Positions 1 through 64,000 of a stretch of 64,000 bases of DNA are shown here, piece by piece. Position numbers and translations under genes: made by a program. The notes beneath the pieces were generated by a model. That model searched no databases and was not told the DNA's origin. It saw only the letters and a list, made by a program, of their open reading frames with translations. The stretch covers positions 60,305 to 124,304 of the IMG/VR virus record IMGVR_UViG_2974628900_000001. The stretch is one strand, 5' to 3'. Positions within the stretch are counted from its first letter, which is position 1. The number at the start of each line of letters is the position of its first letter. The DNA is from Streptomyces virus StarPlatinum (taxonomy: Duplodnaviria; Heunggongvirae; Uroviricota; Caudoviricetes).

Positions 1-1970
1 CAATCAACAAGTTCCAGGGTAAGGCTGCCGTAAAGGCTGCTGCTCGTGTATTCCGAGTCCCGGTGGGAGAGGTCAACTCTGCTACTAAGGACGTAGACGC
101 ACCTGCGGATAAGCCAGACCTATTCTTTGATCTGTTTAGCAAGTCAGATAAGGGTCGGAAGTTCACCGAGAAGTATCCAGAGGTTCTTGAGCTTGCTCAT
201 CACCTCAGTGGTCGCATTCAGTCAATGGGTAAGCACCCTGCTGGTATCGTAGTAGCGAAGGAAGAAATTGCTCGCTACGCTCCAATCGAGACGGCAAAGG
301 ACCCCAACGACGCAAATGCACCACGACTTCCTATCGTTGCGTATGACATGAATGAGGCGGCGGACATTGGGCTGATTAAGCTTGACGCCCTTGGTCTAAA
401 GACTCTGACTGTTATCGATGACACCCTTGCGATGATCAAGGATCGTACTGGTAAGGACATTGATCTGCATAAGATCAATCTGGAAGACCGAAGTGTATAT
501 CAGATGCTTGCAGATGGTTACACACTCGGTGTATTCCAGGCAGAAGGAAATACCTTTACCAAGTGGATTCTTGAGGCCGGTGCTAGTGAGTTCAACGATC
601 TAGTCATTGGTACATCAATCGCCCGTCCTGGTCCTCTCAACACCGTTGGTGTTAGCTACAAGGCTAGGAAGAAGGGTAAGGAAAAGGTTGAGTATGACCA
701 CTTCATCATGAAGAGACACACAGAGGAAACTCTTGGTCTCATCATTTATCAGGAGCAGGTCATGCTTGCGATGACTGAGCTTGCCGGAATGTCTATGACA
801 GAGGCAAACAAGGTCCGTAAGATCATCGGTAAGAAGCGTGACGCAAAGGAATTCGAACAGTACAAGGACAAGTTCATTGAGGGAGCCAGCACGAAGGTTC
901 ATCGAGCTGTAGCCGAAAAGCTGTGGCACGACTTCGAGCAGCACGCTGGTTACTCATTCAACAAGTCTCACGCGGTTGTATACTCTATGATCACGTACTG
1001 GACTGCTTGGTTGAAGAAGCATTATCCTCTGGAGTTCATGTGCGCTCTGCTCAAGAACGAAAAGGACACAAGCAAGAAGACTTCAAAGCTGACTGACTAT
1101 CTGATCGAGGCAAAGCGTTTGGGGATTAAGATCCTTCTTCCTCACGTGAACGCCTCCAAGGAGGAATTCAGCATTGAAGAAAACTCCATCAGGTTTGGTA
1201 TCACCAACGTAAAGTACATTCGTGGAAACACGGGTAAGAGGCTTCTGGAGCATGCTCCGTACGCCAACTACGCCGAGCTTGAGGCGAAGGTGATGGAGAA
1301 GGGCAGTGGAATGACTGTCCGAGTGCTTACAGCGCTTAATGCCGTTGGTGGTGCAGCCTTTGAGGACAATCCACGAAGGGGTAACGAGCGTGAGAACTTC
1401 TACGAGTATCTGATGATTCCTGCTTTCGGTACTCAGAGGGTTCCTCCGCGTGTTCAGAATCAGTTCAGGACTTTGGACGAATATTCTGGCACTGGAGCCT
1501 TCCCTGTCCTTGCAATGGTCAAGGATGTTCGTAGGGGTGAAGGATGGGCGCGGGTGGAAATGGTTGACGAAACAGGTACGGCTGGTGTGTTCACCGATAA
1601 GGAAACTCCTATCGAAGCAGGCCAGATGTATGCTATCCTGGTATCTGACAACCGAGTCCACAGGTATGCTACGATGGATGAGTTGATCGGAAAGATCGAC
1701 ACTCCGTTTGTCGAGTATCTGTATGCGAAGGACTACAGTGACATTCCTCCGGGCATGTACAAGGTCTTGAGCTTCATGCCATACAAGACAAAGGCAGGAA
1801 AGATGATGGCCTACACTATCCTTGCAGATTCTGAAAAGGCTCTGCTTCCTGTGATGGCCTTTCCGACTACATTCCACAAGGCTTATGGAAAGTGCAAGCC
1901 TGGTGCAGTGATCGATCCTGTATTGAAGCAGACCCAAGAGGGCTCATTCTTCTACGACAACATTCTCTAG
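1..1970 (+). CDS. dnaE: DNA polymerase III alpha subunit (DnaE), C-terminal part; 5' end lies outside window
   Basis: Reading frame open to window start; motifs HPAGIVV, GYSFNKSHAVVYSMITYW, YPLEFMCALL match DnaE palm/fingers-thumb region. Confidence 0.85.
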   Translation, partial: INKFQGKAAVKAAARVFRVPVGEVNSATKDVDAPADKPDLFFDLFSKSDKGRKFTEKYPEVLELAHHLSGRIQSMGKHPAGIVVAKEEIARYAPIETAKDPNDANAPRLPIVAYDMNEAADIGLIKLDALGLKTLTVIDDTLAMIKDRTGKDIDLHKINLEDRSVYQMLADGYTLGVFQAEGNTFTKWILEAGASEFNDLVIGTSIARPGPLNTVGVSYKARKKGKEKVEYDHFIMKRHTEETLGLIIYQEQVMLAMTELAGMSMTEANKVRKIIGKKRDAKEFEQYKDKFIEGASTKVHRAVAEKLWHDFEQHAGYSFNKSHAVVYSMITYWTAWLKKHYPLEFMCALLKNEKDTSKKTSKLTDYLIEAKRLGIKILLPHVNASKEEFSIEENSIRFGITNVKYIRGNTGKRLLEHAPYANYAELEAKVMEKGSGMTVRVLTALNAVGGAAFEDNPRRGNERENFYEYLMIPAFGTQRVPPRVQNQFRTLDEYSGTGAFPVLAMVKDVRRGEGWARVEMVDETGTAGVFTDKETPIEAGQMYAILVSDNRVHRYATMDELIGKIDTPFVEYLYAKDYSDIPPGMYKVLSFMPYKTKAGKMMAYTILADSEKALLPVMAFPTTFHKAYGKCKPGAVIDPVLKQTQEGSFFYDNIL

Positions 1971-1977
1971 GAGTACA

Positions 1978-2175
1978 ATGGAAGAGGCAGTAAAGGCGGA
2001 GGATCTTCTTCGCCTTCTGCTCCTCGCAAAGGGTGATATCGTAATCACCGCAGAGGAGCTAGAAAGAGCGGTCAATGATCGCACACGTTATTCAGTGGGT
2101 CTGAGTCATGATCCGCTTAAGAAGGAATTCACCTTTCACCTGATTGGAAACGATGAACGACCTGTCAATGACTGA
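1978..2175 (+). CDS. hypothetical protein
   Basis: 65-aa ORF directly after dnaE, co-oriented; no motif recognised. Confidence 0.4.
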   Translation: MEEAVKAEDLLRLLLLAKGDIVITAEELERAVNDRTRYSVGLSHDPLKKEFTFHLIGNDERPVND

Positions 2176-2503
2176 TTACCAGATGGCTGCCGCTGAGACT
2201 GGCATCTATCCTGGTCATGGCGAAGCTACCACCGAGGCAATTGGATACACTGTTCTTGGCCTTGTGGGAGAAGCTGGTGAAATCGCCAATGGATTCAAGA
2301 AGTCAATCCGAGATGAGGATGGCGTAGTAACTGCCGAAAAGGCACAGGCGCTGGCCGCTGAGCTAGGAGATGTGCTTTGGTATGTTGCCAATCTTGCCAG
2401 CGAGCTTGGATATCCGCTTGAGCTAATCGCCAAGCAGAATCTACAGAAGCTAAAGTCTCGGGCCGCCCGTGGAGTGATTTCAGGTAGCGGAGACAACCGA
2501 TAA
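2144..2503 (+). CDS. mazG: MazG-like nucleoside triphosphate pyrophosphohydrolase
   Basis: All-alpha NTP-PPase signature EAGEIAN...LGDVLWYVANLASELG typical of MazG/HisE family. Confidence 0.75.
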   Translation: METMNDLSMTDYQMAAAETGIYPGHGEATTEAIGYTVLGLVGEAGEIANGFKKSIRDEDGVVTAEKAQALAAELGDVLWYVANLASELGYPLELIAKQNLQKLKSRAARGVISGSGDNR

Positions 2504-2664
2504 CTGATATACTTGCTCCATGAGCACAGAAGCATATTTCCTCCGGGGAGTCGAAGAAGAACACCTATTGGTATTCCGAGGCGATGACCCGGAGGAAATT
2601 TTGTTTATCATTAAGCGGTTGGCCGCCTGCCGCGATAAGAAAATAAAGGCAATGGCAGAAAAAC

Positions 2665-3696
2665 TTGAAGAGGAATGGAACCAGAGAGAATATGGAAATC
2701 GAAGAGGAGATCCTAGCAAAGCTAAGTCCCAAGGTGCTGGCGCGGGCGAAGATGGGCTCAGAAGTAATTCTTCAAAAGCAGCCGACTCCAAGCACCGGAC
2801 TTAATGCTGCATTGCGTGGAGGCATCGGCTATGGCCGTCAGACACTAATCTGGGGTAGCAAGTCAGCCGGTAAGTCAACCTTCTGCCTAGGAACACTAGG
2901 TCTAGCGCAAGCAGCGGGCAAGAAGGTAGCGTTCATCGACTCAGAGCAGTCCTTTGATCCATCATGGGCTGAAAGACTGGGAGTCGATACAAGAAAGCTG
3001 ATCTATACAGACGTAAAGACGATTGAAGATATGGTTGGGGCCGGTGTCGAGTTTATGAAGGCTGGCATCGATGTTGTAACTGTAGACTCAATCTCAGCCC
3101 TACTGTCATCTGCATACTTTGAGAAGGACAAGAAGGGTGACGAACTAAAGGAACTTAGCGGAACTAAGCAGATTGGTTCAGAGGCCCGTGAGCTTGCAAA
3201 TGGTGTAAAGATGCTTAACTACGCAAACAAGAATACGGCACTTCTGCTAATCTCACAGGTGAGAAACAAGATCACAACTTATGGTGCAATGCACCAGGCT
3301 ACTGGTGGACATGCTGTAGACTTCTTTAGCAGCACGGTTATCAAGCTTTGGTCATCTGCACGTGAGGCCGATCAGATTCAGGGAGAAGTCTACAATGGAG
3401 ACATGATCCTTAAGGAGCCTATCGGACGTGAGGTAACCTGGAGCATTGACAAGAACAAGCTAGGTCCACCAAACAAGACAGGTAGTTACAACCTATTCTA
3501 CGATGGTTCATTCATCGGAATTGACAATCTTGGCGAAGCCATTGATCTGGCAATCGCTCTGGGAATTGTTGAAAAGAAGGGCAACTGGCTTTACTACCAA
3601 GACATTAAGGAAAACGGCAAGGCCGGATTCACTGCTGTTTTGAGGGCAAGCGAGGAGCTTTCTGCCAAGCTAATTGGGGAGGTGGAAAGTGCATAA
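2665..3696 (+). CDS. RecA/UvsX-family recombinase
   Basis: Walker A GSKSAGKST at about residue 66 (same position as RecA), IDSE Walker B-like, 343 aa. Confidence 0.8.
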   Translation: MKRNGTRENMEIEEEILAKLSPKVLARAKMGSEVILQKQPTPSTGLNAALRGGIGYGRQTLIWGSKSAGKSTFCLGTLGLAQAAGKKVAFIDSEQSFDPSWAERLGVDTRKLIYTDVKTIEDMVGAGVEFMKAGIDVVTVDSISALLSSAYFEKDKKGDELKELSGTKQIGSEARELANGVKMLNYANKNTALLLISQVRNKITTYGAMHQATGGHAVDFFSSTVIKLWSSAREADQIQGEVYNGDMILKEPIGREVTWSIDKNKLGPPNKTGSYNLFYDGSFIGIDNLGEAIDLAIALGIVEKKGNWLYYQDIKENGKAGFTAVLRASEELSAKLIGEVESA

Positions 3697-3886
3697 TCCT
3701 TTCGAAGAAGTCCCGGCGCAAGAGAAGCCAATTCAGCCAGGCATCCTGATTGATGGAAGCTTCTCTTGCATGACCTGCGGCGAAGTAGTTGACGAAGCGG
3801 AGTATTTGCCAGTCGATAAGATTCTCGGCTGGCTTTGCTCAGAAGGACACAAGTCCTTGATTGAAAACTTTAACCTGGGAGCGTAA
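3674..3886 (+). CDS. small Cys-containing protein (possible zinc ribbon)
   Basis: 70 aa, CxxC pair CMTCGE plus C/H. Confidence 0.4.
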   Translation: MGRWKVHNPFEEVPAQEKPIQPGILIDGSFSCMTCGEVVDEAEYLPVDKILGWLCSEGHKSLIENFNLGA

Positions 3887-4206
3887 TGACAGAACTAAAC
3901 GAGATTAAGAGAGACGGCGGAAAGGCTCAGAAGAATTCCGGCCGTGGAAAGATTCAAAAGGGCGATGCCAAGCTAGGTCCGTTCTGCTACGACATCAAGG
4001 AGTATGCTAATTCCTTTAGTGTCTCCAAGGATGTCTGGGGAAAGGTTTGCACAGATGCCTTCCGATCTGGTAGGATGGTACCGGCACTCAAGCTAGTTCT
4101 TGGAGCTGGCAATGAGAAGACCCGAGTATGGGTCATCGGAGACAATATGTTTCACGAGATGCTAGAAGCATGGGAGGAGAAGTATGGCGAAGCTAATGAG
4201 AGTTGA
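3886..4206 (+). CDS. hypothetical protein
   Basis: 106-aa ORF, start overlaps upstream stop (ATGA). Confidence 0.45.
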   Translation: MTELNEIKRDGGKAQKNSGRGKIQKGDAKLGPFCYDIKEYANSFSVSKDVWGKVCTDAFRSGRMVPALKLVLGAGNEKTRVWVIGDNMFHEMLEAWEEKYGEANES

Positions 4207-4396
4207 GTTTATCCGTCGTGACAATGGCGGATGGATGGTTTACGAGAAGTTTGAAGATGGAGCTGAGCAGGGCGGCCCGGTGGGATATGAAGAAGCCCGC
4301 CACGTCCTTGCAAACGCCTTCGGTGAAACCAATACCGAACCATTCAATATGGATCTAGTTAAGGAATCAGATGAAGCTAGTAATCACGGTTCCTGA
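4184..4396 (+). CDS. hypothetical protein
   Basis: 70-aa ORF in co-directional array. Confidence 0.4.
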   Translation: MAKLMRVEFIRRDNGGWMVYEKFEDGAEQGGPVGYEEARHVLANAFGETNTEPFNMDLVKESDEASNHGS

Positions 4397-4553
4397 GCAA
4401 GTATTCGAGTACGAGATTCCAGACTATGTTGCTGAGCGCTATCGTGAAATGATGGCCGAACCTCACGAAGAGTGGGAGGAGCAAGACTTCTGGGATACTT
4501 GGACATCTGATACATGGCCCGAAACATATTTGGAGGTAGTTGATGACGACTGA
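4371..4553 (+). CDS. hypothetical acidic protein
   Basis: 60-aa acidic, Trp-rich ORF. Confidence 0.35.
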   Translation: MKLVITVPEQVFEYEIPDYVAERYREMMAEPHEEWEEQDFWDTWTSDTWPETYLEVVDDD

Positions 4554-4884
4554 GGAAAACCCTCTCGTCCTCATTTCAAGGATTTCTGAGTTCCAGGAAG
4601 TTCATGAGTTCATGGAAGACGAAGATCTTGACAGGGCTCTGCACTATGTGATTAAGTTGATGATGAAGCCGGACGTAAAAAACCCGGTGGCAGCACAGCA
4701 GCTTATCATTCAGCTACAAGCATATGCAGCCAAGTTTGCCATGATGGCTACGATTTATTCTACAATCAAGAAGGATCGTGGTGGAACAGTAAATGGAATG
4801 AAGAAGAACATCTACTATACAGCCGCAGCCGAACTGGATAAGGTTGTTCAGTCCTTGAAGTATTCATTCAAGACTCAAGTATGA
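4540..4884 (+). CDS. hypothetical protein
   Basis: 114-aa ORF, overlaps upstream stop. Confidence 0.45.
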   Translation: MMTTEENPLVLISRISEFQEVHEFMEDEDLDRALHYVIKLMMKPDVKNPVAAQQLIIQLQAYAAKFAMMATIYSTIKKDRGGTVNGMKKNIYYTAAAELDKVVQSLKYSFKTQV

Positions 4885-4907
4885 TACAATGATATTCGTT
4901 AAGAGAA

Positions 4908-5690
4908 ATGGATACTATGTCTACAGGACTAATCAAAACAGTACGGCTAGGGAAGAAGCTGTCTTTCGACACTAAGAAGTTTCTTTCTATCGTTGAGCAG
5001 GCTTATGTCAACTCACGGCCGAAGAGTAAGTATTCCAAGAAGGTTTCCTTTTCTCCATCTTCTGTAGGCTATGGTGCTGGTACTTGTCCAAGGTACTGGT
5101 ACCTAGCCTTTACAGGTGGAGAATTCGAGAACACATTCGACGGACTAAGTGTCGCCAATATGGCTAATGGTACGGCAGCTCACGATAGAATCGAAAAGCT
5201 ATTTGCTGACGCGGGCGTACTTGAAGAAGCAGAGCGTGAAATCACACATCAGAATCCCCCAATCAGGGGGTTTGTTGATGTTATCGTGAATTTTGAGGGA
5301 AAGCGTGTAGTCGGAGAGTTTAAGACAACTCGACAGGAGTCCTACATTCATCGTGAGGCAACTGGAACGGCTATCGATTACCACAAGGTTCAGGTCCTTA
5401 TTTATATGCGTGTCCTCGGTCTAGACGAGGGCTTTGTTCTTTACGAGAACAAGAATACGCAGGAGCTTTTCCTTGTACCTGTAATCATGGACGAGGCAAA
5501 TGCTGAATATACGGACTACATCTTCAACTGGATGAATGAAGTTCGAAAGCTGTGGGAGGAAGAGAAGCTTCCTACGCGGCCATTCAGTCAGAAGAATAAG
5601 GCATGCAAGTCATGCGCGCTATTCAATCTGTGTTGGAACGAATCTCCAGAAGGCGACGTTACTAAAGCACCATTGGAGGTGAAGAAGTAA
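4908..5690 (+). CDS. PD-(D/E)XK nuclease, Cas4/RecB-like with C-terminal Cys cluster
   Basis: N-terminal Cys (CPRYWY), D...E.K nuclease core (DVIVNFEGKRVVGEFKT), C-terminal CKSCALFNLC: the Cas4-like Fe-S exonuclease pattern. Confidence 0.65.
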   Translation: MDTMSTGLIKTVRLGKKLSFDTKKFLSIVEQAYVNSRPKSKYSKKVSFSPSSVGYGAGTCPRYWYLAFTGGEFENTFDGLSVANMANGTAAHDRIEKLFADAGVLEEAEREITHQNPPIRGFVDVIVNFEGKRVVGEFKTTRQESYIHREATGTAIDYHKVQVLIYMRVLGLDEGFVLYENKNTQELFLVPVIMDEANAEYTDYIFNWMNEVRKLWEEEKLPTRPFSQKNKACKSCALFNLCWNESPEGDVTKAPLEVKK

Positions 5691-5972
5691 TTGATTTGCG
5701 CCTATGGAGAGTGCGGCAACATGTTCGAGCCCAAGACTCATAATCAGAAGTTTTGCAGCTCAGCATGTTGCCGTAAGGCGACCAACGCACGTATCATGGA
5801 AAAGTATTACGCCAGACGTGATCGCAAGAGAGGTAAAGTGCGAACATGTTCTGAGTGCCCGACTGTTCTTTCCCGATATAACAGCTCAGAAAAGTGCGAG
5901 GGTTGTCAGGGAAAGACGCGGCGGGACGAGAGAGCCGAACTTTTGGAGTTGATTGGTAGTGCCTCTTTCTGA
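5691..5972 (+). CDS. zinc-ribbon protein
   Basis: TTG start; two CxxC pairs (CAYGEC..CSSACC; CSEC..CEGC); basic. Confidence 0.45.
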   Translation: MICAYGECGNMFEPKTHNQKFCSSACCRKATNARIMEKYYARRDRKRGKVRTCSECPTVLSRYNSSEKCEGCQGKTRRDERAELLELIGSASF

Positions 5973-6528
5973 CCTTCACAAGACGAAGGCTCAGAAGGTA
6001 ATGGGTATCGACTGCTCAACTAAGTCTATTGCATTTACCATCTTCGATGGAGAGAACTTCTACAGATGTGGAGAGGTTAATTTCAACGGTGAAACAGTTT
6101 TTGACAGAACTTATGACGCTCACGTAAAGACTTTGGCACTATTCGAAGAGTTCACTCCTGACTTTGTAGCAATCGAAGCAGCAATTATGGTTCGAAGCAC
6201 ATCAGTAGCTATTAAGATGGCTTATGTGTTTGGCGCAGTAATTGCTGCATTGCTCAAGAATGGAGCGAAGGTAATTGAAGTACCTCCTATGAGCTGGCAG
6301 TCATTTATTGGAAACAAGATTTTGACTAAGGCTGAGAAGGATGCAATTAAGGCTGAGTTCCCTGGGAAGTCTGCAAGCTGGTATCAGAATAAGGGCAGAC
6401 AGATCAGGAAGCAGCGAACCATCACCTTTGCCAAGGAAAAATTTGGCATTGAGCTAGAAAGCGATAACGTGGCTGACTCACTGGGAATTGGCTGGTGGGC
6501 AGTACAGAACAAAACTAGAAGGAGCTAA
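5953..6528 (+). CDS. RuvC-like Holliday junction resolvase
   Basis: MGIDCSTKSIAF (RuvC motif I-like Asp), acidic residues, DSLGIGWW C-terminal motif; 191 aa. Confidence 0.7.
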   Translation: MVVPLSDLHKTKAQKVMGIDCSTKSIAFTIFDGENFYRCGEVNFNGETVFDRTYDAHVKTLALFEEFTPDFVAIEAAIMVRSTSVAIKMAYVFGAVIAALLKNGAKVIEVPPMSWQSFIGNKILTKAEKDAIKAEFPGKSASWYQNKGRQIRKQRTITFAKEKFGIELESDNVADSLGIGWWAVQNKTRRS

Positions 6529-6529
6529 C

Positions 6530-6994
6530 ATGATAGTAGCGGGAACTGGACATCGAGATCTGAGGGACCGTGACTGGATTGCTGGCCAAATCGAGAAGGC
6601 CCTCATTGATATGGGGGCCTCTCTTGTTTACGTCGGCATGGCCTCTGGAGCTGATCTCCTAATGGCGAAAATCTCTTGGGGTCTAGGTATTCCATTCATT
6701 GCTGCAAAGCCATGGAGGGGCCACAAGCCTCGCCAGGCCGATGAGTATGACTATGGCCGAGCGCTTCACTACGCAGAAGAGGTTGTCAACGTTACTAACT
6801 ATGACAGCTACCCTGGAGCATGGGTGTACGACGAGCGAAACCGGTTCATGGTTGACAACGCTGATGCCTATCTGGCAGTATTGGAAGCCGGTAGGACTGG
6901 CGGCACTTACAATTGCGTTAAGTACGCATCCCGCAAGGGCAAGTCAGGCATAATCATCGATCCTCTGATGAGGGAGGTGACAAAGCTTGGCTAA
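6530..6994 (+). CDS. SLOG/DprA-like Rossmann-fold protein (DUF1273/DUF2493-like)
   Basis: AGGAG RBS before ATG 6530; GTGHRD...GMASGADLL motifs; family assignment tentative. Confidence 0.45.
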   Translation: MIVAGTGHRDLRDRDWIAGQIEKALIDMGASLVYVGMASGADLLMAKISWGLGIPFIAAKPWRGHKPRQADEYDYGRALHYAEEVVNVTNYDSYPGAWVYDERNRFMVDNADAYLAVLEAGRTGGTYNCVKYASRKGKSGIIIDPLMREVTKLG

Positions 6995-7137
6995 GCTATA
7001 TGAGAGCAAGGCGTGGTTGCAGGAAAGATATCGCAGAAAGACTGCGGCTCAGATTGCTAAGATCTGTGGCGTCTCTGAAATGACGATCACTCGATGGCTC
7101 GCAAAACATAACATTCCAATCAGGAGGAGCCGATGAG
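6988..7137 (+). CDS. small helix-turn-helix protein
   Basis: 49-aa ORF (TTG start) with HTH-like AKICGVSEMTITRWLAKHNI; below 60-aa track cutoff. Confidence 0.35.
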
Positions 7138-7924
7138 ATACAATTCTCGTCAAGAAGTCGAGCGTGCTGGAGAGCGCGGCGCAAAGAGTGAAACGGATGA
7201 CTTCGGTACTAGATACTGGATGCTAGACAGCTTTTGGATGTATGCCGAAGACAATGACTATGCAATGACTCCGCATTTTGCAGCGGGCCGGTGCTATTGG
7301 GAATCATGGGTTACTGCCTACATTTCTCAAAGAGTAGAGCCAGGATCAGTATTTGTAGACGTTGGTGCTAATCTAGGCTACTACTCCTTGTGGGCGGCAA
7401 AGCATGGATGCAATGTCATGGCATATGAACCAAACAGAGATCTGTTTATGAAGCTATTCAATTCAAAGCTTCTGAATAATGTGAAGATTTATCAGGGGTC
7501 TGTAGCGCTTGGCGATAGCTGGGAGCCCACTGAAAGAGTTCTCTATATTCCAGAGGGTCATTCTGGCGGAGCAAATATGTACGGAGCTAGTGGATCTTAC
7601 ACAATGCAGCACATGTATGTGCAGAGCTTTGACAGCGGCGTTCCAATTCCACGAGACTACGATGGCACGATCTATGTAAAGATTGATGCAGAAGGCGCGG
7701 AGCCAGAGATCTTTTCTGGCATGAAGTGGTGCTGGAAGCAAAAGCCAATGGTTCTATTCATGGAGTGGGATATCAGCCGTTACGATTCTTCATTTGGTGA
7801 GAAGCTTCTTGACAGTGGCAAGGTAAGCCTGATAGAGTACGATGGTACAGCCAGGGAGCTGGATCTTGATGGCCTATTGAGCCTAAAGGAACTACGAATG
7901 ATTGTGGTGGAAAACGACAAGTGA
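7133..7924 (+). CDS. FkbM-family SAM-dependent methyltransferase
   Basis: VFVDVGANLGYYSLWAA glycine-rich SAM motif and FkbM-like architecture. Confidence 0.7.
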   Translation: MRYNSRQEVERAGERGAKSETDDFGTRYWMLDSFWMYAEDNDYAMTPHFAAGRCYWESWVTAYISQRVEPGSVFVDVGANLGYYSLWAAKHGCNVMAYEPNRDLFMKLFNSKLLNNVKIYQGSVALGDSWEPTERVLYIPEGHSGGANMYGASGSYTMQHMYVQSFDSGVPIPRDYDGTIYVKIDAEGAEPEIFSGMKWCWKQKPMVLFMEWDISRYDSSFGEKLLDSGKVSLIEYDGTARELDLDGLLSLKELRMIVVENDK

Positions 7925-8544
7925 TTAAGATCGGAATGACCGGTGCCCAAGGCACTGGAAAAACATCCATGGCTCAGGCCATGGCACAAAGCCCGGCGTT
8001 CAAGGATTTCGTCCTTGTTCCATCAACAGCTAGACAGATCAAGGATTACGGTTATCCTATCAACAGGGAAGCAACCGAGCTAAGTCAGATCCTTGTTCCA
8101 GTTCTTAGAATGGTGGACGAGTGGGAAACCATGACCAGTCCACAGAACACTCTGTATAAGCAGGGAATCATTTCTGACAGAACACTGATCGATTCACTAG
8201 CATACACCTATTACCAGAATGAATACGTCTGGGAGAACGGTGCGCTTATTGAGAATGTGACCAGGCGACTGACAGAAATGCACATGCAGTCATACCACTT
8301 CGTTCTATATTTCCCGGTGTACTGGGAGGCAGAAGAAGACGGTGTGAGAGACGCAGACGAATCATATAGAAATCGTATTGATGACTATGTCATTCAGTCT
8401 CTAGAAATGCTCAACGTTCCCTATCTGACAGTTCCAGATGTTTCACCAGAAGAACGAGTAGAATGGTTCATTGGTGAAGTGCAGGAGCTATACGCCGAAG
8501 CAGAGAAGCAGTACCTGCGCCGATACGGCAATGGTCTGCTATAA
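7921..8544 (+). CDS. P-loop NTPase (AAA_28/NadR-kinase-like)
   Basis: Walker A GAQGTGKTS at N-terminus, 207 aa. Confidence 0.55.
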   Translation: MIKIGMTGAQGTGKTSMAQAMAQSPAFKDFVLVPSTARQIKDYGYPINREATELSQILVPVLRMVDEWETMTSPQNTLYKQGIISDRTLIDSLAYTYYQNEYVWENGALIENVTRRLTEMHMQSYHFVLYFPVYWEAEEDGVRDADESYRNRIDDYVIQSLEMLNVPYLTVPDVSPEERVEWFIGEVQELYAEAEKQYLRRYGNGLL

Positions 8545-8565
8545 TAATCTTGAAAGCGAGGAGAT

Positions 8566-8886
8566 ATGGGAACACCTACTAGAAGACGTTCCAAGGTAAA
8601 GAACCCGGATGCGTGGTGGCAGCAAGCCTACCTTGGGATTGATTACATCGTTCCCGCGTTTGAATTCGAGCTTGATGGAGAAGTGATCTTGCCAAAGGCA
8701 CTCATCAAGTTTAAGAACACGCGAGGCACTTACAAGTTTCGATGCGTTGCTACGAATGTGAGGACTGGAAAGACCTGGATCGATTGCATTAATGCAGATA
8801 CAGGGGAATGGAAGTCTTTCTACGTAGAACGTCTAAAGGGACTGGTGAAGCCTAAGCGTTCACGTAGAAGGAGAAAGGTTGCCTAA
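8566..8886 (+). CDS. hypothetical basic protein
   Basis: 106-aa ORF, Arg/Lys-rich termini. Confidence 0.45.
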   Translation: MGTPTRRRSKVKNPDAWWQQAYLGIDYIVPAFEFELDGEVILPKALIKFKNTRGTYKFRCVATNVRTGKTWIDCINADTGEWKSFYVERLKGLVKPKRSRRRRKVA

Positions 8887-9403
8887 AGAACTAGCAGAAA
8901 TCGACAGAATTGAGCGAATGAATGAAGTCGTAACTGCATACCTTAAGGGCGACAATCCTACTCAGATTGCCAAGATCACTGGGCTTAAGCGCGCAGAGGT
9001 GCTTGAATATATTGAAGAGTGGCGCGTAGTCGCTCAGAACAACAAGACTATTCAGGCACGAGCCACTGAGGCATTGACCTCAATGGATGAGCATTACAAT
9101 ATGATCATCCGTGAACTGTGGGAAACCATGGAACAGGCTGACCTCAATAACGACTTCAAGCTAAAGGCAACTGTTCTAAAGTCTCTTGCAGATGTTGAAG
9201 GCAAGAGGGTCGATCTGCTACAGAAGGCAGGACTTCTCGATAACCAGCAAATTGGTGATGAAGTCATCGAGATGGAGAAGAAGCACGAAATCCTTATCGG
9301 AATTCTGCGAGAAGTAACCTCCGACTGTCCTCACTGCAAGGTCGAAGTTGCCAGAAGGCTTTCCAGCGTAACGGGCAAGACAGAAACCATTGTCGTCCCC
9401 TGA
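8879..9403 (+). CDS. putative terminase small subunit
   Basis: N-terminal HTH-like segment, coiled C-terminus, immediately upstream of terminase large subunit. Confidence 0.5.
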   Translation: MPKELAEIDRIERMNEVVTAYLKGDNPTQIAKITGLKRAEVLEYIEEWRVVAQNNKTIQARATEALTSMDEHYNMIIRELWETMEQADLNNDFKLKATVLKSLADVEGKRVDLLQKAGLLDNQQIGDEVIEMEKKHEILIGILREVTSDCPHCKVEVARRLSSVTGKTETIVVP

Positions 9404-9408
9404 TCAAT

Positions 9409-9464
9409 AATCCTATATCCTTTCATGATATACTATTCAATATGAAAGGATATAGGATTTTTTG
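9409..9464 (+). terminator. perfect 18-bp stem-loop plus T-run immediately before terL start
   Basis: AATCCTATATCCTTTCAT-15 nt loop-ATGAAAGGATATAGGATT followed by TTTTT; ends 1 nt before ATG 9465. Confidence 0.6.
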
Positions 9465-11285
9465 ATGTCAACAGACTTTACCGAGTTCTTTAATGCTCTC
9501 TCTGACGAGGACTTTGAAGAGATTCCAGTAGATATTGAAACATTCGTGCAGAGCCAAGACTACTTGGGAATGCCTCATCTGTCCGAATATCAGTATCAAC
9601 TTATTCGTGCTTCCAGTCAGATTTACAAGGAGAGCACTCTTTACAACATCTACGAGGTACAAAAGGCCCGGCAGAGATGGGCGGAGACATGTAACGAAGT
9701 CATTGCCTGTCTAGGTAAGGGTAGCGGTAAGGACTTCACATCCACCATCGCCTGTGCGTATATCGTATACCTCTTGCTATGTCTACGCAATCCAGCTAAG
9801 TATTTTGGTAAGCCTGCTGGAGACTCCATTGACATTCTGAACATTGCTATCAACGCAGCCCAGGCCAACAACGTCTTCTTCAAGGGCTTCAAGAGCCGCA
9901 TCGAGGGGTCACCATGGTTTGTAGGAAAGTTCACGACTAAGGCGGGCCACATCGCATTTGATAAAAACGTGAACGTGTACTCAGGCCACTCCGAACGTGA
10001 AGCCTGGGAGGGTTACAACCTGATCTACTGCGTGCTTGACGAGATCTCCGGTTTTGCACTAGACTCTACATCAGGTAACGAGCAGGCTAAGACGGCCGAT
10101 GCTGTCTATAAGATGTATCGAGCATCTGTAGACTCTCGATTCCCAGCAGAAGGAAAGGTAGTTCTTCTATCATTCCCTCGCTTCAAGAACGACTTTATCT
10201 CTCAGAGATACGAAGCTGTTGTTGCTGATAAGCAGGTAATCGAACGTACACATACGTTTAAGCTTGATCCAGATCTTCCCGATGAGATTGAAGAGAACAA
10301 GTTCACAATCAAGTGGGAAGAGGACCATATCATTTCCTACAACATTCCACGTGTATACGCATTGAAGCGTCCTACGTGGGAGGTTAATCCTACTCGTAAG
10401 ATTGAAGACTTTACCACTGCATTCTTCACTGATCCTGTTGATGCATTGTCTCGATTTGCATGTATGCCACCTGATGCAATTGACGCCTTCTTCAAGGATA
10501 AGGAGAAGGTAGAAGCGGCGTTCTGTCGTCAAAATCCAATTGACGAAGATGGAACATACAGCCCTGACTTTGTGCCAAAGGAAGGCGTGCGCTACTATGT
10601 TCACGTTGACCTTGCGCAGAAGCATGACCGTTGTGCCGTAGCGCTAGCACATGTGGAGAAGTTTGTCCAGAAGAAAATCGGTGGACAGCTAAACGAAGTC
10701 TTGCCTTTTGTTGTAGTTGATGCTGTAAGATGGTGGACGCCGAAGCCAGGTCAGGACATTGACTTTGCCGACGTTCGAGAGTATATTACAGGATTGAAGC
10801 GAAGAGGATTCGACCTCAGACTTGTGACCTTTGACCGATGGAACTCTAATGACCAAATGAAGTATTTGCGAGGAGTTGGAATCAATTCAGAGGTTTTGTC
10901 TGTGGCAAAGAAGCATTACGAAGATCTGAGCTGGGTCGTCTATGACCAGAGGCTTGTTGGTCCGGATGCTGGTGTTCTTCGCAGAGAGCTGCTACAGTTG
11001 AGAATCATGCCGAACGACAAGATTGATCACCCAAGAACGGGATCAAAGGACTTGGCGGACGCGGTGTGTGGAGCAGTTCACAATGCAATTACATACACTC
11101 CTCGTGAAGAGAGCGCTGTCATTGAAGTTCAGACTTATCAGACTCTTCGACGTGCTGAGATTCAGGCTCGTCAGGAAGAGGTTGACAGCCAGCGAGAACG
11201 TGATAATGTAATTATAGCTCCTCGTGAGAGGCGTGAGATGCCTGATGACATTCAGGAATATCTCACAAGGCTAGAAATTATCTAA
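9465..11285 (+). CDS. terL: terminase large subunit
   Basis: Walker A-like LGKGSGKD, Walker B YCVLDEISGF, C-terminal RNaseH-like nuclease region with acidic residues (VHVDLAQKHDR); 606 aa. Confidence 0.85.
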   Translation: MSTDFTEFFNALSDEDFEEIPVDIETFVQSQDYLGMPHLSEYQYQLIRASSQIYKESTLYNIYEVQKARQRWAETCNEVIACLGKGSGKDFTSTIACAYIVYLLLCLRNPAKYFGKPAGDSIDILNIAINAAQANNVFFKGFKSRIEGSPWFVGKFTTKAGHIAFDKNVNVYSGHSEREAWEGYNLIYCVLDEISGFALDSTSGNEQAKTADAVYKMYRASVDSRFPAEGKVVLLSFPRFKNDFISQRYEAVVADKQVIERTHTFKLDPDLPDEIEENKFTIKWEEDHIISYNIPRVYALKRPTWEVNPTRKIEDFTTAFFTDPVDALSRFACMPPDAIDAFFKDKEKVEAAFCRQNPIDEDGTYSPDFVPKEGVRYYVHVDLAQKHDRCAVALAHVEKFVQKKIGGQLNEVLPFVVVDAVRWWTPKPGQDIDFADVREYITGLKRRGFDLRLVTFDRWNSNDQMKYLRGVGINSEVLSVAKKHYEDLSWVVYDQRLVGPDAGVLRRELLQLRIMPNDKIDHPRTGSKDLADAVCGAVHNAITYTPREESAVIEVQTYQTLRRAEIQARQEEVDSQRERDNVIIAPRERREMPDDIQEYLTRLEII

Positions 11286-11298
11286 GGAAGGTCATGCC

Positions 11299-11826
11299 AT
11301 GCCTGCTTTAAAGCAGAACCGTAAGGAAATTGTCAAGACTCTCCTAGTGCGTGATGGTAACCTATGTCGTCACCCCGATTGTGGGTTGCCATTCACCAAG
11401 GAGAAGCCTGCTACTATCGACCACTGGATACCGTTGAGTGCTGGTGGAACTTGGGAACTAACTAACCTAGTTCTCATGCACCAGAAGTGTAATGCCGCTA
11501 AGGGCGACAAGATCCCTCTTGACGACGGCACACTTCCTGTGGTACAAAAGAAGCAGAGGGTTGATCGCGCTGTGAAGCGTGCGGCTCGTCCAGTAGTTTG
11601 TGAACGTTGTCAGTCTGGTAGGCTGCTCGGTCCAGACGAAGAGTGCGAGCAGTGTGGAAGCGGTCCTATGCCGCCAACATACCCTCAATGGTCTAAGATG
11701 AAGCCAAACGAGTGTACGCACGAAGGCATCTGGTGGTGCTGGTGCTGCATGTCTGGTATCATACAAAGACAACCAGCAAGTAAGTACGTCTTTAATGGCG
11801 GTGAGCCGGGCATAGATCCGGCGTGA
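11299..11826 (+). CDS. HNH endonuclease
   Basis: HNH core DHWIPLSAGGTWELTNLVLMHQKCNAAK plus extra Cys-rich C-terminus. Confidence 0.75.
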   Translation: MPALKQNRKEIVKTLLVRDGNLCRHPDCGLPFTKEKPATIDHWIPLSAGGTWELTNLVLMHQKCNAAKGDKIPLDDGTLPVVQKKQRVDRAVKRAARPVVCERCQSGRLLGPDEECEQCGSGPMPPTYPQWSKMKPNECTHEGIWWCWCCMSGIIQRQPASKYVFNGGEPGIDPA

Positions 11827-11835
11827 AAGGATTAA

Positions 11836-12456
11836 ATGTCTACTACTACAGCAATGTTGCTCATCCTCGACCGGTCTGGTAGCATGTCTAGTATCCAGAT
11901 GGAGGCAGAGCAAGCGCTGAATGACTTCCTGACTAAGCAGAAGGCCGTTGACGGTCGATGTGGAGTCAAGGTTGTTCAGTTCGACAGCGAAGTAGAAGAT
12001 CTATTTGGTCCAGTTTCTCTAGCTAACGCACCTGAGATCAAGATCGTCCCTCGTGGAATGACAGCACTACTTGACGCAATCGGCAAGTCTGTGACAGAAT
12101 TCAGAGAGACGATGGACCACATGCCTGTGGATAAGCGACTCGTCGTTATCATGACAGATGGTCTAGAGAATGTTTCTCAGGAGTGGAATCTAGAAGCAGT
12201 TAACAAGCTGATTAGCGAGTCAAGGGAGTTGGGCTATGAGTTCATCTTCCTTGCCGCTAACCAGGATGCAATTGCGACTGGCGCTCAAATGGGTATTCCA
12301 ACAGCTTCAAGTTTGACCTTTGCGGCTAGTCCGGCTGGTGTGCGTGGCATGGGAATGACCATGGACATGTACGTCACCAACTATCGTGAGGGTAAGTCAG
12401 CAGAATTCACTGATCAGGACAGGGCAACAGCTTCTGGCTTGACAGACGAAGACTAA
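11836..12456 (+). CDS. von Willebrand factor A (vWA) domain protein
   Basis: MIDAS motif LDRSGSM, later TDG; 206 aa. Confidence 0.7.
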   Translation: MSTTTAMLLILDRSGSMSSIQMEAEQALNDFLTKQKAVDGRCGVKVVQFDSEVEDLFGPVSLANAPEIKIVPRGMTALLDAIGKSVTEFRETMDHMPVDKRLVVIMTDGLENVSQEWNLEAVNKLISESRELGYEFIFLAANQDAIATGAQMGIPTASSLTFAASPAGVRGMGMTMDMYVTNYREGKSAEFTDQDRATASGLTDED

Positions 12457-12476
12457 GCTGCTAAAGTAGTAAATGT

Positions 12477-12560
12477 GGGTCGAAGGGCTCGGTCGGTTAT
12501 CTTACATTGGAAATAGAAAGCCATTAAATTGGCACCCGACTCCCAACACTTATCCACATT
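12477..12560 (+). ncRNA. Y-RNA-like element, copy d (GGGTCGAAGGG...CGGTTATCTTACA module)
   Basis: 5' sequence tGGGTCGAAGGGctcggtCGGTTATC resembles the conserved metazoan Y RNA 5' end (GGUCCGAAGG...GUUAUC); GGTCGG/CCGACT can pair; no T-loop. Confidence 0.4.
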
Positions 12561-12562
12561 AT

Positions 12563-12633
12563 GCGTCGGTAGTTTAATGGTAGAACGAGAGACTTCCAAT
12601 CTTTCAGCGCGGGTTCGATTCCCGCTCGGCGCT
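12563..12633 (+). tRNA. tRNA-Gly (anticodon TCC)
   Basis: Cloverleaf parsed by hand: acceptor gcgtcgg/tcggcgc, T-loop GGTTCGATTCC, anticodon loop cTTCCAa. Confidence 0.75.
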
Positions 12634-12641
12634 CTCACCAT

Positions 12642-12713
12642 TCCCCATTGGTGTAATCGGCAACACAACAGGCTCTGACCCTGTTATTCCTAGTTCGAAT
12701 CTAGGGTGGGGAG
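12642..12713 (+). tRNA. tRNA-Gln (anticodon CTG)
   Basis: Acceptor tccccat/gtgggga, T-arm cctagTTCGAATctagg, anticodon loop ctCTGac. Confidence 0.7.
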
Positions 12714-12943
12714 CTGGTCCGACTTTACGATATCGGCGGAAATAACGGAACCGGAACTCACATAATAACCATGGTAAAAGTGAGGAATGGCGAAGGGAAA
12801 TATGCGGGAAGCGATGGGTAAAACCTCCTCGGATCGACAATTTAAGGCCAGTTGCAGGCCAGCATAGAACAATAGATCTCCCTGGGTTAGGCGCTTACGC
12901 CGTCTATTGTTTGAATGCGAAGGGGTCACGCCCAAGCAACTAT

Positions 12944-13014
12944 ATGTCCTAAGTGTTACGGTAGCACGGTGGTCTCCAAAACCACAAGCGAGGGTTCAAC
13001 TCCTTCAGGACATG
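12944..13014 (+). tRNA. tRNA-Trp (anticodon CCA)
   Basis: Perfect acceptor atgtcct/aggacat, anticodon stem gtggt/accac, loop ctCCAaa. Confidence 0.8.
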
Positions 13015-13020
13015 CTCTAT

Positions 13021-13056
13021 AAGGGTTCCAAACTTGCAATAAGATTTGGAACCCTT
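13021..13056 (+). terminator. 12-bp stem hairpin after tRNA-Trp, followed by TATAAT
   Basis: AAGGGTTCCAAA-12 nt-TTTGGAACCCTT then TATAAT and the HNH start. Confidence 0.5.
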
Positions 13057-13068
13057 TATAATTGCCTC

Positions 13069-13422
13069 ATGGCATACGCAGATATTGAGAAGAGTCGGGC
13101 AGCGAAGCGCGCCCACTATCACAAGAACAAGGAACAGTACAAGCTTAGGAACACTCAGAGAAAGCTGGAGATGAGAAACTATCTCATTGAGCTTAAGAGG
13201 GTTCCGTGTATGGACTGTGGAAATTCATACCCATTCTATTGCATGGATTTCGATCACAGAGATCCTTCTGAAAAGGAAGGGAACATTGGTCAAATTGTAA
13301 ACAATGGATCATGGAATAAACTTTACGCAGAGGTCGCCAAGTGCGATGTTGTCTGCGCAAACTGTCACAGAATTCGAACGGCGAAGAAGTCTAACTGGAC
13401 TCCTGACCAGCTATATAAGTGA
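13069..13422 (+). CDS. HNH endonuclease (small, tRNA-cluster associated)
   Basis: CMDCGNSYPFYCMDFDHRDP...CANCHRIRT HNH/zinc motif; paralogue of 29307..29651; extended ORF from 12907 would overlap tRNA-Trp. Confidence 0.7.
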   Translation: MAYADIEKSRAAKRAHYHKNKEQYKLRNTQRKLEMRNYLIELKRVPCMDCGNSYPFYCMDFDHRDPSEKEGNIGQIVNNGSWNKLYAEVAKCDVVCANCHRIRTAKKSNWTPDQLYK

Positions 13423-13876
13423 GGCAACATGGGATACTACACTTCGATACCAAGTTGAGATTGTCAGAGACAGCGAGAGAGCTAAGGATCTCATTGACAA
13501 CGCTGATAGTGTCACCATTCCTGGAAGCTACGAACTGAATCTATCTAGACTGCTCAACGGCAACTATGATACGATGAAGTGGTACGACTGGGAAGACGAC
13601 ATGGCTAGCCTCTCTAGAGATTGGCCGAATGTCCTCTTTGCCCTGAGTGGTGAAGGAGAGGAGCCCGGTGATCTCTGGAAGGCTTGGGTAAGAAACGGCA
13701 AGGTTGTCAAGGTAGAAGGTAGAATCGTCTACGATGTGCCAGACCTTGACAAGGTGCTTCCGATCAACGATACTGTAGAAGAGAAGTACAAGGCACAGAA
13801 GAAGGCAGAGCTTCAAGCCACGATCAAGGATCTTGAGAACAGGCTACAGGAGCTTAAGGGTCTATCTAAGGATTGA
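13304..13876 (+). CDS. hypothetical protein (start uncertain)
   Basis: 190-aa ORF; first 119 nt overlap HNH gene in another frame, so true start may be internal. Confidence 0.4.
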   Translation: MDHGINFTQRSPSAMLSAQTVTEFERRRSLTGLLTSYISEATWDTTLRYQVEIVRDSERAKDLIDNADSVTIPGSYELNLSRLLNGNYDTMKWYDWEDDMASLSRDWPNVLFALSGEGEEPGDLWKAWVRNGKVVKVEGRIVYDVPDLDKVLPINDTVEEKYKAQKKAELQATIKDLENRLQELKGLSKD

Positions 13877-13877
13877 G

Positions 13878-14045
13878 ATGGCACTAGTTGGAAACGGCAA
13901 TACATGCTGGTTTCAGCGATGTGGCAACAAGCCAATCCATCGAATTAGGTACTACAACAAGACCGTAATGGTTTGCAACAAGCACAAGAATCTCGATGGA
14001 GCTGGTTGTGCGCCTAGTCGCAGAAGGCCAAAAGATTCAGCTTGA
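13878..14045 (+). CDS. small Cys-rich protein
   Basis: AAGGA RBS, 55 aa, CWFQRC...CNKHK...C. Confidence 0.4.
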   Translation: MALVGNGNTCWFQRCGNKPIHRIRYYNKTVMVCNKHKNLDGAGCAPSRRRPKDSA

Positions 14046-14077
14046 CAGACGCTAGCGGGTCTGTTAGTATTAAGTAC
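14042..14077 (+). promoter_or_regulatory. sigma-70-like promoter before tRNA cluster
   Basis: TTGACA-17 nt-TAGTAT. Confidence 0.5.
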
Positions 14078-14099
14078 AACGCAGCGACAACGCTGCTAT

Positions 14100-14171
14100 C
14101 TGGCACGGGGAAGATGGTAATCCATTCGCTTTGGAAGCGTAAGAAACCCGGTTCGATTCCGGGGTGCCAGA
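14100..14171 (+). tRNA. tRNA-Pro (anticodon TGG), copy 1
   Basis: Acceptor ctggcac/gtgccag, T-arm cccggTTCGATTccggg, anticodon loop ttTGGaa (one stem mismatch). Confidence 0.6.
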
Positions 14172-14194
14172 CTCGGACTGCAAAAGCAGTCTAT

Positions 14195-14269
14195 CGGGAT
14201 GTAGCTCAGCTTGGTCAGAGCGCGCCGTTTGGGGCGGTGAAGTCGCAGGTTCGAATCCTGTCATCCCGA
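14195..14269 (+). tRNA. tRNA-Pro (anticodon TGG), copy 2
   Basis: Acceptor cgggatg/catcccg, D-arm GCTCAGCTTGGTCAGAGC, anticodon loop ttTGGgg. Confidence 0.65.
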
Positions 14270-14275
14270 CAATTT

Positions 14276-14346
14276 GGGTCGAATGGGACACGGTTATCAC
14301 TCAATGGATAATAGGTTCGATTCCTATCGCTGGGTTCGCTCGGTAG
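14276..14346 (+). ncRNA. Y-RNA-like element, copy a (5' module plus canonical T-arm, no pairing acceptor)
   Basis: GGGTCGAATGGGacaCGGTTATCACTCAATGG then T-arm ataggTTCGATTcctat; 5' and 3' ends do not form a tRNA acceptor stem. Confidence 0.4.
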
Positions 14347-14432
14347 ATACAAGTCATCCGAGATTGTGTGTGGTAGGATGACGTTAAGGACTACACACTA
14401 TCCGTTCCCGCCATATACCTAAAGGACTTACT

Positions 14433-14954
14433 ATGACTGTACTATTGAGAACAATTCATGGTTCCCATCTGTATGGGCTCGCTCACAAGGGTTCTGACAA
14501 AGACATTTACGAAGTAATTGCAACCAGTCGAACCAAGCGTAAGCGAAACATCAAGCAAACCATTGTGAATGGTGTTGACAAGACGACGGTAGATATGTCA
14601 ACATTTATGAATATGGTTGACGAATGCGTACCTCAAGCACTTGAAGCGCTATGGACGCCGGTCGCTGAGATCGATAAGATCCACGAATTCCGGACTCAAT
14701 ATCGAGTGAATCGCGCCAAGATGAAGGAAGTATACATTCGAACCGCTCTGAACTTCGCTAAGAGTGATGGAGTAAAGCAGAGGCGTCACGCTATCCGCCT
14801 GCTTCTGAATCTCGGTGCAGCTTTGGAATACGGTAAGTTTAATCCCCAGCTTTCCAACATGGACAAGTTCATTCTTGAATCTTCCATGGGCGAGACTGGA
14901 GCATATGAGGATGTCTTTCTAGGCGTCCTTGACGAAGTACAAAAGTGGGTCTGA
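14433..14954 (+). CDS. Pol-beta-superfamily nucleotidyltransferase domain protein
   Basis: hGSxxYGL(x9)GSDxD motif (HGSHLYGLAHKGSDKD) near N-terminus; 173 aa. Confidence 0.55.
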   Translation: MTVLLRTIHGSHLYGLAHKGSDKDIYEVIATSRTKRKRNIKQTIVNGVDKTTVDMSTFMNMVDECVPQALEALWTPVAEIDKIHEFRTQYRVNRAKMKEVYIRTALNFAKSDGVKQRRHAIRLLLNLGAALEYGKFNPQLSNMDKFILESSMGETGAYEDVFLGVLDEVQKWV

Positions 14955-14971
14955 AAGATGGCTCACGCCAC

Positions 14972-15048
14972 TGGGGCGTATACCCTCTGTCTGATAAACA
15001 GTTGAAAGGTTAAGTGGTCACATGTGGGTTCAACTCCCACCGTCCCAA
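14972..15048 (+). tRNA. probable tRNA, identity unresolved
   Basis: Canonical T-arm gtgggTTCAACTcccac and pairing acceptor tggggcg/cgtccca, but D and anticodon arms could not be folded by eye. Confidence 0.35.
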
Positions 15049-15087
15049 CTGGTCTCCTTGGTGAGACAATAGCAGAAAAACTAAATC

Positions 15088-16899
15088 ATGGTAGATTTCG
15101 ACAAGAAGCATTCAAAAGAACTTGTGAAACTCCCTGACTCAGACCTAGAGCTTAGCTCTAGGTCTTTTAGGCTTTCCAGTCAGGGTGCGCTTAAGCATGT
15201 CTCAGGAGGGGCACGCCTAAGCATGAAGAATCTGATTGACTGGTTGACTGTCGCAGACTACAAGATTGAGATTGCTAAGGCTAGACACGAAGGCAATCAT
15301 GAGAAGGCTCGCAAGCTGCGAATGGAACAACAGAAGCACGCACAACCACGCAGGAAGAGATTCTACATTTGCGTGGCGGCGTCTCTGGCCATCACAGCAT
15401 GGCTTACAAGCGCCTTCGGTGCTGTCACATTTGGCGCGGTGGCAGTCAGCCTCTTGATCGCCTTTGCCATAGTAGGAGTGACTAACAAGACTTACATCTT
15501 TGGTGAGGAAGAAGAAGATCAAGAAGAGGATGCTATGGCACCTTTCCCAATTGCAGATGCTCGTAACAGAGAAGAAGCGATTGAGTGCCTACGCAGAGCA
15601 TTGCTTGCAGAAGGAATCACTCCTCGGAATATCCTTGAACCAACTCGATACAATTGGGGCTGGGAATTCCCAGTCATTCTACGTAAGGGAACACCTGATG
15701 ATGTAATGGCTAAGACCAAGGATATGGAAACTCTGATGAGACTTCCCGCTGATGGAATGCTTGTTGCAGCTACCAGATTCCGAGCCGAAGTGATTATTCG
15801 TCTTATGCAGTCCGACCCATTTGCTGATATGACTGGACAGGGCAGAGCAGAGCCTCTATCTCGTTCAATCAAAAACAAGTACAAGGTCGCCCAGCGTATG
15901 GACGGACAGTTCCTTGAGATGTCTCTTCTAAGGAATCACGCAGTCATCATCGCCGCGCCTGGTGGTGGTAAGTCTATGTTCATGCGAACACTAGCAGACA
16001 TTACGACTAGCTGTCGTGATTGTGTAACCTGGGACATTGACCCCGGTGGAAATGGTCTTGAAGTATTCGGAGATGCTATTGCACGTAGAGGTAGAACAGA
16101 AGCTGAAATTGAGGAAATGCTCACTGAGGCTCTTGAATACACCAAGATTCGTGCAAAGAAGCTGACAAAGCTTCGCATGGGAGATAACTGGCAGCCAACG
16201 AGGGAACACCCTGCATTGGTCATCTTCATTGATGAGTTTATCCAGCTCAACAAGAAGTGCAAGGATCTCGCTGTAGACATCATTCGTAATGGACGTAAGT
16301 CAGCAATCACAGTCATTCTAGCTGCACAGCAGGCAACCAAGGATCAGCTTGGAGCGGCCATTGCAGACGCTGTATCAATTAAGGTAATGTTCGCCTCACG
16401 TCACGCCGATGTTCCTTTGGTATTTGGAGAGGGAGCCATCAGTCAGGGCTGGAGGCCAGATAAGCTACATCCTGCATCTGGAGAAGATCCAGAGGACGCA
16501 GGTAAGTGCTACATTATGGGCGGTGGCTCAAGAGAGCCATATCTCTACAAGGCATTTCCAATTGATCCAGACGAAGCAATTGAGATTGGTGATGAACGAG
16601 CCGGTGAAGGAATTGTCCAGCTAGATAAGGATACTTATCTAGACGTAACAGTCACAGATGTAACAGACAGAAGACTGCTCGAAGACATCATGGACATCTT
16701 TGAGAACTTTGACGAGCATGACTGGCTACCTGCTAGCATCTTGACCAAGGAACTACGAGGCTACGGACACATCTTGACAGCTCGTCAGCTTCATGAGATT
16801 CTAGGTAACACCGGTCGGGAGAGCCGAGTATGGGAAGGCTCTAAGTACAAGGTTGCCGGTTACTTTAGAAAGAACATCGAGAAGCAACTGGAGCAGTAA
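15088..16899 (+). CDS. FtsK/SpoIIIE-family DNA translocase-like ATPase with N-terminal membrane anchor
   Basis: TM segment FYICVAASLAITAWLTSAFGAVTFGAVAVSLLIAFAIVG, acidic linker, Walker A IIAAPGGGKSMF, Walker B LVIFIDEF. Confidence 0.75.
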   Translation: MVDFDKKHSKELVKLPDSDLELSSRSFRLSSQGALKHVSGGARLSMKNLIDWLTVADYKIEIAKARHEGNHEKARKLRMEQQKHAQPRRKRFYICVAASLAITAWLTSAFGAVTFGAVAVSLLIAFAIVGVTNKTYIFGEEEEDQEEDAMAPFPIADARNREEAIECLRRALLAEGITPRNILEPTRYNWGWEFPVILRKGTPDDVMAKTKDMETLMRLPADGMLVAATRFRAEVIIRLMQSDPFADMTGQGRAEPLSRSIKNKYKVAQRMDGQFLEMSLLRNHAVIIAAPGGGKSMFMRTLADITTSCRDCVTWDIDPGGNGLEVFGDAIARRGRTEAEIEEMLTEALEYTKIRAKKLTKLRMGDNWQPTREHPALVIFIDEFIQLNKKCKDLAVDIIRNGRKSAITVILAAQQATKDQLGAAIADAVSIKVMFASRHADVPLVFGEGAISQGWRPDKLHPASGEDPEDAGKCYIMGGGSREPYLYKAFPIDPDEAIEIGDERAGEGIVQLDKDTYLDVTVTDVTDRRLLEDIMDIFENFDEHDWLPASILTKELRGYGHILTARQLHEILGNTGRESRVWEGSKYKVAGYFRKNIEKQLEQ

Positions 16900-17114
16900 T
16901 GGAAATGTTGATGGTTGGTCCGGTGTTCCTGTGGGGTCTGGTCAGTCTCTTTCTTGTAAAGAAGAAGGGTAGGCAGTGGCCAGACCTCATTTGGGGAATT
17001 CTCGGCGGACTCATTCTCGCCAAGCTATTTCCGCAAACCGTAGACAGCGTGTTCAACCTGTTTAGCGGTGCCTGGGACACTATCGTCAGCCTCTTCAACA
17101 GCGTCAGTGCTTGA
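16899..17114 (+). CDS. small membrane protein (2 predicted TM helices)
   Basis: 71 aa, hydrophobic segments GPVFLWGLVSLFLV and ILGGLILAKLF. Confidence 0.45.
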   Translation: MEMLMVGPVFLWGLVSLFLVKKKGRQWPDLIWGILGGLILAKLFPQTVDSVFNLFSGAWDTIVSLFNSVSA

Positions 17115-17162
17115 CAGACAAGCTGACACGTTGTAAGCTGTAGCTAAAGGTCTTCGGACCGA

Positions 17163-17236
17163 GCGCCTGTAGCATATGTGGTTGATGCGCCAGTCTTATA
17201 AACTGGAGAAAGCGGGTTCAAATCCCGCCAGGCGTA
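17163..17236 (+). tRNA. tRNA-Ile (anticodon TAT)
   Basis: Acceptor gcgcctg/caggcgt, D gcat/atgc, anticodon stem ccagt/actgg, loop cTTATAa; preceded by TTGACA-17-TAAGCT and a UUCG hairpin. Confidence 0.7.
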
Positions 17237-17262
17237 CTTTGTAATCAACCGAAGGGACAGAA

Positions 17263-17436
17263 ATGGCTCTGTCAAAGCTATTTCCGGTGGGAACTCGGGT
17301 GAAGGTTACTCGTGGTTCTTACAAGAACAAGTACGGCAAGGTTACACTTGTGGGCGGCGATCATAAGATCGTCATCCTTGAAAGGGAAGGCACTCCGCTG
17401 TATGGTGTGAGTGACGAGATGGTTCAGAAGGCATGA
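17263..17436 (+). CDS. small KOW/SH3-like protein (family member)
   Basis: 57 aa, VGTRVKVTRGSYKNKYGKVTLVG KOW-like; starts 27 nt after tRNA-Ile; below 60-aa cutoff. Confidence 0.5.
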   Translation: MALSKLFPVGTRVKVTRGSYKNKYGKVTLVGGDHKIVILEREGTPLYGVSDEMVQKA

Positions 17437-17747
17437 TGAATCTGAATGAGCTAATGAAGTGCAGGCGTTGCCATCGACATGAGCCTTTGTGGTCCCATGC
17501 TTTGGGAACATTTTGCACTGAATGCGCACATCTGGCAGACAAGATCATGGATGATGATTGCAAGATTCTTGCGTTTCTTGCTTATGAAGTTCATGAGTTT
17601 GTCGAAGGAGATCTTGTCTGGGATCTTGAAACTGGAGATCACGGATACTTCTTCACGGAAGGATTGCAGTGCCATCATGTGCTAGTCGATGGCGAAATCC
17701 GTCAGTACAACAAGATGAACGTCTATCTCTCAAACGTGGAGGTCTAA
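17433..17747 (+). CDS. Cys/His-rich hypothetical protein
   Basis: 104 aa, CRRCHRHE...CTEC...C..HH. Confidence 0.45.
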   Translation: MMNLNELMKCRRCHRHEPLWSHALGTFCTECAHLADKIMDDDCKILAFLAYEVHEFVEGDLVWDLETGDHGYFFTEGLQCHHVLVDGEIRQYNKMNVYLSNVEV

Positions 17748-17923
17748 TGGACAGCAAGAAGGGTCTTGAAGTCGGGACAAAGGTCATTGTTGGTTCAGAC
17801 AAGAAGAAGGGTGAGATCTGGGAGCTTGGAACCAATCCAACTCTCGTTAAAGTTCTCATGAAGGAAGGACCCTGGGAGGGACAGGTTATGCTTGTCGTTC
17901 TTAAGCAGGTGAAGATTGCCTGA
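17747..17923 (+). CDS. small KOW/SH3-like protein (family member)
   Basis: 58 aa from ATG 17747 (TAATG overlap), VGTKVIVGSDKKKGEIWELG. Confidence 0.5.
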   Translation: MDSKKGLEVGTKVIVGSDKKKGEIWELGTNPTLVKVLMKEGPWEGQVMLVVLKQVKIA

Positions 17924-18125
17924 GTTCAAGTCAGGTGATATAATCAGAGTGAAGCCAGACAATCCGAAGATGCCCAAGAAGTATTGGAGGTTGACTGGAG
18001 TCATCGCTTCAAGGGAGACCTTTCTTGTTCGGAAGATATTTCGGACAGACTATCTTGTGATCATGCATGGTAGTTTGGAAGCTGCGACTTTCAAAGAAAG
18101 TGACATAGAGCTTTACCGCCCCTAA
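17916..18125 (+). CDS. small KOW/SH3-like protein (family member)
   Basis: 69 aa, SGDIIRVKPDNPKMPKKYWRLTGVI. Confidence 0.5.
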   Translation: MPEFKSGDIIRVKPDNPKMPKKYWRLTGVIASRETFLVRKIFRTDYLVIMHGSLEAATFKESDIELYRP

Positions 18126-18135
18126 CAGGGCACAT

Positions 18136-18220
18136 GGAAGGTAAGCGATTGGTTAGCAGGCGTCTTGGAAAGGCGCTAAGGGTGTCAAAGCCCGGCAGGG
18201 TTCAATTCCCTGGCCTTCCG
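18136..18220 (+). tRNA. tRNA-Ser (anticodon GGA), type II
   Basis: Acceptor ggaaggt/gccttcc, anticodon stem gcgtc/ggcgc, loop ttGGAaa, long variable arm, T-arm cagggTTCAATTccctg. Confidence 0.75.
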
Positions 18221-18231
18221 CTGGAGGTGCT

Positions 18232-18459
18232 ATGATTATCTGTGGCGACATGGTTCAAGTAAAGCACAACCGTGAGAATGTTGATCCTGCTTATTACGGT
18301 AAGCGTGGTCGGGTTCACAAGCGTACTCGATTTCTCAAGAGGCTCGGTGCCGGTGAGTACGAAATTATGTTCTTCGAAAGGGATCTCAATCATCCTATCA
18401 TGGGTGTAATGGGAGGATTCCTTGAGGAAGATCTAGAAGTTGTTGGCGGTAAGTGCTGA
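18232..18459 (+). CDS. small KOW/SH3-like protein (family member)
   Basis: 75 aa, GDMVQVKHNRENVDPAYYGKRGRVHK. Confidence 0.5.
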   Translation: MIICGDMVQVKHNRENVDPAYYGKRGRVHKRTRFLKRLGAGEYEIMFFERDLNHPIMGVMGGFLEEDLEVVGGKC

Positions 18460-18468
18460 CAGCTTTAT

Positions 18469-18556
18469 GGAGGCGTTAACGTTGGCAGTGTGGAGGGCTC
18501 TTGAAAAGCCCACGGTATAGTGATATGCCGCGAGAGTTCGAATCTCTCCGCCTCCG
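18469..18556 (+). tRNA. tRNA-Ser (anticodon TGA), type II
   Basis: Acceptor ggaggcg/cgcctcc, anticodon stem gggct/agccc, loop ctTGAaa, 20-nt variable arm. Confidence 0.8.
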
Positions 18557-18559
18557 CTT

Positions 18560-18590
18560 AGTCCGGTACATTATTGTGCCGGACTTTTTC
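18560..18590 (+). terminator. rho-independent terminator after tRNA-Ser
   Basis: AGTCCGG-12 nt loop-CCGGACT followed by TTTTT. Confidence 0.65.
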
Positions 18591-18601
18591 ATAGGAGCAC
18601 T

Positions 18602-18754
18602 ATGCTAAGAAAAGGAAAGAAACAAAAGGACTGCTATCACGTCAACGTGAGAAAGATCTACGGAGACGAGATTATCGCAGCCGGATTCAACAGAGCCTAT
18701 TGCTATGATTGCAAGAGGTTTTTGCCAACACTTCCGCCCGAAAGGACTAAATAA
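18602..18754 (+). CDS. small Cys-containing protein
   Basis: AGGAG RBS, 50 aa (MLRKGKKQKDCYHVN...CYDCKRF). Confidence 0.4.
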   Translation: MLRKGKKQKDCYHVNVRKIYGDEIIAAGFNRAYCYDCKRFLPTLPPERTK

Positions 18755-18969
18755 TGGCAATGAGCGATCAGGAAGAAGTTCGCTTTTACTACAGGCTTGT
18801 GCGTGAACTTCCTGAAAAGGAAAGGGCCTACAAGGAGATGCTTAAGAACATCCGTGGTCTTAAGGGTGCAGAAAAGGATAAGGCTTCAAGGAAAGCCCTT
18901 CCTTATGGCATGGAGATTGGTGGAATGAAGGAAACCATCAAGGCTCTAAAGAAGAAGCACAAGCTGTGA
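18754..18969 (+). CDS. hypothetical protein
   Basis: 71-aa charged ORF. Confidence 0.4.
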   Translation: MAMSDQEEVRFYYRLVRELPEKERAYKEMLKNIRGLKGAEKDKASRKALPYGMEIGGMKETIKALKKKHKL

Positions 18970-19358
18970 ACGCTGTGCTCATTGGCGTTCTACTGCATTT
19001 CGTTGGTGACTATCTAATCCAGACGGATTGGATGGCCCAATTGAAGACAAAGAGATGGACACCGGCCATTCTTCACGGAGTGACCTATGGTGCTCCATTT
19101 CTTTTTGTCACGCAGTCATGGCTAGCTCTACTAGTCATCATTGGAACGCACATCATAATTGACCATTATCGCCTGGCTCGTCATGTAGTCTGGGCGAAAA
19201 ACCAATTGGCTCCGCGCGAGTTTAGATACTCCTGGGCCGAAGGTAGCAAGACGGGATACAGAGACGATGCACCTGTGTGGCTTACCACATGGCTTATGAT
19301 CATCGCTGACAACACTATTCATATTGCTATCAATACACTAGCCATCCTCTACCTATGA
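18966..19358 (+). CDS. integral membrane protein
   Basis: 130 aa with about 4 hydrophobic helices. Confidence 0.5.
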   Translation: MNAVLIGVLLHFVGDYLIQTDWMAQLKTKRWTPAILHGVTYGAPFLFVTQSWLALLVIIGTHIIIDHYRLARHVVWAKNQLAPREFRYSWAEGSKTGYRDDAPVWLTTWLMIIADNTIHIAINTLAILYL

Positions 19359-19370
19359 GGGTGGCTTTTG

Positions 19371-19510
19371 TCATGTCACAACTGTCATGACATCGGGGTG
19401 ACATGTCACGGTGACAGTGACACTTCTGTCACGGCCTCTGTCACGCTGTCACGCATTGAAGAATGTCACGGTGTCACTCTGTCACGTGACACTTTTCTGA
19501 TTTGTCACGG
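19371..19510. repeat. array of about 7 direct TGTCACG heptamers plus inverted GTGACA copies
   Basis: catGTCACGgtg, tcTGTCACGgcc, tcTGTCACGctg, gcTGTCACGcat, aaTGTCACGgtg, tcTGTCACGtga, ttTGTCACGggc within 140 bp of intergenic DNA. Confidence 0.7.
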
Positions 19511-19694
19511 GCGCGGCGGGCCGGTGCGGAGGGGTTACGTCTTTGCGGTTCTCCATATATCTAAAGGATACAAGGAAGGAGTTGACAGAACGACAGAGAC
19601 CTGTTAAGGTAAATTATACTGGGAAGAGAAAAGAAATAGAGTACAAGAAATCGATACGGGTATCGATACAAGATAGTATATTAGGATAATATAT

Positions 19695-19949
19695 ATGAGA
19701 CTGTTCGAGCTACATAGAGACATCGACTCATCAGGAGTCAGCGGCACGGGCATCGTTGCTCAGGGCGTAGAGTTTGACAACGGGCAGTGTGCTATGTCAT
19801 GGTTGTCTCAGTGGACCTCAGTCGCCTTGTATCCAGACATTGAGACTCTGGAGGCGATTCATGGACACAATGGCAACACTCGTGTAGTATGGCTAGAAGA
19901 TGATGACGATTACTGGGCAGGCTATCAGTCAGCACCAGTTGGATCTTAA
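19695..19949 (+). CDS. hypothetical protein
   Basis: 84-aa ORF downstream of TTGACA promoter-like site and palindrome ATCGATACGGGTATCGAT. Confidence 0.45.
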   Translation: MRLFELHRDIDSSGVSGTGIVAQGVEFDNGQCAMSWLSQWTSVALYPDIETLEAIHGHNGNTRVVWLEDDDDYWAGYQSAPVGS

Positions 19950-19957
19950 GGACTCAG

Positions 19958-20122
19958 ATGTTCAACGGCTTCGGTGACTTCCTTGACATGGTAGACAGGA
20001 ATATGACACAGTGGGAAGCAGAACAAGAAAAGATCCGAGAAGCATTTGCTGAGGGTGTTACTGTTGAGTTTGATGACGGTGAAGTACGAGAGTACGGCCC
20101 GTTTGACAAGCCCTCACCTTGA
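19958..20122 (+). CDS. small hypothetical protein
   Basis: AAGGA RBS, 54 aa (MFNGFGDFLDMVDRNMTQWEAEQEK...). Confidence 0.35.
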   Translation: MFNGFGDFLDMVDRNMTQWEAEQEKIREAFAEGVTVEFDDGEVREYGPFDKPSP

Positions 20123-20188
20123 TGCTACTGTAGTTAGTAGGTGGTCAGTCGTAAGGGTTACAAAATCCGAATCGGCCCGCCACCCTTT

Positions 20189-20265
20189 GGCCTCTGGGAC
20201 TGCTAGGTTGTGGTCACTGCCCTGTCAAGGCAGACATCAGGCGGGTTCGATTCCCGTAGGGGTCG
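20189..20265 (+). tRNA. tRNA-Asp (anticodon GTC), copy 1
   Basis: Acceptor ggcctct/aggggtc (two G-U pairs), anticodon stem ctgcc/ggcag, loop ctGTCaa; variable region slightly long. Confidence 0.55.
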
Positions 20266-20295
20266 CTTCAATAAGAAAACAACAAGCGAGGTTCA

Positions 20296-20487
20296 ATGAC
20301 CAAGCGAGAAGCTGCCGTTGTGGCAGTATTTACTGGAATACTCATCGGTGACTTTGCCGATATGCACGAGTACATTGAAGAACTGGCTGGCCGTCCTGTA
20401 TGGACACATGAGCTAGCGTCAGAAGAGTTTGCTGCTGAGCTTAAGGAACTAGCCCGGCCAGACTTTATGGAAATCGTTGTAGAGTAA
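20296..20487 (+). CDS. hypothetical protein
   Basis: 63-aa ORF. Confidence 0.4.
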   Translation: MTKREAAVVAVFTGILIGDFADMHEYIEELAGRPVWTHELASEEFAAELKELARPDFMEIVVE

Positions 20488-20502
20488 CCAACAAGGGATA
20501 TT

Positions 20503-20745
20503 ATGGCTGATAAGCTGTGGGAAGTCAGCGGCACATTCGTTCGAAATGGTGCCAAGCGAGAGTTCAACAACGTTTACTCTGGCAAGAACGCTGATGCTGC
20601 AAAGAGCGCGGCGATGAAGGACTACAACACTCATGTTCGAGCTGGTTACGAGAAGAAGGTAAGCTACGGCAAGCTTTCTATTACCAAGGTCGAAGAGTGG
20701 ACCAAGGAGAGGGCTCGCGCCTTTGCCAAGAGTAAGGGCTTCTGA
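20503..20745 (+). CDS. small Lys-rich protein (tandem paralogue 1)
   Basis: 80 aa; pattern WEVSG...SGKNADAAKSAAMKDY echoes next ORF. Confidence 0.45.
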   Translation: MADKLWEVSGTFVRNGAKREFNNVYSGKNADAAKSAAMKDYNTHVRAGYEKKVSYGKLSITKVEEWTKERARAFAKSKGF

Positions 20746-20957
20746 TGGGTAGGGCTAACTGGGATGTCAAAGGAAAGTATGACGTAAAGTACCCTGACGC
20801 AAAGAAGCCGGTGACAGAAGCATACCATCTGTCATTCGAGGCAAAGAGCAAGTCCGATGCTTTGAGTCAGGCGAAGAACGATTTCAGGGCAAACTCCAAG
20901 GTTAATGGATTAGTTTACTCCAATCTCCGCGACCTTGTGGCAACGCCAATCAAGTAA
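20745..20957 (+). CDS. small Lys-rich protein (tandem paralogue 2)
   Basis: 70 aa; WDVKG...KSKSDALSQAKNDF. Confidence 0.45.
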   Translation: MGRANWDVKGKYDVKYPDAKKPVTEAYHLSFEAKSKSDALSQAKNDFRANSKVNGLVYSNLRDLVATPIK

Positions 20958-20977
20958 GACTTGCCCTTCGGGGCTAA

Positions 20978-21048
20978 CCCGGCGTAGTGTAATGGAAACA
21001 CGATACGTTGTCAGCGTATTATCGAGGGTTCGATTCCCTTCGTCGGGA
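20978..21048 (+). tRNA. tRNA-Asp (anticodon GTC), copy 2
   Basis: Acceptor cccggcg/cgtcggg, D gtgt/acac, anticodon stem atacg/cgtat, loop ttGTCag; preceded by GCCC-UUCG-GGGC hairpin. Confidence 0.65.
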
Positions 21049-21053
21049 CTTTT

Positions 21054-21128
21054 GGGTCGAATGACTATCGGTTATCTGTCTATGAAACAGACTGAAACAC
21101 GGTTCGAATCCGTGGATTGCTTTGGATG
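21054..21128 (+). ncRNA. Y-RNA-like element, copy b (5' module + GAA-loop hairpin + canonical T-arm)
   Basis: GGGTCGAATGActatCGGTTATCTGTCTatgaaacAGAC then cacggTTCGAATccgtg; no complementary 3' acceptor; 0.5 kb upstream of Ro60 gene. Confidence 0.45.
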
Positions 21129-21171
21129 CTAGGTTTACGGTCGATGTCAACAACTTACCCATACAACTTAA

Positions 21172-21246
21172 TTCGGGCCGAATGGAATCGGTTATCTTAC
21201 ACTGCAAATATAAGGTCGATTCCTACCAACTTGCCCGATCTTTTCA
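21172..21246 (+). ncRNA. Y-RNA-like element, copy c (closing stem TCGGGC/GCCCGA + U-tail)
   Basis: tcGGGCCGAATGGaatCGGTTATCTTACA...aaggTCGATTCct...GCCCGAtcttttc; 5' and 3' ends pair, T-rich tail; 0.4 kb upstream of Ro60 gene. Confidence 0.45.
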
Positions 21247-21267
21247 TTTCTACGGAAGGATCAAAGG

Positions 21268-21603
21268 TTGGACACCGAAGCACGCATTGCGCGTTTCAAG
21301 GAGCTATGGTCATCAGGCCAGAGCTATTGGGCAGAAGATATCGTTGACGAAATCAACGAAGAACTCGGTGAAGATGAGTTCAAGCTAAAGCATGTAGAGA
21401 CAGTCGAAGAGGCTACTTCTCGCTGGATGGATCACATGCTAGATATCGTTGAGATTGATGAAGGTGTCTTTGTCGGAGTACGCTGGGAAAGCGGTAAGAC
21501 AGAGATGCAAGAAAACATGTATGAAGACGATGATGTCTATCTGCTTGAACGAGTAGAGAAGGTCGTCACCACTGTTGAGTGGAATGACGTAAAGACTCTC
21601 TAA
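21268..21603 (+). CDS. hypothetical acidic protein
   Basis: 111 aa, TTG start with GGAAGGA RBS. Confidence 0.45.
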   Translation: MDTEARIARFKELWSSGQSYWAEDIVDEINEELGEDEFKLKHVETVEEATSRWMDHMLDIVEIDEGVFVGVRWESGKTEMQENMYEDDDVYLLERVEKVVTTVEWNDVKTL

Positions 21604-21638
21604 AACTAAATGCCCTACAAGGGCCGGAAAGGAAAGAA

Positions 21639-23267
21639 ATGTCCAACGCACTAACTAATGCCGCAAAGGCAACCAACAAGACTTCTCAGAATCTGCCAGC
21701 AAAGGCAGGACAGGTCAAGAACAACGCTGGTGGATTCGTCTTCCAGGTTTCTGATCAGTCTCGCCTTGAGCGATTTCTGATTCTTGGAACTGATGGAGGA
21801 ACGTATTACGTTTCTGAGGTTAACCACACTCAGTCAAACGTGACCTTCCTCAACGAGATGATTGCCCGAGACGAAGCCTCTGTACTGAACACAATCGTTG
21901 ATGTATCTGTCAATGGTCGTGCGTACAAGCAGTCTCCTGCCCTGTTCGCTCTAGCCTCTGTCATTGTCAACGGCAAGGATAAGCAGGCGGTCAAGGCGGT
22001 ATTCAACAAGGTCGTAAGGACTGCTACTCACCTCTACGAGGTAGTTAACTATCTTAACGAGCTTGGTGGATGGGGTCGCGCAAAGCGAGAAATCGTAGCT
22101 GGCTGGTTCGACAAGGACGCTGATAAGCTTGCTTATCAGGCTGTCAAGTATCGTTCCCGCACGTTCGGTGGAAACACCTGGACGCTACGAGACGTAATGC
22201 GAAAGGCTCACCCACAGAACGTTAACACGTCTGTTGCTGATTTCGTCCTAGGCAAGGAGCACGCGGCTGTAGATGACCTTCGGGTTATCGAGGGCTTCAA
22301 GCTTATGCAGAAGGCGGAGTCTGTAGAGGCTGTGCACGCAGTTCTGCGGGATTACGAGATGCTTAGCTGGGAGACCATTCCAACGCAGTTCCTCACGGAT
22401 GCTAGCGTTTGGAAGCGACTCTTTGCTAATGGTCAGCTTCGTGGTCAGGCTGCTGTTCGAAACATTACTCGCCTCGCGCGTATTGGTGCTTTCAAGGACA
22501 TGCGGTTCGCTGCGAACTTTGCTAGCCAGCTAGCGAATGAGGAAATGATTCGTCAATCTCGACTGCACCCAATTAACTTCCTTAACGCTGCCGTTGTTTA
22601 TGCCGATGGCCAGGTGGATCGAAAGAACATCTGGGGTGGACGTGTAAAGAACTGGGAGACTGAGGGTGTTATTGTCGATGCAATCGATGAGGCGTTCCAC
22701 AAGTCATTCAAGACCATTGAGCCAGCCGGTAAGAGGACGATGCTAGCCATCGACTGTTCCGGTTCAATGAGCACACAGGCTATGGGTCTCGACCTAAGCT
22801 GTGCGCAGGTTGCTGGCGCTATGGCAATGACCATTGCTCGTACTGAGCCAGCTCACATCATCCGTGGTTTCTCTTCCAAGGGATACAACTGGCGTGATAG
22901 CGGTATGGCCGAACTAAAGATCACCAGCCGTAGCTCTCTTGCTCAGGCAATGAGTGCAATGCGTGCGGTGAACTGGGGAGGCACAGACTGCTCACTTCCA
23001 ATGACGTGGGCGCTTGAGAATGGCGTAGAGGTTGACACCTTCGTCGTTATCACTGATAACGAGACGTGGGCTGGAAAGATTCACCCATTCCAGGCTCTTA
23101 AGAAGTACCGCAAGGAAATGGGAATTGACGCAAGGCTCGCTGTTCTAGGAGTCGCTTCAACTCCATTTACTATCGCTGATCCTAGCGATAGCGGCATGAT
23201 GGACTTCGTTGGCTTTGATAGCAACGCTCCACGTGTTCTTGCTGACTTCTCCGCAGGTCGCATCTGA
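21639..23267 (+). CDS. rsr: Ro60/Rsr-like ribonucleoprotein (TROVE domain + vWA domain)
   Basis: RLERFLILGTDGGTYY matches Ro60 signature RLHRFLCFGSEGGTYY; PALFALASV matches PMLFALAIC; C-terminal vWA MIDAS AIDCSGSM; 542 aa. Confidence 0.9.
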   Translation: MSNALTNAAKATNKTSQNLPAKAGQVKNNAGGFVFQVSDQSRLERFLILGTDGGTYYVSEVNHTQSNVTFLNEMIARDEASVLNTIVDVSVNGRAYKQSPALFALASVIVNGKDKQAVKAVFNKVVRTATHLYEVVNYLNELGGWGRAKREIVAGWFDKDADKLAYQAVKYRSRTFGGNTWTLRDVMRKAHPQNVNTSVADFVLGKEHAAVDDLRVIEGFKLMQKAESVEAVHAVLRDYEMLSWETIPTQFLTDASVWKRLFANGQLRGQAAVRNITRLARIGAFKDMRFAANFASQLANEEMIRQSRLHPINFLNAAVVYADGQVDRKNIWGGRVKNWETEGVIVDAIDEAFHKSFKTIEPAGKRTMLAIDCSGSMSTQAMGLDLSCAQVAGAMAMTIARTEPAHIIRGFSSKGYNWRDSGMAELKITSRSSLAQAMSAMRAVNWGGTDCSLPMTWALENGVEVDTFVVITDNETWAGKIHPFQALKKYRKEMGIDARLAVLGVASTPFTIADPSDSGMMDFVGFDSNAPRVLADFSAGRI

Positions 23268-23272
23268 GCAAA

Positions 23273-23298
23273 ACCCCTTCTTCGGAAGGGGTTTTTGC
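23273..23298 (+). terminator. rho-independent terminator after rsr
   Basis: CCCCTTC-TTCG-GAAGGGG followed by TTTTT. Confidence 0.75.
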
Positions 23299-23482
23299 TA
23301 TACTAGATAGATGATAAGTAAAGAAGAACGAAAAGAACTCAAGCTTGCAAGATCAAAGGCAGAACTTGTAAGAACTGTGACAAGCATCTTTCAGATGATT
23401 ATTGCTTCTGCCACTCTCATCATCCTGGTGTACGTCAACTTCCTACGTTGACAAGCTGATCGAGATGCGATAGCTTAGAGAC

Positions 23483-23668
23483 ATGAAAGAGGACGAGCCA
23501 GGAGTAACACTCTCCAGTCTGTTCCATATGATCTTTCGCAGGTCTGCCAAGGAACGCCCGGCGATAGAAGAGTCTACTTGTGGTCATTGTAAGACTAAGT
23601 ACAATGTCAACGTAGGACACATGTGTCCCTACATCAGAGAACTCTACTCCAAACTGGGGGAGCAATGA
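23483..23668 (+). CDS. small Cys/His protein
   Basis: 61 aa, CGHC...HMCPY. Confidence 0.4.
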   Translation: MKEDEPGVTLSSLFHMIFRRSAKERPAIEESTCGHCKTKYNVNVGHMCPYIRELYSKLGEQ

Positions 23669-23877
23669 ATTACGAGACTCGAACGTATCGATTCTCTGGA
23701 TCAATGAAGCTTGCCGACGAGATTGCTATGCTTGCAATTAAGTATCAGCTTCGAGTGAGCACCCGCACGAACACAGGCATCATCAAGAAGTCTCACTTCT
23801 TTGAGATCTTCGGTGACACCCCTGCCTTTGCCCGATTTGAGTCAGCAATGGAAAGCACTAAGCGGAGGCTTAAGTGA
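23665..23877 (+). CDS. hypothetical protein
   Basis: 70 aa from internal ATG (ATGA overlap). Confidence 0.4.
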   Translation: MNYETRTYRFSGSMKLADEIAMLAIKYQLRVSTRTNTGIIKKSHFFEIFGDTPAFARFESAMESTKRRLK

Positions 23878-24245
23878 CATTTGAACAGAAGTTCAAGCAG
23901 GCTTTCAAGAATACTCGCAAGGCGAACGTTACTGCTAAGATGCAGGTTCAGGAGTGTTGTCGAGGCTGCATCAATAAGGAAAAGCTTGGCATGGATTCTG
24001 ACTCCGATCCGTATGTTTACACATATGCTGGTCAGGGTTCAAGGCTTCGGTTCGCGGGTGATTCAGTTGTGTATGCTGACACCCGTAACCCTGTTCCTCA
24101 CATCTACGTCTATCACGGAAACGGCGGCGGCGAGAAGTTCGCAGAGGTTGCCAAGTCTCTTGGTCTTGATGTAGAGTGGGACGGAAGTCAGTGGTCAGCA
24201 ATCGTGGTAAAGGTGCCCAATGAAGGAATGCCCGGTCTGCGGTAA
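23874..24245 (+). CDS. hypothetical protein
   Basis: 123-aa ORF. Confidence 0.45.
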   Translation: MTFEQKFKQAFKNTRKANVTAKMQVQECCRGCINKEKLGMDSDSDPYVYTYAGQGSRLRFAGDSVVYADTRNPVPHIYVYHGNGGGEKFAEVAKSLGLDVEWDGSQWSAIVVKVPNEGMPGLR

Positions 24246-24537
24246 CGAAAAGGAACTTGATGAGTTTGGCAGGCAGATCACTAATCCTGCCAAGTTTTAC
24301 AAGTGGTGTCGTGACTGCCGCCTCGCCCTGAATCGCAAGAAGCGAAACAATTTCGATGAAGGCCGAGAGCTTCGGTCAAAGACCATTCAGCTTCGTAAGC
24401 TGACCGATTCACAAGTGACAGAGGTCAAGCTTCTTGCCGAGTGGGATACTCCTTATTCAGAGATCGCTAGTCAATATGGTGTGTCTGTAACTACAATTTC
24501 AAAGGTCGTAAACAGAGGCTATGCAAACGTTTACTGA
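24220..24537 (+). CDS. zinc-ribbon + HTH putative transcription regulator
   Basis: CPVCG...CRDC then HTH-like YSEIASQYGVSVTTISKVVNRG. Confidence 0.5.
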   Translation: MKECPVCGNEKELDEFGRQITNPAKFYKWCRDCRLALNRKKRNNFDEGRELRSKTIQLRKLTDSQVTEVKLLAEWDTPYSEIASQYGVSVTTISKVVNRGYANVY

Positions 24538-24763
24538 CATGACTGGTCGCCTGCTGAATGTGGGCGATAAAGTCATTTTCGCTAGGCCACGAGGTGGCAA
24601 TTCAAATGGTGGAATACTGGACGCTGGCACTATTGTCAAGATCAATAGTGATTCAGGCGTGATTTCCATCCGTGTTGACAACGGTCCTAAGTCCAAGTAT
24701 GGTAAAAGGACAGTAGCCACTCCGTGGCACGAAAGAAAGTTCTATAAGCTGGAGGACCAGTGA
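24521..24763 (+). CDS. small KOW/SH3-like protein (family member)
   Basis: 80 aa, VGDKVIFARPRGGNSNGGILDAGTIVKI. Confidence 0.45.
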   Translation: MQTFTDMTGRLLNVGDKVIFARPRGGNSNGGILDAGTIVKINSDSGVISIRVDNGPKSKYGKRTVATPWHERKFYKLEDQ

Positions 24764-24963
24764 GAAAGATCGCAGAAGCATATGTTGATGATGAAAACGG
24801 CCTGGTGCTGGTAAAGACCAAGAGCGGAACATACACAACATATCTTTCAACCGATACAGTAGAAGACGAACTCAGGCGCTATAGAATTCGTAGCGATATT
24901 CCAAAGCTCGTGGCGGCTTCTCTCAAGCGTCTCATTGGCTTCCTTGGGAGGACCAATGTCTAA
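24760..24963 (+). CDS. hypothetical protein
   Basis: 67-aa ORF. Confidence 0.4.
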   Translation: MRKIAEAYVDDENGLVLVKTKSGTYTTYLSTDTVEDELRRYRIRSDIPKLVAASLKRLIGFLGRTNV

Positions 24964-25348
24964 TAGCTGGTTTCATGCTGTAAGCAGCTCTCGTAAGTGG
25001 GGCGGAAAGCCAGAAGACTACCTAGCTATCCATGAATGGATTGATGGATCAAAGGCACATTTTGGTGACGCTCGTCACCGTGCTCTGCGCCACCACACCG
25101 AAGGGTGTTGGGAGGCTGAGAGAGTCTTTGGACCAACTATCACGGTAATGAAGAAAAACGGTATGGGCTCCCATCAGGTTCCTGTTAGGGAAATTGCAGA
25201 GCAGCACGTTTTCGAGGATCTAGGGCGCATTCCTAGTCTCGCTGACTGGCTGGAGTGCATGACCTTGAAGACCTGGATGGGTGGAAAGATCAAGAAGTTC
25301 TTGGGACGCGAGGACGTTCTAAACAACATTGTTAAGGATGCAAAGTGA
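24935..25348 (+). CDS. hypothetical protein
   Basis: 137-aa ORF. Confidence 0.45.
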   Translation: MASLGGPMSNSWFHAVSSSRKWGGKPEDYLAIHEWIDGSKAHFGDARHRALRHHTEGCWEAERVFGPTITVMKKNGMGSHQVPVREIAEQHVFEDLGRIPSLADWLECMTLKTWMGGKIKKFLGREDVLNNIVKDAK

Positions 25349-25890
25349 GTGAACTAGAAGAAGTAACCGGACGCCCAATTACGGGTGATCGTCAGTACGC
25401 CTCAAGCCATATGGTTGAGCAGCGTGATCCAAGAGAGTTCGTAGAGGCTATGGATGCTGTACTTGCGCATCCTAATGTAGTTGCTGTAAAGTGGACTCAG
25501 TACACACCGGGATTTAACGACGGAGAGCCATGTACCTTTGATGGTCATTCTCCAGAGGTCAAGGTTGTAGGCTTCCCAAATCCAGAAGAGGATGTTGAGC
25601 TGGAGTCCGGAGACTACCTCAATGACTCAGAAGATGGAGTTTGGCTATCTGAGTACGATCTCTATGAGTATCGTAACGAGGCCGGTGAGAGAGATTACCG
25701 TAATGGTAAGAGAGTCTATGAAGTAGGTGGACTCGACACTACTGAAATCTCTAAGCTACTTGGAGACTTCGAAGGCTGTGTAACTTCTGGTGCACACGAC
25801 GTATGGATGAATACCAACTTTGGTGATCCTGCGGAAGTTGTTGCTACACCAGAGGGCTTCGAGGTAGAATACTACGAGTGCGGTTACTGA
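25345..25890 (+). CDS. hypothetical acidic protein
   Basis: 181-aa ORF. Confidence 0.45.
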   Translation: MSELEEVTGRPITGDRQYASSHMVEQRDPREFVEAMDAVLAHPNVVAVKWTQYTPGFNDGEPCTFDGHSPEVKVVGFPNPEEDVELESGDYLNDSEDGVWLSEYDLYEYRNEAGERDYRNGKRVYEVGGLDTTEISKLLGDFEGCVTSGAHDVWMNTNFGDPAEVVATPEGFEVEYYECGY

Positions 25891-25898
25891 GGAGTTAA

Positions 25899-26084
25899 AT
25901 GTCTATTGACAAGATCGATGCTGAGCGCATCCTAGACGTTCTGACCAGTCATGTTGACGGAGACTGGAACGATGGTCTAGAGTGTTATGTATCAGCAAGT
26001 CACGACGGCGAGACCTTGAAGGTTACCGTTACTGACGATGATGAGAAGAAGAAGGTTTTCTATCTCACACTCGAAAGTGACTGA
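25899..26084 (+). CDS. hypothetical acidic protein
   Basis: 61-aa ORF. Confidence 0.35.
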   Translation: MSIDKIDAERILDVLTSHVDGDWNDGLECYVSASHDGETLKVTVTDDDEKKKVFYLTLESD

Positions 26085-26138
26085 TCCTCTTTCATAATCA
26101 TTAGTCATATATAATGGCTAATGAAAGAGAGGTGAAGC

Positions 26139-26411
26139 ATGGCTTACTACCAGATTTCTCAGTTCTACTACAACTCAGAGACGAACAACATCGTTGTTCA
26201 GTTCTCCCTAGTTGGTGAGCCACCAGAGTATGAAACAAACGCTGGTGACCTACCTTACGACGTTTACGAAGCTGAAATCTTCCTAGACGCAGGGCAGAAC
26301 AAGGTGGGACAGTACATTCCTGGATCTGCTGATGGAACAATTCTTCCGCAGACTCTTGGGCGTGACATCGGTCAATCTCCTGCGGAGATTCCTGAGAACC
26401 CACTACCTTGA
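26139..26411 (+). CDS. hypothetical protein
   Basis: 90-aa ORF with RBS GAGAGGTG. Confidence 0.45.
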   Translation: MAYYQISQFYYNSETNNIVVQFSLVGEPPEYETNAGDLPYDVYEAEIFLDAGQNKVGQYIPGSADGTILPQTLGRDIGQSPAEIPENPLP

Positions 26412-26480
26412 GTTGACAGAGCTTGAGGACTACGATAGACTAGCTATACAGCGCAGGACGGAGCGCTTTAATCCGTTCAT

Positions 26481-26556
26481 GCCCCGGTAGGATAGTCCGG
26501 TCCAATCCGCCAGACTCTCAATCTGGAGAACACGGGTTCAAATCCCGTTCGGGGTA
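26481..26556 (+). tRNA. tRNA-Glu (anticodon CTC)
   Basis: TTGACA-17-TAGACT promoter and AGCGC hairpin upstream; acceptor gccccgg/tcggggt, anticodon stem ccaga/tctgg, loop ctCTCaa. Confidence 0.7.
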
Positions 26557-26557
26557 C

Positions 26558-26806
26558 GTGCCAGCAAAGATACCAACCCAAATAGAAGCAAGAATAGTAG
26601 TGGCCATTTTAAGTGGAATCATCGGCGCACTACTACTAAGCTTCCTCTTAATGGGATGTATCGCTGAAAGCAATGAAACAAGCAAGATGAAAGCTTGTGT
26701 TTCTAAGAACATGGAGTGGGTAAACGCGCCCGGTGGCCCGGAGTGCAGGAAGCCACTTGACAGACTACCAGAACCAAGCTACAGTAGTACAAGTAAGCCA
26801 GAGTAA
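26558..26806 (+). CDS. putative lipoprotein
   Basis: GTG start; hydrophobic N-terminus ending in lipobox-like LLMGC. Confidence 0.4.
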   Translation: MPAKIPTQIEARIVVAILSGIIGALLLSFLLMGCIAESNETSKMKACVSKNMEWVNAPGGPECRKPLDRLPEPSYSSTSKPE

Positions 26807-26848
26807 ATCCTCACGAAGTCACATAAGAAGTTGACAAGAGGAGGCACA

Positions 26849-27088
26849 ATGGATACGATGGAATACATCGAGTACATCAAGCAGTTCCCGAAGTGCGAGC
26901 GGTGTGAGAAGTATGCTTGTCCACCACACGTATATAAGGATCGCTCAATTACTCGATATGATTACAGCATGGTCTGTGATGGGATTCCTACCTGGGGTCC
27001 TGATCCATTCGCAGAAGAGATTCACGGCGATCACTCTGATTACTTCATGTGTGATGGTGAACGTTATGAATCTGGTCAGGATATCTGA
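26849..27088 (+). CDS. Cys/His-rich small protein
   Basis: AGGAGG RBS, 79 aa, CERCEKYACPPH...C...H.DH...C. Confidence 0.5.
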   Translation: MDTMEYIEYIKQFPKCERCEKYACPPHVYKDRSITRYDYSMVCDGIPTWGPDPFAEEIHGDHSDYFMCDGERYESGQDI

Positions 27089-27105
27089 CAGCCCGGAAGG
27101 GCAAT

Positions 27106-27179
27106 GCCCCGTTGGTCTAGTGGTTTAGGATACCGGACTTTCAATCCGTGTGAACGTCGGTTCGAATCCGACACGGGGT
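27106..27179 (+). tRNA. tRNA-Glu (anticodon TTC)
   Basis: Glu-type D-arm GTCTAGTGGTTTAGGATAC, anticodon loop cTTTCaa; GCCC-GGAA-GGGC hairpin upstream. Confidence 0.75.
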
Positions 27180-27248
27180 ACGTGGGCCGTGACGCAACAA
27201 ACTCTTTAAGAGAAAATCCTGTAGTGTACATGCAGGAACACGGCTTAT

Positions 27249-27321
27249 GCGGGTGTCGTCTAGCGGCAAAGGCTCCTGCCTTACAAGCAGGTAATCGGAG
27301 GTTCGAGTCCTCTCACCCGTA
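27249..27321 (+). tRNA. tRNA-Val (anticodon TAC)
   Basis: Acceptor gcgggtg/cacccgt, anticodon stem cctgc/gcagg, loop ctTACaa. Confidence 0.8.
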
Positions 27322-27464
27322 CACTGAGGTAGCAGGGCTTGTCAGAGCCAAGTTAACGTGCTACAGTCATTGGAGAGCTGACACTCTCGTGAATGATGTC
27401 CTCTAGCTAGCAGCTAGTAGAGTGGGGGCGAAGTGACCTTAGTCGTCACACAAAACCACTCAAT

Positions 27465-27542
27465 GGGTCTGACAGGTGTGACGTTACTGAAAGCCGACAA
27501 TGGACCGGTAACGGATAGTGGGTTCGACTCCCACCAGATCCA
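27465..27542 (+). ncRNA. tRNA-like element (acceptor + T-arm, non-canonical middle)
   Basis: gggtctg/cagatcc acceptor pairing and gtgggTTCGACTcccac T-arm, but no standard D/anticodon arms could be folded. Confidence 0.3.
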
Positions 27543-27562
27543 CTTGGTGATAATTCACCTAT

Positions 27563-27637
27563 GCTCCCATAGCCCAACTGGTAGGAGGCACAAGGCTTAG
27601 ACCCTTGGTAGTGTCAGTTCGAATCTGACTGGGAGTA
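27563..27637 (+). tRNA. tRNA, class I body with anticodon TAG (Leu-like anticodon)
   Basis: Acceptor gctccca/tgggagt, anticodon stem caagg/ccttg, loop ctTAGac, 5-nt variable loop (unusual for Leu). Confidence 0.55.
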
Positions 27638-27650
27638 CGCAAGAATTGAT

Positions 27651-27731
27651 GGGCTCGTGGTGGAATGGTATACACGCTAGTCTTAGGAACTAGTGCCGAA
27701 AGGATTGTGAGTTCGAGTCTCACCGGGCCTA
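27651..27731 (+). tRNA. tRNA-Leu (anticodon TAG), type II
   Basis: Acceptor gggctcg/cgggcct, anticodon stem ctagt/actag, loop ctTAGga, 13-nt variable arm. Confidence 0.7.
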
Positions 27732-27785
27732 CTTTGATATGTAACGTACGGCATATCAAATGCATATCAGGTCGCTCCTGATATG

Positions 27786-27901
27786 AGGAGTGTAGTTTAA
27801 TTGGCAAAACCGCGAAATGCAATGTCGAAAGCGTCTGTGGCGTGAGCCCACGGTTAGTAGATATCAAAGTAGCAGTTGCGGGTTCGAGTCCCGTCACTCC
27901 G
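27786..27901 (+). ncRNA. tRNA-like element with about 40-nt internal insertion
   Basis: Acceptor aggagtg/cactcc (1:72 mismatch), D-arm GTTTAATTGGCAAAAC, canonical T-arm gcgggTTCGAGTcccgt, but 65 nt between D- and T-arms. Confidence 0.3.
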
Positions 27902-28041
27902 CTAGCCTGAGATGACGATCCGATGTAGGTCCCCTAGGGCTTGCGCAGGCCCGAAGGGCATTCGGGAAAGGTGCCTAGCTAGGTCCGTCTACCAACAAGG
28001 TGAGAGTTTTTCACGGTTTTCCTCATAATTAAACCGTGTTT

Positions 28042-28113
28042 GGTCCTTTGGCAGAGATGGTAATGCACTCGGTTGAAGCCCGAGATATCTCAGTTCGATT
28101 CTGAGGGGGACCA
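28042..28113 (+). tRNA. tRNA-Phe (anticodon GAA)
   Basis: Acceptor ggtcctt/ggggacc, anticodon stem ctcgg/ccgag, loop ttGAAgc. Confidence 0.75.
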
Positions 28114-28117
28114 CAAT

Positions 28118-28181
28118 GAATAAGCCAGGAACGGTTCGATTCCGTGTTACCTAGGTTGGTGTATGGCGCATAGGCTTATTC
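28118..28181 (+). ncRNA. T-arm-containing stem-loop (tRNA fragment-like)
   Basis: 9-bp closing stem GAATAAGCC/GGCTTATTC enclosing aacggTTCGATTccgtt T-arm hairpin; too short for a tRNA. Confidence 0.35.
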
Positions 28182-28186
28182 AGCAA

Positions 28187-28257
28187 TCCGCAGTGGTGAA
28201 ATGGTATCATGCGACCTTGCCAAGGTTGTGGCGCGAGTTCGATTCTCGTCTGCGGGA
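28187..28257 (+). tRNA. tRNA-Gly (anticodon GCC)
   Basis: Acceptor tccgcag/ctgcggg, anticodon stem cgacc/ggttg, loop ttGCCaa. Confidence 0.7.
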
Positions 28258-28334
28258 CTTTGCCGGAAGATGATAGACTCTGGGGAAGGCCAGATAAATA
28301 ACGAAAGCGCGGTGCGAGTCCGTCAACGGTTTAT

Positions 28335-28407
28335 GCCTCGGTAGCGTAGTGGATAACGCGACTGTCTTCTAAACAGTTATAGGCAGGTTCGATTCCTGTC
28401 CGGGGTA
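28335..28407 (+). tRNA. tRNA-Arg (anticodon TCT)
   Basis: D gcgt/acgc, anticodon stem actgt/acagt, loop ctTCTaa. Confidence 0.8.
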
Positions 28408-28427
28408 CTTTCTACAATGGAGGCATC

Positions 28428-28613
28428 ATGCCTGTAACGATGACAGAGCTTTTTCTGGCCGGTGTGATCGAGCATCACGGAGTAGAAGATAACGGCGAAG
28501 CTCTCATAAAGATCAATTGGGACATCCTTCGTGAATACAACTATGATCTCTATGTTCACATGAAGGCGGCGGAGATTGACGCCGACCTAGATGGTGATAC
28601 AATGGAGCCATGA
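28428..28613 (+). CDS. hypothetical acidic protein
   Basis: 61-aa ORF with GGAGG RBS. Confidence 0.4.
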   Translation: MPVTMTELFLAGVIEHHGVEDNGEALIKINWDILREYNYDLYVHMKAAEIDADLDGDTMEP

Positions 28614-28937
28614 ATACATACGAAGTAGCTGTAAGCCTATTGGTTACAGTGGAAGCACCCGATGAGTCAGATGCAAGAGAAGCGGTCCGCGATGCATTTG
28701 ATGTTGGCGAGTTTTGCGGACTAGATGTTAAAGACGTAGAGGTCGAGATCCTTGAGTCTTGATTTCAATACGATCTCTAACATGGTTCAAGATGTAGAGT
28801 TCCTACTTAAGTGTACATTCTGTCCAGAACCAGCAACTACAGAGTTGACAGTAGAGGTTGGACCTGATACAGTAGTACCAATGCCAAGCTGCGAATCATG
28901 CAAGATTGCAGAGGCACAATGAGGCCGGAAGGCCAAT

Positions 28938-29009
28938 GGGCGATTAGTGTTAATGGTAGCACGTCTGTTTTGCAAGCAGATAGAGGGGGTTCGAGTCCCC
29001 CATTGTCCA
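28938..29009 (+). tRNA. tRNA-Ala (anticodon TGC)
   Basis: Acceptor gggcgat/attgtcc with G3:T70 wobble, anticodon loop ttTGCaa; GGCC-GGAA-GGCC hairpin upstream. Confidence 0.7.
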
Positions 29010-29174
29010 CAACTTCCTGCGCAGGAGGTGGTAACATGAGTCTAGAACGTGTGCTAGTGATTGTAATCCTAGTGATTCTAGTTGTGTGGCTAGCTGTCAC
29101 ACTGCTCTAAAAGAATTGGCTGGCCGATACGAACCCCATCGTATCCTTTGCCCGAGGGTTAGGGACCAGCATCT

Positions 29175-29247
29175 GATCCGGTAGCTCAGTCTGGCCGAGC
29201 GGAGGGCTCTTAACCCTTGGACGTGAGTTCGAATCTCACTCGGATCA
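29175..29247 (+). tRNA. tRNA-Lys (anticodon CTT)
   Basis: Acceptor gatccgg/tcggatc, anticodon stem gaggg/ccctt, loop ctCTTaa. Confidence 0.75.
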
Positions 29248-29256
29248 CATAAAACA

Positions 29257-29283
29257 CCCAGTCCCTTGTGGACTGGGTTTCTT
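29257..29283 (+). terminator. rho-independent terminator after tRNA-Lys
   Basis: CCCAGTCC-cttgt-GGACTGGG then TTTCTT. Confidence 0.7.
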
Positions 29284-29306
29284 AATTTCTGTGATACAAT
29301 TAAGAT

Positions 29307-29651
29307 ATGACAGAAGAAGAGAAGAAGCTTGCAAAGGCTGCCGCTCAAAAGCGGTGGTATGAAAAGAACAAAGAGAAGCATGCTGCGAACACTGCTAAAC
29401 GAGCTAAGCTTCACAGGGAGATAGCGAGAGCACATGTACAGAAGCTTAAGGAAGCTTCACCATGTACTGATTGCGGAAATCATTTCCCTCACTATGTAAT
29501 GCAATGGGATCATCTTGGAGACAAGAAGATGGACGTTAGCAGAATGGTTCAAAGCGGCAACTCTATTCAAACTATTGAGAAGGAGATTGCGAAGTGCGAG
29601 CCAGTATGTGCTAACTGTCATTGCATTAGAACGCACAATCGTAGACAATGA
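29307..29651 (+). CDS. HNH endonuclease (small, tRNA-cluster associated)
   Basis: CTDCGNHFPHYVMQWDH...CANCHCIRT; paralogue of 13069..13422. Confidence 0.7.
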   Translation: MTEEEKKLAKAAAQKRWYEKNKEKHAANTAKRAKLHREIARAHVQKLKEASPCTDCGNHFPHYVMQWDHLGDKKMDVSRMVQSGNSIQTIEKEIAKCEPVCANCHCIRTHNRRQ

Positions 29652-29655
29652 AATT

Positions 29656-30210
29656 ATGACTACACCAAAGAAGTACACACCAAAGCCCGGTGACATTGGG
29701 CTCACTCGTATTGGTGGTCTCACAGGCGTCCTAGTAGGTCTAGGGCAATTCATCATTAGAGACGCAAGCCGATACACCCACGTGTTTGTCGTATTGGACA
29801 ACAACGAAGTCATCGAAGCTATGCCTGGCGGAGCGATCATCAGTCCTCTGTCTAAGTATGAAGGAACTACCAAGTATGGTAGCCCTCTAGCTGCCTACCT
29901 CGACATCAAGTTGACAGCAGAGCAGCGAGCACGTATCGTAGAAGAAGCTAGACAGCTCGTAGGAACGCCGTACAGCTTCCTTGACTACATTGCTCTAGCC
30001 CTGGAACGATTTGGTTTCAATTGGAAGTGGCTAGAGAACTATGTCACATCTACCAAGCATATGATCTGCTCTCAGCTAGCTGATGAAGTATACAAGCGTG
30101 CTGGCGTTCATCTGTTCGAAGATGGTAGACTACCTCAGAAGGTCACGCCTGGTGATCTTACCTACGTTGGAATGGACCAGCGATATGAAGAAGAACTGCC
30201 TGGGCTGTAA
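29656..30210 (+). CDS. putative permuted papain-fold (NlpC/P60, YiiX/DUF830-like) peptidase
   Basis: His before Cys order (HVFVVLD ... MICSQLADEVY ... GVHLFEDG); start taken at ATG 29656 after HNH stop. Confidence 0.4.
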   Translation: MTTPKKYTPKPGDIGLTRIGGLTGVLVGLGQFIIRDASRYTHVFVVLDNNEVIEAMPGGAIISPLSKYEGTTKYGSPLAAYLDIKLTAEQRARIVEEARQLVGTPYSFLDYIALALERFGFNWKWLENYVTSTKHMICSQLADEVYKRAGVHLFEDGRLPQKVTPGDLTYVGMDQRYEEELPGL

Positions 30211-30376
30211 GAAGGACAAGCCTGTCAGTGATTTTGGAACGTCTGGCATGCAGAAGGCGTTGTGCAAGAGCTGCCGATCTGGTAGAGTAGTTTCCAGTGG
30301 GAAGAAGTCCGGTGGCAAGGGCCTTGTTGATGCCATTGGTGACTTGTTCGACGGGATCGGTGATCTGTTCTCTTGA
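30185..30376 (+). CDS. small Cys4 protein
   Basis: 63 aa, CLGC...CKSC, Gly/Asp repeat GDLFDGIGDLF. Confidence 0.4.
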   Translation: MKKNCLGCKKDKPVSDFGTSGMQKALCKSCRSGRVVSSGKKSGGKGLVDAIGDLFDGIGDLFS

Positions 30377-30553
30377 CAAGAACCAAGTTGCTTGCTATCT
30401 TGGACAGGAAGGCCAAGCTTGCTAAGCGAAAGATGTCAGAAGCCAATCAGCGTGATGACCGAATTGAAACTCGTGCATATGCTGTTGAGCTTACAGAAAC
30501 AAATGCCTTTATTCAGGCACTCAAAGGACTGACAAGTCTTAACTAGGAGAAAA

Positions 30554-30826
30554 ATGTACCTACGTGATAAGATTGTTGAAGTTCAAGGTGACGTGCTTGC
30601 TACCATCACTCGATGGCGTTATGATTACAAGGGGGCGCGCAGGGCGACAAAGCATCTTGCCAGCCTTCTTCTAATAAAAATGCTTGTTCTTGTTGCGGCC
30701 TTTGTGTTCAATGCAGCAGGAATGAGTCTGGCAGTCACAATCTGTCTTGCAACATCACTTGCTATAAGTGTTGTTATGTATAGCGTTTACGCTGTAGATG
30801 TCAAGCTTGAAAAGTCCAGAGCTTGA
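30554..30826 (+). CDS. membrane protein
   Basis: 90 aa, two hydrophobic helices. Confidence 0.45.
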   Translation: MYLRDKIVEVQGDVLATITRWRYDYKGARRATKHLASLLLIKMLVLVAAFVFNAAGMSLAVTICLATSLAISVVMYSVYAVDVKLEKSRA

Positions 30827-30859
30827 TGCTAGACTAAGTACAATGCCCGAAAGGGTTAT

Positions 30860-30935
30860 TCCGGTGGGGCTACTATTGGCAGTAGCGACGAGCTGTTAAC
30901 TCGTTTCCCTGTAGGTTCGATTCCTGCCTCCGGAG
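30860..30935 (+). tRNA. tRNA-Asn (anticodon GTT), copy 1
   Basis: Anticodon stem acgag/ctcgt, loop ctGTTaa, D gcta/tagc; acceptor has one T:T mismatch; GCCC-GAAA-GGG hairpin upstream. Confidence 0.6.
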
Positions 30936-31102
30936 CTGGCCGCCAAAGCTTGAGGAGATAGCTACCTCGGGCAAGGATAAACCGGATGGTAGGTCATAGT
31001 TTTCTAGATAAGCTATGACTGAGGACAAGGTGGAAACCCGGAGGCAAACCGGGGCACGGCCAACCACTTGACACAGTAGCTATCAACTACTAGGATGGAC
31101 AC

Positions 31103-31270
31103 ATGACAGAAAACGAAGGATACCTGGTTACCTCACGCGGGCTCTTTAAGGGTCTCTATAAGGATGAGGTAGTAATGAAGCAGGGTCGTCTGTGGGTCTG
31201 GTTCAAGCATGAAAATGGCAAGGAATGGGCTCTCCAGTGCCCTAACCAAATTGTAGTTGACACTGACTGA
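31103..31270 (+). CDS. small hypothetical protein
   Basis: TTGACA-17-TAGGAT promoter, AGGATGG RBS, 55 aa. Confidence 0.35.
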   Translation: MTENEGYLVTSRGLFKGLYKDEVVMKQGRLWVWFKHENGKEWALQCPNQIVVDTD

Positions 31271-31473
31271 CAAGCTTGACTCACAGCACGTAGATTCTAA
31301 GATCGAAGGGGTTTTACGTCTTTTCAAATTCCGGCGTCGAAGATGAAGAACAGTTTAGCGGCTGTACTTGTACAAGAGGAAGACGTTGAGTACAATCGTG
31401 CTAGAGTGAAAGAAGCTGACGGACAGCTTAGAGCAAGAGACCCGGCTCAAACGGGGAGTGCTGCATCCGACTA

Positions 31474-31546
31474 TGGCCTATAGCTTAATTGGCAGAGCGG
31501 TTGGTTGTTACCCAATCTGGTGCAGGTTCGAGTCCTGCTAGGTCAG
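31474..31546 (+). tRNA. tRNA-Asn (anticodon GTT), copy 2 (tentative)
   Basis: Acceptor tggccta/taggtca, D-arm GCTTAATTGGCAGAGC, anticodon stem gttgg/ccaat, loop ttGTTac. Confidence 0.55.
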
Positions 31547-31574
31547 CTCCAACAATGGCTAACAAAGGAATCAA

Positions 31575-32441
31575 ATGGCATATCTGGTATTCGCCATCAT
31601 CATGGTGGTAATTATCCTTGGCGGCGCAGCAGGTTATCTGTTCACTAAGGATAAGCTGGGTGTACTAGTAGCTGTTGGTGGCGTAGCGGTGCTAGGTGCT
31701 GTATCACTAATCTGGTCCATCACTAGCGTCGATAGTCGTAGCGTCGGTATCCAGACCTCATTTAACCGATACCAGGGAACACTTGACAGTGGCTTCCAGC
31801 TTACGGCTCCTTGGACAGAGCACGAAGACTTTACTACCCGCATTCAGTACCTCGACCTTGACGGTGAGAAGTGGTCCGATGGAGCACCTGTTACTTTTAA
31901 GGGCGGCGGTCGTGGTGTAGTCTTCGCAACCCCTCGTTGGAAGATCGATGAGGCTTCCGCTGGTAAGCTTTGGAACAAGTACAAGACTTTTGACAATGTT
32001 CAGGAGCAGCTTGTGCGTTCCTCAGTGAAGGATTCATTCCGAGCTGTGCTTACCGACTACACTCCGAATGAGGCTCGTGAGAATGTTCGTGAGATCACCG
32101 GAGCTGTTGAGAGGGATCTAGCCAAGACCCTTACTGATGATGGTATTAAGATCGACTCCATTAGCATTAAGGACATCAAGCTTGACGACCGTACTCAGGC
32201 TTCTCTAGACAAGATCGTTCAGGCCAACAACGATATTGAGCGTGCTCGTGCTGAGCAGGAGCGTGCAAAGATCGATGCTGAGACCTTGAAGATCAAGGAG
32301 AAGGCTGGTAACCTGACTGAGGGTGGTCTTCGTGACAAGTGCCTGACTGTCATGGACAAGTGGGATGTCAAGAAGAACGGTAACCTGCCTGCTGGCTTTA
32401 GCTGCAATGGTAGCGTTCCGTTCACCGTCACTAACAAGTAA
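31575..32441 (+). CDS. SPFH/band-7 (prohibitin/HflK-like) domain membrane protein
   Basis: N-terminal TM helix, SPFH-like core, C-terminal coiled coil ERARAEQERAKIDAETLKIKEKAG. Confidence 0.65.
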   Translation: MAYLVFAIIMVVIILGGAAGYLFTKDKLGVLVAVGGVAVLGAVSLIWSITSVDSRSVGIQTSFNRYQGTLDSGFQLTAPWTEHEDFTTRIQYLDLDGEKWSDGAPVTFKGGGRGVVFATPRWKIDEASAGKLWNKYKTFDNVQEQLVRSSVKDSFRAVLTDYTPNEARENVREITGAVERDLAKTLTDDGIKIDSISIKDIKLDDRTQASLDKIVQANNDIERARAEQERAKIDAETLKIKEKAGNLTEGGLRDKCLTVMDKWDVKKNGNLPAGFSCNGSVPFTVTNK

Positions 32442-32481
32442 CAATTCTCGCAGTGAGATGACTTCAATCTGCTCTCGTCAT

Positions 32482-32507
32482 GCCGGTCCTTCGGGACCGG
32501 CTTTTGG
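32482..32507 (+). terminator. rho-independent terminator
   Basis: GCCGGTCC-TTCG-GGACCGGC then TTTTGG. Confidence 0.75.
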
Positions 32508-32624
32508 CGGTTAGAGGCCCGGTGCAGAAGATGTTGACAGCACTCCTTGCCTCTAGTAGAGTAGTAACTAAGCGAGCAAGGCAAAAGTGTGGTATCCTTT
32601 AATACACAATTAAAGGAGCCGCAT

Positions 32625-32792
32625 ATGTATAAGTTCGCTAAGAGTCTACAGCCTGGAGACGTAACACCGTATGGACGGATCGTTGCGAATCAGCTACTAT
32701 GGACTAACAAGACTGTTCAGCTAACAATTGCCGAACAGAGCGAGAACGTTTACCTAAAAAAGTATAAGATCGTTCGGACTAACAAAGGATAA
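32625..32792 (+). CDS. small hypothetical protein
   Basis: TTGACA-17-TAGAGTAGT promoter, AAGGAG RBS, 55 aa. Confidence 0.45.
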   Translation: MYKFAKSLQPGDVTPYGRIVANQLLWTNKTVQLTIAEQSENVYLKKYKIVRTNKG

Positions 32793-32795
32793 AAA

Positions 32796-33182
32796 TTGAG
32801 CATCGAAGACGACATTGCCAAGGAAATTGCGGGCGAGGCTGAGGCTGAGGTCGCTGCTGGTAAGTCTTGGAAGCGCGTTGCCGCTGAGGCAGCATGGAAG
32901 TTTTCTAAGGAAAAGGGCTACCCTGCTTTCCGCGCTGGTGTAAAGTATCTTTACGCACAGGGCAAGGATCTCAAGAACAAGCCCATGAAGCCCGGTGAGA
33001 AGAAGGCATCAGCCCTTCGCCCTGGTGACATGACTGTTCTTGGTCAGGTCTCAGAGGCTAAGCGAGACCCGATTCAGAAGAATAACTACCAGATCTCATT
33101 CATTTCCTCAACTGGGGTTAAGGTTGAGAGCGTGCCTGGCAACAAGAAGTTCGGCGTATTCGAGCGTCGAAGCATTCGTTGA
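32796..33182 (+). CDS. hypothetical protein
   Basis: 128-aa ORF (non-ATG start likely). Confidence 0.4.
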   Translation: MSIEDDIAKEIAGEAEAEVAAGKSWKRVAAEAAWKFSKEKGYPAFRAGVKYLYAQGKDLKNKPMKPGEKKASALRPGDMTVLGQVSEAKRDPIQKNNYQISFISSTGVKVESVPGNKKFGVFERRSIR

Positions 33183-33201
33183 TCGTCGGCCTTCGGGCCT
33201 A

Positions 33202-33273
33202 GTCTCCATAGTTTAATGGACAGAACGGTTGCCTCCTAAGCAACAGATTCCGGTTCGAATCCGGGTGGGGACA
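33202..33273 (+). tRNA. tRNA-Arg (anticodon CCT)
   Basis: Acceptor gtctcca/tggggac, anticodon stem gttgc/gcaac, loop ctCCTaa; GGCC-UUCG-GGCC hairpin upstream. Confidence 0.8.
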
Positions 33274-33354
33274 CGTTGACAGATCGGCCCGGTGAGGGTA
33301 GAGTAGTTAACAGATCGACAGTGAGCGTCTGGAGTACACTACACTGGAGGTCAA

Positions 33355-33501
33355 ATGAAGGTATACATCGTAACGACGGACATCTGCTGCTGCGGCGAAG
33401 AAATCTTGGAAGTCTTTTCAACAGAAGAGAAGGCCAAGGAGTTTGTTGACAGCGGAGAGAAGTTCAAGTACGCTGATATCAACGAGTGGGAAGTGAAGTA
33501 A
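33355..33501 (+). CDS. small Cys-cluster protein
   Basis: TTGACA-17-TAGAGTAGT promoter, GGAGG RBS, 48 aa with CCCGEE. Confidence 0.45.
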   Translation: MKVYIVTTDICCCGEEILEVFSTEEKAKEFVDSGEKFKYADINEWEVK

Positions 33502-33515
33502 GGCCGAAAGGCCCT

Positions 33516-33588
33516 GGGGTTGTAGCTCAATTGGAAGAGCATCTGCATGGCATGCAGAAGGTTGTGGGTTCGAGTCCCATCTTCTCCA
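33516..33588 (+). tRNA. tRNA-like (Ala GGC anticodon?) with mismatched acceptor stem
   Basis: D-arm GCTCAATTGGAAGAGC, anticodon stem tctgc/gcaga, loop atGGCat, T-arm gtgggTTCGAGTcccat; acceptor has two T:T mismatches (possible pseudogene). Confidence 0.35.
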
Positions 33589-33823
33589 CTCTTTTAATGG
33601 TTCTTCACAGAGGTGATAGTAACCATGCGGGTCAGCTCTAGCAGGCTGATATTGGGTGCAAGGTAATAGCCCGTATACACCCCTTGCAGCAGACGCACCA
33701 CATGTGCTAGCATGGTCTGTAGATGGCAACGAGCTGGTAACTTGAAGCCATCGATTATTTCCCGAGGAACTGACGCGCTATGCGCTAAGCCTCTATTCGC
33801 TGTAAGGTACCTTGCAGCGACCA

Positions 33824-33896
33824 GCTCCGGTAGCTCAGTTGGTAGAGCAGTTGACTCTTAATCATCAGGTCCACGGTTCGAGTCCGTGTCGGAGTA
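33824..33896 (+). tRNA. tRNA-Lys (anticodon CTT), copy 2 (tentative)
   Basis: D-arm GCTCAGTTGGTAGAGC, anticodon loop ctCTTaa (one stem mismatch), T-arm cacggTTCGAGTccgtg. Confidence 0.55.
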
Positions 33897-33923
33897 CAAA
33901 GCAAGGTTGCAAACTTGCTCAAT

Positions 33924-33960
33924 CATGTTGGGGTTCGATTCCCTCTGGTGAAACAACATG
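33924..33960 (+). ncRNA. T-arm-containing stem-loop (tRNA fragment-like)
   Basis: 7-bp closing stem CATGTTG/CAACATG enclosing gggTTCGATTccc. Confidence 0.3.
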
Positions 33961-34021
33961 GTGTAATTGAGTAGGAAAAGGCGACGGCGGAATGAGCCGT
34001 GCTGTCTAGCCTCTCTCTTAT

Positions 34022-34095
34022 GATCCAGTCGCACAATTGGCCGTGCAATGGGCTCTTAACCCTTGTGAATGTGAGTTCGAGTCTCACCTGGATCA
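34022..34095 (+). tRNA. tRNA-Lys (anticodon CTT) paralogue
   Basis: Shares gggCTCTTAAcccttg anticodon arm and gtgagTTCGA(A/G)Tctcac T-arm with tRNA at 29175 but has a different D-arm; acceptor gatccag/ctggatc. Confidence 0.6.
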
Positions 34096-34096
34096 C

Positions 34097-34267
34097 GTGG
34101 CTAATAACAAGGTATGGAAGGTCGGGGACAAGGTAAAGTCCAACGACAACAAGTATAGTGGAACTGTCAACAAGATCATCGACGAAGGACATGTCAATGT
34201 CAACGTCACTGGTCATGGAGATATGCAATTTCGTAACAGGGAGCTAAAGCGCCAATTCAGGGGCTGA
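34097..34267 (+). CDS. small KOW/SH3-like protein (family member, GTG start abutting tRNA)
   Basis: GTG 2 nt after tRNA 3' end (caCGTGGCT); 56 aa, VWKVGDKVKSNDNKYSGTVNKIIDEG. Confidence 0.45.
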   Translation: MANNKVWKVGDKVKSNDNKYSGTVNKIIDEGHVNVNVTGHGDMQFRNRELKRQFRG

Positions 34268-34275
34268 GGCTCTAT

Positions 34276-34350
34276 GATTCCTTAGCTCAGTTGGTAGAGC
34301 ACCAGACTTTTAATCTGTTGTGGTCCTCGGTTCGAGTCCGAGAGGAATCA
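34276..34350 (+). tRNA. tRNA-Lys (anticodon TTT)
   Basis: Perfect acceptor gattcct/aggaatc, anticodon loop ctTTTaa. Confidence 0.75.
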
Positions 34351-34351
34351 C

Positions 34352-34504
34352 GTGGCTTACAAAACGAATGATATAGTGAAGATAATAGAAGGTCCGCACA
34401 AGGGGAAGTCGGGTATAGTTCAAGGCAAGGCTGGCAAGACTTACATTGTGAGAACCAACTCAGGGACGTTCTACGTGCACGAGAATCATTTGAAAGAGGC
34501 ATAA
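34352..34504 (+). CDS. small KOW/SH3-like protein (family member, GTG start abutting tRNA)
   Basis: GTG 2 nt after tRNA (caCGTGGCT again); 50 aa, NDIVKIIEGPHKGKSGIVQGKAGKTYIV KOW motif. Confidence 0.45.
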   Translation: MAYKTNDIVKIIEGPHKGKSGIVQGKAGKTYIVRTNSGTFYVHENHLKEA

Positions 34505-34511
34505 GCCTCAT

Positions 34512-34584
34512 CCCTCTGTGGCGCAACGGATAGCGCAGCGGTCTTCGAAGTCGTTGGTTGGGGGTTCGAATCCCTCCAGAGGGG
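34512..34584 (+). tRNA. tRNA, anticodon uncertain (TCG, Arg?)
   Basis: Perfect acceptor ccctctg/cagaggg, D gcgc/gcgc, T-arm gggggTTCGAATccctc; anticodon stem needs 3 G-U pairs (loop cTTCGAa). Confidence 0.5.
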
Positions 34585-34789
34585 CTTTGACATAGCCAGA
34601 CTGGCATGTCATACTGTCAACAGGACACAGCGGACAAGGCTTAGGCGGATGAAATAAGCCGGTGGGATGCGAGTGGCTGACCAGTCCTGTTGACACAAGC
34701 GGGGAACGTTGAGTATGCTAACCTCATAGAGGAACGACGACTAACAAGTTCCCCGCTTTTATAATATCAATTCCTATTCAAGGAGCAAC

Positions 34790-35584
34790 ATGGGATTCCT
34801 TTCCCGCAAGATTAAGCCGACCTTCGTTCCGGCTCAGAACCTTTCAGCGAAGAAGACTGTGACGCTTACTCCAATTGTGTCCGGTCAGCCTGCTGCGAAT
34901 GTCAGCCTGATTAAGCAGAATGGTGTCAGCTTCGAGAAGAAGGTTGAAAGCGCTGTCAAGCTACAAAAGGACGCTGGCGTTACAAACCGATTCGATGTAA
35001 TTGGCATGGTGGATGAATCCTACTCAATGGATTACATGTTCGCCGATGGCACGGTTCAGACGATCACTGAGCGAGTGCTTGCATGGACTGCTGGTGTAGA
35101 TGCTGACGGCATGGCACCGGTTGGTGGCTTTGCTAGCGGATTCCAGTGGCATGGTGAAATTGACCTGACTAACGTCATGGGTTGTGCATCAAGCTGGGGT
35201 TGCTGGGGAGGCACTGACCTTGCGGCTGGTCTTCGAGAGGCTTTCGAGGTTGCCAAGGATGCCGACAACCCTGTCTATCTGTTCATTGTCACCGATGGTG
35301 CTCCGAACGATCAAAAGGCTGTGATTGATCTAGTTTCTCAGATGAGCGAGTACCCGATCTTCATCAAGATTGTTCTTGTTGGTAATGACCCGATGGGTAA
35401 GCGTTTCGTTGAGTACCTGGATGACCTTGAGAAGCACGAGCCTGGTCGTCGTCTCTTCGACAATGTAGACACTCAGCACATCCGTGACGCCTCTCGTGTG
35501 AGCGATGACGATTTCAACAAGGCGATGACGGAGGAAGTTCCGTCTGCGATTGACGCAATGCGTCAGGTCGGTCTAGTCGCCTGA
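34790..35584 (+). CDS. vWA domain protein (second)
   Basis: MIDAS VDESYSM, later TDGAPND; upstream inverted repeats and GCGGGGAAC/GTTCCCCGC hairpin. Confidence 0.65.
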   Translation: MGFLSRKIKPTFVPAQNLSAKKTVTLTPIVSGQPAANVSLIKQNGVSFEKKVESAVKLQKDAGVTNRFDVIGMVDESYSMDYMFADGTVQTITERVLAWTAGVDADGMAPVGGFASGFQWHGEIDLTNVMGCASSWGCWGGTDLAAGLREAFEVAKDADNPVYLFIVTDGAPNDQKAVIDLVSQMSEYPIFIKIVLVGNDPMGKRFVEYLDDLEKHEPGRRLFDNVDTQHIRDASRVSDDDFNKAMTEEVPSAIDAMRQVGLVA

Positions 35585-35705
35585 TTTGACAAGGTCTGCT
35601 TGATCCTGTAGAGTAGTTACTACAAACCAGCTCATGCTTGGCCGAAAGGCCCGGTGGCGTTCAGGGAAGCTGGGTAGTGTGGTAGAGTGAACGTACCCAC
35701 ACAAT

Positions 35706-35777
35706 GGCTCGGTAGTGAAACGGCTATCACGCTTCGCTCATAACGAAGTATTTCGGGTTCGAGTCCCGGCTGAGCTA
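35706..35777 (+). tRNA. tRNA-Met (anticodon CAT)
   Basis: TTGACA-17-TAGAGTAGT promoter upstream; acceptor ggctcgg/ctgagct, anticodon stem cttcg/cgaag, loop ctCATaa. Confidence 0.75.
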
Positions 35778-35780
35778 CAA

Positions 35781-35849
35781 AGCGGATTAGTGAAACGGTA
35801 TCACGCGAGGCTCATAATCTCGTATTCCTGTTCGAATCAGGGTCCGCCC
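35781..35849 (+). tRNA. tRNA with CAT anticodon and 1:72 mismatch (initiator-like or Ile2)
   Basis: Same D-arm as previous (GTGAAACGGTATCAC), anticodon stem cgagg/tctcg, loop ctCATaa; terminal acceptor pair unpaired. Confidence 0.55.
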
Positions 35850-35930
35850 CCACGTGATAGTGAAAGGAAGCATCATACCGATGCGATACGATTAAACTCC
35901 TTCTACCGTAAAAAGTAGAAGGAGGTGCAA

Positions 35931-36050
35931 ATGCCAGGACCAATGAGTCGCCCTGATGGTGTTCGAGAGAATGCCGAACAGCGCAAGGAGCGCGGGCGAA
36001 AGATTATTGCCGGTAAGCCTGTTAAGACAGGCAAGACTGCGAAGAAGTGA
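35931..36050 (+). CDS. small basic protein
   Basis: 39 aa; its GAAGGAGG RBS lies inside hairpin CTCCTTCTAC/GTAGAAGGAG. Confidence 0.3.
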   Translation: MPGPMSRPDGVRENAEQRKERGRKIIAGKPVKTGKTAKK

Positions 36051-36057
36051 GGTGTTC

Positions 36058-36243
36058 ATGGCTGAACGCTTCGTCAAGGATCTTGGCGAGGCCGATAGTG
36101 AAGAACATGCTTGGGCAATCTGTGTAGAACTTCGGCAGAAGATGTCAAAGGGCGCAGTTGCAGAATTCAAGCGTAAGAATTACGTCTTCAAGGCTCACAA
36201 GATTAAGAGCAGATGGCATGCCTGTCTGTTCCAGAAAACATGA
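36058..36243 (+). CDS. hypothetical protein
   Basis: 61 aa from internal ATG of track ORF 35956..36243. Confidence 0.4.
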   Translation: MAERFVKDLGEADSEEHAWAICVELRQKMSKGAVAEFKRKNYVFKAHKIKSRWHACLFQKT

Positions 36244-36263
36244 CAAACGGCCTTCGGGCCTAT

Positions 36264-36345
36264 GCGTAAGCGACGAAGTTGGAGAGTCGTGGCGGTCTGT
36301 AAAACCGTTCCTTCGGGTGAGTCAGTTCGAATCTGACCTTACGCA
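36264..36345 (+). tRNA. tRNA-Tyr (anticodon GTA), type II
   Basis: Perfect acceptor gcgtaag/cttacgc, anticodon stem gcggt/accgt, loop ctGTAaa, 12-nt variable arm; GGCC-UUCG-GGCC hairpin upstream. Confidence 0.8.
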
Positions 36346-36420
36346 CGCGAGGTTTGTAGTTCGCCCTCTGTACGGCAAGAGCGCAGCATCCATTAAGTTG
36401 GGGTACAGGAAAACTACACT

Positions 36421-36492
36421 GGTTGCAAGCCAGGGATAAGCTAGGCGGGCCTGTAAAGCCCTACCTCGTTGGTTCGAATCCAACTGCAACCA
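36421..36492 (+). tRNA. tRNA, class I body with anticodon GTA (tentative)
   Basis: Perfect acceptor ggttgca/tgcaacc, T-arm gttggTTCGAATccaac, anticodon loop ctGTAaa with 4-bp stem. Confidence 0.45.
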
Positions 36493-36494
36493 CT

Positions 36495-36567
36495 GTGACG
36501 TAAGCCGAGCGGTTAAGGCACTTGGTTGTGACCCAAGGTTTGGCGGGTTCGACTCCCGTACGTCACC
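36495..36567 (+). tRNA. tRNA-His (anticodon GTG)
   Basis: Perfect acceptor gtgacgt/acgtcac, anticodon stem cttgg/ccaag, loop ttGTGac. Confidence 0.8.
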
Positions 36568-36598
36568 CTCTACAAGTCCCTCTAACATTGGAACAAAC

Positions 36599-36976
36599 AT
36601 GGAAGACAAGTGGGGCAAGCAGGGTTTTCTCAATCCCGTAGACAGTCGTGATGACGGCTGGTACAAGTTCGCTACTGAGTTCACCAAGGATGATCGTAAG
36701 ATCTGTGTGAACACTCAGTTCACAATTTCAGACTGTTCAAACAAGGCTTATCTTGAGTTTGATGTCCGATATCTTTACTTCGGTACAACTTCTCTGGACG
36801 AGATCTCTGAGCGCCAGAAGGAAATAAACGCCCGGCGCAAGAAGGTCAAGGAACTTCGTGATGCTGTAGCAGAATGGGCAGAAGAAACCCTCGCTATTTA
36901 CGACAAATACGAGGATGCCCTAAAGAGCATCAAGAAGGAAGCCAAGAAGAATGGGAAGAAGAAGGGTAGCAAGTAG
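36599..36976 (+). CDS. hypothetical Lys-rich protein
   Basis: 125-aa ORF. Confidence 0.45.
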   Translation: MEDKWGKQGFLNPVDSRDDGWYKFATEFTKDDRKICVNTQFTISDCSNKAYLEFDVRYLYFGTTSLDEISERQKEINARRKKVKELRDAVAEWAEETLAIYDKYEDALKSIKKEAKKNGKKKGSK

Positions 36977-37283
36977 TCTTGCGATCATGCTACTGAGTGT
37001 AGTAGCATGTAGTCGTGGGGAGTCAGACTTCTCTACTAAGGACAAAGCATTTGTCAAGACTGTGAGACAAGAGATCACAGCAAGTAGAGACATGTCTGAT
37101 GGTCAATTGATTGAGTCTGCAAAGGCTGTCTGCAACATCGCAGAAGAGGAAGACAACTTCCTTGACGTTGTTGACAGAACACGCCCGGCGCTAGGATTCA
37201 CCCCAAGTGATACTAGCTATTACGTAGGCGCATCAATTGCTGCTTACTGCCCTGAAAACAAAAACATCATTCCTGGAGCATAA
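36951..37283 (+). CDS. putative lipoprotein
   Basis: Signal-like SLAIMLLSVVAC with lipobox Cys. Confidence 0.45.
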   Translation: MGRRRVASSLAIMLLSVVACSRGESDFSTKDKAFVKTVRQEITASRDMSDGQLIESAKAVCNIAEEEDNFLDVVDRTRPALGFTPSDTSYYVGASIAAYCPENKNIIPGA

Positions 37284-37284
37284 G

Positions 37285-37539
37285 ATGCAGATTGGTTTTG
37301 AATACATTGAGGGCAACGGTCCATTCACTGTAGTTGGATATATCGGAGACAGCTTCAATCCCTTGAAACAGCCTTTCGAGCTTCACTATCATGATGGATT
37401 CGCAGAACTGATTGTCATCACCGATGACTATGTAGTTCGTGCCACTGGAGAATACAACAGAGGCATTGGCGTTCTCAATGCTGGAGAAACTGGTCAGCTT
37501 ATCTTTAACCTAGTCCATCAACTTGACAATGGGGACTAA
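37285..37539 (+). CDS. hypothetical protein
   Basis: 84 aa from internal ATG (TAAGATG junction). Confidence 0.4.
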   Translation: MQIGFEYIEGNGPFTVVGYIGDSFNPLKQPFELHYHDGFAELIVITDDYVVRATGEYNRGIGVLNAGETGQLIFNLVHQLDNGD

Positions 37540-37558
37540 CTCCTGTAATGTAGTTAAT

Positions 37559-37633
37559 GGCGGCGTCGTAGAGAGTTTCTACCGGTAGTCTGCAAAACTA
37601 CTCGATTAGAGGGTGCGACTCCCTCCGTTGCCT
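37559..37633 (+). tRNA. tRNA (Cys GCA?) with non-canonical T-loop
   Basis: Acceptor ggcggcg/cgttgcc, D gtag/ctac, anticodon stem gtagt/actac, loop ctGCAaa; T-loop TGCGACT rather than TTCGAxT. Confidence 0.45.
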
Positions 37634-37635
37634 CT

Positions 37636-37710
37636 GCCGGATTAGCTCATTTGGTGTAGAGCGGCTGTCTTGTAAACAGCAGGTGATCGGTTCGAAACCG
37701 ATATCCGGCT
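37636..37710 (+). tRNA. tRNA-Thr (anticodon TGT)
   Basis: Perfect acceptor gccggat/atccggc, anticodon stem gctgt/acagc, loop ctTGTaa. Confidence 0.8.
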
Positions 37711-37802
37711 CAATGGAGGACCAACCCAGGGAGAATGCAACCGAACTGGGCAATGGGAATTCAGGACGGTCTAGTACCTAGTTGCAGGGGAACGGCCTTT
37801 AT

Positions 37803-37874
37803 GCCCCCATAGTGCTAGTGGTAACACGGTATCTTGGTAAGATACTATCGTCAGTTCGATTCTGACTGGGGGAT
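37803..37874 (+). tRNA. tRNA-Thr (anticodon GGT)
   Basis: Anticodon stem gtatc/gatac, loop ttGGTaa, T-arm gtcagTTCGATTctgac. Confidence 0.7.
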
Positions 37875-37997
37875 CTGGAAGGATGTGATTTCATGTACAG
37901 GCTAAAGTCTCTAGTGGCAAAGCTTAAGCCATATCTACCAGCAGCCCTTGCTTGGTGGAGTGCACGAAAGCGTAAGACCAGGGTGTAACAGCCCTTT

Positions 37998-38069
37998 CTC
38001 TCCGTAGGCTAATGGATAAACCGAGAGGCTACGAACCTCTAATTCTCAGTTCGAGTCTGGGCGGAGAGG
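37998..38069 (+). tRNA. tRNA-Arg (anticodon ACG)
   Basis: Perfect acceptor ctctccg/cggagag, anticodon stem agagg/cctct, loop ctACGaa. Confidence 0.8.
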
Positions 38070-38071
38070 CT

Positions 38072-38096
38072 GGCCCCGATCATTTGATCGGGGCCT
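38072..38096 (+). terminator. rho-independent terminator after tRNA cluster
   Basis: GGCCCCGATC-attt-GATCGGGGCC then T-rich. Confidence 0.7.
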
Positions 38097-38121
38097 TACT
38101 TCATGTTTAAGGTGATTTAAC

Positions 38122-38268
38122 ATGTGTGAAATGAACCGGTGGGAGAACGAGGGAGGTAAGACAACTAAGCTTCCTTGCATCTTTCATGGAAAAGAATATA
38201 AAGAACATGACTTCTACTATGGTGATCAATGCCGTAGGTGTGGAGTCTGGAAGGATGAGCAAGATTGA
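38122..38268 (+). CDS. small Cys-containing protein
   Basis: 48 aa, C...CIFH...CRRC. Confidence 0.35.
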   Translation: MCEMNRWENEGGKTTKLPCIFHGKEYKEHDFYYGDQCRRCGVWKDEQD

Positions 38269-38822
38269 AGATTTTTTACGACACCGAATTTTATGAGACT
38301 GGACCGGAGGAGCCTGTTAGGTTCATCAGTCTAGGCGCGGTGCGCGAGGATGGCGAACGACTGTACCTGATCACCAACAACCTCTACGTGCTCAACAGAG
38401 CAAATGAGAATGAGTGGATGAGGGAGAACGTCATCGCCCATTTGCCAGTAAAGCAGACGGACACTGGAAGCCTCGCATGGGACACTCAGCATCCCGACTA
38501 CGCAAGGGTTCTGCCCAACGAGGCGATTGCTGGATTGTGGAGAGATTTCGTCCTGGACTACGACGAGGCACATGAGTTTGACAAGCCCGAGCTGTGGGCC
38601 TACTATGGAGCCTATGACCATGTGGTTGTCAGCCAGCTCTTTGGGCGTATGATTGACTTGCCAGATGGCATGCCGATGTATACAATGGATCTAAAGCAGC
38701 GTTGGCACAACGAGGGAAGACCTCCGCTACCAAAGCAAGACGGTGGAGAGCACAACGCCCTTGACGATGCCTTGTGGAACAAGATAGTATCAGACTATCT
38801 AGACGCTTACGGCGAAAGGTAA
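38265..38822 (+). CDS. DEDDh 3'-5' exonuclease (DnaQ/RNase T-like)
   Basis: Exo I FYDTEF, Exo II YGAYDHVV, Exo III HNALDDA. Confidence 0.75.
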   Translation: MKIFYDTEFYETGPEEPVRFISLGAVREDGERLYLITNNLYVLNRANENEWMRENVIAHLPVKQTDTGSLAWDTQHPDYARVLPNEAIAGLWRDFVLDYDEAHEFDKPELWAYYGAYDHVVVSQLFGRMIDLPDGMPMYTMDLKQRWHNEGRPPLPKQDGGEHNALDDALWNKIVSDYLDAYGER

Positions 38823-38826
38823 TTAA

Positions 38827-39222
38827 ATGGGTGATCGCACCAATGTTGGCGTAGTCATGCGTGGCAGCAATGGACAAGAGAAGCTTGGTATCCTGTGGGT
38901 TTATTCACACTGGGGTCTACCTGGCATTACGGCTTCCATTGCGAAGGCTCTTGACAACGCCAAGGGTCGATGGGATGATGATATGTATGGACAGCGAATC
39001 TTCGTTCAGTCCATCATGGAGGCCGGTGGCATGGAAGGTAGCTCTGAGCTAGGCGGTGGACTAAGCTTTAACTTCATCGCTGACAATGAGCACAAGCTTT
39101 GGGTGGCTGACTTCTACGACCAAACGATGTATCTCTTCCCTGAGTACAGCGGTGGTCTTGACACACCCGAGCCTCTTGTGGCAACATCATTTCAGAACTT
39201 CGTCACTAAGTATCTTAAGTGA
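38827..39222 (+). CDS. hypothetical protein
   Basis: 131-aa ORF. Confidence 0.45.
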   Translation: MGDRTNVGVVMRGSNGQEKLGILWVYSHWGLPGITASIAKALDNAKGRWDDDMYGQRIFVQSIMEAGGMEGSSELGGGLSFNFIADNEHKLWVADFYDQTMYLFPEYSGGLDTPEPLVATSFQNFVTKYLK

Positions 39223-39243
39223 CGTAGGCCCTTCGGGGCTCTA

Positions 39244-39522
39244 GGGGATGCCTTGGTTTCGACTGGGGTGGATGACTTTAGTTTGCAGCCTGACATTGAG
39301 GAGATGTCATTAAAAAGCCTCAAACCTATAAATGCCAACTCTAACGTTGCATCTGCCTACGCCCTAGCGGCGTGATGGCCGGGCGGCGACTGCCTAGGAA
39401 CAGAAAGTTGCGAATGTTTGGCCCGGTGGGGATAAACACATCGTAGTATCTGCTTGACACATGGCTGTGTATAGACTACTGTTTGAAGCATCAGGACGCG
39501 GGTTCGACTCCCGCCATCTCCA
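39244..39522 (+). ncRNA. ssrA: tmRNA (SsrA), tag peptide (A)NSNVASAYALAA
   Basis: 5' GGGGATGCCTTGGTTTCGACTGGGG and 3' GGACGCGGGTTCGACTCCCGCCATCTCCA parallel E. coli tmRNA ends; G3:U70 in acceptor; internal ORF GCC AAC TCT AAC GTT GCA TCT GCC TAC GCC CTA GCG GCG TGA. Confidence 0.85.
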
Positions 39523-39535
39523 CTTAAGGATCATC

Positions 39536-39850
39536 ATGAACTTGACAGGTCGCTCCACTATGGTAGACTTCGATCTGAGCGAGCAAGACGCTCGAACGAT
39601 TCAGAAGAGCATGCGAACTGGTCCTGTGACTCTCAAGGTTACTAGGATTCAGATCAGCTACACATACGGCGCGGTGCTTGTTGGCCTTGATCGTAACCCT
39701 GGCCCTCACTACAAGGTGAGAGTATCAGGATATCGAATGAAGGCTGGCATGAAGCAACGTGATACTGTTGTTCAGCACAGCTATCTTAACCCTGACCTGC
39801 CAGACTGGCTTGAGCAGATGGTTGTTGACAACGCTCCCAACTGGTACTAG
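39536..39850 (+). CDS. hypothetical protein
   Basis: AAGGA RBS; 104 aa; start placed after tmRNA 3' end. Confidence 0.45.
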   Translation: MNLTGRSTMVDFDLSEQDARTIQKSMRTGPVTLKVTRIQISYTYGAVLVGLDRNPGPHYKVRVSGYRMKAGMKQRDTVVQHSYLNPDLPDWLEQMVVDNAPNWY

Positions 39851-39859
39851 GATGTAAAC

Positions 39860-40084
39860 ATGCCGAAATGGATGCGACTTCCGGGAACGGATAAGGAAGC
39901 CAGCCTTAGTGATAGGGTTGGCTCTGCCTTCGAAAATGGTTATGGCGATGAAGGCCCTTTGGCCAAGGGAATCGTCATTGGAGGATGTGTTTTCCTCCCT
40001 CTCATAGTTACTCTTGGCATCTTTGGTGGTGCTGCGTATGGACTCTGGAGGCTTGCCGAATGGCTCTGGACTATGATAGCCTGA
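39860..40084 (+). CDS. membrane protein
   Basis: 74 aa with C-terminal hydrophobic helices. Confidence 0.45.
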   Translation: MPKWMRLPGTDKEASLSDRVGSAFENGYGDEGPLAKGIVIGGCVFLPLIVTLGIFGGAAYGLWRLAEWLWTMIA

Positions 40085-40132
40085 TGAAGAAGTGGATGGA
40101 CACCATCCGAAAGATGAATCAGAAAGGCTGAC

Positions 40133-40537
40133 ATGCGTACCAAAACAGTTACTAAACTGGTGCGTAATCTCACGCAAAAAGAATACAGTCAGTGCAAGTC
40201 TCTGAACTTCCGCTATGACGGCTGTATGATGTATGATCTCCCCTGGTCAAAGAAGGCTTTTCCAAAGCAGGCCAGAGTGGTTATGATCAAAGACGCTGAG
40301 ACTGATATGCTTATCGCTTGGTGTCTCGCATATCCGAACAATGCGGGTGACAACTTCATCACTCAGTATTACACTAGAGTGAAGTTCCGCAACATGGGTT
40401 ATGGAAGCCGTCTGATTTACCATGTCAGAAAGTTCGCTCCAAGCCCTGTAGTAATGCCGCACGATCCAAATAGTCGTGCGTTTTTCCGTAAGCACGAAGA
40501 CAAGATCACTGTCCGTGCTTCTCACTCTCTCTACTGA
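40133..40537 (+). CDS. putative GNAT-family acetyltransferase
   Basis: RNMGYGSRLIYHVRKF resembles GNAT motif A; weak. Confidence 0.35.
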   Translation: MRTKTVTKLVRNLTQKEYSQCKSLNFRYDGCMMYDLPWSKKAFPKQARVVMIKDAETDMLIAWCLAYPNNAGDNFITQYYTRVKFRNMGYGSRLIYHVRKFAPSPVVMPHDPNSRAFFRKHEDKITVRASHSLY

Positions 40538-40547
40538 AAGGCCCAAA

Positions 40548-40763
40548 ATGGCTAAGCGTGTCAAGGCTCTTGAGCTTCGTTCCACCGACCGTGACAACTT
40601 CTTCAACCTGTACGTTTCTGGTTCTTGGAAGGGTCTCGTTGAGACCAGCAAGGTCGGCCGTAAGACCAACTTCCGTATCCACGGTGCAAAGCGTAACTTC
40701 GAGGACTTCACTGGCACCAAGAAGGACTTTGAGGCTTTCGCCAAGGAGCGCTTCTCCAAGTGA
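40548..40763 (+). CDS. hypothetical basic protein
   Basis: 71 aa from internal ATG; overlapping minus-strand ORFs judged spurious. Confidence 0.4.
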   Translation: MAKRVKALELRSTDRDNFFNLYVSGSWKGLVETSKVGRKTNFRIHGAKRNFEDFTGTKKDFEAFAKERFSK

Positions 40764-40767
40764 GGTA

Positions 40768-41016
40768 ATGATGTTTGACAGGGTTGTCAAGAGTTACGAC
40801 TACTCCTGCTACGCTTGTCCGGTAATTGTAGATGGCTTCCTTAAGTCTGGGGAGCCATTCTATTTCCGACTTCGTCACGGTGTCGCCAGGCTCGTTCTGG
40901 AGGACACAAAACGCGCGGCGGTGATGGAAGCAATTGACGGTCTAGACGGCACATGTAGCAATGAGCAGTTCAAGCAAATGTTCAATCGCCTGTACCTTGA
41001 AATCGTAATGGGCTGA
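40768..41016 (+). CDS. hypothetical Cys-containing protein
   Basis: GAGGTAA RBS; 82 aa (MMFDRVVKSYDYSCYACPV...). Confidence 0.4.
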   Translation: MMFDRVVKSYDYSCYACPVIVDGFLKSGEPFYFRLRHGVARLVLEDTKRAAVMEAIDGLDGTCSNEQFKQMFNRLYLEIVMG

Positions 41017-41027
41017 AAGGCCCTAAT

Positions 41028-41086
41028 GCTACGTAGCTTAATATGGCAAAGCAACTCTTGGCCAGAGTGTCATGTGGTTCGAACCC
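41028..41086 (+). ncRNA. degenerate tRNA-like element
   Basis: Acceptor gctacgt/tcgtagc and D-arm GCTTAATATGGCAAAGC present, but weak T-stem and 4-bp anticodon stem. Confidence 0.3.
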
Positions 41087-41176
41087 CATCGTAGCAGCAA
41101 TATCAATTAGACTTCATAATCACTCTCCTGTTATACTATAGATGCCTAATTCATCAGAGGCAGGAGGATTGATTAT

Positions 41177-41617
41177 ATGGATTTTGTAGAACATTTGGGC
41201 TACCAATACCTCACTGACCTTCTGACGGAAATCCGCGTAGGCCAGCAGGGATTGGAGGAACGAATGGCAGACCTAACAACTGAGGTTGCAAACCTCCGTG
41301 AGGCAGTAAGCGGTGTTAGCGCACGTGTAGATGCTCTTGTTGGTCCACTAACGGACGCCGTTAGAGAGGCCCAGGATGCACTAGCAGCCGAGCGTCAGGC
41401 AGCAGCAGATCTTGCAGCAGCCGAAGACGCAGAGGACGTAGCGCAGAACCAGGCTCTTGCAGATGCGCAGGCTGCAACAGATGCCGCACTTGCAAACGCT
41501 CAGACAGCAGCCGACGAGATCAGTGCAGAAACTGCACGTCTTAACGAGGTTGCAAAGCCAGCCGAGGAGCCTACTCCAGAGCCAGAGCAGCCATCTGGTC
41601 CAGTAGTAGAAGGTTGA
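41177..41617 (+). CDS. Ala/Glu-rich coiled-coil protein
   Basis: 146 aa, low complexity AAADLAAAEDAEDVAQNQALADAQAA; RBS partly sequestered by CTCCTG/CAGGAG inverted repeat. Confidence 0.5.
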   Translation: MDFVEHLGYQYLTDLLTEIRVGQQGLEERMADLTTEVANLREAVSGVSARVDALVGPLTDAVREAQDALAAERQAAADLAAAEDAEDVAQNQALADAQAATDAALANAQTAADEISAETARLNEVAKPAEEPTPEPEQPSGPVVEG

Positions 41618-41673
41618 TAAAAAAGGAGTTGACAGCCCCTATAGGTCTCTAGTAGACTAGCTGTCATAAGCAT

Positions 41674-41801
41674 GGCCCCAAAGAGCCACTAGCGGTCTAC
41701 GGTAGCGCTGCCGCCCGTTAGACTCCATGCGGCACCAGGCTTGTGCAACCGACGGGTTGAGAACATAAGCAAAGGGGAGGGTTCGAATCCCTCTGGGGTC
41801 C
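41674..41801 (+). ncRNA. long tRNA-like element (about 128 nt)
   Basis: TTGACA-18-TAGACT promoter upstream; ggcccca/tggggtc acceptor pairing and canonical T-arm gagggTTCGAATccctc separated by about 95 nt. Confidence 0.3.
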
Positions 41802-41872
41802 ACTATGATTATAAACTATGACCCTGGTTAAGTAGCTTGACAAGCTACACTACAACAACTAGGATGTGATGT

Positions 41873-42169
41873 ATGGCTACCATCAAGGAACGCGGAACCG
41901 ACAAGTGGAACATGAGCAAGGCGACTCGTCGCAGTGCCCGCAACTTTGTCGAGCGTGAGAAGGTTGGCAAGGCTAAGAAGAAGAACACTCGCAAGTGGTG
42001 CAAGGGTAAGGAAGGGCGTAAGCACACTCTCGCTCTTTACAACAAGTACACCTGGCGTCACGGATACAAGTGCTTCAAGTGCAGCAAGGAATTCTACTTC
42101 CCCATCAACCGCGAGGACTTTGACTTCGTTGAGCGCAAGTGGGAAGATGACTACAACTGGGGCAACTGA
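41873..42169 (+). CDS. basic Cys-containing protein
   Basis: TTGACA-17-TAGGAT promoter; 98 aa, Lys/Arg-rich, CKGK...CFKC. Confidence 0.45.
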   Translation: MATIKERGTDKWNMSKATRRSARNFVEREKVGKAKKKNTRKWCKGKEGRKHTLALYNKYTWRHGYKCFKCSKEFYFPINREDFDFVERKWEDDYNWGN

Positions 42170-42354
42170 TGCAGCTTAAGATGTACGCTATTGCCTGTGA
42201 CCAAGCAGAAGCTATCAAAAACTGCTACACAGGCAAGTACACAAATCAACCATTCTGGCCAGAGCATAAGACTCTGGTACCATATCTGCAAAGGGCCAGG
42301 GAGGAAAACCCTGACCTTCCACTAAAGATCTTTGTCATTAAGGTGAGTGGATAA
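42169..42354 (+). CDS. hypothetical protein
   Basis: 61-aa ORF (ATGA overlap). Confidence 0.4.
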   Translation: MQLKMYAIACDQAEAIKNCYTGKYTNQPFWPEHKTLVPYLQRAREENPDLPLKIFVIKVSG

Positions 42355-42356
42355 AA

Positions 42357-42617
42357 TTGGCCGGTAACAAGAACAGCCGTAAGAAGTGGCTTTGTCTTGA
42401 CTGTGGTGTTGACACTGGCAAGATTGGCGAACACTTCTTTCTGATCAACGATGTCTGGTCCTTGACAGGACTTGGACACAAGGGTATGCTCTGTGTAGAG
42501 CACGTTGAGAAGCGCATCGGCAGGCGTCTTGTTCCGGCCGATTTTGCTTCTGTATGGATTAACGGACCGCGAGGCGGCGTCAAGAGCCAGCGCCTTGCTA
42601 ATCGATTGGGATTGTAA
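42357..42617 (+). CDS. zinc-finger protein
   Basis: 86 aa, CLDCG...CVEH. Confidence 0.45.
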   Translation: MAGNKNSRKKWLCLDCGVDTGKIGEHFFLINDVWSLTGLGHKGMLCVEHVEKRIGRRLVPADFASVWINGPRGGVKSQRLANRLGL

Positions 42618-42829
42618 TGGTGTGGAATTGGGTTGAGGCAGCGCCAGAAGCTGTCGAATACTACAAAAAGAAGAAGGCTGCACATGTTGCCGACGTTGGT
42701 GACATTGAGGTCTGGCGAGACGCCTACGGTTATTCTCGTCTGATCAAGGAGTCTGACGGCAAGATCTACATCAGCGGCCGAGACTTCTTCACGATCAAGG
42801 ACGCCAAAGATGCAGCCGCTGCGTGTTAA
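42617..42829 (+). CDS. hypothetical protein
   Basis: 70-aa ORF. Confidence 0.4.
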   Translation: MVWNWVEAAPEAVEYYKKKKAAHVADVGDIEVWRDAYGYSRLIKESDGKIYISGRDFFTIKDAKDAAAAC

Positions 42830-43001
42830 TGTTGGCGATATAGTCTGTGACTGTCGCTACCTTCACCTAAAGGTCTTGAAGATCTGGCCCGATGGTGATA
42901 CAGTATCTCTAGAAGATGGATCAAGTTGCTCCATCAGACATTGCTTGGATGCTGCTGATCATGAATGGCAGCATCCGGAAAACTACTAATCTGGAGGACC
43001 G

Positions 43002-44078
43002 ATGAAGTTCACCAAGATCTTCTCACAGGAGCTGCTTGACGAGATGATCTCAGAGGGCTATGTCCGGGCGCAATTTCATCCGGTTCTGCCTCTCAAGATT
43101 CTCAACTACTCCGAGAAGACTCAGTTCGCTGGAAAGTGGAATGACTGCACGCTTAACTGTCGTGGATTGATCGTTGACCTTGACGGCAACTTGATTGCTC
43201 GTCCTTTCATGAAGTTCTTCAACTTGGGTGACTCTCAGTCTGCACAACTTGACTGGGATGCTCCGGTTGAGGTTACGGACAAGAAGGACGGCTCAATGGG
43301 GGTTCTGTACTCATACGGCGGTGATTGGGCAATTGCGACTCGCGGCTCATTCATGTCAGACCAGGCGATTCACGGAACTCGTGTGCTAAATGAGCGTTAC
43401 AGCCACATCCAGTTTGTCTCAGACTACACTTTCATCTTCGAGATCGTTTACCCTGAGAACAGGATTGTTCTGGACTACGGTTCAATGGACGACCTGATTC
43501 TTCTGGGTGCGGTTCACAAGGAGTACGGTTACGTCTGCGGCCCTCTGGAGGCTCAGGCAATTGTTAATTGGGACGGGCCGGTGACGGAGGTCTTCAATTA
43601 CAACTCATTGCGTGAGGCGGCTGGAGCGCAGTACAGGAAGAACGCAGAGGGTTTCGTAGTCCGCTCTGGCAACAAGATGGTCAAGATCAAGCAGGCAGAT
43701 TACGTTGAGCTGCACCGCATGATCTCCATGCTTTCAGAGCGTTCTGTATGGAGCCAGCTCACCGAGGGCAAGACGATTCTTGAGATTTGTGAGGCACTGC
43801 CTGACGAGTTTCACGGGTTTGTCAAGGACGTTGGTGGCAAGCTTCTCACTGACTACGAGCGCATCGAGGTCGAGGTTTACGGTATCTACCAGAACCTTCT
43901 GACTTCTTTGGGCGAGGGTTTCACGCGACGTGACTTCGCAATGGCCGCAAACCGAATCGATCTCTACAGGTCTCACATGTTCAACCTGCTTGACGGGAAG
44001 AGCATCAATGAGCTAATCTGGAAGCAGATCAGGCCGGAGGCCAAGCGAGAGGACGTACACCCTACCAATGCAGGCTAA
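43002..44078 (+). CDS. rnlA: RNA ligase 1 (T4 RnlA-like) tRNA repair ligase
   Basis: NCRGLIVDLDGNLIARPFMKFFNLGD matches T4 Rnl1 ECRGIMFEMDGE..RPMEKFFNLNE; motif I KxDGS (TDKKDGSMG); FEIVYPENRIVLDY; motif V KMVKIKQADY. Confidence 0.85.
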   Translation: MKFTKIFSQELLDEMISEGYVRAQFHPVLPLKILNYSEKTQFAGKWNDCTLNCRGLIVDLDGNLIARPFMKFFNLGDSQSAQLDWDAPVEVTDKKDGSMGVLYSYGGDWAIATRGSFMSDQAIHGTRVLNERYSHIQFVSDYTFIFEIVYPENRIVLDYGSMDDLILLGAVHKEYGYVCGPLEAQAIVNWDGPVTEVFNYNSLREAAGAQYRKNAEGFVVRSGNKMVKIKQADYVELHRMISMLSERSVWSQLTEGKTILEICEALPDEFHGFVKDVGGKLLTDYERIEVEVYGIYQNLLTSLGEGFTRRDFAMAANRIDLYRSHMFNLLDGKSINELIWKQIRPEAKREDVHPTNAG

Positions 44079-44358
44079 CGAGGAGTGGCGCAAAGATCCT
44101 CACCGTAGGTATTTGGCCGAGCACCTTTGTAAGAAGCGTGCTCGGCTGTACCTAATGCTGATCGAGGATCTTGAGCGCGCCGACAGATGTCTCCAAATGA
44201 TTCGAGAGACAAAAGAAGAAATACCAAACGCCAATAATGGATATCGTGCAATGAGCTTCTATGCCGATATCGAAGAGGCCCGGCGTAAGTATAACCACTA
44301 CAACAATCCTACAGAAACCCTAATCGGCAACATGGCTGCCTTTGGGGAAGGAGCATAA
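44068..44358 (+). CDS. hypothetical protein
   Basis: 96-aa ORF. Confidence 0.4.
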   Translation: MQANEEWRKDPHRRYLAEHLCKKRARLYLMLIEDLERADRCLQMIRETKEEIPNANNGYRAMSFYADIEEARRKYNHYNNPTETLIGNMAAFGEGA

Positions 44359-44416
44359 TGAACGAGTTTATTGCCAAGCATCCTGTAGCATTCGCTGCCG
44401 CGTTCTTCGTGATGGG

Positions 44417-44623
44417 ATGGATTATCGGGTGAACGAGGCTCGTAGGAAGGCTCAAGCAGCAGTTGCCAAGGGTAAGTGTGTAAGTCTTGCTGGTCTTCCA
44501 ATAGGTTGCGGAGCGATAGTCTCAGAAAACGATTTCCGAGACGATCTTTCCAGGAGAGAATACAAGATTTCTGGTCTCTGCCAGTCTTGTCAAGACAGAT
44601 TTGAGGCGATGTTTGATGAGTGA
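44417..44623 (+). CDS. zinc-ribbon protein
   Basis: 68 aa from internal ATG; CVSLAGLPIGCG...CQSC. Confidence 0.35.
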   Translation: MDYRVNEARRKAQAAVAKGKCVSLAGLPIGCGAIVSENDFRDDLSRREYKISGLCQSCQDRFEAMFDE

Positions 44624-44826
44624 GAAGGACTTTGTCTGCATGGATTGCGGAACTCCGTTTCCGAATCATGCGCCGACGTGCCCTTGGCACCCTGACAACA
44701 TAGGCAAGCGTTGATTGCACTGACAGCAGGTCTCGTTATCGGGACCTGCGTCTTTGTTTACGGACTCATAGATGGGTTGACAGACCGAGGCAGACGCGAT
44801 ACTGTAGTTACAGATCGAACGAAGGA

Positions 44827-45723
44827 GTGAAGATGCAGCTTCTCATCCTCCGGGGCGTTCCCGGTTGTGGTAAGAGCACCTGGGCACATGACGTGTGGCT
44901 GAGGGAAAACCCGAATGGTGTTCGAGTCAATCGTGATGACATTCGTATGCAGCTCTTTGGCCGGGAGACCGGAGTAGACGAGGAGCTTGTCACTCGAATT
45001 GAGCACGGAATGGTTGATGGGGCTCTGGCAAAGGGCTACTCAGTCATTGTCGATGACACGAACATCCGACACAAGTACATCAAGGAATTCGTAAAGATCG
45101 GTCAGCGTCACGGCGCTAGCGTTGCTGTAAAGCAGTTCGACGTTCCTCTTGAGACGGCAATTGCTCGAAACAAGGCTCGTGCCGAGTCCGGTGGTCGAGA
45201 TGTTCCTGAGTCTGTGATTCGTAGAATGCATCAGTCCCTTAAGTCTAGTGGAGTCTTCACTGATTTCCACACAGACGTTACGGCCGTTCGTCCTTACGAG
45301 CGTCCCGAAGGTGCAGAGAAGGTTTACCTCTTTGACATCGACGGAACTCTTGCTGAGATGAACAATCGTGATCCCTTCAATTGGAGGGAAGTTGGGACGG
45401 ATGATCCACGACGACAGGTGATCCTTACTGCTCAGGCTCACGCCAAGGCGGGATACAAGATCATCGTTATGAGTGGACGAGACGGCTCATGTCGCAATGG
45501 AACAATCGCTTGGCTGGATCTGTACGACATTCCTTTCTCAGAATTGCACATGCGTGCTGAGGGGGATATGCGTAAGGACTCCATCGTCAAGCAAGAGTTG
45601 TTCGATGAGCACATTCGAGACATCTACGATGTTGTGGCTGTCTACGATGATCGTCAGCAGGTTGTTGACATGTGGCGTGCGATGGGCATAGACTGTTTCC
45701 AGGTAGCACCCGGAAACTTCTGA
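44827..45723 (+). CDS. pnk: polynucleotide kinase / 3'-phosphatase (T4 Pnk-like)
   Basis: P-loop GVPGCGKSTWA, RVNRDDIR, HAD phosphatase motif LFDIDGTLAEMN, C-terminal QVVDMWRAMGIDCFQVAPGNF matches T4 [21 protein letters not shown]. Confidence 0.9.
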   Translation: MKMQLLILRGVPGCGKSTWAHDVWLRENPNGVRVNRDDIRMQLFGRETGVDEELVTRIEHGMVDGALAKGYSVIVDDTNIRHKYIKEFVKIGQRHGASVAVKQFDVPLETAIARNKARAESGGRDVPESVIRRMHQSLKSSGVFTDFHTDVTAVRPYERPEGAEKVYLFDIDGTLAEMNNRDPFNWREVGTDDPRRQVILTAQAHAKAGYKIIVMSGRDGSCRNGTIAWLDLYDIPFSELHMRAEGDMRKDSIVKQELFDEHIRDIYDVVAVYDDRQQVVDMWRAMGIDCFQVAPGNF

Positions 45724-45726
45724 CAA

Positions 45727-45750
45727 AAGGGAGCTTCGGCTCCCTTTTGT
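45727..45750 (+). terminator. rho-independent terminator after pnk
   Basis: GGGAGC-TTCG-GCTCCC then TTTTG. Confidence 0.75.
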
Positions 45751-45764
45751 TGTTGGGAGAACAA

Positions 45765-45953
45765 ATGGAAATCATAGGAATAATCACAGTCACTATTCTT
45801 TTTGGATGGCTGGCAGTGATGGGAATCGCCATCAACATGATTCCAGCAGAAATGAAGATGTATCAAAGGCTGCTAGCATTGGCATGGAGTCTCGGATGGA
45901 TCTATCTCTGGTGGATATTTGTTGGTCTTAGAATTGAGGTGAGCTTCAACTGA
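45765..45953 (+). CDS. small membrane protein
   Basis: 62 aa, two hydrophobic helices. Confidence 0.45.
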   Translation: MEIIGIITVTILFGWLAVMGIAINMIPAEMKMYQRLLALAWSLGWIYLWWIFVGLRIEVSFN

Positions 45954-46159
45954 TGTTGCCAAACCCTGAGAAGTACGTTAAGGTCTATACATATCAGACC
46001 AGAAGTTGGTCTGTCCTTGGGACAGATGGTTATCGTCCCGAGATTATTAAGTCTGGCTTCAAGAGTCAAGAGCTTGCAGAAGCTTGGAAGACAGTGTATC
46101 TTGAGAACTACGTCAGGCAAAACATGTTGCGCGGCGACGAAGAGTACGAACTGTCTTGA
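45953..46159 (+). CDS. hypothetical protein
   Basis: 68-aa ORF. Confidence 0.4.
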   Translation: MLPNPEKYVKVYTYQTRSWSVLGTDGYRPEIIKSGFKSQELAEAWKTVYLENYVRQNMLRGDEEYELS

Positions 46160-46213
46160 CAGCAACACTCCAGCACGATAGAGTAGTACCAACAACAACG
46201 ACGAAGGGTCGAA

Positions 46214-46636
46214 ATGAACACTAAGCTTATCCCGTCAGTCATCGCTGGTGCGGTTGTCAGTGCTGTGATTCTGACTGGCTGCAAGGAAGCCAGCAATGAG
46301 TTTAAGCAGGACTGCAAGCAGCGCGGTGGCAAGGTTGTCCGTGAGGATGACTTTGAAGGCGAATACCTCGGTATGGCTCCAATGGCTGTGAGCGTTCCCA
46401 AGCCTCCGCCTGCTACAAAGCCTGCTGCGCCGAAGGCACCGAAGGTTGACAAGCTTCCGAAGAATAGCGCCCCGAAGCCTGCTAAGCCTGCGGCTCCTAA
46501 GACACAGGCTCCGAACGGAAACGACCTGGCCTTTGGTGGCACCACAAAGCCGAAGAAGAACAAGAAGTCCAAGAAGGACGACAACGACTTCCTCTGTGTG
46601 AAGAACGGCGAAGTGCTGTTCGAAGAGGACGAGTAA
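46214..46636 (+). CDS. lipoprotein with Pro/Ala/Lys-rich repeats
   Basis: TTGACA-17-TAGAGTAGT promoter; signal + lipobox LTGC; PKPPPATKPAAPKAPKVDKLPKNSAPKPAKPAAPK. Confidence 0.55.
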   Translation: MNTKLIPSVIAGAVVSAVILTGCKEASNEFKQDCKQRGGKVVREDDFEGEYLGMAPMAVSVPKPPPATKPAAPKAPKVDKLPKNSAPKPAKPAAPKTQAPNGNDLAFGGTTKPKKNKKSKKDDNDFLCVKNGEVLFEEDE

Positions 46637-46662
46637 GATCAACTACTAACGAAAGCTGATCA

Positions 46663-47061
46663 ATGGGACTAATGGATTTCCTCACCGGAGTTGGCAATCC
46701 TCTAAGTGCGACTTCACGCGCTGGACGGAAGCTAGAGAATGAAGCGCTTCGGTGGGCGTGTAATCGATGCAAGCTAAATACTCCGTATTACGTCCGAGCT
46801 GAGATTGCTGATAAGCATAAGGCTACTTATGCTGGCACCAATCCTGACGGATATGTTTACATGGAGTATGTCTTCACCAAGAAGAGTCTGGTTCACAAGA
46901 TTCCAATGACTGATTATGGAACTCGTGCAAATCAGATTTACTACTACTACAATGGTGAAATCACCGATAGGCGTCCGAAGAACTATCTGACAAAGAAGCA
47001 GCTCCGGGAGCTTGAGGCTCGCATCATGAAGGAGTGTCAGGAAGGTTTCACCTTCGACTGA
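46663..47061 (+). CDS. hypothetical protein
   Basis: 132-aa ORF. Confidence 0.45.
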   Translation: MGLMDFLTGVGNPLSATSRAGRKLENEALRWACNRCKLNTPYYVRAEIADKHKATYAGTNPDGYVYMEYVFTKKSLVHKIPMTDYGTRANQIYYYYNGEITDRRPKNYLTKKQLRELEARIMKECQEGFTFD

Positions 47062-47222
47062 TGGCAGAGTACACAAAGGGCGATAAGGTTGAATTTATCC
47101 GAGGTCGCCTAGATGGTAAAAGGGGTAAGGTCAAGTTCGTCACCGCTCATGGCAAGTTGCTTGTTGACTTGAATGAGGGCGGAGATGTATACTGTAACCC
47201 AGAAGATGTTAAGCCTGCGTAA
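47061..47222 (+). CDS. small KOW/SH3-like protein (family member)
   Basis: 53 aa, KGDKVEFIRGRLDGKRGKVKFVTAHG. Confidence 0.45.
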   Translation: MAEYTKGDKVEFIRGRLDGKRGKVKFVTAHGKLLVDLNEGGDVYCNPEDVKPA

Positions 47223-47231
47223 GCAGGCCCC

Positions 47232-47313
47232 GCGCCCATGGTGGAATGGCAGACACACTAGGCTGAGACCCTAGGCTCGAATGAGCGTCCGAGTTCGATT
47301 CTCGGTGGGCGTA
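47232..47313 (+). tRNA. tRNA-Leu (anticodon GAG), type II
   Basis: Acceptor gcgccca/tgggcgt, anticodon stem ctagg/cctag, loop ctGAGac, 14-nt variable arm; GCCTGC-gtaa-GCAGGC hairpin upstream. Confidence 0.75.
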
Positions 47314-47314
47314 C

Positions 47315-47518
47315 ATGGCAAAATACAGAGTAGGCCAGCAAATTGTTGTAACACAATTTGTTCAGAAGGGCGTTGAGTATGCCGGACGCCGAGGCTTTGT
47401 TGAGATTGTAGAGAGCCGAGGACGATATACGGTCCTCCTTTATGAAACAGAGTACAATGGGATCAAAGTCCCTGAATGCACTATCGATGTCAGGGAAAAC
47501 AACATCCGAAAAGCTTAA
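47315..47518 (+). CDS. small KOW/SH3-like protein (family member)
   Basis: ATG 2 nt after tRNA-Leu; 67 aa, VGQQIVVTQFVQKGVEYAGRRGFV. Confidence 0.45.
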   Translation: MAKYRVGQQIVVTQFVQKGVEYAGRRGFVEIVESRGRYTVLLYETEYNGIKVPECTIDVRENNIRKA

Positions 47519-47652
47519 GGAATCAAATGAGCTGGTGGGCAATCGTTCTCATTACTCTTGGCTGTGTAGCATCAGTCGGGTTTGGTTTGTTTGTATGGGC
47601 AATGATCCGTGTGGCTAAGTCTCCTGGTAACTGGGGACTCTGAAAGGATAAA

Positions 47653-47874
47653 ATGAGCACTGATTTCAAGAAGTTCGTAGAGGCTGGAAAGATTCTCGGC
47701 ACGATGGTTCTTGATGTTGCCGAGCTTGTTCTTCTTGCTCGAAAGGCTGACACCGCGCAGCGTAAGGCGGCTGAGGCGTACATGAGCGCTTACGAAGAGC
47801 AAAAGGGTAAGGTCAAGAGCAAGGAAGACTGGACCGTCTTCTACAACGGCGTAAAGAAGCGTCTGACGGTTTGA
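47653..47874 (+). CDS. hypothetical protein
   Basis: 73-aa ORF. Confidence 0.4.
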   Translation: MSTDFKKFVEAGKILGTMVLDVAELVLLARKADTAQRKAAEAYMSAYEEQKGKVKSKEDWTVFYNGVKKRLTV

Positions 47875-47900
47875 ACAATGGGAGTGGCAACACTCCACCA

Positions 47901-47971
47901 ACCCGCTTAGTTCAATGGTAGAGCGCCTGCTCGACACGCAGGGGACGGGAGTTCGATTCTCCCAGTGGGTA
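47901..47971 (+). tRNA. tRNA-Val (anticodon GAC)
   Basis: Acceptor acccgct/agtgggt, anticodon stem cctgc/gcagg, loop tcGACac (C33 unusual); GGAGTG-gcaa-CACTCC hairpin upstream. Confidence 0.6.
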
Positions 47972-47993
47972 CTCCATCGACCGAAGGGTTTCA

Positions 47994-48431
47994 ATGAATC
48001 TCATTCGAGCCGAGCGCCTTGCGCGCGATCTTATGTGGGAATTCGACCTTTTCACTAGAGGTTGGGATTTCGGTTGGAATCGTATGGTAAAGACATACGG
48101 AACAACTTATCACATGCAGAAGATGATTAAGCTGTCAAAGACCTGCACTCCGAATCTTACAGAAGATCAGGTTGACAACGTCATTCGACATGAAATTGCA
48201 CACGCTCTGGTTGGGCCGGGGCATGGTCACAATGCAATTTGGCGGGCAAAGGCAATCGAGATTGGTTGTACAGGAAATACCTGTGAAAACTACACTCCTG
48301 CTACGCCAAAGTGGAAGGCTGTTTGTCCTGATGGACATACCGCTGGAACACGTTACCGACGACCGGCACGAGGTAGAATCCTTGTTTGTGCCGTTCACCG
48401 CAAGCAAGTCGATTGGGTAGCCAATGGATAA
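47994..48431 (+). CDS. SprT-like zinc metalloprotease domain protein
   Basis: HExxH in VIRHEIAHALV, SprT-like YGTTYHMQKMIKLS, C-terminal Cys/His cluster. Confidence 0.65.
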   Translation: MNLIRAERLARDLMWEFDLFTRGWDFGWNRMVKTYGTTYHMQKMIKLSKTCTPNLTEDQVDNVIRHEIAHALVGPGHGHNAIWRAKAIEIGCTGNTCENYTPATPKWKAVCPDGHTAGTRYRRPARGRILVCAVHRKQVDWVANG

Positions 48432-48624
48432 ACATGAAGTAAGAGTTGCCATGATTGTTGCGTCTGTGTTCATCGCACTGTTTGCGACAATTGGAATTGC
48501 TGTCAACTACAATGATTACCTAAAGAATCAGACCATCCAGAAGTGTATTGCTTCTGACAAGGTCTGGGGCGAGGGCTCCTGTGTTGACAACGTAGAAGAT
48601 CTCAAGTATATTGATAATGACTGA
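48424..48624 (+). CDS. small membrane protein
   Basis: 66 aa, N-terminal TM helix, Cys pair. Confidence 0.4.
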   Translation: MDKHEVRVAMIVASVFIALFATIGIAVNYNDYLKNQTIQKCIASDKVWGEGSCVDNVEDLKYIDND

Positions 48625-48644
48625 TCAAAGGCCGCAAGGCCGAT

Positions 48645-48718
48645 GGCCCTGTAGCAGAATGGCATATGCGGCGGTCTCAAACACCGCGTCAATGTGGGTT
48701 CGAGTCCCATCAGGGCTA
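48645..48718 (+). tRNA. tRNA, class I body with anticodon CAA (Leu-like anticodon)
   Basis: Acceptor ggccctg/cagggct, perfect anticodon stem gcggt/accgc, loop ctCAAac, 6-nt variable loop; GGCC-gcaa-GGCC hairpin upstream. Confidence 0.55.
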
Positions 48719-48719
48719 C

Positions 48720-48947
48720 ATGGAATATACACTAGGTAAGGCACCGAAGGGTTACGAGTGGTCTCTTGAGCATGCAGATGGAGATCCGCTATTCACTGGT
48801 CGCAAAGGAACAACTTACGGAATCATTGTGACCAAGAATGGCAAGTTTGTAGAACGTCGAGGGGTATTTGTTCCAGCGGAGAGCGAGAAGGACACACAGT
48901 CCTTTATCACCGCAATGGAAGAAAGCCTTCGTCAGTCTCTTAAGTGA
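48720..48947 (+). CDS. small KOW/SH3-like protein (family member)
   Basis: ATG 2 nt after tRNA; 75 aa, GRKGTTYGIIVTKNGKFVERRGV. Confidence 0.45.
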   Translation: MEYTLGKAPKGYEWSLEHADGDPLFTGRKGTTYGIIVTKNGKFVERRGVFVPAESEKDTQSFITAMEESLRQSLK

Positions 48948-48953
48948 GACATT

Positions 48954-49044
48954 GGAAGTGTGGCTGAGTCCGGTTTAAGGCGCATCACTGCTAATGATGT
49001 GAGTGAATTAAGTAGCTCCGCAGGTTCGAATCCTGTCACTTCCG
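48954..49044 (+). tRNA. tRNA-Ser (anticodon GCT), type II
   Basis: Perfect acceptor ggaagtg/cacttcc, anticodon stem catca/tgatg, loop ctGCTaa, long variable arm. Confidence 0.8.
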
Positions 49045-49062
49045 CAATGATATAATCTTCAC

Positions 49063-49356
49063 ATGGAGATTAATCGTCATAGAAAAGAGGGGAGCTTTGT
49101 TAGGCGTCACAGTCTTTCACTAGCTCTCCTCTTTGTTTTCGTTTTGCAGTCTATTATCGTATGGTTCTCAGGTTATGAAGACTGGGCCGGTGATCAGATG
49201 GTTCACAACCAACCTGTTGACATCTGGCCCGGTTACCTGATACATTGGATCTATGAAATGGCAGTCAGCCTAGTAGCTGACACATATGGCGCACTCGTGC
49301 TGGTTCTCTTTGCTAAATGGTTTTATGAACAGGGTAGCCCAGAGAGCGAGGATTAA
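49063..49356 (+). CDS. membrane protein
   Basis: 97 aa, hydrophobic helices. Confidence 0.45.
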   Translation: MEINRHRKEGSFVRRHSLSLALLFVFVLQSIIVWFSGYEDWAGDQMVHNQPVDIWPGYLIHWIYEMAVSLVADTYGALVLVLFAKWFYEQGSPESED

Positions 49357-49470
49357 TGTTTTATTTGAACTGTAGTCGCTGTGGTCCCCACTATAGCGAC
49401 GACGACTACATGGAAGACGGAGTATGCGCCCCGTGCATCCTTGTAGAGATTACTGAGGAGTTGGGACTAT

Positions 49471-49677
49471 ATGAGAAAGACGAAGTGGATTAAGCCTGGC
49501 AATCGTGTGATGGACCGGGCTTACATGTATGACAAGAGTGGCAATGTCCACACTGGTGAAGCTCTATTGCTAGCGCTACTCCTGCATGCCAAGGGAAAGA
49601 CTCGGCGCGGCGAGAAGGAGCTTCTAGAAGTAAGCAAGATTATGAAGGACCCGAATCTACCAAAGGACAAGAAGTGA
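49471..49677 (+). CDS. hypothetical protein
   Basis: 68-aa ORF. Confidence 0.4.
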   Translation: MRKTKWIKPGNRVMDRAYMYDKSGNVHTGEALLLALLLHAKGKTRRGEKELLEVSKIMKDPNLPKDKK

Positions 49678-50057
49678 TTCAGAGCGAACTTCCCGTAGAG
49701 GTTACCCGTCTTGAGTGGCATTACATCGACATGGAAGAGTTCATTCAGAAGCTTTACGGTCAGAAGTGGGAAGGCGGGGCCGCTCTAGGCTTCCCTGCTC
49801 AGGACACCTATCATGACTTTGACGTCGATGGTGGAAGTGTGTATGATGGAATCAATGACGAAGGCAACGAGGTCAATGCTCTTTGGATGGATGAGGGGCA
49901 TACCTACGATCAGGCCAAGGCTGTGATTGAACAGTTTAAGGTTGAGGGAATGCCCAGGGAAGAATATGCTAATCCTGGTGCTGAACTGATGCTCAATTGG
50001 CTTTGCCATGAAGGTCACATTCCTGCGGGCAAGTACCGCATTATTGTTTGGTGGTGA
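49674..50057 (+). CDS. hypothetical protein (tandem paralogue 1, C-terminus IPAGKYRIIVWW)
   Basis: 127 aa; C-terminal motif shared with next ORF. Confidence 0.45.
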   Translation: MIQSELPVEVTRLEWHYIDMEEFIQKLYGQKWEGGAALGFPAQDTYHDFDVDGGSVYDGINDEGNEVNALWMDEGHTYDQAKAVIEQFKVEGMPREEYANPGAELMLNWLCHEGHIPAGKYRIIVWW

Positions 50058-50323
50058 CAATGTTTCATCCGAAGCGCGAAGTGTATTACACCATTGACGC
50101 ATTCGATCTGAATGAGCTTGTCGAAGGTGAGTTCGGATTTGCTTGGGATTTCGTTGCTGCGGAAGAGTGCAGCAATGACAGTGCCCATGTGATTCATCCT
50201 GATTCAAGTGGTCTTAGTGAAGACGACGAGATTCAGTACGTTCCGGCTCGAACCATCATTGGTGAACTTGTGAAGCGAGAGATTCTTCCTTCTGGTAAGT
50301 ATCTCGTGGAGGTGTGCTGGTAA
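50048..50323 (+). CDS. hypothetical protein (tandem paralogue 2, C-terminus LPSGKYLVEVCW)
   Basis: 91 aa. Confidence 0.45.
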   Translation: MVVTMFHPKREVYYTIDAFDLNELVEGEFGFAWDFVAAEECSNDSAHVIHPDSSGLSEDDEIQYVPARTIIGELVKREILPSGKYLVEVCW

Positions 50324-50790
50324 TGGGTTGGGGATCAGGAACAAGCTACTTTGACGTGCCTCTAGATCTCATGCTAGAGTATGTCCCAGAAGACAAGCGC
50401 AAGGAAGTGGTTGAGGCTCTTTACAACCACGTGCGTGACGGAGACTGGGATACAGTTGACGAATCCGCATACTGGGATTTGCTTGTCGAATACGACATTG
50501 ACGGCTACGGAAAGTATAAAATGACCTACGTTCAGCGTGCCATTGAGACTCTTAGTGAAAGGCTGAGTCTTCCCAATGAGCTGATGGATCTGTATACCCT
50601 GCTTGTTCTTGTGAAGGGTGAAGAGACTACCCTCAAGGACGTGCACGATGCTTGGGCAATTTGGAAGAATCGGATTCGTCCAGATCATCACTCAATTATT
50701 CCATTCGAGGAGCTGACCGAAGAGGTTCAGCAGCTTGACAAGAAGTATGCAGATGCTATCATTGAGACTGCATATGAACTTGAGGACTAA
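50314..50790 (+). CDS. hypothetical acidic protein
   Basis: 158-aa ORF. Confidence 0.45.
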   Translation: MLVMGWGSGTSYFDVPLDLMLEYVPEDKRKEVVEALYNHVRDGDWDTVDESAYWDLLVEYDIDGYGKYKMTYVQRAIETLSERLSLPNELMDLYTLLVLVKGEETTLKDVHDAWAIWKNRIRPDHHSIIPFEELTEEVQQLDKKYADAIIETAYELED

Positions 50791-50992
50791 GCAAAGAAAT
50801 GTGGGCAAGTGTAAGTGTGGTCGGGATAAGCTAACTGGCCACCTTCGCACTTACAATGGATACGACAAGAATCTCTGTCCGCAGTGCAATGCTGAAAGAA
50901 TCATTTATGAAATCACGGGTCGCACTCCTGCTGACCATCTTGATAGCAATCGGAGCGCTGGGAAATCTGGCGCTGATGATAGCACTAAATGA
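50774..50992 (+). CDS. zinc-ribbon protein
   Basis: 72 aa from internal ATG; CKCGRD...CPQC. Confidence 0.35.
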   Translation: MNLRTKQRNVGKCKCGRDKLTGHLRTYNGYDKNLCPQCNAERIIYEITGRTPADHLDSNRSAGKSGADDSTK

Positions 50993-51023
50993 GGCAGAGC
51001 AGCAATTCGTAAAGGAAATAAAT

Positions 51024-51191
51024 GAGATACAGTGATATGCGCGAAGATATGCCGATCAAGCACAGGGAGACCGGCAGAACAGCAGTAATTGCTAAGGTCA
51101 AGAACGGTAAGTTCCAGATCGTAGACAGCAAGGGTCACACTGAAACGCTTGACAGATATTACGCTGGTGAGTGGGAGCGCAATGGCTAACG
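51024..51191 (+). CDS. small hypothetical protein
   Basis: RBS GTAAAGGAAA; 55 aa. Confidence 0.35.
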
Positions 51192-51550
51192 GAGAATCGA
51201 CCGGTCTTTCTAAGAAGGACCGGTCATTCCTGTCTCTTGCGATGGAGTTGTCTGCCAACTCTAACATGAAGCAGAAGCACGGAGCTGTCATTGTTAGGTC
51301 TGGTAGGGTTCTGTCCCGAGGCTGGAACACGTTGAAGAACGATCCTAGCAATGTCAGTGATGAGCACATTGAGCGCTTCTGCTCTGTGCATGCCGAAGCA
51401 ATGGCCATTGCCCGGTGCAAGAAGGCCGCTGGAGCAATTATTTATATCGCCCGGAGCAAGGATGGGCAGCCTGTTTTCTCAAAGCCCTGCGACGCCTGTG
51501 ACAAGGCGATCAGGCTTGCTGGCATCAAGCGCGTTGTGTATACGTCTTGA
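51182..51550 (+). CDS. CMP/dCMP-type zinc deaminase
   Basis: HAE zinc ligand (CSVHAEAMAI) and PCDACDKAI motif. Confidence 0.75.
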   Translation: MANGESTGLSKKDRSFLSLAMELSANSNMKQKHGAVIVRSGRVLSRGWNTLKNDPSNVSDEHIERFCSVHAEAMAIARCKKAAGAIIYIARSKDGQPVFSKPCDACDKAIRLAGIKRVVYTS

Positions 51551-51604
51551 CGAAGTGATCAGCACTGTGTTAATGTTGTACTAACAACGAACGAAAGGAA
51601 CGAC

Positions 51605-52375
51605 ATGGCAAAGATCATGATCGCTGGTGACTGGCATGGCGATACAGTTCATGCCCGTAAGACTGTCCGACGTGCGGATGCCATGGGTGTTCGTAAGATC
51701 ATGCAGGTTGGTGACTTCGGTTACTGGGAGCATGATGAGGATGGCGTTACGTACCTTGACGCTCTGAATGAGGAGTGCCGGAAGTACGGAATCAAGGTCT
51801 ATTTCGTTGCTGGTAACCATGAGAATTGGGATCGACTCGACTGGCTTGAGAAGAACAACCCCAAGACTTACAATGGTTTGACAATCATCCGAAGCCATAT
51901 CCGTTACACTGGACGAGTGAACCGGTGGCGTTTCGATGATCGTTGGTTCCAGGCTGTAGGCGGCGCGGTGTCAATTGACAAGAATCATCGTAAGCTTGGT
52001 AAGACTTGGTGGGCGCAGGAGGCTGTTCCGGAGAGGGTCGTCAAGACTCTTGAGATCCAGGGCAACCAGTCTGACATTCTTCTTACTCATGACTGTCCGA
52101 CTCATGCACCATTTGGTTTCCGGTTGAAGGATGATCCTGATTCAACGGCTCATCGTCAGCTCATGGACAGGGTGGGTCGAGTTGTTCGGCCTACATTGTG
52201 GTTTCACGGTCACTATCACACGTGGATGGAGAATTATCCATTCGCTCATCAGCTTGGTGAGGCCAGCGTTTACGGCCTTGAGATGAACGGGATGTTCTAC
52301 AACTACTGTGTTCTTGACACGAACAACCTGTCTGTCCAGACTGCTACTGGAAAGGTCAACCATCTGCTTGCTTGA
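51605..52375 (+). CDS. calcineurin-like metallophosphoesterase (Ser/Thr phosphatase-like)
   Basis: GDWHGD, GDFGYW, GNHE motifs in order. Confidence 0.8.
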   Translation: MAKIMIAGDWHGDTVHARKTVRRADAMGVRKIMQVGDFGYWEHDEDGVTYLDALNEECRKYGIKVYFVAGNHENWDRLDWLEKNNPKTYNGLTIIRSHIRYTGRVNRWRFDDRWFQAVGGAVSIDKNHRKLGKTWWAQEAVPERVVKTLEIQGNQSDILLTHDCPTHAPFGFRLKDDPDSTAHRQLMDRVGRVVRPTLWFHGHYHTWMENYPFAHQLGEASVYGLEMNGMFYNYCVLDTNNLSVQTATGKVNHLLA

Positions 52376-52461
52376 TCCGCCTCATAAACAAGTCTGTGTT
52401 ATTCTTTTAGAGAATTCTTCAAGAATGCGCAGACTTGAAGACAAGGAGGTGAAAGTAAAAG

Positions 52462-52827
52462 ATGGCAGATAACAAGGATTACCAGTACAAGTCTTCACAG
52501 GACGTTGTTGCACCACATCTTGACCCGCTAGCGGGCGAGGATGCAAAGCGTGCTGAGGAGGCCGGTGTAAAGGATTCCGCATACGTTGACTACGAGGTAG
52601 CTCTAGACAATTACCAGTCTCGTCCAGACGTTGAGACCCTAGCGGCTCGTCGTGCACGTGAGGCAGGTTGGAAGTTTGAAGATGCTGCATTCCGTCGTTC
52701 TGTAGAGGATGACGAGCTAACCGGTGGTGGTGTAGTAACCACTGACAATGCAACCGGAAAGACAGCTACTAAGGAAGACGCTAAGACTGATGCGAATTCC
52801 TCACCAGCTCGTAAGTCAAGCAAGTAA
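52462..52827 (+). CDS. hypothetical acidic protein
   Basis: 121-aa ORF. Confidence 0.45.
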   Translation: MADNKDYQYKSSQDVVAPHLDPLAGEDAKRAEEAGVKDSAYVDYEVALDNYQSRPDVETLAARRAREAGWKFEDAAFRRSVEDDELTGGGVVTTDNATGKTATKEDAKTDANSSPARKSSK

Positions 52828-52917
52828 TCAGACTTTGTAGTACAATTGAACAGGGAGGATCTTTCCTCTCTGTTCTTTTGTATCTTACAAACAAATAAGC
52901 ACTATCTAAGGAAAAAC

Positions 52918-53157
52918 ATGTCTGTTGTTCTGGATTACAATTCAGCCGATAAGTTCGTCACTGAGCAGCGCAAGCTAAACAATGATGTTCGATGGGAAGG
53001 CTGGACACTAGTATTCTTCCGCAAGAGTCGCAAGAATCTCGGTTGGAACAAGCGTGAAGGCGCTTACCGAAATGGCAACTGGGGCTTTGAGACTCGCGTA
53101 GCGGTGGACAATGATGGGAAGTGGAGGGTACCTTCTCGCAATGTCCGGAATTCTTGA
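52918..53157 (+). CDS. hypothetical basic protein
   Basis: RBS AAGGAAAAAC; 79 aa. Confidence 0.4.
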   Translation: MSVVLDYNSADKFVTEQRKLNNDVRWEGWTLVFFRKSRKNLGWNKREGAYRNGNWGFETRVAVDNDGKWRVPSRNVRNS

Positions 53158-53452
53158 ACAGAGGGGCATAAGTCCGGATGAAGTACAGTGGGAAGACTTG
53201 GCTCTGTGTCGTGGTCTTCCCACTTCCTTCTTCTTCGAGACTTACGAAGAGGATAAAATCTCTGCCCGATACGTAGATGAAATGTGCCTTCGCTGTCCAG
53301 TCATGAAGCAATGTGCAATGGCAGCCAAGGAGAACTCAGGCTTCGGAGTCTGGGGCGGCGTTTACTGGAACGCTGCTAGAGTAGACAAGTATCGCAATGC
53401 TCATAAGACTCCGGAAACATGGGAGAGAATCAAGGAAAGGCTGAGTGAATGA
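53141..53452 (+). CDS. whiB: WhiB-like (Wbl) Fe-S transcription factor
   Basis: Four Cys arranged LCRGLP...FFFE...CLRCPVMKQCAMAA, matching the WhiB C-x(n)-C-x2-C-x5-C pattern; family largely restricted to Actinobacteria and their phages. Confidence 0.6.
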   Translation: MSGILEQRGISPDEVQWEDLALCRGLPTSFFFETYEEDKISARYVDEMCLRCPVMKQCAMAAKENSGFGVWGGVYWNAARVDKYRNAHKTPETWERIKERLSE

Positions 53453-53757
53453 GCGTAGAGAATGCTTTTGCGCTCATGGCCGTAGATAACGCTAGGAAGG
53501 CGTTCAGGGAATTCAGGTTTGAGCCGGGTACAGGATTCACATGTGACCTTGTTCAATACCCTGCAACGCAGCACGACGTTCCTAACTTCGCTCTGCGAGC
53601 CTACAGCAGCACCTTTGATCACCTCTCTGAACACAACAGGATGTTGATCACCGAGCAGATCAGCGACCTGATTAAAAAGATCCGTTCTCTTGGTGTAAAC
53701 TGTATTTTGGAGGTCCATGATGCACCGGGAAAGCCAAGTGGTTCTGGTAGTCAGTGA
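53449..53757 (+). CDS. hypothetical protein
   Basis: 102-aa ORF. Confidence 0.45.
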   Translation: MSVENAFALMAVDNARKAFREFRFEPGTGFTCDLVQYPATQHDVPNFALRAYSSTFDHLSEHNRMLITEQISDLIKKIRSLGVNCILEVHDAPGKPSGSGSQ

Positions 53758-53892
53758 AGGTGTCTACGGAATTATCACCGAAGTTCATAGCTATATGTGC
53801 AAGGTGCAGTATTCCGTAGGAGGAATCGAATTCAACGAGTATTTCGATAACGATGACCTTGAGGTCATTGGAGAGATTGGATATGAAGAGGA

Positions 53893-54123
53893 GTGAGCGA
53901 ACTGGTTTGTCAGATTTGTGACAAGCAAAGAAATTCACTGGTGAATTACAAGTCACGGCTCAATCCATCCATGGATTTCGTGGTTTGCTCCGAATGCGCG
54001 GCAAACGAACGTGAGCCTAGATGGCTTATAATTCTGATGGCTCGTTCAGGCACCAACGTAGACAGATGGCGAAACGATAGACTCTACGTTGGTGGAGACA
54101 TCACCGATGAACATTTGAATTAA
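53893..54123 (+). CDS. zinc-ribbon protein
   Basis: 76 aa, CQICD...CSEC. Confidence 0.45.
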   Translation: MSELVCQICDKQRNSLVNYKSRLNPSMDFVVCSECAANEREPRWLIILMARSGTNVDRWRNDRLYVGGDITDEHLN

Positions 54124-54129
54124 GCCATC

Positions 54130-54187
54130 AGGCCGGGTATACTAGCCAAGACTAGGGAACTATGGGGTTCGAATCCCTACCGGCCGC
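54130..54187 (+). ncRNA. mini tRNA-like element lacking D-arm
   Basis: 6-bp acceptor aggccgg/ccggccg, CTAG-ccaaga-CTAG hairpin, canonical T-arm tggggTTCGAATcccta; only 58 nt. Confidence 0.3.
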
Positions 54188-54213
54188 AATAAAATCCCCT
54201 TGACGGGAGGATA

Positions 54214-54462
54214 ATGTACTTTGATGACGAGTATTCAACAGCAGAATGCATAAAGGATCTCACAAAGAGCATCTGGATTACCATCAAGCTTGTGTTGAGA
54301 TCAGAAGCAACTCCGGAAGAAATTTCCGGTGCTGCTGAAAGGGCCAAATTTCTGCGGCTCTATATAACGAGGTATCACAATAAGAGAATGACAGCATTGA
54401 CTGATACCGAGATCTGGCTTGCACAGGAAGTGGCCGAAGCTGTTGAAGATCTGATTGATTGA
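54214..54462 (+). CDS. hypothetical protein
   Basis: 82-aa ORF after TTGAC..RBS GGGAGGA. Confidence 0.45.
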   Translation: MYFDDEYSTAECIKDLTKSIWITIKLVLRSEATPEEISGAAERAKFLRLYITRYHNKRMTALTDTEIWLAQEVAEAVEDLID

Positions 54463-54487
54463 CTTTTAACTCATCAGTGATTACAAT

Positions 54488-54895
54488 TTGCATATGTCCA
54501 AGATATCAGCAGTTCTAGTCAAGGCTTACGCGCATCCCCTCGTGATTATCGAGGTGATCATAGCTGTTGGTCTTTTGGTCTCCGGATTGTATACGATGAG
54601 TTGGTTGTATCAGCCTAGTTCCACTACACCTTTGGGCGTGGCAATTGATTCAACTTACGTGAGAATGACCATTGGTGCTTTCTATGCTTCCTCCGCACTA
54701 GCGATTATGGCCGGTGCTAAAAGAGACAAGCGAACACTAGAGGCAACAGGTCTATTTATGGCATCACTGAGCTATGGGTTCATGACATTGCTCAGATGGC
54801 TAACAATTGGGTTCGTACCTTTGACATGGGTATTCAGCCTTACTCTTATGCTCATCGTGGCATTCCTATACTTTAGGATAAGGTTGCTGAGATGA
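54488..54895 (+). CDS. membrane protein (about 4 TM helices)
   Basis: 135 aa strongly hydrophobic. Confidence 0.5.
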   Translation: MHMSKISAVLVKAYAHPLVIIEVIIAVGLLVSGLYTMSWLYQPSSTTPLGVAIDSTYVRMTIGAFYASSALAIMAGAKRDKRTLEATGLFMASLSYGFMTLLRWLTIGFVPLTWVFSLTLMLIVAFLYFRIRLLR

Positions 54896-55194
54896 TGCCC
54901 GAGATGACTACGGCTTGGATTGCCCTTTTGGGAACAGTGCTGGGTGGGGTTGGACTAAAGTTTGTCGAACACTGGCTCAGTCGTAGCAAGGTTCGGGATG
55001 ATACTGCCGCTCAGCTTAGAAATGAGCTAAGGACTGAAATTCAGGGCCTCAAGCAAGAGCTGAACAATGTTGAAGCCGACCTAGACAAGTGGCGCGGAAA
55101 GTATTACGAATTGATGGACAACTTCATCAAGGTAAAGAGTGAGCTAGAAGCAGCCATGAGGCAGCTACAAAACAATCAACCCCCTGGCCCTTAA
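54892..55194 (+). CDS. membrane-anchored coiled-coil protein
   Basis: N-terminal TM helix then coiled coil; adjacent to 4-TM protein (possible lysis or membrane module, speculative). Confidence 0.45.
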   Translation: MMPEMTTAWIALLGTVLGGVGLKFVEHWLSRSKVRDDTAAQLRNELRTEIQGLKQELNNVEADLDKWRGKYYELMDNFIKVKSELEAAMRQLQNNQPPGP

Positions 55195-55225
55195 GCTAGG
55201 GGTGTTGTGCTAAGTAAGGAGCACT

Positions 55226-55417
55226 ATGCAAACAGTTGCGGAACGTCCGCTAAAGAAGACAGAAGATCGTTGCGACAAGTGCAACGCTCAGGCATTCGTA
55301 ATTGCAGAAAAGGGAGATCTGGCCCTTCTCTTCTGCGGGCATCATGGCAAGCAATACAAGCAATCACTTGAAGTAAAGGGATGGAGTCTACTAGACTTCA
55401 CAGACGAGATCGGATGA
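55226..55417 (+). CDS. small Cys/His protein
   Basis: 63 aa, CDKC...CGHH. Confidence 0.4.
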   Translation: MQTVAERPLKKTEDRCDKCNAQAFVIAEKGDLALLFCGHHGKQYKQSLEVKGWSLLDFTDEIG

Positions 55418-55420
55418 TCA

Positions 55421-55636
55421 ATGGGTTACATCGAAGTATGGGTAGATGAAGAGGAATTCGAAGAAGGGTTCCTTGACGCACTGCGTGACGGCGAGTATGA
55501 TGAACATGTAAGGCAGAGGGCAGAGGCAATCGGCCTCGACTTCTCCATAGCTCAAAAGTTCCATGAGATGCTTCACCCGCAGGGCACCTTGACAATCGAA
55601 CGTTGTCGTGAGTATCCTTGTAACGAAGCCACTTGA
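55421..55636 (+). CDS. hypothetical acidic protein
   Basis: 71-aa ORF. Confidence 0.4.
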   Translation: MGYIEVWVDEEEFEEGFLDALRDGEYDEHVRQRAEAIGLDFSIAQKFHEMLHPQGTLTIERCREYPCNEAT

Positions 55637-55649
55637 TGAAGGGCAAAAC

Positions 55650-55925
55650 ATGAAGGTCACACGAACGCAAAGTAAGCGGCCCAATGGCAGTGTTGGACCG
55701 GTCAGGTTCTCATTTGAGATCAAGGTAGAGGGCGAGTCTGGTCAGAACACCAGAGCGCGAGCAATCGCACAAGCTGATGCGGAAGCCTGGTGTAGGGAAA
55801 TGCGCGCCAGCGGCCTGGTCTTTCAGTTTGAGCAGATAGATGACGGTTGGACTAAGCCAGGTCAGATGATTTACATTGCCTACTTTGGCACAGACCTTTG
55901 GCTGGAGAAGGGACCCGGCGAATGA
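55650..55925 (+). CDS. hypothetical protein
   Basis: 91 aa from internal ATG. Confidence 0.4.
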   Translation: MKVTRTQSKRPNGSVGPVRFSFEIKVEGESGQNTRARAIAQADAEAWCREMRASGLVFQFEQIDDGWTKPGQMIYIAYFGTDLWLEKGPGE

Positions 55926-56365
55926 GTAAGTTTGAGATCGGAACCATTGTTGTTCTCAAGAATGACCCCGAAGCGGGCGTAGGCTGGGAAGACTTGCGCT
56001 GTGAGGTAATCGAGAATGACGCGAAGCCTGGATACATGTGGGTTCAGCCTCTGTCTGATCGCCCTGATGGATTCGGAAACTCTCGATTCTTCTGGAAGAC
56101 ACGATTCATGAAGATTGATTCTGACACTCTTCCCCAAGAGGGTAATGAATCAATGCCAATCGGTACTCGCGTGATGATCGTGAACTCTTACGAGGAGATT
56201 CACGCAAAGCCGTTCCTTGAGAAGTGGCAAGGTCTTGTTGGCCGAACAACAGCAAGGCCGTTCAATGGTAAGGTCCGAATGAAGCTTGATGGTCCTCGAC
56301 CTGACGGAATCAACATCGATTCAAATGATTTCTTCTGGAATCTCAGTGGTCTGATGACTGACTGA
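55922..56365 (+). CDS. tandem-repeat small beta-barrel (KOW/SH3-like, RPDG motif) protein
   Basis: Two internal repeats IGTIVVLKNDPEAG...RPDGFGNSRFFW and IGTRVMIVNSYEE...RPDGINIDSNDFFW. Confidence 0.5.
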   Translation: MSKFEIGTIVVLKNDPEAGVGWEDLRCEVIENDAKPGYMWVQPLSDRPDGFGNSRFFWKTRFMKIDSDTLPQEGNESMPIGTRVMIVNSYEEIHAKPFLEKWQGLVGRTTARPFNGKVRMKLDGPRPDGINIDSNDFFWNLSGLMTD

Positions 56366-56386
56366 TCCAGTGCCCTTCGGGGCTAT

Positions 56387-56466
56387 TCCCCAGTTGCTCT
56401 GTTTGGCAGGGGCCGCCTGACTTTGAATCAGGATTAGCGACGTAGGTTCGAATCCTACCTGGGGAG
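56387..56466 (+). tRNA. tRNA with anticodon TTG (Gln?) and long variable region
   Basis: Perfect acceptor tccccag/ctgggga, anticodon stem cctga/tcagg, loop ctTTGaa, 9-nt variable; GCCC-UUCG-GGGC hairpin upstream. Confidence 0.55.
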
Positions 56467-56485
56467 CTTTCTATTTGGAGGGCAA

Positions 56486-56659
56486 ATGAGGTGGGATAGG
56501 TACAGATTTTCCTGGGGCAACGAAGGCCACGTTACCGTAGAACTTCTTGCCAGTGGAAAGGTAATCAATCAGTTCACAATTGACGATGTTGATTGTGACA
56601 ATTTCATTTCCGATCTAGTAAAGTCTCGCAAGCAGGCCAAGCGAGCAAAGAGGAACTGA
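56486..56659 (+). CDS. small hypothetical protein
   Basis: GGAGGG RBS; 57 aa; TGATG overlap with next gene. Confidence 0.4.
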   Translation: MRWDRYRFSWGNEGHVTVELLASGKVINQFTIDDVDCDNFISDLVKSRKQAKRAKRN

Positions 56660-56904
56660 TGGTTGCTGTATTCAGCTTTAATGATCCAAAGGGTAAGCCT
56701 GTCAACAAGGTTGACTTCGTAAAGATTAAGGGTGCACCCATTCGACTGCGTAAGTGGAATGGTGTGGTGGGAATGGTCATGAGCGTTCCGCTTCCTGACG
56801 GCACAGTCCTTCTCTCCATTGAGAAGAATAAGCCGAGGGACTACGATCAGCGGATTGTTTACATTCCGACTCAGTACCTACATCTTGACCAGAAGAGGAC
56901 TTGA
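56659..56904 (+). CDS. small beta-barrel-like protein (RPDG-family relative)
   Basis: 81 aa, VDFVKIKGAPIRLRKWNGVVGMVMSVPLPDGTVLL. Confidence 0.45.
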   Translation: MVAVFSFNDPKGKPVNKVDFVKIKGAPIRLRKWNGVVGMVMSVPLPDGTVLLSIEKNKPRDYDQRIVYIPTQYLHLDQKRT

Positions 56905-56914
56905 TTTGAAAGAC

Positions 56915-57109
56915 ATGGCTGGCAACACACTGTATGGCAACAGCACAGTAGAGCTGTACCATGATGGGCCATGGCATGGCTTCCAGGCAAAAGTATTAAA
57001 TAGGCGCGGGGAAAACCTCGTCTGGCTTTCTCCATTAGCTCCTAGGCCCGATGGAAACGGCATGAACAAGTTCGTATGGCCACTGGACAGGTTGACGGTG
57101 GTCGGATAA
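56915..57109 (+). CDS. small beta-barrel-like protein (RPDG motif)
   Basis: 64 aa from internal ATG; LSPLAPRPDGNGMNKFVWPL parallels repeats in 55922..56365. Confidence 0.4.
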   Translation: MAGNTLYGNSTVELYHDGPWHGFQAKVLNRRGENLVWLSPLAPRPDGNGMNKFVWPLDRLTVVG

Positions 57110-57141
57110 TCAACTACTATAGAGGTAGTTGAAAGGAAGAC

Positions 57142-57351
57142 ATGGACGAATACAGATTGACTGTGGAAGGAGCGGTTCTAGACTCAGACAAGGCTGCAAT
57201 TGCAAGTCTTAATAAGGGTTTCGGACTGCTTCTTTCCATTTTGACAGAGCAGATCGAAGATCCAGACCATTACACTCAACAAGCATTGATTGTGTCAGCT
57301 CAATTGCATGACGCCGTCGCTATGTACCTTGAGAGACATGGTGAATGGTGA
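57142..57351 (+). CDS. hypothetical protein
   Basis: 69-aa ORF. Confidence 0.4.
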   Translation: MDEYRLTVEGAVLDSDKAAIASLNKGFGLLLSILTEQIEDPDHYTQQALIVSAQLHDAVAMYLERHGEW

Positions 57352-57608
57352 CAGAACTAGCTCAGGAAATCAAGAAGCTTTTCGATGAGAAGCAATATCG
57401 TTGGAGAGTAAACGGAAGGCTTAAGAAGCCGACACTCCGCGACTTGACAGACGCTCTTGAAAAGATCAAGGATAGACTCAAGGATGAACCGCTCGGTTCT
57501 TGGGTTTATGTTGGTCGTCTGATTGTCGTGAAAGATGTGGAGGGCAAGCTAGACGTTTATGTTCACCACGGGACAATTGAAGAAGAAGATGCGAACGCTG
57601 ATCAATAA
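57345..57608 (+). CDS. hypothetical protein
   Basis: 87-aa ORF. Confidence 0.4.
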   Translation: MVTELAQEIKKLFDEKQYRWRVNGRLKKPTLRDLTDALEKIKDRLKDEPLGSWVYVGRLIVVKDVEGKLDVYVHHGTIEEEDANADQ

Positions 57609-57638
57609 GCTTCGCAAAGTCATCTACGAAGGAATCAA

Positions 57639-58058
57639 ATGAATCAGTACGAGTTCCCTTACACCGATCACTTCACCGCAAACAGCAGCGTTATTGATGG
57701 AGTCTACTTCAATAAGGATGAGCAGAAGCTTGCTGTCCTTTTCAATCGTGGTGATGTTCAGGTCTACAGTGGAGTAAGCGAGGATGAATTCAGTCGTCTT
57801 CACTCTGCTCTCAGTGTTGGTGTTTATTACAATCGATACATCAAGGGTCAGTACAGCTCACAGGGTTGGGGCGACAGGGTAAAGTTCTACAAGCTGGCAG
57901 AGAAGAAGCCTCTTGAGATGCATCCTGAGTTCAACACTGTCGAAGAGAAGTCCGGCGATGTGAATGTGACTGTTAACATTTACGTCAATGGTAATCCGGA
58001 AGACATTGCAAAGGCCGTTGAGCGCCTTGCTCCGTCATTCCGAGCTATGAGGAGGTAA
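57639..58058 (+). CDS. hypothetical protein
   Basis: 139-aa ORF. Confidence 0.45.
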   Translation: MNQYEFPYTDHFTANSSVIDGVYFNKDEQKLAVLFNRGDVQVYSGVSEDEFSRLHSALSVGVYYNRYIKGQYSSQGWGDRVKFYKLAEKKPLEMHPEFNTVEEKSGDVNVTVNIYVNGNPEDIAKAVERLAPSFRAMRR

Positions 58059-58067
58059 GACATTATA

Positions 58068-58364
58068 GTGAATGTTGCCTCTCCTTCTGCATTGGAGGAG
58101 CAGGTAAAGGAAAGAGCACTGGTTGTCTTTTCTGCCCCGGCGTGGTGTGCGCCTTGTCGTGCACTTGCGCCACATGTCATTGCCCTAAGCGAAGAGGTTG
58201 ATTATCCCATCGTTTATGTGGACATTGACGAGGCTGAGGCAATTAGAGTAATGTACGATGTCATGTCAGTACCGCGTATTTATGAATTCGTCAACGGCGA
58301 ACCTACACGCGAACTAAAGGGCCGTACGATTCTAGCTCTACGAACGGAACTGGCCGCTGAGTAA
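58068..58364 (+). CDS. thioredoxin-like protein
   Basis: Active-site-like WCAPC in FSAPAWCAPCRALAP. Confidence 0.65.
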   Translation: MNVASPSALEEQVKERALVVFSAPAWCAPCRALAPHVIALSEEVDYPIVYVDIDEAEAIRVMYDVMSVPRIYEFVNGEPTRELKGRTILALRTELAAE

Positions 58365-58742
58365 TCAGCGGCCTTTGCCGTACCTTGACAGATAATCGGC
58401 ACAAGAGTATGGTTTAACCATGAACGTTTACATAGCACAGGCAATTGGTTTGATTCTGGGCGTTGTCGGAGTGATCATAGGTCACTACTCATATGAGTTG
58501 GCAAGCCGTATAACTGATTCGAAGGGGATGATCATATGACGTGTGCTGCGTGTGGTGGTGAATGCGACGAAACTATTTGTTTCGAAACATTTGGCGACAA
58601 GATCAGAAGACTATTCTTCTGTAGCATTTCACATCGTGCCGCCTGGTTCTTCGGATGGATGGTATGAGAATTATTGTAATAGGAGGGGTCGTAGTATGGC
58701 TCCTTCTAATTCTTTTTATTTGCAGGTGGTTCTACGTAATCA

Positions 58743-59240
58743 GTGAGAGGCGAGAGCGTGAGGGTAAGTCCGATCGTGAAGTTCGTTGGTGAGGATTACT
58801 ACCTCTCCAATTTCTATTCAGCTCCAGTAAAGCTAGGCAATCTCACATTCAAGACTAATGAGGCTGCCTTTCAGGCGTCTAAGTATCGGGCGATGACTGG
58901 CACACAGCAAGAGCAGTACGCATATATTGCTGCAATTCTTGATTGTGAAAAGCCTGGTGAGACTAAGAAGCTTGGCAAGCAAGTAGCAATAGACCTTGAC
59001 AAGTGGGAGCAAATCAAGGTACGTTGTATGAGAGACATTGTACGAGCGAAGTTCGATCAGAACCAAGATCTAAAGACTAAGCTCATGGCAACAGGTGCAG
59101 CTCTACTGGTTGAAGGTAATGACTGGGGAGATACATTCTGGGGCCGGTGCAATGGTAAGGGTGGTAATGTCCTTGGCTCCATACTAATGGAACTAAGAGG
59201 CTTCTACTACTGGTCAGAGATGGATTCAGTTAACTTCTGA
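58743..59240 (+). CDS. NADAR (YbiA/DUF1768) family protein
   Basis: YLSNFYSAPV..FKTNEAAFQASKY...LGSILMELRG matches NADAR pattern FSNFY..F.T.E..FQA.K ... LG..LM..R. Confidence 0.7.
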   Translation: MRGESVRVSPIVKFVGEDYYLSNFYSAPVKLGNLTFKTNEAAFQASKYRAMTGTQQEQYAYIAAILDCEKPGETKKLGKQVAIDLDKWEQIKVRCMRDIVRAKFDQNQDLKTKLMATGAALLVEGNDWGDTFWGRCNGKGGNVLGSILMELRGFYYWSEMDSVNF

Positions 59241-59243
59241 GAG

Positions 59244-59741
59244 GTGCTAATGGCACTGATGAATGATCTCGCTCGAATGAGCGAGGCTGAGATGTCAAGA
59301 AAGTTCAAGGGCCTTGTCGAGGGCTATGCCAAGGATCTTGCTAAGAGCAACAAGAGTAAGGGTGATCCTGGGACAGCTTCTATCGCCTCTGTGCGAGTCG
59401 GTAAGGTAAAGAGAAAGAAGGGGCAGCTAATCCCCTCACAGATCCTTCTTGCAATGCGTGCAGCCATCTGGAAGATGGGATGGGCACAAGGTGTTCTTCA
59501 AGATGAAGAGGGAAGGCTGTGCCTTCGGGGCGCAATGGTATGGCTCTATCGTAAGGGCTATTTCCACCAGGAAGACGGCGACATTGCTGCACAGTGGCTT
59601 CACGATGAAGTTCGCAGGAAGAATGGCGATGCGCAGAAGTACAATTTCATTTACTGGAACAACGATCCTCGCCGTACACTTGCAGAGATCCTAAAGATTC
59701 TGGAGGATGCAGGTAATCGTGCCAAACTGGCGGGAGAATGA
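59244..59741 (+). CDS. hypothetical protein
   Basis: 165-aa ORF. Confidence 0.45.
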   Translation: MLMALMNDLARMSEAEMSRKFKGLVEGYAKDLAKSNKSKGDPGTASIASVRVGKVKRKKGQLIPSQILLAMRAAIWKMGWAQGVLQDEEGRLCLRGAMVWLYRKGYFHQEDGDIAAQWLHDEVRRKNGDAQKYNFIYWNNDPRRTLAEILKILEDAGNRAKLAGE

Positions 59742-60153
59742 TTGGGAGCTAGCTGGATATCTGTCTGCTGAGGATTTTCAGCTAGCTCAGGCACAATGGG
59801 AAAGGGTAGCGGAGGAGTTCGTAACGCTACGAGATCGAATGCGAGAAATAGGCCCGGTGGCAGAGGCCGCCTCTATTTCTCTCAATGCATTCAGAGAGGC
59901 ACAGGACATGGCAGTGGACATTCGACACAGTGAATACCCCATGCGTGATGGTTACGGAACTTATTGGTATGACCCAAGTGGTTTCCATGGTGACCACGAA
60001 GAGAATTGTTTCATGTGTGGAGAATTCACCAATAGAGTAGACATTGATTATCATGGCTACTTCTGCAATTCAGACGAGTGCAACGAGGCCATTCGTAAGG
60101 ATCTTGAACGTCTGAATGGTGGTCCGGAGGAAACAAATGAAGATCGGGATTGA
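59707..60153 (+). CDS. hypothetical Cys/His protein
   Basis: 148 aa, C-terminal CFMCGEF...YHGYFCNSDEC. Confidence 0.45.
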   Translation: MQVIVPNWRENDWELAGYLSAEDFQLAQAQWERVAEEFVTLRDRMREIGPVAEAASISLNAFREAQDMAVDIRHSEYPMRDGYGTYWYDPSGFHGDHEENCFMCGEFTNRVDIDYHGYFCNSDECNEAIRKDLERLNGGPEETNEDRD

Positions 60154-60364
60154 GGTCAAGACGCTCAACAAGAACACGTTCTTCTCAGACTTGCTAGACT
60201 TGTCTGGCAAGACGGATGATGAGCGAGAAAAGGTTGTCAACATTATCGAAGATGTTCTAGATGGTGTTGCTTCTGGTTCAGGAATCGGCATCAAGGTAGG
60301 GGGAAAGCAGATTGCCATTCCTTCTAGCGCAATCGAATACGCAACGACCTACGAAGCCGATTGA
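60137..60364 (+). CDS. hypothetical protein
   Basis: 75 aa from internal ATG. Confidence 0.4.
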   Translation: MKIGIEVKTLNKNTFFSDLLDLSGKTDDEREKVVNIIEDVLDGVASGSGIGIKVGGKQIAIPSSAIEYATTYEAD

Positions 60365-60399
60365 CAAACTCATAGGTTCTCGTCTAGCATAAGAACATT

Positions 60400-60636
60400 A
60401 TGAGATATACAATTGTAAAGGAGTCTCTTAAAAGAGGCAGAGTGGTGGAGGGCTACAATTACTGTATCCTTGATACCAAGGTAGACAAGGTAGTCTTCCG
60501 CCATTCATCCGAATTCAAAGCTGAGTTCATCAAGGACTCTTTCAATGAGGCAAACGTCAGTAGCCGGTTCGAATACGAATTGCCAGGCAACGAGAGCATT
60601 GAAGATCTAGATGATTCAGCATTTCAAGGGGAATAA
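60400..60636 (+). CDS. hypothetical protein
   Basis: TTGACA-17-CTAGCAT promoter upstream; 78 aa. Confidence 0.45.
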   Translation: MRYTIVKESLKRGRVVEGYNYCILDTKVDKVVFRHSSEFKAEFIKDSFNEANVSSRFEYELPGNESIEDLDDSAFQGE

Positions 60637-60915
60637 ATGCTGGAGAAAATGGCCTGGCGATATCTGGCCCGGCGCATGGAGGCCCATCGTAAAGCAGGTA
60701 GACATCATGATGCAGACCACATCAGAGCAGCCCTTGCTACTAGACCACAGAAGCAATGCGCCCTCTGCTGCATAATGGAGAATACAGACTGGCTTGCATG
60801 GGCATCACGGTTTGATCCGTCCTTTAATATGGACGAAGACAAGGAACTGTATGGAAGTGCTACTAGTAATGCCGCCCGGTTTAGAGATGTGGTTCGGAGA
60901 AGTGGACTGGACTGA
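60637..60915 (+). CDS. hypothetical protein
   Basis: 92 aa; last confident + strand gene before repeat region. Confidence 0.45.
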   Translation: MLEKMAWRYLARRMEAHRKAGRHHDADHIRAALATRPQKQCALCCIMENTDWLAWASRFDPSFNMDEDKELYGSATSNAARFRDVVRRSGLD

Positions 60916-60974
60916 CGAATACTGGGATGAGGATGAGGACTACCGTTTTGGTAGTCCTTTCCCATTTTCCTGGA

Positions 60975-61031
60975 TTTTTAGTCAGCGGCCGATTTTTTAG
61001 TCACGAACTGATTGACCAGATTTTTAGTCAC
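60975..61031. repeat. three direct repeats GATTTTTAGTCA(C)
   Basis: ggATTTTTAGTCAgcgg / cgATTTTTTAGTCAcgaa / caGATTTTTAGTCAcaaa spaced 18-27 bp. Confidence 0.7.
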
Positions 61032-61594
61032 AAAAAGCCCGGTGGCTAGAGTCCCTTCCACACATATAAGACTCATAAGACATCGTATAAGACAGACTAG
61101 TCAATAAAGACTAGACAGAAAGCTTCATACGCCTTTGTAATAAAGAAGGCGTAGTCAGACACGTCAGTTGATTAAAGCATTGTGAGAAGCCAATGCAGCT
61201 ATGCTGCTGGTCTTGTTGAGAGTGCTGGTTGGAGTGGTGAATCAGCAGGATATCTTGATGTCGAGACAATAGTTATTGTCGGCAAGCCGACTATCCACAG
61301 GTAGGTGCACAGGTTGTGGATAACTTTCTCAGATTGTTGATTATCTTGATATAGAGATACTTGTTGAAATGTAGTGTGTAATGGTGCAGGAAATCGAAGG
61401 CGAATCGTAAGCCACACATTAGATTCTAAAGTCAGAAGGGGGTTCCGGCCTTAGAATCACAGCCAACATAGCCAGCCAGCCTAATAAAGTATCGATTCAA
61501 GGGCTCAGACGGCCTCTAAAAACCAGCAAAAATAGCCCCAAAACCTGCAAAATCTGCCAATAATTGGCCCAAATCCTTTGAAAACACAGTATTT

Positions 61595-62069
61595 CCGGGA
61601 GTTTTTGCACTCATTCGTAAAGGGCATGCCAGATAGACCTTAGAATCATAGGTCAGACTGACTATTTAGCCTTAGATTCCCAGGAATTTAGCAGCCATTC
61701 GTAAAGCAGCCTACTATGACAGCCAAAGTATGCAGCCATGGCTATGCAGCCTGGATACTCAGCCAAGACAGATTGATTGTGCTGTGTCTTATATGTAGAA
61801 TTGACCCGGTGGAGTATTGGTTGTTGTTCTATGTCTTATATAGTACAAGGACACCCAATGCCACCGGCCAACAATCTCTCCTTGTCCTATGTCTTATATC
61901 GGAAAACAGAAGAAGCCTGCCAATAAAGACGGCAGGCTTTGTTGCATGTCTTATATAAGACAGACCGAACTAACAATCAGAATCTTCCGCAGATTTTAGA
62001 GCCATTCATAAATGCGCTCCGATGATCTTTGTCAGATCTTCCGGGAATTTTAGGCCCATTCGTAAAGGG
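61595..62069. repeat. four direct copies of about 30-bp repeat ccGGgAATTTTAG..CCATTCGTAAAGgg
   Basis: Copies at about 61595, 61679, 61985, 62037 (ccgggagtttttgcactcattcgtaaaggg / ccaggaatttagcagccattcgtaaagcag / cagattttagagccattcataaatgcg / ccgggaattttaggcccattcgtaaaggg). Confidence 0.7.
61785..61956. repeat. four direct repeats (C)TATGTCTTATAT spaced about 50-60 bp
   Basis: gctgTGTCTTATATgta, ttctaTGTCTTATATagt, tcctaTGTCTTATATcgg, ttgcaTGTCTTATATaag. Confidence 0.7.
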
Positions 62070-62422
62070 CGAAAACTCGGACATGTGGGACAAATCAAAA
62101 TCTAGATGTATAGTCATCGTGTTAGTTAGGCTAAGCAATGAACCGGGGCGGCTCACGCCTTTTCGGGCTTCATGCAGACAGAAGAAGCCGTGTTCTCTCC
62201 GTCGAGAACGTGCACCCAGAATCCCAGCCAAATAACGGTGGTGCCACAGTGCTTGCAGTATCCGGTGTATTCCACAATTCCTCCAGATTGAATTGAAAGG
62301 TCCCTGGGTTGCAGCCGACCATCTGCTATTTAACCCCTCGCCCGAATGGACTGATAGGGGACCCAGGAACACACCTTATGACCTCACTACAATAGTGTAA
62401 CAAGGTCATCGCTCAGTGTCAA

Positions 62423-62665
62423 TCACCACTGCAATTCGTCAGTGACGTTGTAGTGCGAGACGAACGGCACGACCCAGCGAGAATTGAGAAGCTTTCCCTT
62501 CTCCTCCCACAGAGTGAGAGTGCCAGTCTTGGGATTGAACTCAACCCCATTGGACATGATGCCTGTGAACTCCAGCTCCCTTCGGACACCTTCTTCGAGA
62601 ACGATCACGGTTACAGTCACAGTCATGTTCTGTCCCTTCGTTGATACTAGTCTAACAGAGTACAA
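62423..62665 (-). CDS. hypothetical protein (minus strand)
   Basis: 80-aa ORF; AGTCTAACAGAGT motif just upstream (plus coordinates 62645..62657). Confidence 0.45.
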   Translation of the reverse strand: MYSVRLVSTKGQNMTVTVTVIVLEEGVRRELEFTGIMSNGVEFNPKTGTLTLWEEKGKLLNSRWVVPFVSHYNVTDELQW

Positions 62666-62702
62666 GGGACATGTCTACCACCGGGCCAAAATAACCGGGG
62701 CG

Positions 62703-62729
62703 GCCAAAAGCCCCCGCCGAAGCGGGGGC
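62703..62729 (-). terminator. rho-independent terminator (minus strand) after capsid-like gene
   Basis: On minus strand GCCCCCGC-TTCG-GCGGGGGC followed by TTTTGG. Confidence 0.7.
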
Positions 62730-62736
62730 CGTTGAC

Positions 62737-63738
62737 TCAGGCAGCCAGGGAGTAACCCAGGACAACCTTACGGATCTTGTTCTTCTCGGTGTTGGTGACC
62801 GGGTCGAATCCGGAAGCGGCGGCGAACAGGTTGTCCACCTCACCCTTACGCGGCATACGGTACCAGTCCTTGAACTCGGTGAAGGCATTCAGCGCACCGG
62901 CCATGGTACCGGCCAGAGACTGAGTGGTCTTGGGACCGTCGCCCGTGTCAGTGAAGATGCCCATGTGAAGATCGCGCTTGTTGTCCCACTTGACCTGGGA
63001 CCCCTTGACGTTCTCCTTCGGACGCTCACCGTAGATCGCAGCGAACATCTCATCGAACTTGTCCTTCGTGCACTGCACGCGGAACAGCTCGTTCATCTCA
63101 CGCTCGAACTCGTCGGCGTAAGCGAAGGTGATGTTCAGTGCCTCACGCGCGGCAGCCATGCGACCCTCGATGGTCTGAGTGTGGCGCATCTTGAAACTCT
63201 GCTTCACACCGTTACGGAGTGCGAAGTTCAGGGTGTTCTGACACACGACACGGACCGGAGTGACGCTCGCCTGCACCGCGAGAGAACCGTCATGGGAGGT
63301 GTTCACGAGCAGATACATGTTCGTGACATCGTCGTCGCCCACCAGCACCTCACGACCGATGCGCAGAGATCCGAAGACCTGCGTACCGTCCTTGATAGAA
63401 CCGGCAGTCTCCCACGTTCCACCACCCGCGAGGATGCCGTCACCGAAGGCGAACAGTTCCTCATTCTGGACGACCTTATACCGCTCCGCGACGATACCAA
63501 GGCTGTCAGCCTCACCATCGAACGGGTTGGTACGGATCACCTCGAAGGCACTCTTCTTGGTGCGACCCTTACGCTCCAGCAGCTCCAGCCGAACGTTCCA
63601 GTCGGAGAGGTGGGCGAGTCGCAGCATCTCAGAGGTGGTGAGTTCCCCGTCAAAGACGGTGCCAAGCTGGTGCCACGCGGGCTCCAGACGAGAGGCGAAC
63701 GCGACCTGACCACGGGAACCGATTTCGAGACCGTGCAT
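62737..63738 (-). CDS. putative major capsid/structural protein (minus strand)
   Basis: 333 aa from ATG with AGGAG RBS (track ORF extends to 63882); strongly expressed-gene features: terminator and conserved upstream motif; product assignment tentative. Confidence 0.45.
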   Translation of the reverse strand: MHGLEIGSRGQVAFASRLEPAWHQLGTVFDGELTTSEMLRLAHLSDWNVRLELLERKGRTKKSAFEVIRTNPFDGEADSLGIVAERYKVVQNEELFAFGDGILAGGGTWETAGSIKDGTQVFGSLRIGREVLVGDDDVTNMYLLVNTSHDGSLAVQASVTPVRVVCQNTLNFALRNGVKQSFKMRHTQTIEGRMAAAREALNITFAYADEFEREMNELFRVQCTKDKFDEMFAAIYGERPKENVKGSQVKWDNKRDLHMGIFTDTGDGPKTTQSLAGTMAGALNAFTEFKDWYRMPRKGEVDNLFAAASGFDPVTNTEKNKIRKVVLGYSLAA

Positions 63739-64000
63739 TTTTGCTCCTAGTGTAGGTGTTTCTTCTAGCTTACTTGCACGGGGACTACTTGTCAAAGTAG
63801 TCAGAGAGCACACTGTTGAGTTGATCAAGAACAGATCATCCAAGGCTTCGGGCTTTCGCCTTCCCCCTTGCTGATAGCTCAAGTCTAACAGAGTCTAGGC
63901 GGATGTGTCCACATGATTCAAGGGAGATCATTTCGCCGGGGCGGCTTGTGGCCCCCGAAGGGGCCACCGCCAATTAGGGAATCATCCCCAGAGGCTCAAA

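What the first reader, a model, noticed from the sequence alone, without database searches (positions are those of the whole stretch)
43002..45723. T4-type tRNA repair pair (RnlA-like ligase + Pnk) embedded in a roughly 40-tRNA arsenal
Both proteins align motif by motif with T4 Rnl1 and T4 polynucleotide kinase/3'-phosphatase. In T4 this pair reseals tRNA-Lys cleaved by the host anticodon nuclease PrrC. This genome also carries at least four tRNA-Lys genes (CTT x3 bodies, TTT). Together this suggests a layered counter-defence against anticodon nucleases.
Basis: established knowledge. Interest (0 to 1): 0.6.

Follow-up and report, generated by a model that had tools for sequence, protein, structure and literature searches.

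The report
Phage RNA ligase plus kinase-phosphatase pair
A Streptomyces phage carries a T4-like pair of RNA-repair enzymes (one mends broken RNA ends, one joins them) among its 43 tRNA genes; both genes are real but already annotated in GenBank, and their proposed role against host tRNA-cutting defences is plausible, already published as an idea, and untested.

Summary
The window is 100% identical to Streptomyces phage StarPlatinum (MH576965.1, cluster BE). The two ORFs are its gp211, already annotated "RNA ligase", and gp214, already annotated "polynucleotide kinase".

Both identifications hold:
- gp214 aligns over its full length with T4 Pnkp (1e-44) and keeps all kinase and phosphatase residues checked.
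- ARAGORN finds 42 tRNAs, including four tRNA-Lys, plus a tmRNA. GenBank annotates 43 tRNAs.

Corrections: the kinase more likely starts at ATG 44833, not GTG 44827. The two genes are separated by two small non-conserved ORFs and a terminator-like hairpin.

[quoted passage not shown] The "layered counter-defence" reading is only plausible, and it has already been proposed for BE phages and jumbo phages. The three tRNA-Lys(CTT) genes match the phage's own most-used codon (AAG). Their anticodon loops are canonical. No host anticodon nuclease could be examined.

Verdict: already known, low interest. The more novel material is incidental: unannotated Y-like RNAs, several conserved non-canonical tRNA-like RNAs, and near-total avoidance of TCG codons.

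The parts
43002..44078 (+). gp211, an Rnl1-family ATP-dependent RNA ligase (358 aa). The predicted lysine nucleophile is K94 in the KKDGS motif.
44068..44358 (+). gp212, a small ORF of 96 aa with unknown function. It overlaps the ligase stop by 11 nt.
   Evidence: No Pfam or PHROG hit. No similarity to the ORF at the same position in the BK-cluster phage Beuffert.
44429..44623 (+). gp213, a small Cys-rich ORF of 64 aa with unknown function.
   Evidence: PHROG 19722, function unknown, 1e-18. Not conserved in Beuffert.
44726..44749 (+). A terminator-like hairpin (10 bp, 7 G-C pairs) followed by GTCTTTGTTT, lying between gp213 and the kinase gene.
   Evidence: Consensus scan and sequence. Function is inferred only.
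44777..44805 (+). A weak promoter-like site, TTGACA-17-TACTGT, followed by the RBS GAAGGAG (44821-44827) ahead of ATG 44833.
   Evidence: Read directly from the sequence. It falls below the scan tool's threshold, so it is tentative.
44833..45723 (+). gp214, a T4-type bifunctional polynucleotide 5'-kinase / 3'-phosphatase (296 aa). It has an N-terminal P-loop kinase domain and a C-terminal DxDxT HAD phosphatase domain.
   Evidence: Pfam HAD_PNKP plus AAA_33. PHROG 505, 1.3e-103. PDB 4xrp and 1ltq over the full length. Catalytic residues mapped. Residue roles taken from PMC3592404. GenBank annotation.
45725..45750 (+). A hairpin, AAAAGGGAGCTTCGGCTCCCTTTTGT, directly after the kinase stop codon. 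It is terminator-like.
   Evidence: Seen as the 3' end of a sub-threshold Rfam alignment. Inferred only.
12563..56467 (+). A dispersed array of tRNA genes covering all 20 amino acids: 42 found by ARAGORN, 43 annotated in GenBank. The ligase and kinase genes lie inside it; the nearest tRNAs are Ala at 41027 and Leu at 47232.
   Evidence: ARAGORN, Rfam and GenBank.
29175..29248 (+). tRNA-Lys(CTT), copy 1.
33824..33897 (+). tRNA-Lys(CTT), copy 2.
34022..34096 (+). tRNA-Lys(CTT), copy 3.
34276..34351 (+). tRNA-Lys(TTT).
39244..39523 (+). tmRNA with tag peptide ANSNVASAYALAA. It belongs to the same translation-maintenance gene set.
   Evidence: ARAGORN. Rfam RF00023, 92.5 bits.
21639..23267 (+). 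gp133, a Ro60/Rsr-like RNA-binding protein with TROVE and vWA domains. It is an RNA quality-control partner in published RNA-repair schemes.
   Evidence: Pfam vWA_Ro60 3.8e-61 and TROVE 5.6e-35. NCBIfam Rsr, 453 bits, which is below the equivalog cut-off.

Best explanation
gp214 and gp211 form a T4-type RNA 'heal and seal' pathway.

Inferred from conserved active sites and from T4 biochemistry:
- gp214 (Pnkp) opens and removes a 2',3'-cyclic or 3'-phosphate through a covalent Asp168-phosphate intermediate.
- gp214 also phosphorylates the 5'-OH end, using Asp35 as general base and K14 and R116 on the ATP gamma-phosphate.
- gp211 (Rnl1) self-adenylylates on K94, transfers AMP to the 5'-phosphate, and joins it to the 3'-OH.

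The most likely substrates are tRNAs, host or phage, cut in the anticodon loop by metal-independent ribonucleases. Such nucleases could come from host abortive-infection systems, toxin-antitoxin modules or competing elements.

The pair sits inside a wider phage gene set that keeps translation running: 43 tRNAs for all 20 amino acids, a tmRNA, a Ro60-like protein with Y-like RNAs, and a Pol-beta nucleotidyltransferase.

The ligase appears to lie in an operon running gp206 to gp213. The kinase appears to be a separate short unit bracketed by hairpins. This transcription layout is inferred, not shown.
For: Enzyme identity.

Residue roles: PMC3592404, which also states that T4 Pnkp repairs broken tRNAs in vivo.

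Conserved linkage and order (ligase, then small ORFs, then kinase-phosphatase):
- T6.
- All 46 close BE relatives.
- The BK-cluster phage Beuffert, which is in a different subfamily and also places the pair among tRNAs and a tmRNA.
- A Bacillus phage in which the ligase's neighbour is a kinase fused to an HD phosphohydrolase instead of a HAD domain. That domain swap argues for selection on the function.

Context genes: tmRNA, Ro60 and metallophosphoesterase.

Published precedent for tRNAs plus RNA repair acting as counter-defence: PMC7824862 and PMC5764925.
Against: - No substrate or host nuclease was identified.
- The ligase scores far below NCBIfam's T4 RnlA equivalog cut-off (72.9 against 242 bits), so tRNA specificity cannot be assumed from T4.
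- The C-terminal domain gives T4 Rnl1 its tRNA preference (from my own knowledge). Here it is only weakly similar in sequence: phmmer aligned residues 49-246 only.
- The tRNA set has a simpler explanation in codon supply.
- The Lys anticodon loops are canonical.
- A terminator-like hairpin separates the two genes, so co-expression is not guaranteed.
Confidence: 0.6

Rival explanations
1. The enzymes are what they seem, but the tRNA set is unrelated to them. On this view the tRNAs exist to supply codons for a 49-50% GC phage translating in a high-GC host. The ligase and Pnkp are a general RNA or DNA end-repair module, so there is no 'layered' system.
For: - Window GC is 0.47-0.51, and BE phages are reported to be about 20 GC points below their hosts (PMC5764925).
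- GC3 of the window's CDS is 0.51, with heavy use of A/T-ending codons.
- The three Lys(CTT) genes match the phage's most used codon.
- Pnkp homologues occur in 2886 phage records against 1457 for the ligase. Mycobacterium accounts for 305 of the Pnkp records and is not among the ten most frequent genera for the ligase. So Pnkp can act without an Rnl1.
Against: - Many of the phage tRNAs read G/C-ending codons that a high-GC host should already supply well, including Lys CTT, Asp GTC, Asn GTT, Ala GGC, Gly GCC and Glu CTC. Pure codon compensation does not explain the full set.
- The ligase-kinase linkage is embedded among tRNAs and a tmRNA in two Streptomyces phage subfamilies.
Confidence: 0.3
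2. The pair matures the phage's own unusual tRNA-like transcripts. Examples are the 117-nt tRNA-like RNA with an expanded anticodon arm (27786-27902) and the 128-nt four-arm RNA (41674-41801). Fragments left after an endonucleolytic cut would be re-joined, in the manner of Trl1-type tRNA splicing.
For: - After T4 Rnl1, the ligase's nearest structural relatives are fungal tRNA-splicing ligases.
- The long tRNA-like RNAs are conserved in 74-77 BE phages and show compensatory base changes.
- One of them lies 1.2 kb upstream of the ligase, behind a promoter-like site.
Against: - No splicing endonuclease, recognisable intron boundary or anticodon was found in these RNAs.
- The insertions are conserved structured arms rather than removable spacers.
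- The BK phage Beuffert has the same enzyme pair next to ordinary tRNAs.
Confidence: 0.07
3. The ligase has a structural role, like T4 gp63, which promotes tail-fibre attachment. RefSeq and PHROG carry this name over as 'RNA ligase and tail fiber protein attachment catalyst'.
For: Only the name propagated from T4, in PHROG 562 and in the RefSeq copy NC_048721.1.
Against: - BE phages are siphoviruses without T4-type long tail fibres (PMC5764925).
- All ligase catalytic residues are under conservation.
- The gene is linked to Pnkp and sits among tRNA genes rather than beside any gene annotated as a virion structural gene.
Confidence: 0.02

Closest known systems
Bacteriophage T4 RNA ligase 1 (RnlA, gp63), PDB 2c5u/5tt6/9do4
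   Same: - The nucleotidyltransferase fold and motifs are the same: K94 in KxDGS, E147, E216-G217 and K228-x-K230, plus R54, K71 and F73.
- An all-helical C-terminal domain is predicted.
- The gene lies upstream of a Pnkp gene, as in T-even phages.
   Different: - Identity is only about 21-23%.
- T4 K119 is an arginine here.
- The C-terminal domain is hardly alignable by sequence.
- The protein fails NCBIfam's T4 RnlA equivalog cut-off.
- The phage is a siphovirus, so the tail-fibre role is unlikely.
- Substrate preference is unknown.
Bacteriophage T4 polynucleotide kinase-phosphatase (PseT), PDB 1ltq; and Capnocytophaga Pnkp1 of the Pnkp1-Rnl-Hen1 repair complex, PDB 4xrp
   Same: - Full-length collinear homology, 1.2e-44 to T4 Pnkp and 1.5e-47 to Pnkp1.
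- The same two-domain layout.
- All kinase residues (K14, S15, D35, R38, R116) and phosphatase residues (D168, D170, S214, R216, K253, D272, D273) are kept.
   Different: - About 34% identity to T-even Pnkp.
- There is a roughly 10-residue insertion in the linker between the domains.
- No Hen1 methyltransferase partner was seen in the window.
T4 tRNA restriction-repair circuit (host PrrC anticodon nuclease against phage Pnkp plus Rnl1)
   Same: Both phage-side enzymes are present and syntenic. The phage also encodes tRNA-Lys genes.
   Different: - No PrrC, RloC or PARIS counterpart was shown for Streptomyces hosts.
- The phage carries its own full tRNA set, which T4 does not have for Lys (from my own knowledge).
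- The circuit is hypothetical here.
Phage RNA-repair and tRNA-provisioning suites described for jumbo phages (Iyer et al. 2021, PMC7824862)
   Same: The component list is the same: many tRNAs, an Rnl1-type ATP-grasp ligase, a PNK-HAD fusion, a TROVE/Ro protein with a tRNA-like partner RNA, a Pol-beta nucleotidyltransferase and a calcineurin-like phosphoesterase.
   Different: - StarPlatinum is 134 kb, which is not a jumbo phage.
- The nucleotidyltransferase gp111 scores just below the Pfam RlaP threshold (22.2 against 23 bits).

Membership tests
Rnl1 family RNA ligase (Pfam PF09511 RNA_lig_T4_1) | Profile match above the curated domain threshold | tested here: met
   63 bits against a cut-off of 28.3. 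The match covers residues 52-234 and the whole 227-position profile.
Rnl1 family RNA ligase (Pfam PF09511 RNA_lig_T4_1) | Covalent nucleotidyltransferase motifs: the motif I lysine (KxDG), and the motif III, IV and V acidic and lysine residues. Also the Rnl1-specific R54, K75 and F77 (T4 numbering; the list of essential residues is from my memory of the Shuman-lab mutagenesis work). | tested here: met
   T4 R54, K75, F77, K99, D101, G102, E159, E227, G228, K240 and K242 map to R54, K71, F73, K94, D96, G97, E147, E216, G217, K228 and K230. T4 K119 maps to R114. Most of these positions are invariant in 39 homologues.
Rnl1 family RNA ligase (Pfam PF09511 RNA_lig_T4_1) | Fold closest to T4 Rnl1 and Trl1-LIG rather than to Rnl2, Rnl3, Rnl5 or DNA ligases | tested here: met
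T4 RnlA equivalog (NCBIfam TIGR02308) | Whole-protein score above the equivalog cut-off | tested here: not met
   72.9 bits against a cut-off of 242.25. The alignment spans residues 45-328 and profile positions 43-339 of 373. The protein is a homologue, but not an equivalog by this criterion.
T4 RnlA equivalog (NCBIfam TIGR02308) | A C-terminal helical domain that confers preference for tRNA anticodon-loop breaks | tested here: inconclusive
   A helical C-terminal domain is predicted with high confidence at residues 232-342. It is covered by the Foldseek and TIGR02308 alignments. Sequence similarity is weak, and specificity cannot be computed.
T4-type bifunctional Pnkp | An N-terminal P-loop 5'-kinase fused to a C-terminal DxDxT (HAD) 3'-phosphatase | tested here: met
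   AAA_33 covers residues 5-139 and HAD_PNKP covers residues 165-298. The alignments to 1ltq and 4xrp are full length.
T4-type bifunctional Pnkp | Catalytic residues: Lys15, Ser16, Asp35, Arg38 and Arg126 for the kinase; Asp165, Asp167, Ser211, Arg213, Lys258, Asp277 and Asp278 for the phosphatase | tested here: met
   All are conserved. They map to K14, S15, D35, R38 and R116, and to D168, D170, S214, R216, K253, D272 and D273. The roles of Asp35, Lys15, Arg126, Asp165, Asp167, Ser211, Lys258 and Asp278 come from PMC3592404.
Anticodon-nuclease counter-defence system (T4 PrrC paradigm) | Ligase and Pnkp co-encoded by the phage | tested here: met
   Both genes lie within 2.7 kb on the same strand. 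The same order is seen in T6 and in Beuffert.
Anticodon-nuclease counter-defence system (T4 PrrC paradigm) | The host encodes an anticodon nuclease that the phage triggers | not testable with these tools
   No host genome or text-searchable host annotation was available. The DefenseFinder supplement of PMC10482375 is truncated before any entry I could assign to Streptomyces.
Anticodon-nuclease counter-defence system (T4 PrrC paradigm) | Cleaved tRNA is re-joined during infection, and repair mutants are restricted | not testable with these tools
   This needs experiments.
Phage tRNA evasion by anticodon-loop mutation (van den Berg et al. 2023, PMC10264068) | Phage tRNA anticodon loops differ from the loop that is targeted | tested here: inconclusive
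   All four tRNA-Lys genes have the loop C-U-(C/U)-U-U-A-A, which is the standard bacterial Lys loop from my own knowledge.

The most novel reading that the evidence does not exclude
In BE-cluster phages, the Rnl1-Pnkp pair may be one arm of a largely self-contained system for translation and RNA maintenance.

That system would also include conserved, mostly unannotated RNAs:
- three Y-like RNAs;
- a 128-nt four-arm tRNA-like RNA just upstream of the ligase operon;
- a 117-nt tRNA-like RNA with an expanded anticodon arm;
- an 81-nt RNA that is only the tRNA-like domain of a tmRNA;
- a tRNA-Ile(GAU) without a D-arm.

The phage's codon usage is also purged of TCG and TTA.

On this reading the ligase and Pnkp act on these phage RNAs, processing them or regenerating them as nuclease decoys. 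They would not act only on host tRNA-Lys as in T4.
Probability: 0.1. Interest if true: 0.6.

Novelty: already known. Interest (0 to 1): 0.2.

Why it matters
As it stands, the finding confirms existing GenBank annotation and a hypothesis already in print, so it adds little.

It would matter if experiments showed that the repair pair and the tRNA set jointly defeat tRNA-cleaving defences in Streptomyces. That would extend the T4/PrrC paradigm to Actinobacteria and to siphoviruses. It would also help explain why 130-kb Streptomyces phages carry the largest tRNA sets among actinophages.

The incidental RNAs and the TCG-codon avoidance are better leads for new biology than the flagged pair itself.

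Tried and rejected
- **Small ORFs as partners.** I tested whether the two small ORFs between the ligase and Pnkp are conserved partners. They show no similarity to the ORFs at the same position in the BK phage Beuffert. I treat them as filler.
- **Tail-fibre role.** I rejected the role implied by the RefSeq and PHROG name, because the phage is a siphovirus and the gene sits among RNA genes.
- **Host defence inventory.** I tried to obtain it from the supplement of PMC10482375. The file contains RloC and PARIS entries but is truncated and coded by strain, and I could assign none to Streptomyces. The main text has no tRNA-nuclease discussion.
- **The 41.7-kb tRNA-like RNA as a YrlA-type Y RNA.** Rejected. 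Its topology is the normal tRNA order, not the permuted YrlA order. A possible downstream acceptor hairpin is not conserved. ARAGORN and the Rfam tRNA model do not call it.
- **The "promoter" upstream of that RNA.** It is also part of an inverted repeat, so calling it a promoter is uncertain.
- **Literature on TCG-codon avoidance in Streptomyces phages.** Nothing was found.
- **Rfam at gathering thresholds.** It gives no Y RNA family in the window. Only a sub-threshold match to a nematode stem-bulge RNA family appears.
Full report
**Identity of the window.** A megablast of 42900-45800 hits Streptomyces phage StarPlatinum (MH576965.1 / NC_048721.1) at 100% identity over the full length. Forty-four further Streptomyces phage records match at 60-95%. 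Window position equals record position minus 60304. StarPlatinum is a 133,886-bp siphovirus of actinophage cluster BE (Stanwilliamsviridae, Karimacvirus), isolated on S. griseus ATCC 10137. Window GC is 0.47-0.51.

- The ORF 43002-44078 (+, 358 aa) is GenBank gp211, "RNA ligase".
- The ORF ending at 45723 is gp214, "polynucleotide kinase".
- GenBank starts gp214 at ATG 44833. This start follows an RBS, GAAGGAG, at 44821-44827.
- ARAGORN finds 42 tRNAs and a tmRNA. GenBank lists 43 tRNAs. All 20 amino acids are covered.
- The four tRNA-Lys genes (CTT at 29175, 33824 and 34022; TTT at 34276) are real, and the three CTT genes have distinct bodies.

**The ligase.**
- Pfam RNA_lig_T4_1 scores 63 bits against a cut-off of 28.3. 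PHROG 562 gives 1.9e-82 over residues 3-350. phmmer finds only T4 Rnl1 in the PDB (6.6e-14, residues 49-246).
- I aligned it to T6 RnlA, which has the same length as T4 Rnl1 and is used here with T4 numbering. T4 R54, K75, F77, K99, D101, G102, E159, E227, G228, K240 and K242 map to identical residues. T4 K119 maps to R114. The list of essential T4 residues is from my memory of the Shuman-lab mutagenesis work.
- These positions are invariant or nearly so in 39 diverse homologues. They were drawn from 5320 database proteins with E <= 1e-5.
- An AlphaFold model built from that alignment has pLDDT 92 and a helical C-terminal domain at residues 232-342.
- NCBIfam's T4 RnlA equivalog model matches residues 45-328 but at 72.9 bits, against a cut-off of 242.
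- So it is an Rnl1-family enzyme, but not a close T4 RnlA orthologue. Its substrate preference cannot be read from sequence.

**The kinase-phosphatase.**
- Pfam HAD_PNKP (7e-52) plus AAA_33 (1e-27). PHROG 505, 1.3e-103.
- Full-length alignments to Pnkp1 (4xrp, 1.5e-47) and to T4 Pnkp (1ltq, 1.2e-44).
- All mapped catalytic residues are kept: K14, S15, D35, R38 and R116 for the kinase; D168, D170, S214, R216, K253, D272 and D273 for the phosphatase.

**Local anatomy.**
- The ligase stop overlaps gp212 (44068-44358). gp213 (44429-44623) follows.
- Next come a 10-bp G+C-rich hairpin with a T-rich tail (44726-44749), a weak TTGACA-17-TACTGT site, the RBS, and the kinase gene.
- A further hairpin (45725-45750) follows the kinase stop codon.
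- A TTGACA-17-TAGGAT site at 41837-41865 precedes gp206, and genes gp206 to gp213 are tightly packed.
- The inferred layout is a gp206-gp213 operon containing the ligase, plus a separate kinase unit. This is not shown.
- gp212 and gp213 have no informative family. They are not conserved at the same position in the BK-cluster phage Beuffert.

**Conservation of the pairing.**
- All 46 close relatives carry both genes.
- By tblastn, the ligase occurs in 1457 phage records (133 Streptomyces) and the kinase in 2886 (140 Streptomyces; 305 Mycobacterium).
- T6 has rnlA, then alc and small ORFs, then pseT, in the same order.
- Beuffert, in a different subfamily, has ligase, two small ORFs and Pnkp, among tRNAs and a tmRNA.
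- Bacillus phage Chewbecca has a "tRNA ligase" followed directly by a kinase fused to an HD phosphohydrolase.
- The linkage of the two functions is therefore old and widespread, which supports a joint heal-and-seal role.

The mechanism by analogy with T4 is sound, but the "layered counter-defence" claim is not tested.
- Across 144 annotated CDS in the window (15,951 codons), AAG makes up 93% of Lys codons and is the single most used codon (1044). Three Lys(CTT) genes therefore fit plain demand.
- All four Lys anticodon loops are the canonical C-U-N-U-U-A-A. There is no hint of loop-based evasion.
- In the other direction, many phage tRNAs read G/C-ending codons that a high-GC host should already supply. 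Pure codon compensation is therefore also incomplete.
- I could not examine host genomes for PrrC, RloC or PARIS.
- The idea itself is already in print. [quoted passage not shown] Iyer et al. describe tRNAs supplemented by Rnl1 or RtcB ligases, PNK-HAD, RlaP and TROVE proteins as a counter to attacks on translation (PMC7824862). PMC10264068 cites the T4 ligase case.

**Wider context in the window.**
- gp133 (21639-23267) is a Ro60/Rsr homologue with TROVE and vWA domains.
- gp111 (14433-14954) is a Pol-beta nucleotidyltransferase. It scores just under the Pfam RlaP threshold, 22.2 against 23 bits.
- gp239 (51605-52375) is a calcineurin-like phosphoesterase.
- Together with the tmRNA, this matches the published phage RNA-repair suite.

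**Verdict.** Novelty is "already known": the genes are annotated in this very record and the concept is published. Interest is low, about 0.2. Confidence is about 0.95 in the enzyme identities and about 0.6 in tRNA-break repair as the biological role.

**Incidental findings, which are more novel than the flagged pair.**
1. **Y-like RNAs.** The unannotated gap 21050-21267 upstream of Ro60 holds two tandem Y-like RNAs.
   - They share the motif GGG(U/C)CGAAUG...CGGUUAUC, which fits the YrlA GNCGAAN0-1G motif of PMC4201824.
   - One contains a perfect T-arm.
   - Rfam gives a sub-threshold hit (32.1 bits against a gathering score of 38) to a nematode sRNA family, ceN72-3_ceN74-2, which I recall belongs to the stem-bulge RNAs regarded as Y RNA homologues.
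   - A third copy lies at about 14271-14432, directly upstream of gp111.
2. **A 128-nt tRNA-like RNA at 41674-41801.**
   - It has an acceptor stem, two long arms and a T-arm.
   - It is conserved in 74 BE records.
   - 10 of its 41 predicted pairs show compensatory changes.
   - It has a tandem paralogue in BE1 phages.
3. **A 117-nt tRNA-like RNA at 27786-27902.** It has an expanded, conserved anticodon arm and is found in 77 records.
4. **An 81-nt RNA at 27465-27545.** It is only the tRNA-like domain of a tmRNA, it carries a G3-U70 pair, and it is found in 82 records.
5. **A tRNA-Ile(GAU)-like gene without a D-arm at 14972-15048.** It would fill the only decoding gap in the phage's tRNA set.
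6. **Codon avoidance.** TCG is used in frame 3 times, against 361 and 240 occurrences in the other two frames. TTA shows the same pattern: 6 against 234 and 167.

Noticed in passing
window 21050-21267 (+), upstream of the Ro60-like gp133 (21639-23267): Two tandem unannotated Y-like RNAs share the motif GGG(U/C)CGAAUG-N-CGGUUAUC, which fits the published YrlA GNCGAAN0-1G motif. Copy 1 (about 21054-21165) contains a perfect T-arm, CACGG-TTCGAAT-CCGTG, and so resembles YrlA. Copy 2 (21169-21241) matches the Rfam nematode sRNA family ceN72-3_ceN74-2 at 32.1 bits, E 5.5e-4, which is below that family's gathering score. From memory, that family belongs to the stem-bulge RNAs regarded as Y RNA homologues.
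   Followed up: partly
window about 14271-14432 (+), directly upstream of the nucleotidyltransferase gp111 (14433-14954): A third copy of the Y-like motif, UUGGGUCGAAUGGGACACGGUUAUC, plus a T-arm, ATAGG-TTCGATT-CCTAT. gp111 itself scores 22.2 bits on Pfam RlaP (RNA-repair Pol-beta NTase), against a cut-off of 23.
   Followed up: partly
window 41674-41801 (+), between gp205 and gp206, 1.2 kb upstream of the ligase: A conserved 128-nt tRNA-like RNA. It has an acceptor stem GGCCCCA/TGGGGTC, two long arms, a T-arm and no anticodon loop. It is found in 74 BE phage records. 10 of 41 predicted pairs show compensatory changes. BE1 phages carry a tandem paralogue. Mildred21 annotates the orthologue as a 129-nt 'tRNA-OTHER'. 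ARAGORN and the Rfam tRNA model do not call it.
   Followed up: partly
window 27786-27902 (+): An unannotated 117-nt tRNA-like gene (Rfam tRNA, 33.6 bits). Its acceptor stem, D-arm and T-arm are normal, but it has about 58 nt where about 13 nt of the anticodon hairpin are expected. Conserved blocks (GAA / AGUA, reminiscent of a sarcin-ricin-type motif) flank a hairpin of variable length. It is conserved in 77 BE records. Mildred21 calls its orthologue a 107-nt tRNA-Tyr.
   Followed up: partly
window 27465-27545 (+): An 81-nt RNA that matches only the two ends of the Rfam tmRNA model (33-41.6 bits against a gathering score of 47). It is a stand-alone tmRNA-like tRNA-like domain with a G3-U70 pair in its acceptor stem and no mRNA-like part. 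It is conserved and unannotated in 82 BE records.
   Followed up: partly
window 14972-15048 (+): An unannotated tRNA-like gene (Rfam tRNA, 30.3 bits against a gathering score of 29). Its anticodon loop is CUGAUAA (GAU, Ile). It has no D-arm and carries an 18-nt extra variable region. It would supply the only missing decoder: ATC plus ATT make up 93% of Ile codons, and no other tRNA-Ile(GAT) was found. Homologous sequence is found in 80 Streptomyces phage records, at 80-99% identity in nearly all.
   Followed up: partly
all 144 annotated + strand CDS in window 1978-61304: The serine codon TCG is almost absent in frame: 3 of 835 Ser codons, and 3 in frame against 361 and 240 in the other two frames. 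This is as extreme as TTA (6 against 234 and 167). Other NCG codons are used normally. The phage has no tRNA with anticodon CGA or TAA. No literature on this was found.
   Followed up: partly
window 54131-54186 (+): A short minihelix-like element: GGCCGG ... T-arm (TGGGG-TTCGAAT-CCCTA) ... CCGGCC. It is not annotated.
   Followed up: no
window 41629-41658, 41837-41865, 42462-42490, 45665-45694, 46156-46184, 47164-47193 (+): Six sites match the scan's sigma-70 consensus at 10 of 12 positions: five TTGACA and one TTGACT, each followed by 17-18 nt and a TAGACT-, TAGGAT-, TAGAGT-, TATGCT- or TATACT-type hexamer. Several resemble what I recall as the Streptomyces vegetative promoter consensus (TTGACN ... 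TAGAPuT). In all, 9 promoter-like sites were found against 4.8 +/- 2.4 expected. The first site is also part of an inverted repeat.
   Followed up: no
window 34790-35584 (+), gp180: A protein annotated as hypothetical has a vWA-TerF-like domain (Pfam 4.1e-22) and sits inside the tRNA array.
   Followed up: no

Follow-up and report, generated by a model that had tools for sequence, protein, structure and literature searches.

How phages with terminal repeats on the 10-kb scale define and duplicate their genome ends is poorly understood. A noncoding, repeat-dense gap of about 1.4 kb in the genome of Streptomyces virus StarPlatinum bears on this problem and raises the question of what role so many conserved sites, packed between two blocks of genes on opposite strands, could have. 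The window analysed here is a 64,000-nt stretch of the virus (positions 60,305 to 124,304 of IMG/VR record IMGVR_UViG_2974628900_000001), in which a record position equals the window position plus 60304; window positions are used below unless the record is named. The sequence of the region is 100% identical to that of StarPlatinum MH576965.1, whose genome measures 133,886 bp. An earlier note, made from the letters of the window, had described the gap as free of credible open reading frames (ORFs) and rich in direct repeats, and had read it as a replication origin or a multi-site regulator-binding region at a point of transcriptional divergence.

The gap as the junction of unique DNA with a terminal repeat

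The gene boundaries given in the earlier note are right, with the last long + strand gene ending at 60915 and the first - strand gene ending at 62423. Its view that nothing credible is encoded in between also held: seven ORFs in the gap gave no Pfam match and two weak PHROG matches, and none of them keeps both position and frame across nine related genomes. The ORF annotated in Yaboi, for example, is broken by stops or frameshifts in six of these nine. The two PHROG matches probably derive from small ORFs annotated in the same region of relatives, and the small ORFs that several deposited genomes annotate here are unlikely to be genes. The supposed divergence, in contrast, turned out to be the reverse. 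The + strand block stops at 60915, the - strand block (the terminal-repeat genes) at 62423, and transcription therefore converges on the gap; the true divergence lies between genes 42 and 43, at ~17 kb.

The StarPlatinum genome carries a 12,199-bp direct terminal repeat in two identical copies, and the right copy begins within the gap, at 61384. The boundary at 61383/61384 marks the start of this copy and is equivalent to the left physical terminus of the virion DNA. It occupies a homologous position in 15 genomes, a set drawn from Karimacvirus, Tomasvirus, Samistivirus and IMG/VR contigs; ends in this phage group have been set from read pile-ups together with doubled coverage (PMC5764925). 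In these 15 genomes the repeat starts directly 3' of (T/A)(G/A)TGTAAT(G/A/T), mostly TGTGTAATG. The other (right) boundary of the repeat reads GCGAAGCATGTAT followed by CGTACA and is conserved too, as C(G/A)TACA after GCGAAGCATGTAT. The two boundaries share no clear motif beyond a weak TGTA(A)T, and one recognition rule for both cuts is therefore not evident.

The region is the junction of unique DNA with the 12.2-kb direct terminal repeat, followed by an untranslated start of the repeat of ~1 kb. Some of its segments are the best-conserved stretches of the terminal repeat between genera. The repeat itself contains ~25 small genes, all directed away from the right genome end, and its largest product is a 333-aa DUF932 protein.

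Conserved sites on both flanks of the end position

The sites nearest to the end lie on the side of the unique DNA. An inverted pair of DnaA-box 9-mers (cTATCCACA-15 nt-TGTGGATAA; 61291-61323) is located ~60-93 bp upstream of the repeat start. It was found in 13 of 14 genomes, and in 12 of them the right box occupies positions of about -68 to -60 relative to the start of the repeat. The distance separating the two boxes is variable (13-15 nt in most genomes, 3 nt in Wofford), and in contig c132885 an insertion has moved the boxes upstream. Since Tomas has no such pair, the pair is not indispensable; host DnaA or a phage protein may be its ligand. On both sides the boxes are flanked by a direct repeat, TATCTTGAT-n3-GAGA, whose left copy (61251-61274, + strand) is kept in relatives and whose right copy (61342-61365) lies in an AT-rich spacer. 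This 60-bp spacer (61324-61383) has a GC content of 30%, compared with 49.5% genome-wide, and finishes with the end-site motif TAGTGTGTAATG (61372-61383). On the repeat side, six A-tracts spaced by ~10-11 bp or 21 bp (61518-61585; AA autocorrelation peaks at lags 10 and 21) occupy +135 to +200 from the repeat start, and their phasing is kept in three genera despite differing sequence. Such phased tracts suggest a segment of intrinsically curved DNA.

The region also contains the repeat arrays, whose distances to the end position are kept within ~20-100 bp, depending on the array (10-14 genomes). The four families reported in the earlier note were all found within one or two bases of where it had placed them, and all four are much commoner than chance would give and are conserved in related phages. 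The note had not mentioned the three inverted ATAAGAC copies, the DnaA-box pair with its flanking direct repeat, the CAGCC repeats, the phased A-tracts, the two hairpins or the structured RNA element. Only the GATTTTTAGTCA / TTTTTAGTCA array, with three copies (60973-61030, + strand), lies outside the repeat, in unique DNA 354-411 bp ahead of its start, and it is kept at -330 to -410 in 10 genomes; the other three families fall within the first 700 bp of the repeat. Exact TTTTTAGTCA occurs three times in the 64-kb window against 0.11 expected, a count reached by none of 100 shuffles. A second TTTTTAGTCA array is present inside the terminal repeat (record 10215-10280), upstream of the gene 21 promoter.

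Among the families inside the repeat, CCTTAGAWTC also occurs three times (61449, 61638 and 61670; 0.19 expected, 0/100 shuffles), the first copy being part of a partly conserved inverted repeat, GATTCTAAAG...CCTTAGAATC (61422-61458). Four units of ~30 bp on the + strand (61596-61622, 61680-61706, 61987-62013 and 62041-62067) end in (C)ATTCGTAAAG; the 11-mer CATTCGTAAAG at the end of the unit is exact in three of the four copies, and with at most one mismatch it gave 7 matches against 0.77 expected (0/100 shuffles). The (A/T)TCGTAAA motif is always on the + strand, at approximately +212, +285-315, +420-470 and +620-680, although some genomes do not have all four.

The fourth family is an iteron, TGTCTTATAT, present in four + strand copies (61785, 61832, 61890 and 61947) within 61783-61962, with a fifth copy on the - strand at 61953. 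The last + strand copy and the - strand copy together form a perfect 16-bp palindrome, TGTCTTATATAAGACA (61947-61962). These iterons are invariant in nine genomes, whereas the spacers between them vary. Elsewhere in the 133,886-bp genome the exact 10-mer occurs only in the other copy of the terminal repeat, which argues against TGTCTTATAT being a general promoter or operator element. A parS partition-type site would likewise be a 16-bp palindrome, bound by a ParB protein with a helix-turn-helix domain; the annotated 117-aa ParB-like protein of the phage gave no Pfam match (E <=0.01).

The unique-DNA flank carries the iteron core, ATAAGAC, three times in the orientation opposite to that of the TGTCTTATAT array (61064-61094, - strand), again invariant in nine genomes. 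In Tomas and Samistivirus-like phages these copies are replaced by an iteron of their own, TATAGGGG. The iteron thus differs between genera (GTCTTATA versus TATAGGGG), and both flanks switch together while keeping opposite orientations. The two iteron flanks are neighbours in the junction form only. Given such conserved and locus-specific arrays, the earlier proposal of a multi-site regulator-binding region is fair as far as binding is concerned, but its other half, an origin, is disfavoured, as discussed below. Overall, with dozens of genomes available, this phage group shows a precise map of the end, comprising an end-site motif, a DnaA-box pair at a fixed distance, putative curved DNA and iterons that switch jointly on the two flanks.

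Predicted terminators and promoters and a candidate small RNA

Several elements in the gap point to transcription. Just 3' of the last + strand gene (stop at 60915), a hairpin with a T-rich tail, AGGACTACC-GTTTT-GGTAGTCCT (60936-60958, + strand), has a stem that is 100% paired in eight genomes, with two pairs changed on both sides and G-U pairs valid on the + strand only. A second hairpin, AAGCCTGCC-n9-GGCAGGCTT (61913-61939), which was also found by a pattern scan, has T-rich runs on both strands like a two-way terminator; it is 100% paired in nine genomes and shows one G-C to C-G swap. Both look like intrinsic (rho-independent) terminators and are predicted as such. In addition, AGCCGCCCCGGTT (62141-62153, - strand) is an upstream element common to the promoter modules of the terminal-repeat genes. 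Adjoining the GCCGCCCCGG element is a candidate promoter with no gene of its own (62105-62140, - strand), whose spacing is not conserved, and another promoter-like site, TTGATT-17-TAGAAT, overlaps the first iteron in six of nine genomes. Because the TTTTTAGTCA array and the GCCGCCCCGG element are found at promoters inside the terminal repeat as well, at least some of the motifs are likely to serve transcription control.

One predicted promoter, TTGACA-17 nt-TACACT with a TG upstream of the second hexamer (62394-62422, - strand), is located directly after the stop codon of gene 271. The pattern TTGACA-N17-TAnnnT, which is that of sigma-70/HrdB-type promoters, is invariant in 18 of 18 sequences, while its spacer is variable. 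Downstream of it lies a candidate small RNA of ~95 nt (62291-62387, - strand) with a structured core at 62300-62370, ending in CUUUCAAUU. Its 23 pairs are 99.4% paired in 15 sequences, eight pairs change on both sides, which amounts to strong covariation, and the U-G pairs fit the - strand only. These features make the element a candidate for an undescribed small structured RNA gene that forms an independent transcription unit, one present twice per virion genome.

Database searches gave the candidate no known relative. Rfam returned no match at E <=1 in 58000-64000; at E <=10, the matches in 61384-62450 were sub-threshold, at chance level and none of them on the RNA element, and over the whole window only tRNAs and a tmRNA were found. 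ARAGORN detected no tRNA in the region. A search of 185,579 bacterial and archaeal species genomes with the conserved-core pattern gave no exact match, and a host or prophage homologue was rejected on this count. Y RNAs are the partners of Ro60-type proteins, and the phage has a Ro-like gene. They measure 80-130 nt and have a long stem (PMC4201824), and the ~95-nt candidate, with a closing stem formed from its 5' and 3' parts, resembles them in this respect. In contrast to Y RNAs, the candidate lies ~38 kb from the Ro-like gene, its predicted fold has no tRNA-like domain and it reaches no Rfam gathering score; a Y RNA for the phage Ro-like protein was rejected on the grounds of its distance from the gene and the missing domain. 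The candidate offers a further starting point, distinct from the end site, for work on how phage and host interact early in Streptomyces infection.

Possible roles of the region

The reading that we prefer, and to which we give about an even chance, is that the region acts in cis to form genome ends and to direct packaging. During replication, the left end of each genome would be made at the junction within concatemers, and the core at ~61250-61400 would serve end formation and packaging much as cos or pac sites do. This core would comprise the sequence-specific end position (TGTGTAATG and then the first repeat base), the AT-rich spacer and the inverted 9-mers ~60-93 bp upstream. The arrays at fixed distances on either side, namely TTTTTAGTCA, the GTCTTATA iteron in opposite orientations, the ATTCGTAAAG units and the putative curved A-tract segment, could together assemble or bridge a protein-DNA complex around the end position. 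Two further functions would be overlaid on this site: the stops of two converging transcription blocks, provided by the two hairpins, and the small transcription unit, in which a canonical promoter would be followed by the ~95-nt structured RNA. Use of these sites by terminase or its partners is an inference, as is any role of the RNA. In related terminal-repeat phages, shared sequence-specific termini have been taken as terminase recognition or cleavage sites (PMC5418689). The iterons could not be matched to a small terminase subunit or to any sequence-specific DNA-binding protein, and the search for an iteron-binding protein among the terminal-repeat genes gave only DUF932, GP88, DUF7447 and an Lsr2 DNA-binding domain in Pfam. 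An origin, a regulator or a pause in injection could make use of these sites too. For mutagenesis, footprinting and packaging assays, the sites offer small and concrete targets in a tractable system.

Known end-forming sites provide partial parallels to such a packaging site. The lambda cos site consists of the nicking site cosN and of cosB, which holds sites for the small terminase subunit and a site for a host bending protein. The StarPlatinum region is like it by analogy only: a putative end-forming site adjoins arrayed, predicted binding sites and putative bent DNA, all spaced at set helical distances, and a DNA-binding protein of the host may assist. It differs in that lambda has 12-nt cohesive ends instead of a long terminal repeat, and no small terminase subunit has been identified in StarPlatinum. 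In T7, short repeats are likewise arrayed at the concatemer junction, whose processing is aided by transcription close to the ends. However, the StarPlatinum repeat of 12 kb contrasts with 160 bp in T7/T3-type ends, and the motifs are unrelated. To our knowledge, the layout of inverted iterons on two flanks plus a DnaA-box pair has no counterpart in the ends of T7/T3, SPO1-like or Bacillus cereus-group phages. What these terminal-repeat phages, including the T7/T3 junction, do share with StarPlatinum is exact, non-permuted ends, in each case at a short sequence common to the phage and its own relatives (PMC5418689).

By analogy, the closest layout is that of the untranslated Repeat Region 3 of T5, which is found where the 10,139-bp left terminal repeat meets unique DNA and is a candidate for an injection stop signal (Davison, bioRxiv 10.1101/866236). 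Like StarPlatinum, T5 is a siphovirus with a terminal repeat of ~10-12 kb that contains many small genes. Each has, at one repeat boundary, an untranslated stretch of 1.2-1.5 kb, the larger part of which belongs to the repeat while the remainder extends into unique DNA. This stretch is dense in direct repeats, inverted repeats and palindromes, includes DnaA-box 9-mers as well as bent DNA, and is retained in related phages; a conserved untranslated repeat and palindrome region of at least 1 kb at a terminal-repeat boundary is common to both (10.1101/866236). The two phages share no sequence similarity, their hosts are unrelated, and the StarPlatinum map in its deposited orientation is the mirror image of that of T5, yet the overall layout is the same. 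What stops T5 DNA in its two-step injection has been an open question for decades.

This resemblance raises the possibility that transfer of StarPlatinum DNA likewise pauses at this untranslated stretch, where the right terminal repeat borders unique DNA, a reading that we regard as unlikely. If so, the right end would enter first and the ~25 small genes of the right repeat would be expressed before the pause, which the DnaA boxes could possibly bring about by binding membrane-associated DnaA. The overrun into unique DNA (270 bp in T5, ~425-470 bp here; 10.1101/866236), the direction of the repeat genes away from the right end and the conservation of some segments above the rest of the repeat between genera, as reported for T5, are all consistent with such a stop. 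The boxes fit less well. Repeat Region 3 carries two 131-bp inverted repeats inside the terminal repeat, and these contain approximately eight DnaA or DnaA-like boxes, paired with a 3-bp gap (10.1101/866236), whereas StarPlatinum has one inverted pair, ~15 nt apart and 60-93 bp outside the repeat, and Tomas has none; the DnaA model is itself a hypothesis for T5. Moreover, two-step injection and A1/A2-type proteins are T5 features not known for StarPlatinum, and the repeat encodes no large A1-like protein, its largest product being the DUF932 protein. An injection stop would be compatible with the packaging function preferred above, because the same sequence is also found at the extreme left end. 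A broader combination is speculative, and we consider its chance small: Streptomyces phages with long terminal repeats may have arrived independently at a T5-like strategy, in which one compact cis-region at the repeat edge is both packaging and end site and brake on DNA entry, host DnaA is recruited by the fixed inverted pair, a phage protein bridges the flanks through co-evolving inverted iterons, and the repeat encodes a new family of early small structured RNAs with a host-type promoter.

It is also rather improbable that the region is mainly a zone of transcription control, with the repeats as operators for an early phage regulator or as sites for an Lsr2-like protein and with the end position incidental. 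The repeats would then control small transcripts and shut off read-through where the two blocks meet. The invariant promoter and structured RNA, the promoter-like site TTGATT-17-TAGAAT over the first iteron, the two terminator hairpins with covariation, the fact that promoters within the repeat also have the TTTTTAGTCA array, GCCGCCCCGG or AAGATC-type motifs, and the Lsr2 DNA-binding domain protein encoded there all argue for such control. However, it does not account for the conserved spacing from the end position among genera or for the opposite orientation of the iterons on the unique-DNA flank, and no other promoter region of the genome contains the exact iteron.

The origin that the earlier note offered as one of its two readings appears doubtful. 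Host DnaA would bind the inverted pair, the adjacent 30% GC stretch would unwind, and the iterons and bent DNA would organise the initiation complex; in a variant of this idea, the origin-like features would prime strand-displacement synthesis that duplicates the terminal repeat. Indeed, TTATCCACA is a general perfect DnaA box, one base off the Streptomyces high-affinity box TTGTCCACA (PMC4285127), and the pair is conserved in nearly all genomes, is directly followed by the 60-bp AT-rich stretch and has phased A-tracts and iteron arrays near it. Iteron/DnaA-box origins (P1 oriR, oriC-type) likewise bring together curved DNA, iterons, DnaA boxes and an AT-rich stretch within 1 kb. Compared with these, StarPlatinum has only two boxes at the site and no adjacent initiator gene; the neighbouring genes encode small proteins with no assigned function, and the helicase, primase and polymerase genes are 60 kb away (record 55-62 kb). 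The genome contains seven strict boxes in no cluster, and no 1-kb window in it has three or more relaxed boxes, so that a clustered DnaA-box origin elsewhere was rejected too. Furthermore, the site is one of converging transcription, and the cumulative GC skew, a measure confounded by transcription direction, is maximal here (~record 121 kb) and minimal at ~17 kb, between genes 42 and 43, which is opposite to the polarity of an origin. The DnaA boxes in the equivalent region of T5 are also thought to be unrelated to replication (10.1101/866236).

Finally, that the motifs are functionless remnants of promoter-terminator modules and small genes decaying at the repeat edge, as the copy of the promoter-module element without a gene at 62141-62153 and a StarPlatinum-only insertion might suggest, is very improbable and largely refuted by the conservation pattern, in which motifs are invariant while spacers diverge, positions are kept across three genera, and changes on both flanks are compensatory and concerted. 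The insertion itself (~138 bp; 62153-62290) was rejected as a mobile element, as it was found in StarPlatinum only. Two smaller features complete the region: short repeats of CAGCC / TATGCAGCC at 61719-61771 (+ strand), and, in the unique DNA, a short hairpin around the nearly invariant TTTGTAATAAAGA (61129-61152), whose stem is weakly supported and whose loop is conserved.

Repeat-dense DNA at the start of the terminal repeat

The repeat-dense gap at window positions 60960-62420 showed 100% identity to the StarPlatinum record MH576965.1 (133,886 bp, genus Karimacvirus; record 121204-122754, where record coordinates equal window coordinates plus 60304). The whole genome was reassembled from the window and the retrieved loci, which gave an exact direct terminal repeat of 12,199 bp with zero mismatches between its copies. 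The right copy begins at record position 121688 (window 61384), and the region therefore has two parts, namely 424 bp of unique DNA and the first 1,037 bp of the repeat, the latter being identical in sequence to the physical left end of virion DNA. The earlier note had described four direct-repeat families here, an observation that is confirmed and extended. All four were found at their places and well above chance: TTTTTAGTCA in 3 exact copies (0.11 expected), CCTTAGAWTC in 3 copies (0.19 expected), CATTCGTAAAG in 3 exact copies, or 7 with at most one mismatch (0.77 expected), and TGTCTTATAT in 5 exact copies within 178 bp. Only GATTTTTAGTCA among these families lies in the unique DNA. TGTCTTATAT was found nowhere else in the genome, the other terminal-repeat copy aside, and its final two copies overlap as a perfect 16-bp palindrome (61947-61962).

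The absence of credible ORFs also held: the region is noncoding, with zero ORFs keeping frame and position across nine related genomes, and a Yaboi-annotated ORF is broken by stops or frameshifts in six of nine. A Pfam scan of the region gave no match, and a PHROG scan gave two weak ones, which probably reflect small ORFs annotated in relatives' copy of the region. StarPlatinum genes 269 and 270 (60869-61000 and 61182-61304) and Yaboi gene 1 (Yaboi record 485-706), small ORFs that the deposited records place in the gap, overlap conserved DNA motifs, lose their frame in relatives and are probably not real genes. The region is carried by 34-39 phage records, all of them Streptomyces phages of StarPlatinum's group, with two matching places per record, as expected of a terminal repeat. 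In a nine-genome alignment of related phages, the repeat motifs were invariant and the intervening DNA variable, with indels; such a pattern fits functional sites rather than a recent duplication.

Conserved sites around the genome end

The deposited genomes of LukeCage, Karimac and Yaboi begin at the base homologous to 61384, immediately 3' of TAGTGTGTAATG. The same end position was found in Tomas (Tomasvirus), in Mildred21 (Samistivirus), taking its published repeat length of 10,818 bp (PMC5764925), and in seven further IMG/VR genomes; in total, 15 genomes share it, with slight variation in the end-site motif (TATGTAATG, TGTGTAATA, TGTGTAATT). Ends in this phage group were defined by read-start pile-ups and doubled coverage, and the genome announcement noted the long repeats and compared them with T5 and SPO1, the boundary itself not being described (PMC5764925). 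In other terminal-repeat phages, shared sequence-specific termini are taken to mark where terminase recognises or cleaves the DNA (PMC5418689). The other repeat boundary (GCGAAGCATGTAT, then C(G/A)TACA) is also conserved. In an alignment of the right repeat boundary (record 12150-12260), it was conserved in four genomes, falling inside a small palindrome (CATGTAT, then CGTACATG) with AT-rich DNA after it, and it has little sequence in common with the left boundary. Close to the genome end, within about 25 bp, many genomes also have a short palindrome or hairpin whose sequence varies (61392-61410 in StarPlatinum, the first 10-25 bp of the repeat in relatives; TTGAACGCGTTCAA in Wofford, GTTCCGGGCGGGAAC in contig c135653, CGAAAGGTTTCG in LukeCage).

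Counted from the first base of the repeat, TTTTTAGTC occurs two to three times at -330 to -410 (+ strand), followed by left-flank iterons at -240 to -320 (- strand). An inverted pair of DnaA-box 9-mers, TTATCCACA-N13-15-TGTGGATAA, is present in 13 of 14 genomes, Tomas being without any. In 12 genomes, its right box sits at about -68 to -60; one contig has an insertion that shifts this box about 18 bp upstream, and the boxes of Wofford are just 3 nt apart. The direct repeat TATCTTGAT-n3-GAGA flanks the pair on both sides in StarPlatinum and close relatives, and a 60-bp spacer of 30% GC ends at the end-site motif. Inside the repeat, six A-tracts about 10-11 or 21 bp apart (+135 to +200) keep their phasing in genera with differing sequence. 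Units of (A/T)TCGTAAA, always on the + strand, lie at about +212, +285-315, +420-470 and +620-680, some genomes being without the full four, and up to four right-flank iterons lie at +390 to +570 (+ strand). As a separate observation, close relatives differ in the orientation of the 13-15 nt between the DnaA boxes (61300-61314 in StarPlatinum), which read GGT...GGT in StarPlatinum and Genie2 and ACC...ACC in Karimac, Stanimal and Yaboi, as though the inverted repeat's centre had flipped.

The iteron is the most informative of these features. It is GTCTTATA in Karimacvirus, including Wofford, and of the TATAGGGG type in Tomas and Samistivirus-like phages. Each lineage has one variant on both flanks in opposite orientations, and the two flanks adjoin only in the junction form, that is, in concatemers and at the right repeat copy. 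The simplest account would be that one protein recognises both sides of the end position. Such a protein would bind the flanking iterons, and end formation and packaging would be organised around the terminal-repeat start among the site arrays. We see about an even chance that the region is indeed an end-forming and packaging region around the repeat start, with terminators and a new small RNA gene superimposed. The conserved site arrays also bear out one part of the earlier interpretation, a multi-site binding region. The opposite end of the terminal repeat (record 11234-11550) has a further repeat-dense noncoding stretch, between gene 25 and an HNH gene; it carries four to five GGTACATAGGG-type repeats, similar to the Samistivirus-like iteron, and also AAATTTCCCGGAGGATC and GACAAATCGGACA motifs, both of them present in the gap too.

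DNA entry, transcription and replication as possible roles

A pause in DNA entry like that of T5 is possible by analogy. Repeat Region 3 of T5 is an untranslated 1.2-kb stretch, mostly within the 10,139-bp left terminal repeat with a 270-bp overrun into unique DNA; it has dense repeats, inverted repeats, palindromes, DnaA boxes and bent DNA, is kept among T5-like phages and is regarded as a likely injection stop signal (Davison, bioRxiv 10.1101/866236). It is the closest described counterpart of our region: once the StarPlatinum map is flipped, the two share a topology that runs from the terminus through inward-transcribed small genes to an untranslated repeat region across the inner boundary. 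However, T5 has eight DnaA boxes, paired at 3-bp spacing and contained in two long inverted repeats, whereas StarPlatinum has one pair, outside the repeat, and departs from this T5-specific arrangement. The behaviour that defines the T5 type is entry of the DNA in two steps.

Pure transcription control is also possible. Genes 1-42 lie on the - strand, genes 43-268 on the + strand and those of the right repeat copy on the - strand again; therefore, two transcription blocks converge on the gap, and the divergence point proposed earlier is wrong, the true one being at record ~17.9-18.4 kb. At 60936-60958, directly past the last + strand gene, lies a hairpin that eight genomes keep 100% paired, with two pairs changed on both sides and G-U pairs valid on the + strand only. 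Another (61913-61939) is flanked by T-rich runs on each strand; its pairing is 100% across nine genomes, and one pair has swapped from G-C to C-G. Both look like terminators of the converging blocks. Most longer intergenic gaps of the terminal repeat, among ~25 small - strand genes, contain a module of terminator hairpin, GCCGCCCCGG(Y), AAAAGATC(W)TG, -35 element and TAGACT (record 1244-11550; window examples 62643-62740 and 63760-63990). One GCCGCCCCGG element stands without a gene at 62141-62153 and a twin of the TTTTTAGTCA array precedes the gene 21 promoter, so some motifs of the region probably act in transcription. Further, CCGGGGCGGC occurs at least 14 times in the terminal repeat, and in the Yaboi group the 62141-62153 copy is inverted in place, CCGCCCCGG replacing CCGGGGCGG. 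A promoter-like TTGATT-17-TAGAAT (61773-61801, + strand) overlaps the first TGTCTTATAT iteron in six of nine genomes; a + strand transcript of ~135 nt could run from this site to the hairpin at 61913-61939.

A replication origin, as the earlier note proposed, is probably the wrong reading: a perfect general DnaA box, TTATCCACA, one base off the Streptomyces high-affinity box TTGTCCACA (PMC4285127), is present with an AT-rich stretch, iterons and curved DNA close by, but transcription converges here, DnaA boxes number just two (seven strict ones genome-wide, no cluster), no initiator gene adjoins, with helicase, primase and polymerase genes 60 kb off, and cumulative GC skew has its maximum (~121 kb), not its minimum (~17 kb), at the region. 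Since transcription direction confounds skew, the latter counts against an origin without proving its absence. In a compatible variant, the origin-like features could help to prime strand-displacement synthesis duplicating the terminal repeat. An entry pause, an origin and pure transcription control are each possible and do not exclude one another. Two more perfect TTATCCACA boxes sit 420 bp apart, one within gene 102 (12126-12134, - strand) and one shortly before the first tRNA gene (12550-12558, + strand); by simple arithmetic, the three exact boxes in the window, including that at 61315, compare with roughly 0.5 expected.

Candidate small RNA gene

Directly past the gene 271 stop codon, a - strand promoter motif (TTGACA-17 nt-TACACT with an upstream TG) runs from 62422 down to 62394. 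TTGACA-N17-TAnnnT was invariant in 18 of 18 sequences (three genera plus seven metagenome contigs), and its 17-nt spacer varies freely. Downstream lies a structured core of ~71 nt (62370 down to 62300, ending CUUUCAAUU), with a predicted fold in which a closing stem of 10 bp encloses two hairpins. Across 15 sequences, its 23 pairs were 99.4% paired, 8 of them changed on both sides, and the covariation score was equalled by no shuffle; shifted-register controls reached 36-60% pairing at most. If the opposite strand were read, the U-G pairs would turn into C-A mismatches, which assigns the RNA to the - strand. Between the StarPlatinum and Tomas repeats, no other stretch is as well conserved as this segment (88.7%). 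An Rfam search over it gave no match, and its conserved-core pattern had zero exact matches in 185,579 bacterial and archaeal species genomes, all matches being confined to phage contigs. The best reading of these sequence patterns is a new candidate small RNA gene.

The window also holds 42 tRNA genes (12563-56467), a tmRNA gene (39244-39525) and a gene for a Ro-like RNA-binding protein (21639-23267). A Y RNA partner of this protein is an unlikely identity for the small RNA, the Ro-like gene being ~38 kb away and the predicted fold showing no tRNA-like domain. Across the whole window, tRNA and tmRNA were the only Rfam families to reach the gathering score, and thus no known Y RNA was detected there. 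Of 50,697 phage records, only StarPlatinum has an insertion of ~138 bp (62153-62290) directly past the small RNA 3' end; the inserted DNA repeats the 12-mer ACAGAAGAAGCC, which also precedes the hairpin at 61913.
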